Source: a virus. From it: DNA of 18,105 bases. A model generated the notes under the pieces. The model was not told the origin of the DNA. It worked only from the letters and a program-made list of their open reading frames with translations, and did not search any database. Within the stretch, counting starts at the first letter, position 1. Every line of letters starts with the position of its first letter. Below, one piece after another: positions 1 to 18,105 of the stretch. The stretch is from IMG/VR virus record IMGVR_UViG_3300045988_053095. The stretch is one strand, 5' to 3'. Made by a program: the position numbers and the translations under genes.

Positions 1-35
1 CCCTGCTGGATTGGATTTTCGACCCCCTTCCAGTT
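1..35. repeat. Left inverted terminal repeat (35 bp)
   Basis: Bases 1-35 (ccctgctggattggattttcgacccccttccagtt) are the exact reverse complement of 18071-18105. Identity stops at position 36 vs 18070. The end starts with a CCC reiteration. Confidence 0.97.
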
Positions 36-251
36 CCCCCATAACGGATAAACTGAGAACGAAAGCACCACCGCAAACGGTTGTTGCGCGTTCTCGGTAT
101 AGATTTTACCGGCAAAGGACGAAACAGCCGGATGAGTTAAGGCACCTTAACTGCGAACATTGTTAAAAGAATAACAAGCGCGTGTGAATCTGGGCAACAA
201 ACCCGCGCGTGTTATAGTCTTGAACTATATTAAGTTATAGGAATAAACTAT

Positions 252-280
252 TTTACAAATGCTAAAGTACGTGCTATAAT
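252..280 (+). promoter_or_regulatory. Early sigma-A/sigma-70 type promoter with extended -10
   Basis: TTTACA (252-257), 17-nt spacer, TGcTATAAT (272-280). It lies about 60 nt upstream of the first rightward ORF. Confidence 0.7.
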
Positions 281-341
281 AGGCACATAAAGCAAGGGGA
301 AAATAAAGCCAAATACAAATCAAATAAAAGGGGGAACTAAA

Positions 342-626
342 ATGAAAACCGTATCAGCTATTTGTGTATATCACGGAACAACAATTTATAATCTAACTGC
401 GAGTCATAAAGGCGAGTTAATCCAATTAAAAAGAGTTGACATGTCAGATAGCGACGCAAAGTCGTATAACAGTTTTAGAGATATGTATAAAGCAATTTTA
501 ACAATTTTAAAGATGAATGGACTTAAGGTGAAATATAAAACTGAGTTCAATGCAAATTGGTATGATATTCAATTTATAGACGCGCTGAATCCAACGCTTA
601 TAGAAACATTTTCGATTAAAGAATAA
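342..626 (+). CDS. Hypothetical early protein (94 aa)
   Basis: ATG preceded by AAAGGGGGA. First ORF after the early promoter, with AT-rich codon usage. No family recognised. Confidence 0.7.
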   Translation: MKTVSAICVYHGTTIYNLTASHKGELIQLKRVDMSDSDAKSYNSFRDMYKAILTILKMNGLKVKYKTEFNANWYDIQFIDALNPTLIETFSIKE

Positions 627-714
627 CAGCGCGGCTTTCTAAAGGGTTTGAGCCTATCAAGCCCTATTCCATAGGCGCAAGCCTAAAATCAAAAACAAAA
701 GGACTAACAGAAAC

Positions 715-1044
715 ATGAAACAGTATATTAACGGTATCGACGTTAAGCCCACCAATTACAAGAAGTATGCAGCTCTTATCGAATCCTACCGGCACGCCGT
801 CAATACGCGCGGCTATCGCATGGTTGATGATTGCTATAGTAGGCCGAGCGCGGCGAAACAAGAAGCTGAAAACAGAATTCGGAATAAAATGAGGGAGCGC
901 AACGGCTATGGCTACACCGTCGTGAGCTATAATACCATGGTATTTACTTGCGCGTATCTTTTCATGCACCCCGAAGATGGCAACCTCATTCTTTGTTATA
1001 AAACGCCCGCTAACGCATATTATATCGACGCTGCGGGGCTTTAA
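715..1044 (+). CDS. Hypothetical early protein (109 aa)
   Basis: ATG with an AAAGGA element upstream. Co-oriented with the early block. The stop overlaps a GC hairpin at 1034-1050. No family recognised. Confidence 0.65.
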   Translation: MKQYINGIDVKPTNYKKYAALIESYRHAVNTRGYRMVDDCYSRPSAAKQEAENRIRNKMRERNGYGYTVVSYNTMVFTCAYLFMHPEDGNLILCYKTPANAYYIDAAGL

Positions 1045-1170
1045 GCCCCGTCGCGCCGTCGAGGTATTGCCATGTCAAATCCCGATATATTCACTATAGT
1101 ATACCTACTTTTCATTTTGCCTATATCCATAGGCTCAATTATATCATTCATAAGAAAGTGAGATAATACC

Positions 1171-1491
1171 ATGGCTAAAATGAATGTAACGCGCAAATAT
1201 GTGTGCAGCAGTTTTACAAACATTATTTCCGTTCCCTACTGCGCTTTGCAGGACTTATTAAAATATGAGGCTCCATCATGGTTTACTTCCGGAATTTACG
1301 GCTGGAACGCTGATGTATACATGATTGACTTTGAAACGTGCATTGTAACTGGCTATCGTCCGTTCGGCAACATTCGCCCATCCTACGCATTAACCGATGT
1401 ATTTAACCGCACAGCTAAGAAAGTAGATACCCCCGAAAAATGCAATGACCTATTAAACGCTTATGTAAAAGAGGTGTTATCAAATGTTTAA
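1171..1491 (+). CDS. Hypothetical early protein (106 aa)
   Basis: ATG with a GAAAGTGAG element upstream. Its 3' end overlaps the next ORF start by 8 nt, suggesting operon-style coupling. Confidence 0.65.
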   Translation: MAKMNVTRKYVCSSFTNIISVPYCALQDLLKYEAPSWFTSGIYGWNADVYMIDFETCIVTGYRPFGNIRPSYALTDVFNRTAKKVDTPEKCNDLLNAYVKEVLSNV

Positions 1492-1729
1492 TGCAAAAGA
1501 CTACCACGATTTAACGCCAAACTCTCGCCGCGCCATCGCAAAATTAGACGGATTTTACTGCCCCTCTGACTGCAAGCATTGCCCATTTTATAGTGATGAC
1601 GCCATCACCGTAAATTACGAAATTCTCACCTACTCACTCGGGAAATCTGAACCAAAGCAATGCACTCATGAGGGCCATTGTATCATCAACGCAGCTCGCG
1701 TAGAGTTCCCTAATTGGAGGTATGAATAA
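1484..1729 (+). CDS. Small Cys/His-rich early protein (81 aa)
   Basis: AAGAGGTG RBS 7 nt upstream of the ATG. Contains CPSDCKHCP and CTHEGHC clusters, suggesting metal binding (inference). Confidence 0.7.
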   Translation: MFNAKDYHDLTPNSRRAIAKLDGFYCPSDCKHCPFYSDDAITVNYEILTYSLGKSEPKQCTHEGHCIINAARVEFPNWRYE

Positions 1730-1948
1730 ATGACCGGCAGCATTCAAATTGAATACTTAAGCAACGATTCGGTTCGAGTTGGCGGGCATATGGAAGATGT
1801 AACGCTATTTGATAAACAACACCTTGTTATGATTCTTGCTCACGCGCTCGGTCTAACAGCAAGCGATATGCGTTTAGCTTACCTCGCATATTCCGAATTT
1901 CTCGCCGAAATGGATTTATCGAACAATCGTTCCACCCCTGACTTATAG
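1730..1948 (+). CDS. Hypothetical early protein (72 aa)
   Basis: ATG directly abuts the previous stop (TAAATG). GGAGG lies 9 nt upstream. Confidence 0.7.
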   Translation: MTGSIQIEYLSNDSVRVGGHMEDVTLFDKQHLVMILAHALGLTASDMRLAYLAYSEFLAEMDLSNNRSTPDL

Positions 1949-2038
1949 CCCCAACCTATACCCAGCTATTGGAATATCCTATTGGACAACAGCCCCACAA
2001 TCTGCTACAATGAATATATCAAACGGAGGAACATCACG

Positions 2039-2224
2039 ATGAACGAATCCTATTACGACCTCTTTTGCTCCCGTTTCCCGCAAGACAAATTATTCCAGCA
2101 TTACGCTCTCCGCAACTGCTGCCCTCATTGGTTTTTCGATATTCCCTACAACTGCGATTGCATGACCGACACTTGCGCGAAATGTTGGGGCAGAATCCCC
2201 GACTACCCGCCGACCATCAAATAG
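2039..2224 (+). CDS. Small Cys-rich early protein (61 aa)
   Basis: The track ORF starts at TTG 1982, but the in-frame ATG at 2039 has ACGGAGGA 8 nt upstream. Eight Cys residues (CC..C.C....C..C pattern). Confidence 0.6.
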   Translation: MNESYYDLFCSRFPQDKLFQHYALRNCCPHWFFDIPYNCDCMTDTCAKCWGRIPDYPPTIK

Positions 2225-2326
2225 TCCATCTGCAAAGCGGGCTTGCGTGGAAATTTAATTACCGAAAGGAAGTGTTAAAACCTCTCCCTTTTGTGGTAAA
2301 TTCATCCTACCATATCTTCACCTTTT

Positions 2327-2409
2327 CCGTTGACTGTCGAAACAGCCCTGCCCGCTGGGGCTGTCTACCGGAGCCGGTTACTTCGGTACTGATGAGACAA
2401 ACCTCACGG
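2327..2409 (+). ncRNA. Type II hammerhead self-cleaving ribozyme (predicted cleavage after C2365)
   Basis: Core CUGAUGA at 2389-2395 and GAA at 2339-2341. The A15.1-U16.1 pair is A2342-U2364, and the GUC cleavage triplet is 2363-2365. Stem III is 2342-2348/2358-2364 (7 bp). Stem I hairpin is 2366-2372/2382-2388 (7 bp, one G-U). Open stem II is 2335-2338/2396-2399 with the G10.1-C11.1 pair, extended by 2327-2330/2406-2409. Loop I GGUU (2376-2379) is complementary to AACC (2400-2403) in the stem II internal loop. Confidence 0.85.
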
Positions 2410-2435
2410 AAAACACAACCAGAAAGGGAAACAAC

Positions 2436-2720
2436 ATGAAAGCACCCCAGATTACCCGCACCTTTACCACCACCCGCGCAACCATCCTTGGCCTTGACAC
2501 CATCAACGCAGAACCTATGAATAAGGACATTGACCTTGCCGGTCACTTTGAGTCCGAGGACAAGATTATCAAGGCCGCGAAGAAGCTCATTGAGACTGAG
2601 GACTTCAAGGTCTGCAAGCTCGTCCGCTGCGAGGAAATCACCGAGCTGCGCGGAATGAGCGTTCAGAAGTTCCTCGAGAACTCCGAAGTCATCCCCGAGA
2701 AGAACGCCGACAACCAGTAA
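2436..2720 (+). CDS. Abundant early protein, possible phi29 p6-like dsDNA-binding (histone-like) protein (94 aa)
   Basis: AAAGGGAA RBS. Strong C/G-ending codon bias (AAG, GAG, CTC, ATC), unlike the upstream early genes. Position two genes upstream of the TP/DNAP pair matches phi29 order 6-5-(4)-3-2. Loose resemblance to recalled phi29 p6 (ITKTT... and ...VEKFLE... segments). Coding status is likely; the product call is tentative. Confidence 0.55.
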   Translation: MKAPQITRTFTTTRATILGLDTINAEPMNKDIDLAGHFESEDKIIKAAKKLIETEDFKVCKLVRCEEITELRGMSVQKFLENSEVIPEKNADNQ

Positions 2721-2756
2721 CCAACCAACAAATCAAATTAAATGGAGATTATCAAA

Positions 2757-3152
2757 ATGACCGGATATGAAGCTAAAATCGCCTACTCTTCCAAGGAACT
2801 CACCGCTCGCGAGAAAATCAAGCTCAAGGATTTGACCAACGCCGTCCAGCTCGATGAAGCCACTCAGAACGCCGAGTTCGAGGGCGCGGGCAACCTCGTC
2901 ATAACTCCCGACTATTACGCCGAAGTCTCCGTCCACAACGAGAAGTCCGACAGCAAGGATTACGTCAAGTTCGTCGTGGTTGACACCAACGGCACGAAGT
3001 ACGTCACCGGCTCTGAGAGCTTCATCACCGCTTTCAAGGGCATCGTTGACGAGATGGCAGACGCCGGTGAAGAGGGCTACGACATCGAGGTCTACCGCAT
3101 GGAAAGCAAGAACTACAAGGGCAAGAGTTTCATTACCTGTTCCCTCAAGTAA
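2757..3152 (+). CDS. Possible phi29 p5-like single-stranded DNA-binding protein (131 aa)
   Basis: The track start is 2742, but GGAG (2744-2747) sits 9 nt upstream of the in-frame ATG 2757. Same high-expression codon bias. The C-terminal pattern (...DTNGTKYVTGSESF...SKNYKGKSFITCSLK) resembles recalled phi29 p5 (...ADGSLYSAISKT...SSKGNVFFSLQLSL). Synteny supports the call; the product is tentative. Confidence 0.55.
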   Translation: MTGYEAKIAYSSKELTAREKIKLKDLTNAVQLDEATQNAEFEGAGNLVITPDYYAEVSVHNEKSDSKDYVKFVVVDTNGTKYVTGSESFITAFKGIVDEMADAGEEGYDIEVYRMESKNYKGKSFITCSLK

Positions 3153-3200
3153 CACCAACAGCGTAACCATTTGTAACCTTTTAAACTAACTGCTCATTGC

Positions 3201-3233
3201 ACCGGAGAGGGAACTTGTCACTCCCTCTCCGGT
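3201..3233 (+). promoter_or_regulatory. Perfect 12-bp stem-loop without U-tract (possible attenuator or 3' mRNA stabiliser)
   Basis: accggagaggga (3201-3212) pairs perfectly with tccctctccggt (3222-3233), with a 9-nt loop. It is followed by aactaaaa, not a U-run. It lies between the SSB-like and TP-candidate genes. Confidence 0.5.
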
Positions 3234-3252
3234 AACTAAAAGGGGTGATACA

Positions 3253-4290
3253 GTGTCACTTAAATCAGAGTACAATAAAGAGCGAGCGCGAGTAGAAAAA
3301 CTCGCTCGAAAGCTCGAAAAGCAAGGCTACACATTTGGAGATAACATTCTCCCGCCAATCCCGAAGCGCCCGACAGCAGCAAGCATAAAGCGAATAGCAA
3401 AAATCAACGGCGGCTTTCTTCGGGCACGGGCAATCACACAACCAGAGCCAACAGCAGCCCCAAGCATTAAGCGCTCTACCATCTCACAGCCCAAGGTAAA
3501 AGCCCCTAAAATCCCGAAGCCGACAAAAGCCGCGAATGAATACACCGCAAAAGGAAAGCAACAGGCAAGACCGGAATTAGAGAAATTCCGAAAAATAGGC
3601 CAGAATCCTTATATCCCGCACCCGCGCTCGAAGCAATCCGGGCAGCTTGTAAGCCTGAAAAACTTCATGCGGAACGCTGAAAAGCGCGGCTTTCAATTTC
3701 AGCTATCAGCAGAAGAACTATTTCAAAATCCATTCGAGAAGCACTCAGAGCTATACCAATACGCCACCTATGTTGACCCTGAAACCGGAGAGCTTTTAAC
3801 GGGCTTAGAGGGTAGGGCATTAGAAAAACAGAGAGCAGCGCGAAAGGCACAAGACACAAAGAAATACAAGGCTGGAAAAGCGGCAGCACTTGAACTGATT
3901 CCTGAAACACCAGCTACTCCATATCCCACAGAGCAAGAAATAGGCTATAACAATCTAATGTCACTTCTTCGCACCGTTTCAGAGGGTGGTTCAAGCCTAA
4001 TGTTGGGCTTAGACTTACAATATCAAAGAAACGCTACAGGAATGCTAAACGCAGTAGACCGTGCGATTGATACAATAGGGCTAAGAGCTTTTCTTGAAAT
4101 GTTAAAAACGCCAGAGGGCGAATATCTCTTGACTAAGGCATACGACGCTATCTTTGCAAGTGATGATTATGTAGCAAGAGAGTGGGCTACACACCTTGAG
4201 CACTTGCTGCATAAAAACAATCTCATTTCTGACGACGAATTGAAACAGATTCAAGACGAGCGCAATGAAACGTGGGAACTTGTGAAATAA
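3253..4290 (+). CDS. Terminal protein candidate (345 aa)
   Basis: GTG start with AAAGGGG upstream. It sits immediately upstream of the protein-primed DNA polymerase, as in phi29 gene 3. Basic Lys/Pro-rich N-terminal half (KVKAPKIPKPTK). The call is positional because TP sequences are poorly conserved. Confidence 0.6.
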   Translation: MSLKSEYNKERARVEKLARKLEKQGYTFGDNILPPIPKRPTAASIKRIAKINGGFLRARAITQPEPTAAPSIKRSTISQPKVKAPKIPKPTKAANEYTAKGKQQARPELEKFRKIGQNPYIPHPRSKQSGQLVSLKNFMRNAEKRGFQFQLSAEELFQNPFEKHSELYQYATYVDPETGELLTGLEGRALEKQRAARKAQDTKKYKAGKAAALELIPETPATPYPTEQEIGYNNLMSLLRTVSEGGSSLMLGLDLQYQRNATGMLNAVDRAIDTIGLRAFLEMLKTPEGEYLLTKAYDAIFASDDYVAREWATHLEHLLHKNNLISDDELKQIQDERNETWELVK

Positions 4291-4311
4291 CCCGAAAGGG
4301 AATGAAAGAAT

Positions 4312-6261
4312 GTGGCTAAACGCTCATACCGCTACTTTGTAGGGGACTTTGAAACAACCGTCTACAAGGGACAAGTAAATACGGAGGTATGGGCAAGCGC
4401 CGCCGTGGAACTCTTTACCGAAGATGTTAAAATCTTCCATTCCATAGATGAAACCTTTGACTACTTCTGTTCCCTTAAAACGAACATCATTTGTTACTAC
4501 CACAACTTGAAATTCGACGGCTCATTTTGGCTCTCCTACCTCTTAACGGAAAAAGGCTATCAACAGGCACTTGAATACAACAGCGACAGCGAATATGATT
4601 GTCAATGGATTTCAGCATGGAAAATGCCCTCCGGCTCATTCCGCTACTCAATCAGTAACCGAGGGCAATGGTACACCATCACTATTAAAGTAGGTAAGTT
4701 CATAATCGAGTTCCGCGACAGCTTGAAGCTCCTCCCATTCTCTGTCAAGCGAATCGGTAAGAGCTTCAAGACTAAGCACCAGAAACTCGACATGGAATAC
4801 ACCGGCTTACGATATGCTGGCTGCACCATTACACCGGAAGAACAAAAGTACATAGCAAATGACGTTCTCGTCGTAAAAGAAGCTATGGAAATAATGTTCA
4901 CCGAGGGGCATAACAAACTCACGATAGGCTCTTGTTGCCTTGATGAGTTCACCAAGCTGACCGGTAAAGAAGAATACGAATACTACTTCCCAGACGTATA
5001 CGACATACCAATAGACCCAGAACAGCATAAACAAGCAACAGCCGGAGACTGGATTAAGAAAAGTTATCGAGGTGGATGGTGTTATTTAGCAAGAGGAAAA
5101 GAGAACAAAGTGTTTACCAACGGTACAACGGCAGACGTAAACAGTCTATATCCATCCGTTATGTCATCGGAAAGCGGAAACCGTTATCCGGTTGGAAAGC
5201 CACAGTTCTGGATAGGCGAGCCACCGAAGTGGATAGACACCGATGATAAAATCTTTTATTTCATTCGCTTGCGAACACGCTTCAAAATCAAAGACGGTAT
5301 GTTGCCATTCATTCAAATCAAGGGCAATCTTCTCTACCGCGGAAACGAAATGCTTGAAACCTCTGACATTTACGACCCGAAAACAAAGCAATACTACGAC
5401 CACTACTACGACTTAGATGGAAACCTTGTACCAGCAACAGTAGAATTAACTTTAACCATGATGGACTACCACCTACTACTTGAACATTATGACCTATCAG
5501 ACACCGAGTATATAGACGGGTGCTGGTTCGCAACTGAAATCGGTTTATTCGATCGATACATGGAGAAGTACAAGAAGATTAAAATGGAAAGCAAGGGCGC
5601 AATGCGAGAGCTTGCCAAGCTCTTCTTGAATAACCTATATGGTAAGATGGCGTCCAGCACAGACAGCAGCTTCAAGGTTGCTTACGTCAAAGAGGATAAA
5701 TCTCTTGGCTTCATCGAGATAGAAGAACACAACAAGAAAGCGGGCTATATACCCATCGGATCGGCGATAACCTCTTACGCCCGCAACTTCACCATCCGAG
5801 CCGCGCAGCTAAACTATCACGGCAAAGACAAGCGAGGGTTTATCTACGCCGACACCGACAGTATTCATTGCGACATCGCACCGGAAGAGATAAAAGGAAT
5901 CAATGTACATCCAACAAACTTCTGCTGCTGGAAGCTGGAAAGCTGTTGGGACAAGGGAATCTTTGCAAGACAGAAAACGTACATCGAGCATATCACGCAC
6001 GAGGACTGTGAACCAATCGAAGAGCCGTTCTACAACGTGAAGTGCGCCGGTATGCCTGACGCTTGCAAGGAGTTGCTGATTAACAGCATCACACAAACAA
6101 AGACAAGGAAAGAATACACCGAAGAGGAAGAGCAATTCATAAACCAGAAACGAGAACTAACTGATTTCAAAGTGGGCTTGTCAATACCGACAGGCAGACT
6201 AAAACCGAAAAGGATAATGGGCGGCATACTTCTTGTAGATGGGCCTTATGAAATGCGATGA
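4312..6261 (+). CDS. Family B DNA polymerase, protein-primed (phi29 gp2-like, 649 aa)
   Basis: GTG start. Exo I is FVGDFETT, Exo II is HNLKFDG, Exo III is YIANDV. Motif A is DVNSLYPS, motif B is KLFLNNLYGK, motif C is YADTDS, and the KxY motif is QKTYI. Confidence 0.95.
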   Translation: MAKRSYRYFVGDFETTVYKGQVNTEVWASAAVELFTEDVKIFHSIDETFDYFCSLKTNIICYYHNLKFDGSFWLSYLLTEKGYQQALEYNSDSEYDCQWISAWKMPSGSFRYSISNRGQWYTITIKVGKFIIEFRDSLKLLPFSVKRIGKSFKTKHQKLDMEYTGLRYAGCTITPEEQKYIANDVLVVKEAMEIMFTEGHNKLTIGSCCLDEFTKLTGKEEYEYYFPDVYDIPIDPEQHKQATAGDWIKKSYRGGWCYLARGKENKVFTNGTTADVNSLYPSVMSSESGNRYPVGKPQFWIGEPPKWIDTDDKIFYFIRLRTRFKIKDGMLPFIQIKGNLLYRGNEMLETSDIYDPKTKQYYDHYYDLDGNLVPATVELTLTMMDYHLLLEHYDLSDTEYIDGCWFATEIGLFDRYMEKYKKIKMESKGAMRELAKLFLNNLYGKMASSTDSSFKVAYVKEDKSLGFIEIEEHNKKAGYIPIGSAITSYARNFTIRAAQLNYHGKDKRGFIYADTDSIHCDIAPEEIKGINVHPTNFCCWKLESCWDKGIFARQKTYIEHITHEDCEPIEEPFYNVKCAGMPDACKELLINSITQTKTRKEYTEEEEQFINQKRELTDFKVGLSIPTGRLKPKRIMGGILLVDGPYEMR

Positions 6262-6473
6262 GAAGAAAAAGAATTACACTAAATGACACGGTAGACCAAC
6301 TGCTGAAAGAGGGGTTCAGCGACGTGTTAGTTGACGCTTGTGGTTTGTGGGTAAGACAACCTGATAACGTAAAAGCCAGATACGGAAAACTGTTTGTCAG
6401 GTATGTTGACCGCACATACGATGACCACACCGCTTTTGTAGAAGTAGAGTACCCAGCATTGTGGTTTTTATAA
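6258..6473 (+). CDS. Hypothetical protein (71 aa), translationally coupled to DNAP
   Basis: ATGA start/stop overlap with the polymerase gene. No family recognised. Confidence 0.6.
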   Translation: MRRKRITLNDTVDQLLKEGFSDVLVDACGLWVRQPDNVKARYGKLFVRYVDRTYDDHTAFVEVEYPALWFL

Positions 6474-6483
6474 GGAGAAAGCT

Positions 6484-6630
6484 ATGGTTATTTTATTACT
6501 CACAGCAACGTGCTGCTTGATGTGTGTCGCTCTTATTGTCCTCGCGTTCTGGCTGAATCACTTGGACAATAAACTCGACGAGCTGCATGAAGAAGTAACA
6601 GAAAAGCGCGAAAGGTGGGACTTCCGATGA
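6484..6630 (+). CDS. Small single-pass membrane protein (48 aa), absent from the ORF track
   Basis: AAGGAG RBS 6 nt upstream of ATG 6484. Sequence is MVILLLTATCCLMCVALIVLAFWL followed by a charged helical tail. Confidence 0.55.
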   Translation: MVILLLTATCCLMCVALIVLAFWLNHLDNKLDELHEEVTEKRERWDFR

Positions 6631-6725
6631 GCGCTGAATTGATTCTCTGGCTCTGGTCAGGTGTTGTAGTAGCGATTGCCTACTATATGTTATTTCATAC
6701 AGGTGGTGATGGATTAGATGGCTAA
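6627..6725 (+). CDS. Possible mini membrane peptide (32 aa), absent from the ORF track
   Basis: ATGA overlap with the previous ORF stop. Hydrophobic core LILWLWSGVVVAIAYYMLF. Its stop overlaps the next start. Very short, so uncertain. Confidence 0.4.
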   Translation: MSAELILWLWSGVVVAIAYYMLFHTGGDGLDG

Positions 6726-6918
6726 CTATGAAAGAATGTGGAATAGCTTAAAGCGAGAGCTTAAACAGCTGGAAGAGCATTACAGTGATATGCGCTTGAA
6801 CTACGCAAGGAAAGGTCAGCCTACTCTTGCTACGCATTTCAAAGAGCGTGGAGACGGAGTAGCAGAAGCAATCATGTATATGGATTTAGCGGAGGATGAC
6901 GAGCATGGACAAGAGTAA
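6718..6918 (+). CDS. Hypothetical acidic helical protein (66 aa)
   Basis: GGTGGTGATGGA purine-rich RBS. Chained with its neighbours by overlaps. Confidence 0.6.
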   Translation: MANYERMWNSLKRELKQLEEHYSDMRLNYARKGQPTLATHFKERGDGVAEAIMYMDLAEDDEHGQE

Positions 6919-7093
6919 CTTGTATATTGGTGAATCGTGCGGAACGTGCGCACATAGCGAGGTATGTATTCACCGGATTAAAGGTAACAATATGGAAGCA
7001 ACAGGTATAGCGAATGGGGCTGCTCAGGAGTTGCCTGAGCCGTTCAAGATTAAATTATTCTGCTCGAAATACAAAAGCCGAAGTCTAAACTAA
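6905..7093 (+). CDS. Small Cys-containing protein (62 aa)
   Basis: The track start 6896 abuts GGAGG with no spacing. The in-frame ATG 6905 is 9 nt from GGAGG. CGTC...C motif. Last gene of the rightward early block. Confidence 0.55.
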   Translation: MDKSNLYIGESCGTCAHSEVCIHRIKGNNMEATGIANGAAQELPEPFKIKLFCSKYKSRSLN

Positions 7094-7099
7094 AATTTA

Positions 7100-7131
7100 G
7101 TGCGGGATAGAGACGAATCCCTATCCCGCAC
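7100..7131. terminator. Bidirectional stem-loop terminator between convergent blocks
   Basis: gtgcgggatag (7100-7110) pairs with ctatcccgcac (7121-7131). On the minus strand it is followed by an A/T-rich uaaauuuua tail; on the plus strand by auuguauc. Confidence 0.7.
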
Positions 7132-7247
7132 ATTGTATCAACAACAGATGCACACCGAAAGCGGTCAGCGAAACCGATACATTTTCAGGCGGTACATTCA
7201 AACCGTGCTACCCTGAAATGGCGGTCGGTGAAACAACTGATGATACC
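7132..7247 (-). other. Structured non-coding segment between the packaging ATPase stop and the terminator (candidate ncRNA or structured 3' UTR)
   Basis: Four nested complementary pairs: 7135-7140/7241-7246, 7153-7157/7226-7230, 7180-7189/7212-7220 (one bulge) and 7190-7193/7202-7205. Also a direct repeat, gcggtc-nnn-gaaac, at 7161 and 7221. No credible ORF. Confidence 0.35.
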
Positions 7248-8282
7248 TTAATAAGATAAACTTTTGAGAACCGCTTCTTTGCACCGCAGGTCTTTGAAGC
7301 GGAAGCATCCACGCTCGAAGTAGTAACGGAGATTGAATAGGAACAAATCATTCCTCTTGAGCATGACATAATTCAGCTCGTGGTCGTCCGTCGTGACGGT
7401 GATTTTCAGCGGGAATGTTTCATCCGCTCTATCGTCACAATAGATAACACCAGCTTCCGCGAACTCGCGAATACCATACGTCTGGCCGTTATACTTCAAC
7501 GTAGCCATATATCGGCCAACACCTTGCGGACGGTCAACGAACGCCTTATTGTCGTTCAGATACACGCTTTCCGAAGAGTAAGCCACATAACTATTCCGAG
7601 CGAACGCCTTATTGAAGCCGCTGCTCTTCTGCGCGTCAGCGGCGCTCTCTACAAAGCCCTGTTCCAGAACGAAACCATCTCCACGCAGGAAGCGTGTTTC
7701 ATCCGTAAGGCGAGAGCTGATACCCAGCTCCACATAGTAGGGGTTGATAATGCTGACAGGGTTCGAGAGCATATAGACCGGAAGATAACGGTTCTGTTCG
7801 CCTTGTCCACGGGCCATAGAGGTATGAACGGAAATGAACTTCTTGATTTCGTTCGGGCAATAGGTATTGCTTTCACTCTGGAACTCGTCGAAGATAAGGC
7901 GCTTAACGTCAGAGAAGAAATGAGAGTTCTTCTTAACTTGGTCTGCGCTGTTGATACTCACGGCATAACCGCACGGCTCACCGTTCAGATAAAGCTCGTG
8001 ATAGATTCCCTTGGCTCTCTTCTTGGAAGTCATGGTGTAACCGTTGAAGAACAGCTCGCCAATGTCCTTGAAGAACTTCTCCGCGCAATCATCCAGCTCA
8101 TAGTTGTAACGATAAAGCAGGCCAAACTTCTCTCGCTTATCGAGGAAGCGGTTGACGACAAGTCTACCGAAGTAAGTAGTCTTACCACCGGTACGGTTGG
8201 TCGTACACATATAAATCTCAGGGCGATTGCCGTTAATGTCGGTCAAGCTCAGCAGCTTAGTTCCGTCGTAGTAGTTGCCCAT
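7248..8282 (-). CDS. DNA encapsidation (packaging) ATPase, phi29 gp16-like (344 aa)
   Basis: Walker A is TNRTGGKTT and Walker B is RLIFDEF. Size is close to phi29 gp16. TAATG coupling to the upstream ORF. Confidence 0.9.
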   Translation of the reverse strand: MGNYYDGTKLLSLTDINGNRPEIYMCTTNRTGGKTTYFGRLVVNRFLDKREKFGLLYRYNYELDDCAEKFFKDIGELFFNGYTMTSKKRAKGIYHELYLNGEPCGYAVSINSADQVKKNSHFFSDVKRLIFDEFQSESNTYCPNEIKKFISVHTSMARGQGEQNRYLPVYMLSNPVSIINPYYVELGISSRLTDETRFLRGDGFVLEQGFVESAADAQKSSGFNKAFARNSYVAYSSESVYLNDNKAFVDRPQGVGRYMATLKYNGQTYGIREFAEAGVIYCDDRADETFPLKITVTTDDHELNYVMLKRNDLFLFNLRYYFERGCFRFKDLRCKEAVLKSLSY

Positions 8283-8458
8283 TACTTCTTCTCGTCTGTA
8301 TGCTTCGTCACAAAGTAGAAGCTGATAACCATGCTAAATACAGTCATAAACTGTTCAGCTGTGATAACCCCCACAATGGCGAGATAGCAGAACACCCCAG
8401 AAAGGGCAAAAGCGATGATACTGCAAACATTGAACAGAGAAACGATTTTATCAAACAT
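8282..8458 (-). CDS. Holin candidate, two predicted TM helices (58 aa)
   Basis: The track start is 8536, but the internal ATG at 8458 follows GGAGAGGTGAG. Two hydrophobic segments and a charged C-terminus (TKHTDEKK). Confidence 0.6.
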   Translation of the reverse strand: MFDKIVSLFNVCSIIAFALSGVFCYLAIVGVITAEQFMTVFSMVISFYFVTKHTDEKK

Positions 8459-8672
8459 CTTTCTCACCTCTCCAAACCTTAGAAATTTTGATAGCGCCGA
8501 GAGCCATAGCTTCAATCTTAGAAGCATCAAGAACACAGGAAATCAAAGTATCAGGAACAGCCCCTTTAACCCAGAACGTGATAATCATGGAAACTATGAA
8601 AACTAACAGGAAAAGGGCGAGGATAACCAGCACCCTTTTACTGGTAGCAGACCGCTTAGTTCGCCGTCCCAC
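8451..8672 (-). CDS. Small membrane-anchored protein (73 aa)
   Basis: GTG start with AAGGA 8 nt upstream. Basic N-terminus followed by one TM helix (VLVILALFLLVFIVSMIITFW). Confidence 0.5.
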   Translation of the reverse strand: MGRRTKRSATSKRVLVILALFLLVFIVSMIITFWVKGAVPDTLISCVLDASKIEAMALGAIKISKVWRGEKDV

Positions 8673-8898
8673 TTTCCAAATCCTTGATTCGATTATTGGC
8701 TACCTTGATTCTCTCTTCCAGAACATCAATTCTGGTGTGGAGTTCGGAAATTTCTTTCGCGTCAGACGCGAGTGCGGAGACCTTTTTCTCCAACTCCAAC
8801 AGCCGGTATTCCACCAGCGCCGAAGATTTCCGATTAGCCATATATGAGCCGAGAATACTGGCGAACGCTGCAAATCCGGCTACAATGACACTTTCCAT
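8656..8898 (-). CDS. Membrane-anchored coiled-coil protein (80 aa)
   Basis: GAGGTG RBS 5 nt upstream of the ATG. N-terminal TM helix, then a heptad-rich helix (LLELEKKVSALASDAKEISELHTRIDVLEERIKV). First gene after the leftward promoter. Confidence 0.65.
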   Translation of the reverse strand: MESVIVAGFAAFASILGSYMANRKSSALVEYRLLELEKKVSALASDAKEISELHTRIDVLEERIKVANNRIKDLESGTAN

Positions 8899-8947
8899 GA
8901 TTGCACCTCAAATGAAATAAAGTTAAAGGCATAATCTATCTAATCAT

Positions 8948-8976
8948 ATTATAAATGCAACTTGACATTTTGTCAA
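8948..8976 (-). promoter_or_regulatory. Leftward consensus promoter (drives the membrane-protein/ATPase block)
   Basis: On the minus strand: TTGACA (complement of 8971-8976), 17-nt spacer, TATAAT (complement of 8948-8953). Confidence 0.75.
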
Positions 8977-8990
8977 GTACATATTATAAT
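8962..8990 (+). promoter_or_regulatory. Rightward consensus promoter (drives the structural gene block)
   Basis: TTGACA (8962-8967), 17-nt spacer, TATAAT (8985-8990). It lies 63 nt upstream of the scaffold gene ATG. Confidence 0.75.
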
Positions 8991-9052
8991 ATGTATAAAG
9001 GGTAAGGAAATTTGCCTTTACTTTATAATTTCAGAACGAAAGGAGTGACACG

Positions 9053-9370
9053 ATGCCGCAGTTAAACCGAGACGATTTCATGGCGCGAATCAATTCCAGA
9101 TTGGGCGATGATAACTCCGAAGATGCCCTGAACTTTATGCGTGATATGGCAGACACTTTTGATGGGTTATCCTCTCAGCCTGCCGACGTTGTTAGCAAGT
9201 CGGACTTCGATAACTTGCAGGGGCGTTATGACGAGCTTTCGAGAAATTATCGAGAAAGGTTTATGTCCGCGCCCATTGTACCGCAAGAACCTGAGCCGCC
9301 GAATCCTAATGATGAAGCGGAACAGAGAGCAAAGTCTATCGGCTTCAAAGACTTGTTCTCTACGAAATAA
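9053..9370 (+). CDS. Scaffolding protein candidate (105 aa)
   Basis: AAAGGAG RBS. Acidic and likely helical. It sits immediately upstream of the major capsid gene, as does phi29 gp7. The call is positional. Confidence 0.6.
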   Translation: MPQLNRDDFMARINSRLGDDNSEDALNFMRDMADTFDGLSSQPADVVSKSDFDNLQGRYDELSRNYRERFMSAPIVPQEPEPPNPNDEAEQRAKSIGFKDLFSTK

Positions 9371-9394
9371 TGTATTTGAAAGGAGAATGAAGCT

Positions 9395-10762
9395 ATGCCT
9401 AATAAGCCCGCTCTGGTCACTCTGACCAACAGCAGCGTGGACGTGCTGAACGCTATCCGCAACAGCGCTTCCATGAACTATCAGAACTATGTCCCAATTG
9501 CAACCCCCGACGCTGACAGCGTTCGCAAGATTGGCGCTATCATCATGGATAACGTCACTCTCCAGAATGAGTTTGTCAACGCCCTCGTCAACCGTATTGG
9601 CCGCGTTATCGTGACTTCCAAGCTCTATGACAATCCTTGGGCTTCCTTTAAGAAAGGTATGCTCGAGTTCGGCGAGAACATCGAAGAGATTTTCGTGGAG
9701 CTTGCCAAGGCTCAGCAGTATGACCCCAGCGTCGCCGAGAGTCAGTTCGCAAAGCGTGTCATTCCCGACATTCGCTCTGCGTTCCACATCCTGAACTACA
9801 AGAAGTTCTACAAGAACACCATTCAGAACAACTCTCTCCGTCAGGCGTTCCTGTCTTGGGACGGTATCACCGACCTGATTGCGAAGATTGTCGAGTCTAT
9901 GTACACAGCCGCGAACTATGATGAGTTCAACGTCATGAAGTACATGGTCGCTCGCAAGATTCTGGACGGGCGTATGTTCGTCAAGCAGGTTGACGCTGTT
10001 ACTGACGCGAACATGAAGTCTATCGTTTCTACGATTAAGGGTATTTCCAATGACCTCACCTTTATGTCCACGAAGTACAACGTCGCCGGTGTTCACTCTT
10101 ATACCAATAAGGACAACCAGTATCTCATCGTCAACTCCAAGTTCGAGGCCCAAATGAACGTCGAAGTTCTCGCATCTGCGTTCAACATGGACAAGGCAGA
10201 GTTCGCCGGTCACATGGTTCTCGTGGACAGCTTCGGCTCTCTCGATACTGCCCGCCTTGGCGAGCTGTTCAAGGATGACCCGAACTATGACGAGATTTCC
10301 GCTGACCAGCTCGCGGCTCTGGATGAGATTCCCGCCATCCTCGTTGACCGTGACTGGTTCATGGTTTATGACAACCTCGTTCAGTTCGATGAAATGTATA
10401 TCGGTGAGGGTATGTACTGGCAGTATTGGCTCCACCTGTGGAAGACGTTCTCCGTCTCTCCGTTCGCCAACGCCATTACGTTCGTCCCTGATACGCCGAC
10501 TGTTACCAAAGTGACGGTCAGCCCGACTTCCGCGAATATCACCGGTGCTACCGGCGGCACGGTTCAGGTGACTGCTACCGTTGCCACCACCAACTTCGCG
10601 CCGCAGGAAGTGACTTACACTTCTGACAATCCCGCTGTTACAGTGACGGCTTCCGGTCTTGTCACCGTTCCCGCAGGTACGGCTACCAGTAAGGCTAATA
10701 TTACCGCGACTTCCACGTTCGATACCACGAAGAAAGCGATTTGCACCATTACGATTGCATAA
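9395..10762 (+). CDS. Major capsid protein with C-terminal Big_2 Ig-like domain (455 aa)
   Basis: AAAGGAG RBS and high-expression codon bias. Size and position match phi29 gp8. The C-terminal ~85 aa (VTKVTVSP...VQVTATV...VTYTSDNPAVTVTASGLVT...) is a typical bacterial Ig-like group 2 domain. Confidence 0.88.
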   Translation: MPNKPALVTLTNSSVDVLNAIRNSASMNYQNYVPIATPDADSVRKIGAIIMDNVTLQNEFVNALVNRIGRVIVTSKLYDNPWASFKKGMLEFGENIEEIFVELAKAQQYDPSVAESQFAKRVIPDIRSAFHILNYKKFYKNTIQNNSLRQAFLSWDGITDLIAKIVESMYTAANYDEFNVMKYMVARKILDGRMFVKQVDAVTDANMKSIVSTIKGISNDLTFMSTKYNVAGVHSYTNKDNQYLIVNSKFEAQMNVEVLASAFNMDKAEFAGHMVLVDSFGSLDTARLGELFKDDPNYDEISADQLAALDEIPAILVDRDWFMVYDNLVQFDEMYIGEGMYWQYWLHLWKTFSVSPFANAITFVPDTPTVTKVTVSPTSANITGATGGTVQVTATVATTNFAPQEVTYTSDNPAVTVTASGLVTVPAGTATSKANITATSTFDTTKKAICTITIA

Positions 10763-10775
10763 AGGTGCCGAACAC

Positions 10776-10806
10776 AGAGGGAGGGGTTCCCTCCTCCCCT
10801 CCCTCT
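10776..10806 (+). terminator. Stem-loop after the capsid gene (probable partial terminator)
   Basis: agagggagggg (10776-10786) pairs with cccctccctct (10796-10806), with a 9-nt loop. Followed by aatttta. Confidence 0.6.
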
Positions 10807-10831
10807 AATTTTATAAGAAAGGAGAAACGGA

Positions 10832-12622
10832 ATGTCAGCTGTTGCACCTAACACAATAGTAAAATTTCTTAGGGGCGTCCCGCTTGAAGCGACGTATGAA
10901 AATACGGCATATTGGGATACTGCTACTAAAACAAAGACAGACCAAGCGGCAGCGTTTAATGGTTATGTCAAGCCTGATATGATTGACCCGACAAGCGGTG
11001 TTCAGTATAGTTTTATATTGAACAATCAAAGCTATCAGCGATATGGGCGCAACCAAATCAAAGTTCAGATTCCCATGGATTTGCTGCTTGATTGTAACTA
11101 TCTCATGTTCAACAATCAACGATTTGGTAACAAGTGGTTTTACGCTTTTATCACGCACCTTGAATATATCAGCGAAGTTGTAACGCTTGTAAGCTATGAA
11201 ATTGACGTGCTGCAAACATGGGCTTTTGATTACACTCCGAATCCCTGCTATATCGAGCGTTGTCATTCTGAGACGGATGACCCGGGCGATAATCTCGTCG
11301 AGGAAAATCTTGAACTCGGCGAATACATTTGGCAGCAAGACAGCTTCACCGTGCCGACAGGCTTTGACGAGCTTGATAAAATCGGGTACTTCATTTGCGC
11401 CCCTTGGATTGGAACCGTCACCACCGATGAACAGGGCGATAGAAAAGTTACGATTGAGAAAGACCAGCGTGGTATTTTCGTCTCAGGCATTTTCAATGGT
11501 GTTTATATCAACGCCTATGATAACCTGAATGACGCAAGAGCGGTTATTGCAGAAGCGGCAAGAACTCTGGGCGACCAGTCAACGGCTATCCTCGCTGTGT
11601 ACATTGCGCCATACAACGCCTATAAATTTGGCGAGAATTATGCGATGTATCTGAAAAACGTGACGTTTGATAGCGGGGCATATTCTGACCCCGATTCAAC
11701 TACCGGCACATACTTCCCGTTTAACGCAAAGCTATTTACATACCCTTACCGTGGGATTCTTGTGCAGAATGCTAATGGTGAGAGCCACATTTATCGCTAC
11801 GAGTTTTTCCGAAATAGAATCACTACACCGTCCGCGTGGAATTATAATTGCGAGTTTGAAGCGATTTGCGACCCCACACCAAACGGTACTGTATTTATGA
11901 TCCCCGTGAACTATAAAGAGGGATGGATAAAAGGCGTAGATTACCCGCCTGAATCCAAGGCAAAGATAACCTTTAACTGGCGAGAATCTATGACAAGCGG
12001 TTCTTATAGCCAGCTATCCTTTACGACGGATTCCTATACCAGCTATCTTGCTCAGTCTGGCGTGGTTCAGGTGCTTGATGGCCTTGGCGCTAATGTTAAC
12101 ACCTCCACCGGTCTTGGCGGTGGCACGTCAATACTGAATGTTTTAGGCAATGCTCTGAGTTCACTTGTCGGAGGAGCTATGAGCGCTATTGCCGGAAATG
12201 TTGCGGGTGGTGTGGTTAGTGGTGTTGGCGGCGTTGTCTCCTCGCTTTCTGAAAACTTCAAGGCGCAGAATATGCCGAATAGCACAATGGGCGTTTCCGG
12301 CTCGAAGCAGATTCCGATTGATTTCAAGGTTGGTACATTTCAGTTTTTCAACTTCCGAATCACAAAAGAGTACGCCCAAAAGCTGGACAACTTTTTTAGC
12401 CTATATGGCTATGCGGATAAGTCTACGAAAGCCCCGCCGAGACATAACCGAAAGCATTGGACATATTGCAAGACGCAGAACTGCACCATTAACGGCTCTA
12501 TTCCTGCCGATGACGAGCGTAAAATCTGTGACCTGTATAATGCCGGTATTCGGTGGTGGGTTAATCTCAATGAGATTGGCAAGTATGACACACTAATTCA
12601 GGACAATCATGTTCTTCCGTAA
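10832..12622 (+). CDS. Tail knob / distal tube protein, phi29 gp9-like (596 aa)
   Basis: AAAGGAG RBS. The segment GNKWFYAFITHLEY...YEIDVLQTWAFD matches my recollection of the conserved phi29 gp9 N-terminal region. Size is near the 599 aa of gp9. Confidence 0.85.
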   Translation: MSAVAPNTIVKFLRGVPLEATYENTAYWDTATKTKTDQAAAFNGYVKPDMIDPTSGVQYSFILNNQSYQRYGRNQIKVQIPMDLLLDCNYLMFNNQRFGNKWFYAFITHLEYISEVVTLVSYEIDVLQTWAFDYTPNPCYIERCHSETDDPGDNLVEENLELGEYIWQQDSFTVPTGFDELDKIGYFICAPWIGTVTTDEQGDRKVTIEKDQRGIFVSGIFNGVYINAYDNLNDARAVIAEAARTLGDQSTAILAVYIAPYNAYKFGENYAMYLKNVTFDSGAYSDPDSTTGTYFPFNAKLFTYPYRGILVQNANGESHIYRYEFFRNRITTPSAWNYNCEFEAICDPTPNGTVFMIPVNYKEGWIKGVDYPPESKAKITFNWRESMTSGSYSQLSFTTDSYTSYLAQSGVVQVLDGLGANVNTSTGLGGGTSILNVLGNALSSLVGGAMSAIAGNVAGGVVSGVGGVVSSLSENFKAQNMPNSTMGVSGSKQIPIDFKVGTFQFFNFRITKEYAQKLDNFFSLYGYADKSTKAPPRHNRKHWTYCKTQNCTINGSIPADDERKICDLYNAGIRWWVNLNEIGKYDTLIQDNHVLP

Positions 12623-12634
12623 GGTGGTGAATAA

Positions 12635-13531
12635 ATGGCAAGAAAACGCAATAACCGCGAGTTCTGGCAGAGCGCTTGTAGCAACGACAGAACGTTCCTT
12701 ATGTACTATAATCGCCTTACGGAACTCGCTACTTCCATGTTTGAGTGGAAAAACCTCCCCGACACGATTGACCAGCGATACCTTGAGCTTACCCTTTATG
12801 CCAAGGGACAGGCGGTGTTCTTCTATGACGGTATGCCCGCCGAGAATCCTCTCGGCTATCTCGCTCTCAACGTGGCTGCTTCCGCTCCGTTTAATGTGTA
12901 CGCTATACCCAAGGGCAGACGTGCGTATGCCATTACAGGTGCTCAATGGAATCTGACAGAGGATAATAGTGTTATCATTTATAATAACTATCTTCGACTG
13001 CCGACCATGTATGAAATGGAGTTCTATGCCCAGCGCTTGTGGGATTTAGACCGGACGATTGATATAAACGCCCGCTCGCAGAAAACGCCTATTCTCATTA
13101 AGTGCGAGGAAAACCAGCGACTCACCATGCTCAATCTCTATAAGGAGTATGACGGCAACGCTCCTGTTATTTTCGGCGACAAGAACCTTTCTCCAAACGG
13201 CTTACAGGTTCTTACGACTGGTGCTGAGTTTACGGCTGATAGAATCTATGAGCTTCGCACGAAGATTTGGAATGAAGCTCTGGAACGACTTGGAATCTCG
13301 GCGATTCAGCATAAGGCCGAACGACTGGTTCAGCAGGAAGCCGCTCAGGCTCAGGGTGCTACGGTAGCAAGCCGATATAGCCGACTGAAAATGCGACAGA
13401 TGGCTTGTGAGCAAATCAATAAGATGTTCGGGCTGAATATCTCCGTCGAGTATTCGCAGGACTACCAGATTATGGACACCGAGGAAATCGACGCAGAGAA
13501 TAAGGAAAGCGAGGAAGAGGTCGATGAGTAA
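12635..13531 (+). CDS. Portal (upper collar / connector) protein, phi29 gp10-like (298 aa)
   Basis: AAGGTGGTGA RBS. Three segments resemble recalled phi29 gp10: the N-terminal MARKR, FEWKNLP, and QKTPILI...YKEYDGNAPVIFGD. Acidic C-terminus. Confidence 0.88.
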   Translation: MARKRNNREFWQSACSNDRTFLMYYNRLTELATSMFEWKNLPDTIDQRYLELTLYAKGQAVFFYDGMPAENPLGYLALNVAASAPFNVYAIPKGRRAYAITGAQWNLTEDNSVIIYNNYLRLPTMYEMEFYAQRLWDLDRTIDINARSQKTPILIKCEENQRLTMLNLYKEYDGNAPVIFGDKNLSPNGLQVLTTGAEFTADRIYELRTKIWNEALERLGISAIQHKAERLVQQEAAQAQGATVASRYSRLKMRQMACEQINKMFGLNISVEYSQDYQIMDTEEIDAENKESEEEVDE

Positions 13532-14327
13532 GTACACAACGGAACTTCGCTTTATCTGTGAATCGCTCGCGGGGCAGACGGAAAGCCAAGGATATGACCA
13601 AGTGAATTGGATTATCGAACAGGCCGCGCCAAAAATTTTCTCGTTTGATTTCCCAATGTTCGATGAGAGCTATCGGAGTGTGTTGGAGAAGAAAATTCTC
13701 AAGCACTACTATACAAGAGAAATTGGACTGGAAACTTACGGCCTGTGGCAGCTCAAGCTCGACACCAAAATGAATGAAATCATGCCGTATTTCAATCAGA
13801 GGTATAAGAGCGAGACGCTGGAATTTAATCCTCTGTATGATTTCGACGTTACCCGTGACCACAAGAATCAGAAAGACGAGACCGGTAAGCTCGTTGGTTC
13901 GGCTACGAATACCGGCGAGAGCGCGAATACCGGCACAGTCACCGATGCTGGCACGAGTTCACAGACGGATGATAACACGGCTACCAGAAAGAACAAGTTC
14001 AGCGATACTCCGCAGGGCGCTCTTACCAATGTTGAGAATGGCACATACCTCACCAATGCGGAGATTGATGATACTCAGGTCAACAATCAGAGCGACGTTG
14101 AGACAAACAATACCAGAACACTTAACACCAAGAACGCCGTAAACAATGAGACTACCACCAACACGACCAACACCGTGAACAGCACCGAGGACTTCGTGGA
14201 ACACGTCAGAGGAAAGCAGAGTGGAACGAGCTATTCTAAATTGCTGGAAGAGTATCGTAAGACTATGCTGAACATTGATATGGAAGTCATTGATTCCCTC
14301 GCTGACCTGTTCATGAATCTGTGGTAA
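13524..14327 (+). CDS. Lower collar protein, phi29 gp11-like (267 aa)
   Basis: ATGA-type overlap with the portal gene. Position and size match gp11. Thr/Asn-rich low-complexity central region. Confidence 0.7.
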   Translation: MSKYTTELRFICESLAGQTESQGYDQVNWIIEQAAPKIFSFDFPMFDESYRSVLEKKILKHYYTREIGLETYGLWQLKLDTKMNEIMPYFNQRYKSETLEFNPLYDFDVTRDHKNQKDETGKLVGSATNTGESANTGTVTDAGTSSQTDDNTATRKNKFSDTPQGALTNVENGTYLTNAEIDDTQVNNQSDVETNNTRTLNTKNAVNNETTTNTTNTVNSTEDFVEHVRGKQSGTSYSKLLEEYRKTMLNIDMEVIDSLADLFMNLW

Positions 14328-14339
14328 GGAGTGATTGCT

Positions 14340-14471
14340 ATGGTTGAGTTAATCAAAGATTGCCCCATTCCAAATCCTACGCTTCCTGCCGCATATACCG
14401 ATTCGCTGTCTCTCTATGAAGAGATATGCAAATTAGAATATGAGAAAGGAGAAGAGGAAAATGCTATTTAA
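14340..14471 (+). CDS. 43-aa ORF duplicating the fibre-anchor N-terminal motif (possibly a vestigial gene fragment)
   Basis: AAGGAG RBS 8 nt upstream of the ATG; absent from the ORF track. Peptide TLPAAYTDSLSLYEEICKLEYE parallels VLPATYDATLSYYECLAKLTYK of the next gene. Both share the 10-mer gcttcctgcc (14381-14390 and 14511-14520). Confidence 0.4.
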   Translation: MVELIKDCPIPNPTLPAAYTDSLSLYEEICKLEYEKGEEENAI

Positions 14472-15327
14472 TTGGTATGTCAAGCCCCTTAGTTGCTATG
14501 TCAGTAAGGTGCTTCCTGCCACTTATGATGCAACTCTCAGCTACTATGAGTGCCTGGCTAAGCTGACGTATAAGTTGAATGAGACGATTAAGAATCTGAA
14601 TGATTTGGAAGAGAATCTTCCGACTTATGTGCAGCAGGCGATTGACGCTGCTCTTGGCGGCTGGGAAGAGAAAATGCAGCAGCAGTTCGCAGAGCAGAAC
14701 GCAAAGTTACAGGCGATGCAGGAGCAGATTGACGCGCAGGATAAACACATCGACCAGAAGTTAGGCGAGTTCAAGGCTGAACTTGACGCGGCTATCAGGG
14801 AGATGGAAGCTGTGGCTAATCAGCAACTGAGTGCTATGTGGGCTATTCTGACAAGTGGCCTTGCAAGCAACAGGGCGTATACAGATGCGCAGATTGCTAA
14901 GCTACGTTCTGAGTTCCCCGACCTGAGCAACGTGTTCGTTATCTCTCCGGTGGATGGGCGGTTAGTTCCGATTCAGGTGGCGCTGGATGATATGTATGAT
15001 GTGCTTCGATATGGCGCTCTGACTGCTGGGCAGTATGATGCTTTGCAGTTGACAGCTAAGGAGTATGACGACAAGAATCTGACAGCATTCCGGTACGATA
15101 TGTACGGCCTTGTGGAACTGTGGCCTTACCTGAACCCGCATAAGATGCATAGCGTGACAACTGGTGAGTTGACTATCATCGGCACTGCGGTCTATCAGCT
15201 TGCGGATTATGTGAGAAAGAACGGTATCACCGCTCAGGCGTATGATAACTTGCAGCTTACTGCTCAGGCTTATGACGCAAAGCAAGTGACTGGCTACAAT
15301 TACGATTGGGCGGGGGTGACTGCCTAA
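14461..15327 (+). CDS. Tail appendage / fibre-anchor protein with coiled coil and C-terminal repeats (288 aa)
   Basis: The track start is 14440, but ATG 14461 lies 9 nt after AAAGGAG. It has the N-terminal LPATYDATLSYYECLAKL motif, a Gln/Glu-rich coiled coil, and two 96-nt repeat blocks (15013-15108 and 15220-15315). Position corresponds to phi29 gene 12. Confidence 0.7.
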   Translation: MLFNWYVKPLSCYVSKVLPATYDATLSYYECLAKLTYKLNETIKNLNDLEENLPTYVQQAIDAALGGWEEKMQQQFAEQNAKLQAMQEQIDAQDKHIDQKLGEFKAELDAAIREMEAVANQQLSAMWAILTSGLASNRAYTDAQIAKLRSEFPDLSNVFVISPVDGRLVPIQVALDDMYDVLRYGALTAGQYDALQLTAKEYDDKNLTAFRYDMYGLVELWPYLNPHKMHSVTTGELTIIGTAVYQLADYVRKNGITAQAYDNLQLTAQAYDAKQVTGYNYDWAGVTA

Positions 15328-15812
15328 TGGTTTACACAGTAAGGTTCGACCTGTTCAAGCAAGAGGTTACAAGATTTATTGATGGCGAGACGCAGATTCG
15401 GAAGAATTTCAAGTTGAAAGAGCTTTGCAATACGAAAACGGATAATGCGATTAAGCTCGTTGTCAATGAAAGATTGTTCCTGTTTCTGGATATGATGCAG
15501 GAATTGAGAGATAGATACGGGAAACCTATCAATGTTGGAAGCTGGTATCGAGAGGAGAAGTACAATAAAAAGATTGGCGGGAGCTCGAACAGCTTACACC
15601 TTGATGGGCTGGCTTGTGATTTCCACGTTGACCATAATCTGACACAGCATAAGAATATGGAAACAATGTGGAAAGCAATTTGCCAGAAGCACGGCGTGAT
15701 TGGCGGTATTAACCATTACACGCATGGCTACCACGTTTGCATTGGTGAAGAGAAATTCGGGGCGACTGCGTTCGTGGTAAGAGATTATCGTGGGAAGAAA
15801 GGAGACTGGTAA
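15327..15812 (+). CDS. Zinc D,D-/L,D-peptidase of the M15 family (161 aa); endolysin and/or tail-associated lysin
   Basis: TAATG coupling to the previous gene (track start 15306 is TTG). SxHxxGxAxD motif present as SLHLDGLACD, plus a downstream His cluster (HYTHGYH). No cell-wall-binding domain is evident. Confidence 0.82.
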   Translation: MVYTVRFDLFKQEVTRFIDGETQIRKNFKLKELCNTKTDNAIKLVVNERLFLFLDMMQELRDRYGKPINVGSWYREEKYNKKIGGSSNSLHLDGLACDFHVDHNLTQHKNMETMWKAICQKHGVIGGINHYTHGYHVCIGEEKFGATAFVVRDYRGKKGDW

Positions 15813-15814
15813 AG

Positions 15815-16660
15815 TTGAGCCATAGTAAAGGGACGACTAATTATAATCTGCCGCTGTTTACTAAGGACGATAGACCGGCTTGGCTGACGGATTTCAATTC
15901 CGCTATGCTGGAAGTGGATACCGTGGTTAAGGGTCTGTCGGACAAGGTTAAGGCGGGTGGACTGCCGACTTCTGGCGGTACGATGGATGGCAATATCAAT
16001 ATGAATGAACACGCCCTGACGAATGTTCAGGAAATTGAATTGCCGAGTTCCGGTGACGGTTTGTATGTCGGCGCTGTTGTTCAGCCTACTGGTACTACCG
16101 GAGCAAGACTTACTGGCGTTGGCAATGCAAATGCCGCTGCGTTTGTTAAGCCGGATACGCAGGATAGTTATGTGCCGGTGAGAGTTGGCACTCCGCAGAC
16201 CGGCGATGATGCCGTGAATAAGAATAGCTTGAATGGTACACTGTCGAGCTATATGAAGAAGTCAGGCGCTACCATGACTGGGCCGCTGATTCTTGGCGGT
16301 GCGCCTACTGAGGATTTGCAGGCTGCTACGAAGAAGTATGTCGATGACAATGCCGGTAGCGGCGGTATAAGCCAGGAATACGTGGACGCTCAGGTGGGCA
16401 CGAGACTGCCGCTGAACGGTGGCACAATGACTGGGGACCTGGTGCTGGTTAGTGATGTGCCCGCTACGGAGCATAGCGCTACGAGTAAGAACTATGTGCT
16501 CAGGGCATTCGGAAGTTGTCTGCCGAAGAGCGGCGGCACTATGACTGGGCCGCTGACGCTGAGTGGAGCGCCGAATGGTGATTTACAGGCGGCTACGAAG
16601 AAGTATGTAGACGACCAGATTGCGGCGAATATCACGGCGGCTATCAATGCGAGCTATTAA
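15815..16660 (+). CDS. Tail fibre protein 1 (281 aa)
   Basis: TTG start 10 nt after AAAGGAG. N-terminal TNYNLPLF..D.PAWL.DFN.AM..VDT module. Repeated GGTMTGPL.L.GAP..DLQAATKKYVDD units. Confidence 0.8.
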   Translation: MSHSKGTTNYNLPLFTKDDRPAWLTDFNSAMLEVDTVVKGLSDKVKAGGLPTSGGTMDGNINMNEHALTNVQEIELPSSGDGLYVGAVVQPTGTTGARLTGVGNANAAAFVKPDTQDSYVPVRVGTPQTGDDAVNKNSLNGTLSSYMKKSGATMTGPLILGGAPTEDLQAATKKYVDDNAGSGGISQEYVDAQVGTRLPLNGGTMTGDLVLVSDVPATEHSATSKNYVLRAFGSCLPKSGGTMTGPLTLSGAPNGDLQAATKKYVDDQIAANITAAINASY

Positions 16661-17200
16661 CCATATTATACAATTCCTATCGAAATAGTAGGAATTGAAA
16701 TATTGAAAGGAGAACTTATTATGGGTTACACAAACAAGACTTCTCACTACGATTTACCTCAGTGGATTGCAGGAGATAAGCCCTCTTGGCTGGGCGATGT
16801 GAATACCGCGATGCTGAATATCGACACCGCGATTGCCGGTGCTGATGCGAGCGCGAGTGCTGCGGAGAGTTCGGCAGCTGCGGCGAATGCTCAGGTTCAG
16901 GCGCAGGAAGCGAAGATTACGAAGAACACCACAGATATTCAGGCACTGACGGAGCAGCTGGCTGACGTAAGCGGTGTGGCAAGTGCAGCTCTGCCTAAGA
17001 ACGGCGGAACTATGACTGGCCCGCTTACGCTGGCGGGGGCGCCTACGCAGGATTTACAGGCTGCCACGAAGAAGTATGTCGATGACAATTCGGGCAAGGG
17101 AGCGCTGATGTTATCTGGCGGCACTATGACCGGCCCGCTTACGCTGAGTGGTGAACCGACAGCGGATTTGATGGCCGCTACCAAAAAGTATGTGGACGAT
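16262..17200 (+). repeat. Dispersed 87-nt (29-aa) fibre repeat units spanning both fibre genes
   Basis: Close in-frame copies at 16262-16348, 16529-16615, 17000-17086 and 17114-17200. More degenerate copies lie near 15969-16030 and 16415-16500. Confidence 0.85.
16671..16697 (+). promoter_or_regulatory. Intergenic inverted repeat between the fibre genes
   Basis: caattccta (16671-16679) pairs with taggaattg (16689-16697), with a 9-nt loop and no U-tract. Function unknown. Confidence 0.35.
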
Positions 17201-17617
17201 AAAACGCTTAGTGTTAGAACGGCTTATAGCTGCCATGACGCTGTTGCTGGTAGTTTAACCAATAATGTAACAACTGCGTCTCTTTTCAGCTTTAATTATA
17301 ACAAATACGTTTTTTGCGCAAGTGTTATTAGCGGCGCGTTTGCTGCGTCTGTTACGGCAATTTATACTGGGCCTAATACCGCCGATGCCGCATATGTTGA
17401 AATGTTTAAGGCCCCTGGAAATCCTTTTAATCTTGCGGTAAAGACAAACCCCTCTGCCGCTAATGATTTTACAGACATTGGTATTGGGGCTAATCCAGTG
17501 TCTCTTTCTGCCACCTATGACGGAACTCATACTCATTTCTATTCCCAAACTGTTAGGGGCAGCGTAACTGGTTTGGCTAATAAGGCGTTCTCTGGGTCTG
17601 GTGTTACATCTATCTGA
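16721..17617 (+). CDS. Tail fibre protein 2, paralog of fibre 1 with a different C-terminal domain (298 aa)
   Basis: The track start 16703 is TTG; ATG 16721 lies 8 nt after AAAGGAG. N-terminal TSHYDLPQW..GDKPSWL.DVN.AM..IDT module, an Ala-rich coiled segment, two GGTMTGPLTL...KKYVDD repeats, and a unique ~140-aa C-terminus. Confidence 0.8.
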   Translation: MGYTNKTSHYDLPQWIAGDKPSWLGDVNTAMLNIDTAIAGADASASAAESSAAAANAQVQAQEAKITKNTTDIQALTEQLADVSGVASAALPKNGGTMTGPLTLAGAPTQDLQAATKKYVDDNSGKGALMLSGGTMTGPLTLSGEPTADLMAATKKYVDDKTLSVRTAYSCHDAVAGSLTNNVTTASLFSFNYNKYVFCASVISGAFAASVTAIYTGPNTADAAYVEMFKAPGNPFNLAVKTNPSAANDFTDIGIGANPVSLSATYDGTHTHFYSQTVRGSVTGLANKAFSGSGVTSI

Positions 17618-17625
17618 GGTGTAGT

Positions 17626-18024
17626 ATGAGTGAGCTAACAACGCTTTTTACAAATATAGCCAACGCTATACGCTCAAAAACCGGCGATACTTCTGCTATT
17701 CCAGCTACTAATTTTAGCTCAGCTATTAACGACATTGCGGTAGCGCAAATAAAAGAAGTAACAACAAGTGGCGGTTCTACGTCTATTACTGTACCAGGAA
17801 TCAACGGTAAGTCATTCATGTTTACTGCAACAGCACAAAAAGAGGGAAATGGAATGCTGTTGTACGGCTATTCTTCTGGTAATGGATTTACATACTTTTT
17901 GATTGGTGTGGTATCTTCATATTGTCAGGCACAATTAAAGACTGGAACTATAGCGGGAGATACACTAACTTGCAATGGCGGAGTATTCTTAAATAACACG
18001 ACTTATAGATTTGTTGTGTGGTAA
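17626..18024 (+). CDS. Hypothetical late protein (132 aa), possibly fibre-associated
   Basis: GAGGTG RBS. Last gene before the right-end terminator. The N-terminal FTNIANAIRSKTGDT motif resembles a motif I recall from other phage tail-associated proteins (unverified). Confidence 0.6.
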   Translation: MSELTTLFTNIANAIRSKTGDTSAIPATNFSSAINDIAVAQIKEVTTSGGSTSITVPGINGKSFMFTATAQKEGNGMLLYGYSSGNGFTYFLIGVVSSYCQAQLKTGTIAGDTLTCNGGVFLNNTTYRFVVW

Positions 18025-18028
18025 ATTT

Positions 18029-18057
18029 CTGGAGAGGGTTATTCCCTCTCCAGTTTT
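18029..18057 (+). terminator. Rho-independent terminator of the late operon
   Basis: ctggagaggg (18029-18038) pairs with ccctctccag (18044-18053), with a 5-nt loop, followed by TTTT (18054-18057). Confidence 0.8.
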
Positions 18058-18070
18058 ACTGCTACGGTTA

Positions 18071-18105
18071 AACTGGAAGGGGGTCGAAAATCCAATCCAG
18101 CAGGG
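18071..18105. repeat. Right inverted terminal repeat (35 bp)
   Basis: Exact reverse complement of 1-35. Confidence 0.97.

Follow-up and report, generated by a model that had tools for sequence, protein, structure and literature searches.

Here we report that a genuine type II hammerhead ribozyme lies at positions 2335-2406 of the plus strand, between the early genes of a phi29-like gut phage; sequence and comparative evidence confirm the observation made in an earlier, sequence-only reading. Together with an outer helix, this element is likely to be an active ribozyme, one that would cut the early plus-strand transcript and leave a hairpin-capped replication mRNA. The identification is supported by a covariance-model score above threshold, by compensatory changes in the stems, and by covariation of a pseudoknot in the wider family. 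The window, by which we mean the whole 18,105-nucleotide stretch that we analyzed, is the complete 18.1-kb genome of this phage.

The element precedes the replication module of a phi29-like phage

The phi29-like context proposed for the locus was borne out. The genome has 55-nt terminal inverted repeats (1-55 and 18051-18105), a family B DNA polymerase that is 34-35% identical to those of phi29, Nf, and B103, an SSB gene, and phi29-type packaging and structural genes (gp16 packaging ATPase, upper and lower collar, and tail knob). PF05894 matches at 7248-8282 on the minus strand, and further PHROG matches in the genome are to phrog_2038, phrog_3225, phrog_5472, and phrog_2248. Neither megablast with the whole window nor blastn with the leader revealed similarity to GenBank phages, and relatives were recovered by protein-level search only. 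The genes and candidate signals around the element are:

1983-2011 (+), sigma-70-like promoter candidate, TGGACA-17-TACAAT with a TG extension (10/12 consensus matches)
2039-2224 (+), Cys-rich ORF of 61 aa, the cistron upstream of the ribozyme; translation conserved in all clade members
2292-2302 (+), possible extended -10 element (TGTGGTAAATT), from alignment with relatives
2423-2429 (+), ribosome binding site (RBS) AAAGGGA of the downstream gene, from the sequence
2436-2720 (+), first gene of the replication module, 94 aa, weakly p6-like by similarity and gene order
2742-3152 (+), phi29-type SSB (phrog_6243; PF17427 at 24.4 bits versus a cut-off of 25)
3253-4290 (+), terminal-protein candidate, from its position only, between SSB and polymerase as in phi29
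4312-6261 (+), protein-primed family B DNA polymerase (phrog_1907, E = 4e-130; PF03175)

The gene at 2436 had been called p6-like. Its place in the gene order holds up, as the module follows phi29 genes 6-5-3-2, and a gene of this type is conserved upstream of the SSB, terminal-protein, and polymerase genes in more than 90 relatives. Its similarity to phi29 p6, however, is weak: hhalign gave a probability of 54% (E = 1.3e-4, 87 colinear columns), BLASTP aligned the C-terminal 35 aa (E = 2e-4), and there was no Pfam match. No Pfam or PHROG family matched the Cys-rich ORF, and the terminal-protein candidate had no family match. The RBS has a counterpart in relatives (AGAAAGGAG). The predicted cleavage site lies 70 nt before the ATG of the 2436 gene, and the end of the ribozyme match, at 2406, lies ~30 nt before it.

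All promoter assignments are candidates made by consensus matching. Four relatives (L007, L009, L010, and L011) conserve the promoter-like site that precedes the Cys-rich ORF (1983-2011). In the stretch from the Cys-rich ORF to the ribozyme, the consensus scan called no promoter. More speculatively, an extended -10 element may be present at 2292-2302, ~20 nt upstream of the ribozyme domain; relatives have TGTGATAAT in its place, and the scan did not call it because its -35 is poor.

The element has the core and topology of a type II hammerhead

We scanned both strands of the whole window with Rfam cmscan. RF02276 (Hammerhead_II) was the sole match above its gathering score (37 bits), and the alignment spanned the full length of the model (positions 1-66 of 66). 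Comparison with the Rfam hammerhead models, which the sequence-only reading had suggested as a check, therefore came out in favor of type II. A permissive scan added two noise matches, to a snoRNA and a miRNA (E 0.2-0.8), and no pRNA, tRNA, or second ribozyme was detected in the window. When we re-read the sequence, every element of a complete type II hammerhead was found where it had been placed:

2323-2330 (+), 5′ strand of the outer helix, beyond the internal loop of stem II (MFE and centroid folds)
2335-2406 (+), type II hammerhead, extent of the RF02276 match (41.0 bits, E = 1.8e-5)
2335-2338 (+), 5′ strand of stem II, UGUC, pairing with 2396-2399; C2338 is C11.1 (sequence and alignment)
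2339-2341 (+), core G12 A13 A14 (GAA), invariant across the clade
2342-2364 (+), stem III hairpin, 2342-2349 with 2357-2364 (8 pairs), loop 2350-2356
2363-2365 (+), GUC triplet, predicted cleavage 3′ of C2365 (H17), from its place in the Rfam alignment
2366-2388 (+), stem I hairpin, 2366-2373 with 2381-2388 (fold and covariation)
2376-2379 (+), loop I GGUU, 5′ strand of the pseudoknot, complementary to AACC at 2400-2403
2389-2395 (+), core C3 U4 G5 A6 U7 G8 A9 (CUGAUGA)
2396-2399 (+), 3′ strand of stem II, GACA; G2396 is G10.1 (sequence and alignment)
2400-2403 (+), AACC directly 3′ of stem II, 3′ strand of the pseudoknot, pairing with loop I
2406-2413 (+), 3′ strand of the outer helix, partner of 2323-2330 (MFE and centroid folds)

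The topology is that of type II, as stem I and stem III both end in loops and stem II is open in the sequence order, the Rfam structure line, and the minimum free energy (MFE) fold. Folding 2320-2415 without constraint gave the identical three-way junction (-32.6 kcal/mol, z = -2.7). Stem II comprises 4 bp, with G2396-C2338 as its closing pair. Stems I and III had been described as 7-bp helices; both are present, but each reaches 8 bp once closing pairs are counted. Stem III includes A15.1-U16.1 (A2342-U2364) and a U2349-G2357 wobble, and stem I consists of 2366-2372/2382-2388 plus a G2373-C2381 pair.

Compensatory changes preserve stems I and III

Each of the five relatives covering the region (L006, L007, L009, L010, and L011) has the hammerhead. 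These are the closest relatives of the window, with polymerases 98% identical to its own. It also occurs in six human-gut metagenome contigs of the clade, which contribute no new stem variants. Scored against RF02276, L006 and L007 exceed the gathering threshold (39.4 and 38.9 bits), while L009, L010, and L011 fall under it, their cores nonetheless intact. The relatives' core reads CUGAYGA, in which only the non-conserved position 7 varies (U or C). Core, loop I, and tail are otherwise invariant within the clade, and indels occur in the upstream spacer.

We assessed covariation in an alignment of six fairly close sequences, to which the six metagenome contigs do not belong. In this alignment, 97.5% of cells were paired, compared with 33-43% for slid partners, and eight base pairs in stems I and III showed compensatory double changes. 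None of 500 shuffles reached the observed covariation score or paired fraction. Two-sided changes affected four of the 7 pairs counted in stem I and four of the 8 pairs in stem III, and both stems were 100% paired. For stem II, 95.8% of cells were paired, with one G-C to G-U change.

These data bear on whether the element could be a chance resemblance, an inactive relic, or part of a coding region, which we regard as extremely unlikely. Against resemblance by chance and decay stand the E value for the window (1.8e-5), the eight compensatory pairs, and the failure of all 500 shuffles to match them, even though the Rfam score clears its threshold by a modest 4 bits. As for coding, two ORFs do overlap the element in the window, 2065-2439 on the plus strand and 2307-2546 on the minus strand, and both had been set aside as spurious. 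This judgment fits the plus-strand ORF, which L006, L007, and L011 either lack or have in truncated form. It fits the minus-strand ORF less simply, as that frame persists in relatives, though it is antisense to the conserved gene at 2436-2720. Neither ORF has a ribosome binding site. Moreover, sequence changes in the minus-strand ORF track RNA pairing rather than codons: 4/6 stem III positions change on each arm, as fits pairing and not codon conservation. Because the plus-strand ORF is broken and the changes follow RNA pairing, we rejected a coding explanation. For annotation, the 211-nt gap is a ribozyme, not ORFs.

The hammerhead is restricted to one clade of the sampled phi29-like phages and recurs in unrelated contigs

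More distant relatives, with polymerases 30-69% identical, yielded no hammerheads or other ribozymes at gathering thresholds (L001-L024), and our own hammerhead descriptor search also found none in the more distant relatives among L001-L026. An HDV-like match in L012 was weak (E = 2) and was dismissed. Among the sampled phi29-like phages, the hammerhead is restricted to one narrow clade. Outside them, at least 37 unrelated IMG/VR contigs (14-87 kb), as well as metagenomes from marine and soil samples, have almost the same core and flank signatures, which points to horizontal spread.

Both the spread through unrelated contigs and the confinement to one narrow clade are what one might see if an active ribozyme were a neutral or selfish passenger, a horizontally spreading cassette that sits in a tolerant intergenic spacer and is useless to the phage. 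Three observations make this unlikely. The hammerhead is retained in all eleven clade sequences covering the region, with compensatory changes, which points to purifying selection on the fold. The site is not random, as relatives keep a different structured element exactly there. Finally, the distance to the start codon is kept within narrow bounds from locus to locus: in 30 of 41 distinct loci with hammerheads of the same subtype, a start codon with an RBS lies 47-92 nt past the cleavage site (median 67 nt, compared with 70 nt in the window). This spacing also favors a function in RNA processing.

A family-wide pseudoknot and a predicted outer helix conserved in the clade

The pairing of loop I GGUU with AACC in the 3′ tail had been put forward as a tertiary contact, and its position agrees with that of the family. 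The loop I/3′-tail pseudoknot of type II hammerheads has been described and tested, and biochemical work has demonstrated that it is important for fast cleavage (PMC3088659). Of 35 distinct type II hammerheads that we compared from IMG/VR phages, 34 have an equivalent contact of at least four Watson-Crick pairs, built from many different sequences, so that the contact covaries across the family. Within the clade, both strands of the pseudoknot are invariant. This invariance, which extends to the core, leaves no covariation at these positions of the clade alignment.

Beyond the internal loop of stem II, pairing had been described for 2327-2330 with 2406-2409. These pairs are present, but the helix comprises 8 bp in the MFE fold, not 4 bp. 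It is conserved in the clade with a single one-sided change (U-G to U-A), so there is little informative variation, and the comparison weakly suggests that the predicted helix extends stem II. The helix flanks a pseudoknot strand and might compete with the tertiary contact or tether the products after cleavage.

One version of such competition would be conditional cleavage, in which the outer helix and the pseudoknot are alternative states that tune replication-gene expression and how far cleavage proceeds depends on a factor, on Mg2+, or on when transcription takes place. Regulated cleavage has been raised for phage hammerheads (PMC3088659), and the outer helix appears in both MFE and centroid folds, is conserved in the clade, and is not general among other type II hammerheads. 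We nonetheless consider conditional cleavage very unlikely here, as an aptamer-like domain is absent, there is hardly any informative variation in the outer helix, and the two pairings share no sequence positions.

Cleavage would give the replication mRNA a hairpin at its 5′ end

Hammerhead cleavage generates 2′,3′-cyclic phosphate and 5′-OH ends. In the mechanism that we favor, an active ribozyme acting on the early transcript, the three-way junction would fold with the stem III (2342-2364) and stem I (2366-2388) hairpins formed and stem II open. The pseudoknot (2376-2379/2400-2403) would hold stems I and II parallel, and the core (2389-2395 and 2339-2341) would catalyze transesterification 3′ of C2365. 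All transcripts crossing the site, including read-through from the promoter-like sequence at 1983-2011, would be cut in two, and transcripts from the extended -10 element at 2292-2302 might be cut too. The upstream piece would carry the Cys-rich ORF, and its 3′ end would be formed by the stem III hairpin, bearing a 2′,3′-cyclic phosphate on C2365. The downstream piece would start with a 5′-OH at U2366, within the stem I hairpin itself, and the ATG of the p6-like/SSB/terminal-protein/polymerase module would follow 70 nt later. That the early polycistronic mRNA undergoes programmed cleavage, as the sequence-only reading proposed, is a reasonable inference and agrees with the role proposed for phage hammerheads (PMC3088659).

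The purpose of such cleavage may be that the replication-gene mRNA begins with a defined 5′ end, capped by a hairpin, regardless of the sequence upstream. In the predicted fold of the 3′ product, 0 nucleotides are unpaired at the 5′ end. A second purpose may be to provide a hairpin 3′ end for the upstream RNA, where an intrinsic terminator is not predicted; we found no terminator-like sites on the plus strand between 1 and 7300. We infer that the 5′ hairpin stabilizes the downstream RNA. However, since RNase J1 of Bacillus subtilis targets the 5′-OH product left by the glmS ribozyme, cleavage could destabilize the downstream RNA instead.

At the homologous site, relatives have a tRNA-like element

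In ~70 related gut phages, the hammerhead is absent and a tRNA-like element occupies the homologous site. Since ARAGORN found no tRNA genes in 25 loci of relatives and Rfam gave no tRNA or tmRNA match even at E ≤ 5, we characterized these elements with our own scan, using shuffles as a control. A 7/7 acceptor stem was present in 61 of 69 relatives, compared with 1.3% in shuffles, and 11/12 pairs of the element covary. The acceptor stem stacks on a T arm that has a UUC loop and is closed by an invariant G-C pair. A D-arm-like hairpin is sometimes present, and there is no anticodon arm recognizable to tRNA finders. We ruled out a genuine tRNA gene, as the element has an acceptor stem and T arm but an incomplete cloverleaf. 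No tRNA-like element was found in the window itself. In all 51 distinct leaders, a hairpin begins within 0-2 nt after the tRNA-like element. This hairpin parallels stem I at the new 5′ end.

The presence of a tRNA-like element at the site of the ribozyme suggests that both cut the mRNA there. We put forward tentatively, as a possible reading, that the replication-operon leader has to be removed in a large family of phi29-like gut phages of ~16-18 kb and that two unrelated RNA devices interchangeably trim it, leaving hairpin-capped mRNA. Most members would rely on the tRNA-like element, which RNase P and RNase Z of the host presumably cut, and the hammerhead would be the choice of the higher-GC clade to which the window belongs.

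Comparison with known processing systems

Phage intergenic regions have been known to contain hammerheads since 2011, when processing of long phage transcripts was suggested as their role (Perreault et al., PMC3088659). The hammerhead described here is a known type of element in a new setting. It resembles the type II hammerheads of that study in its core, its topology, its short stem II with G10.1-C11.1, and its 4-bp pseudoknot between loop I and the tail, as well as in its phage intergenic site inside a co-oriented gene block and in the proposed cutting of long transcripts into gene- or operon-length mRNAs (PMC3088659). In contrast to those hammerheads, its host genome is that of an ~18-kb protein-primed phi29-like podophage, it occurs as a single copy rather than in the pairs or triples of prophage clusters, and it has an extra 8-bp closing helix outside stem II. 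Its pseudoknot pairs GGUU with AACC, while UGGC with GCCA is the common pairing. We found no literature that links natural hammerheads or tRNA-like elements to phi29-like phages.

The closest parallel in position comes from the haloviruses HF1 and HF2, in which a hammerhead variant lies upstream of an early helicase gene and a mapped 5′ end falls ≤3 nt from the cleavage site (PMC3088659). There, too, the hammerhead belongs to a 5′ leader, that of the gene which opens an early polycistronic transcript related to replication, and HF1 and HF2 are lytic viruses with a linear dsDNA genome, to which the phage of the window can be likened. HF1 and HF2 differ in being archaeal and in having a different hammerhead variant, and their transcript end was mapped, whereas the window is known from sequence. 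The distance from ribozyme to start codon is 13 nt in HF1/HF2 compared with ~30 nt in the window (70 nt from the cleavage site).

Processing signals resembling tRNAs are known in mRNAs, as in mascRNA and the tRNA punctuation model of mitochondria. The tRNA-like element of the relatives also resembles the t-elements of plant mitochondria in its stacked acceptor stem and T arm, in lacking a recognizable anticodon arm, and in adjoining an mRNA end that needs definition (PMC1920247). All of these signals depend on RNase P and RNase Z of the host; the window would instead use a self-cleaving RNA.

The arrangement in the window can also be compared with RiboJ, a synthetic insulator made from an engineered type III hammerhead of a plant satellite RNA with an added hairpin. 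Placed between a promoter or upstream RNA and the RBS, RiboJ removes variable 5′ sequence and leaves a hairpin, making expression independent of context. Unlike RiboJ, the arrangement in the window is natural, and the 5′ hairpin would be stem I itself.

The role of the hundreds of bacterial and phage hammerheads is largely unsettled, and this locus offers a clean case: a single ribozyme at a fixed distance before a well-understood replication module in a tiny genome. Its value is increased by the different, putative RNase P/Z-type signal and hairpin that relatives have at the same site, which belong to a strongly covarying family of tRNA-like elements in gut phages, undescribed so far. Relatives with the tRNA-like element include cultured phages, Clostridium phages CS229P1-3, which grow on Clostridium_Q symbiosum. 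With a single ribozyme, a different signal in relatives, and cultured phages among these, the hypothesis that the ribozyme serves to give the mRNA a defined 5′ end protected by a hairpin can be tested by swapping or inactivating the elements. If the two devices are indeed interchangeable, host-dependent and self-contained processing signals that are not homologous would have replaced one another in nature, which would provide a direct, testable handle on the purpose of phage hammerheads.

A phi29-like podophage genome

The window is the complete linear genome of a phi29-like podophage, in line with protein-primed replication. Its ends (1-55 and 18051-18105) form 55-nt terminal inverted repeats, 85% complementary and nearly perfect over the outermost ~35 nt. 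In addition to genes for a major head protein, tail knob, upper collar/portal, lower collar and endolysin, it contains:

4312-6261, plus strand, protein-primed family B polymerase
2742-3152, plus strand, phi29-type SSB
7248-8282, minus strand, gp16 packaging ATPase

No GenBank phage matches the window at the nucleotide level. Polymerase comparison places Clostridium phages CS229P1-3, which grow on Clostridium_Q symbiosum, nearest among named relatives (61% amino acid identity); human faecal contigs reach 65%, and phi29, Nf and B103 34-35%.

The packaging ATPase gene is the sole clear minus-strand gene and is followed by a strong terminator-like hairpin (14-bp stem; 7100-7131, minus strand). 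A phi29-type pRNA was not detected by Rfam anywhere in the window. Between the leftward block that includes the ATPase and the rightward structural genes lies a near-palindrome at 8945-8993 (CATATTATAAATGCAACTTGACA / TGTCAAGTACATATTATAATATG), probably a divergent promoter region, in which TTGACA and TATAAT-like boxes face both ways. The terminal-protein candidate (3253-4290) shares ~30% amino acid identity with its counterparts in the close relatives L006, L007, L009 and L010, despite 98% polymerase identity, and is 91% identical to that of L011. This gene looks like a mosaic replacement within one clade.

A type II hammerhead ribozyme precedes the replication genes

The sequence-only reading had described a complete type II hammerhead before the p6-like gene, and hand inspection of 2000-2700 bore out all its coordinates:

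2339-2341, plus strand, core GAA
2342 and 2364, plus strand, A2342-U2364 pair
2342-2349 with 2357-2364, plus strand, stem III
2363-2365, plus strand, GUC triplet
2366-2372 with 2382-2388, and G2373-C2381, plus strand, stem I
2389-2395, plus strand, core CUGAUGA
2335-2338 with 2396-2399, plus strand, stem II (G2396-C2338 adjoins the core)
2376-2379 (GGUU) opposite 2400-2403 (AACC), plus strand, pseudoknot strands

When both strands were compared with all 4227 Rfam families, the single match above gathering score was RF02276 (Hammerhead_II) at 2335-2406 (plus strand), which covered the full model with E=1.8e-5 and 41.0 bits, just 4 bits over the gathering score of 37. A permissive scan of the window added two noise matches and nothing else. 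Unconstrained folding of 2320-2415 recovered the three-way junction (-32.6 kcal/mol, z=-2.7 versus shuffles), with the outer helix lengthened to 2323-2330 with 2406-2413.

IMG/VR holds six contigs with a 98% identical polymerase. Five cover the spacer and all five contain the hammerhead, two of them passing the Rfam threshold; the same hammerhead occurs in six further human-gut metagenome contigs of this clade. In a small and shallow alignment (A1, six sequences), the core, loop I and tail showed no variation, while pairing in stems I and III was 100% across variants of stem I (UACCGGA/UUCGGUA, UAUUGGA/UCCAAUA, UACUGGA/UCCAGUA, UACCAGA/UCUGGUA) and stem III (CAGCCC/GGGCUG, CAAGGC/GCCUUG, CCAGUC/GGCUGG). 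Pair counting revealed that 97.5% of A1 cells were paired, compared to 33-43% with slid partners, and that eight pairs carried two-sided changes. None of 500 shuffles reached the observed covariation score. The spacer upstream of the ribozyme contains indels, and three relatives have an interrupted plus-strand ORF 2065-2439, so selection is on the RNA fold, not a reading frame. The type II hammerhead at 2335-2406 is confirmed.

Loop I and the tail match the family's pseudoknot

In most type II hammerheads, as defined by Perreault et al. 2011 (PMC3088659), loop I forms a pseudoknot of at least four pairs with nucleotides just 3′ of stem II, and mutation tests showed that fast cleavage depends on it. 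The GGUU/AACC of the window lies at this position and is unvarying within the clade. As a family-level test, a search of IMG/VR for a pattern derived from the hammerhead core flanks recovered 37 contigs (14-87 kb, mostly not phi29-like). At least four contiguous Watson-Crick pairs were present at the pseudoknot position in 34 of 35 distinct loop/tail combinations, compared to 30% of mismatched partners. The pairing sequences were diverse (UGGC/GCCA, AAUCU/AGAUU, UAUU/AAUA, UGACC/GGUCA, UUGGUCU/AGACCAA, UGUC/GACA and others). The sequence-only reading, which took this contact for the kind described in type II hammerheads, is correct.

In some larger phage contigs from IMG/VR (L038, L045, L058 and L062), two near-identical type II hammerheads share a strand at a distance of 350-1170 nt and flank short gene blocks. 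Perreault et al. 2011 (PMC3088659) described this clustering.

Replication transcripts are predicted to cross the ribozyme

Every gene between 342 and 7093 reads along the plus strand, on which no terminator-like site was found in 1-7300. The best promoter-like sites, identified as consensus matches, are:

252-280, one of the two best matches
1983-2011, plus strand, TGGACA-17-TACAAT with a TG extension

The clade retains the second site and also the next feature, a Cys-rich ORF (2039-2224) that comes directly before the ribozyme. The 61-aa product (CCPHWFFDIP...C.C....C..CW) belongs to no known family. In the relative L006, this ORF occurs twice in tandem (1520-1775 and 1769 onward). A conserved element at 2292-2302 (TGTGATAAT or TGTGGTAAAT) may act as an extended -10 promoter ~20 nt ahead of the ribozyme domain, an assignment that is only tentative because the -35 is poor and the promoter scan did not call it. 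Whether the promoter is at 1983-2011 or 2292-2302, all replication-module transcripts would cross the ribozyme.

The first gene beyond the ribozyme (2436-2720) had been called p6-like. Although Pfam has no family for its 94-aa product, the protein aligns colinearly with phi29 p6 (hhalign 54%, E=1.3e-4, 87 columns; BLASTP E=2e-4), and the phi29 gene order 6-5-3-2 is matched by the p6-like gene, the SSB, the terminal-protein position and the polymerase. The name is therefore plausible, not proven. In phi29, promoter A2c is directly before gene 6.

Relatives carry a tRNA-like element at the homologous site

Across the wider family, the p6-like gene keeps its place before the SSB, the terminal-protein position and the polymerase. 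A scan centered on it yielded 80 further loci from phages of ~16-17 kb. Relatives outside the clade contain no hammerhead and no Rfam ribozyme. Instead, their leaders (170-250 nt) contain a 5-bp T-arm-like hairpin with a UUCRANY loop, ~85-95 nt before the start codon, and the 7 nt directly 3′ of it pair with a segment located 26-94 nt upstream. The layout combines an acceptor stem of 7 bp, stacked on the T arm, with an insert that varies between 16 and 100 nt; the window lacks any such element. Examples in relatives are:

about 1916-1969, in L002 (Clostridium phage CS229P2, OP172773)
2146-2238, in the related phage sequence L001
2158-2204, in the related phage sequence L012
about 70 of the loci L063-L142

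We found these elements with our own descriptor, controlled by shuffles. A perfect 7/7 partner was present for 61 of 69 T-arm-like hairpins, compared to a mean chance of 1.3% in shuffled upstream sequence. A condensed alignment of 30 distinct elements was 99.4% paired, with two-sided changes in 11 of 12 pairs, up to six pair types at individual acceptor positions, and an invariant loop-closing G-C pair and UUC; because pairing was a selection criterion for this alignment, the shuffle control is the fairer test. Several elements also have a D-arm-like hairpin with GG, and most leaders missed by the descriptor hold variants. Neither ARAGORN nor Rfam called any of these elements, and we consider them tRNA-like and not tRNAs. 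The two nucleotides past the acceptor strand are AC, UC, AU or UU, never CCA. In all 51 distinct leaders, the RNA left by a cut at the discriminator would open with a covarying 5-9 bp hairpin, preceded by 0-2 unpaired nucleotides.

L001 has a second, minimal element farther upstream in the early region (1029-1073; TGGTAGG / ATAGG-TTCAAAC-CCTAT / CCTGCCA), a hint that the early transcript may contain more than one such punctuation point.

A model for processing of the replication mRNA

The covarying, conserved hammerhead lies 70 nt upstream of the replication-module ATG. From established hammerhead chemistry, cleavage 3′ of C2365 would leave a 2′, 3′-cyclic phosphate on C2365 and a 5′-OH on U2366. 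Given the type II topology, the stem III hairpin would form the 3′ end of the upstream RNA, and the downstream RNA would start within the stem I hairpin, leaving 0 nt unpaired at its 5′ end. Among 41 distinct loci with a hammerhead of this subtype, 30 have an RBS and a start codon 47-92 nt past the cleavage site (median 67), and in environmental examples the ribozyme directly abuts the RBS. On the best reading, the ribozyme serves as a processing device in a leader or between cistrons. It would uncouple the replication mRNA from upstream RNA, giving it a defined, hairpin-capped 5′ end, and would provide the Cys-ORF RNA with a hairpin 3′ end where no terminator is present. Cleavage may also affect RNA stability. 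5′-terminal hairpins are known stabilizers in bacteria, but 5′-OH ends can be RNase J1 targets.

In the relatives, a tRNA-like element followed by a hairpin would give a 5′ end of the same kind in a host-dependent manner. The tRNA shape is a classic substrate of RNase P and RNase Z. There is a precedent for mRNA end signals of tRNA-like form in the t-elements of plant mitochondria (PMC1920247).

Type II hammerheads with this pseudoknot, often in phage or prophage intergenic regions, are established, and the idea that hammerheads cut long phage transcripts has been proposed (PMC3088659). The HF1/HF2 halovirus hammerhead likewise precedes an early replication gene, and a 5′ end has been mapped close to it (PMC3088659). 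Our literature search found no report of a natural hammerhead or of tRNA-like leaders in phi29-like phages, making the tRNA-like element in gut phi29-like phage leaders undescribed. The GC content of the ribozyme clade (46.5%, versus 33-37% in the tRNA-like relatives) suggests that it infects a different host group. The advance over earlier work is that ribozyme and tRNA-like element alternate at one specific site, in two arrangements that have in common a hairpin at the predicted new 5′ end.

Follow-up and report, generated by a model that had tools for sequence, protein, structure and literature searches.

A conserved pair of interlocked divergent promoter sequences in a phi29-like phage genome

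Genes and transcription units

The window, i.e. the whole stretch of DNA analysed here (IMG/VR virus record IMGVR_UViG_3300045988_053095, 18,105 nucleotides), is a complete linear phi29-like genome of 18.1 kb. Terminal inverted repeats at 1-55 and 18051-18105 mark it as a complete protein-primed linear genome; the first 34 nt of the repeats are identical by eye. Its gene set is of the phi29 type and comprises a type-B DNA polymerase, a putative terminal protein, SSB, packaging ATPase, major capsid, connector, lower collar, tail knob, M15 endolysin and tail fibres. Searched at near-identity over its whole length, the window had no match among deposited phage genomes, and many relatives were found in IMG/VR and in metagenomes. 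The closest cultured relatives are the Clostridium phages CS229P1-3 of Clostridium symbiosum, with 68% identity in the ATPase, which is annotated as 'DNA packaging protein' in CS229P1. From genes, promoters and terminators we infer three transcription units, one early and rightward, one leftward, and one rightward and structural, with the following components:

~280 to 7093, + strand: early rightward operon (promoter at 252-280, 11/12 matches, with TG extension)
7100-7131, - strand: intrinsic terminator ending the leftward unit (14-pair stem, 8 GC pairs)
7134-7247, - strand: conserved structured RNA of about 114 nt, candidate pRNA-like (z = -4.9), directly after the ATPase stop
7248-8282, - strand: DNA packaging (encapsidation) ATPase (phrog_2150, E=8e-51)
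8282-8672, - strand: two overlapping small hydrophobic ORFs, 73 aa (8451-8672) and 84 aa (8282-8536)
8656-8898, - strand: first gene of the leftward unit, an 80-aa protein with membrane segment and coiled coil, weakly XhlA-like (phrog_1863)
9053-18024, + strand: rightward structural and lysis operon
9053-9370, + strand: scaffold-like protein
9395-10762, + strand: major capsid
10832-12622, + strand: tail knob
12635-13531, + strand: connector
13524-14327, + strand: lower collar
15306-15812, + strand: M15 endolysin
15815-17617, + strand: tail fibres
18029-18053: terminator after the rightward operon

The early genes are all read rightward from the left end, whereas phi29 has early regions at both ends. 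Several small Cys-rich CxxC proteins without database match are encoded in the early operon (1484-1729, 1982-2224 and 6896-7093) and could be zinc-binding regulators. In a relative with 67% ATPase identity (L185, MT835854.1), three paralogue-like Cys-rich copies follow the polymerase gene (10470-11066). The gap between the early ORFs 1982-2224 and 2436-2720 contains a type II hammerhead ribozyme (Rfam RF02276, 2335-2406, + strand, 41 bits vs a gathering score of 37), with the full model covered and the CUGAUGA...GAAA core intact; the early polycistronic RNA would be cut there.

In the leftward unit, the 80-aa protein matches XhlA with E=0.0018, below the curated cut-off. The two small hydrophobic ORFs match families of unknown function (phrog_38777 and phrog_13256) and have a putative holin-like role. 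The terminator at 7100-7131 also faces the end of the early operon.

About 65 unique relatives share the conserved structured RNA downstream of their ATPase gene, CS229P1 among them (L179, 10552-10666). The RNAalifold prediction for the family has 28 pairs, and compensatory changes occur in 22 of these; its fold combines a long 5'/3' closing helix with a three-way junction bearing two hairpins. Complementarity between the hairpin loops reaches 3.25 within an RNA vs 3.06 +/- 0.05 between RNAs, a weak loop-loop covariation. This covariation, the architecture and the adjacency to the ATPase suggest that the ~114-nt RNA is a packaging RNA. The Rfam pRNA model has no match in the window, and a 2024 review describes pRNA as a peculiarity of phi29 and the Bacillus phages related to it. 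Several near-identical relatives (L100-L102, L104) carry an extra segment in the interval of about 150-200 bp between ATPase stop and RNA; the window does not possess this segment.

Geometry of the promoter dyad

The leftward unit, with its membrane proteins, ATPase, RNA and terminator, and the rightward structural operon are separated by a 154-bp gap with the following elements:

8899-8941, - strand: predicted leftward leader, 43 nt (ATG at 8898)
8945-8993: imperfect palindrome holding both promoters, centre 8969
8948-8953, - strand: -10 box TATAAT of the leftward promoter (12/12, spacer 17; supported by family comparison)
8962-8967, + strand: -35 box TTGACA of the rightward promoter (12/12, spacer 17; kept in close relatives and in L322)
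8971-8976, - strand: -35 box TTGACA of the leftward promoter, inside the rightward spacer (12/12; kept in close relatives and in L322)
8985-8990, + strand: -10 box TATAAT of the rightward promoter (12/12; family counterpart TATAAT in 52-55 of 59 unique dyads)
8997-9052, + strand: predicted rightward leader, 56 nt (ATG at 9053)

The sequence of 8945-8993 is CATATTATAAATGCAACTTGACATTTTGTCAAGTACATATTATAATATG, and the promoter pair proper is a 43-bp stretch with two perfect, opposite-facing promoters. Both combine TTGACA and TATAAT boxes at the 17 +/- 1 bp spacing of sigma-A/sigma-70 promoters. The original prediction had placed TTGACA-17-TATAAT promoters rightward at 8962-8990 and leftward at 8976-8948, and both read as claimed. 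Its imperfect palindrome centred at 8969 is borne out by two inverted-repeat arms of 23 nt each (8945-8967 and 8971-8993), 78% complementary and with 3 nt between them, and the sequence likewise confirms that the -35 hexamers lie 3 bp apart, each inside the other promoter's spacer. The two -10 boxes are separate elements 31 bp apart. Gene content indicates that both arms of the dyad carry late functions.

The window contains 34 promoter-like sites, of which the dyad pair alone matches at 12/12; the next best is the early promoter at 252-280 (11/12), and the gap between the divergent genes holds no further strong promoter. Judged by sequence, early and late promoters look equally strong. The crossed pattern ATTATA-N8-TTGACA-N3-TGTCAA-N8-TATAAT (24 specified bases) occurs a single time in the window and in 0/200 dinucleotide-preserving shuffles, even with up to 3 mismatches allowed. 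The segment 8980-8993 (CATATTATAATATG) is a perfect 14-bp palindrome and consequently presents a second TATAAT leftward at 8988-8983, overlapping the rightward -10 box; this symmetry is gone in the relative L041.

Transcription is predicted to start near 8997 on the rightward side and near 8941 on the leftward side, in each case 7 nt past the -10 box. Both promoters face genes with a Shine-Dalgarno sequence at a sensible distance, which reads AAGGAG at 9040-9045 in the rightward leader and GAGGTG (complement of 8904-8909) in the leftward one. The rightward leader has a 5' hairpin AAAGG...CCTTT (about 8997-9021, loop GTAAGGAAATTTG), kept in 7 relatives with changes in the loop; in L041 the stem is kept and the loop altered. 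A motif GCCTTTA(A)CTTTAT is present in both leaders (within 8997-9033 and 8916-8931). The CCTTT of the leaders is anti-Shine-Dalgarno-like and could pair with ribosome-binding sites.

Occurrence in relatives and in other genomes

All four hexamers are kept in 7 near relatives. The most diverged of these, L041, has 7/8 bases of the right spacer changed and is also altered at the dyad centre and at bases flanking the boxes. Further away, L322 shares the gene order of the window (68% identity in a neighbouring protein) and has a 24/24 dyad with the 3-bp gap kept and the spacers diverged. The phi29-like L088 also possesses a 24/24 dyad next to the ATPase, with spacers unrelated to those of the window. 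Its gene order differs, with the ATPase alone on one arm and a holin-like gene, lysins, scaffold and capsid on the other. A flip of the small membrane proteins across the dyad between lineages was considered and rejected, no homology being found.

The gene to which a search for the dyad has to be anchored is the ATPase gene, not the capsid gene. Relatives found through the capsid gene (60-65% identity) show no dyad within 900 bp upstream of it; in one of them (L007) this is explained by lysin genes upstream of the scaffold gene. At the ATPase/late-gene junction, a crossed pair with 17/17 spacers is present in 82 of 83 ATPase-anchored loci, in most of them 25-50 bp upstream of the ATPase start. 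The relatives found through the ATPase yield 59 unique dyads, on which the family statistics are based. The -10 box is TATAAT in 55/59 on the ATPase side and in 52/59 on the other side, and a TG extension, usually TRTG, accompanies it in 53/59 and 48/59, respectively. TRTG is the Firmicute '-16' motif; most relatives have it, whereas the window dyad does not. The -35 boxes match at a mean of 5.0/6 each, and the gap between them is 2 bp (46 dyads), 3 bp (10), 4 bp (1) or 5 bp (2). Across the family, promoter elements are thus kept while spacers diverge freely, and with four hexamers and 17-bp spacer lengths retained in relatives, the two overlapping divergent consensus promoters of the original prediction hold up as real. 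The dyad is real and conserved, and almost certainly functional. Full-consensus late promoters had been called unexpected, a view that holds against phi29 itself and fails for this clade, in which crossed near-consensus promoters are the rule (82/83).

The dyad of CS229P1 (9413-9456), one of these 82, scores 11/12 and 11/12, both promoters with TG, and together with a 12/12 early promoter near the genome end it makes up the three best sites of that genome. The 2024 review of phi29-like phages includes CS229P1 and says nothing on its promoters. More distant relatives vary in layout. In L183 (MT836152.1, 1931-1989; ATPase 40% identical) the crossed form is replaced by a 24/24 pair placed back to back (TGTCAA-GTC-TTGACA), with TG extensions and spacers of 16 bp, which indicates that promoter geometry at the ATPase junction changed during evolution. 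In L185 (9100-9235) the late promoters do not cross but stand about 77 bp apart, with four operator-like palindromes AGACA-N3-TGTCT between them at 9149, 9169, 9188 and 9207, spaced 19-20 bp, the last overlapping the -35 box of the ATPase promoter. These four palindromes suggest a lineage-specific regulator at the ATPase junction; inspection of the L185 early region by eye revealed no obvious helix-turn-helix or other DNA-binding gene. Clostridium phage HM2 has no such dyad.

The exact 24/24 form with a 3-bp gap was found in 18 IMG/VR contigs, 8 of this phage family and 10 of two unrelated phage groups, and the form with a 2-bp gap in 15 contigs, all of this family. A control scan of IMG/VR for a 4-bp gap returned 0 contigs. 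In bacterial genomes the 3-bp form occurs in 16 contigs, mostly from Clostridia assemblies; a group of integrase-bearing elements is among them, as is one binned phage that belongs to this family. Perfect back-to-back pairs are commoner than crossed ones (>115 contigs among the matches listed), a count that is a lower bound and does not enter any enrichment claim. The crossed 24/24 pairs with a 3-bp gap also turn up in settings unrelated to this family. Those from IMG/VR (L081-L096) include a phage group with a GC content of about 0.35, where the dyad adjoins a 1335-aa ORF. In a marine-type phage group, the crossed dyad is flanked by a ferredoxin-NADP-reductase-like gene and a gene that appears to be leaderless. 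Those from bacterial genome contigs (L351-L366) include the integrase-bearing element of Clostridia assemblies as well as candidate-phyla-radiation genomes; 43-bp palindromes that are almost perfect are seen in L359 and L361. Two pairs of a TetR-like gene and a flavodoxin gene (L355, L362) have a crossed dyad with a second core palindrome nearby (TGACACAGTGTCA in L355, GACAGTGTGTC in L362). The crossed form is a recurrent, uncommon solution and not unique to this phage.

Interpretation of the dyad

The dyad can be assigned to a known class, that of overlapping divergent promoters, since it has two promoters in opposite orientation whose polymerase-binding regions, by the geometry of the sequence, overlap. 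The class is said to have been modelled by Bendtsen et al. in 2011. In such promoters polymerase can itself play the part of a repressor (PMC3167631, PMC4207663). At bidirectional promoters, competition becomes visible only when activity is high (PMC12825309), and the full-consensus boxes of the dyad would place it in that regime, in which competition is expected. As in Pc/Pr of pLS20 and P1/P3 of E. coli aroP, opposite promoters share a polymerase-sized piece of DNA, which there entails mutual exclusion (PMC4207663, PMC3167631). In pLS20, however, the -10 of one promoter doubles as the -35 of its partner, strengths differ about 100-fold and a known regulator, Rco, binds, whereas the dyad has interdigitated boxes and full-consensus promoters on both sides, and the ORFs scanned revealed no regulator. 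The bidirectional promoters of Warman and Grainger resemble the dyad in their pseudo-symmetric sequence that can be read in either orientation; they are weak, with a single shared -10 and starts 10, 18 or 23 bp apart (PMC12825309). The dyad shares -35/spacer DNA instead, and is not of that type, given its separate -10 boxes and predicted starts about 56 bp apart.

The phi29 late promoter A3 has no good -35 box. It depends on the activator p4 and is part of the early/late switch (A2c, A2b, A3, p4, p6) in which, as proposed here, a divergent region controls the late structural operon (PMC11476376). The divergent partners in phi29 are early promoters and the ATPase comes last in the late operon, whereas here both arms are late, the ATPase has an arm of its own and both promoters are consensus. 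Pfam and PHROG scans of the small early ORFs (E <= 0.01) matched SSB only, with no p4-like or DNA-binding family, in agreement with the earlier observation that no p4-like gene is apparent; a regulator too diverged for these profiles may nevertheless be encoded. With consensus -35 boxes on both sides and no p4 found, the dyad is not a p4-dependent late promoter of the phi29 type.

We consider it probable that the dyad is a late bidirectional promoter, in which two interlocked promoters for the housekeeping sigma factor share one polymerase site; most likely, as far as sequence allows, it is the shared start for packaging/lysis genes and structural genes. Two sigma-A/sigma-70-type promoters would lie on opposite strands, each -35 box in the other's 17-bp spacer. 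The leftward one would start a unit of three small membrane proteins, ATPase and structured RNA that ends at the terminator (7131-7100), and the rightward one the operon of scaffold, capsid, tail, endolysin and fibre genes. With predicted starts about 56 bp apart, polymerase footprints (-55 to +20) would overlap by about 55 bp. Such nearly complete overlap implies that one polymerase at a time can bind, in either orientation, and hence that the two late units share an entry point and should compete at high occupancy. The earlier statement that simultaneous occupancy is unlikely follows from the same geometry and agrees with published work. The A+T-rich -10/discriminator region of each promoter lies at the partner's -40 to -60 (86% A+T on both sides), the zone where UP elements act. 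Sequence would accordingly be reused in an intergenic region that in most relatives measures ~100 bp. The dyad sequence, its conservation and its gene context are observed, whereas the start sites, the activity of the promoters, their mutual exclusion and the timing of late expression are predictions in this account.

Other functions for the palindrome were weighed. The inverted repeat of the -35 pair, (C)TTGACA-N3-TGTCAA(G), had been proposed to be an operator, and in such a case it would double as the binding site of a dimeric phage or host repressor, a single bound dimer silencing the two late units until titration or displacement removes it and thereby setting their timing. The core is indeed a perfect palindrome, and consensus promoters would need negative control if timing matters. 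Divergent regions of the Tn10 tetA/tetR type have compact overlapping promoters with a core palindrome, and L355 and L362, which share the crossed geometry of the dyad, provide a precedent with their TetR-like gene and second core copy, as do the four palindromes of L185, the last of them over a -35 box. In TetR-type regions, however, one arm carries the repressor gene and the palindrome occurs more than once, whereas the phage dyad has no repressor gene, a single site and no selection for symmetry. A selected binding site predicts that departures from consensus are mirrored in both arms. In the set of 59 unique dyads, the -35 arms match each other at 4.02/6, less than permuted partners do (4.38 +/- 0.08), and of 118 non-consensus positions a single one is symmetric. 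When hexamers and TRTG zone are set aside, the arms are identical at 59/245 positions (0.24), which is chance level. Selection for palindromy was thus tested twice, by arm permutation and by identity outside the motifs, and rejected. The half-site spacing is not fixed but takes values of 2, 3, 4 or 5 bp among phages with homologous proteins, and a search of the window for a second TTGACA-N3-TGTCAA with up to 2 mismatches returned the dyad only, a frequency that chance alone would give. Scans of the early ORFs yielded no DNA-binding domain, and the outer C and G of the inner repeat agree with the extended -35 consensus tcTTGACat. The asymmetric departures and the chance-level outer symmetry indicate that the palindrome is a by-product of two promoters and not a conserved operator; the operator proposal is therefore not upheld, and a repressor acting through this site appears unlikely. 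The accompanying suggestion that late timing relies on repression or competition at the dyad is speculative.

It is far less probable still that only one promoter is used and the other is its accidental mirror image. Nothing specific speaks for this beyond the general point that consensus matches alone do not prove function, while both directions are equally kept in the family (-10 in 55 and 52 of 59, TG in 53 and 48 of 59), each arm needs a promoter for which the ~100-bp gap of the relatives offers no alternative, and distant relatives retain two divergent promoters even where these are back to back (L183) or separated (L185). Least credible of all, to the point of being nearly negligible, is a structural DNA signal, i.e. 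a cruciform, recombination or replication site without promoter function. The 23-nt arms around a 3-nt centre would suit such a signal, as would the differences in gene order beside the dyad between lineages; palindromy beyond the promoter boxes is not conserved, however, phi29-type genomes replicate from protein-primed ends (here with terminal repeats and a type-B polymerase), and the small flanking proteins of different lineages have no detectable homology and hence give no sign of a simple inversion.

Several points weigh against the late bidirectional promoter. Both of its promoters are full consensus without visible control, which gives no account of how late genes would be kept late, if indeed they are. 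Structural proteins are needed far above the ATPase, so that equal promoters would require compensation after transcription. The operator-like palindromes of L185, moreover, indicate that regulators act at this junction in some lineages. A more speculative extension, which we regard as doubtful, is that this p4-less branch has placed its whole late programme on one 'coin-flip' site, where each initiation would serve either the packaging-motor arm (ATPase and co-transcribed pRNA-like RNA) or the structural arm. On any one template, output from one arm would then be coupled to that from the other and anticorrelated with it. Late timing would be achieved without an activator and might come from copy number or from a small early protein that binds the -35 dyad, e.g. 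the product of a Cys-rich early ORF.

The dyad represents a compact version of an established promoter layout, not a novel type of switch. It yields a transcription map, open to experimental testing, for a large and hardly studied clade of small phages that infect gut Clostridia, with an early operon from one end, one compact two-way late promoter in mid-genome and no recognisable p4-type activator. The phi29 paradigm of a weak late promoter plus activator would accordingly not carry over to these relatives. CS229P1 on C. symbiosum provides a cultured system for the question of late timing, and two full-consensus promoters at one site make a natural test case for predicted polymerase competition. 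If the RNA at 7134-7247 is a packaging RNA, pRNA would extend beyond the Bacillus phages.
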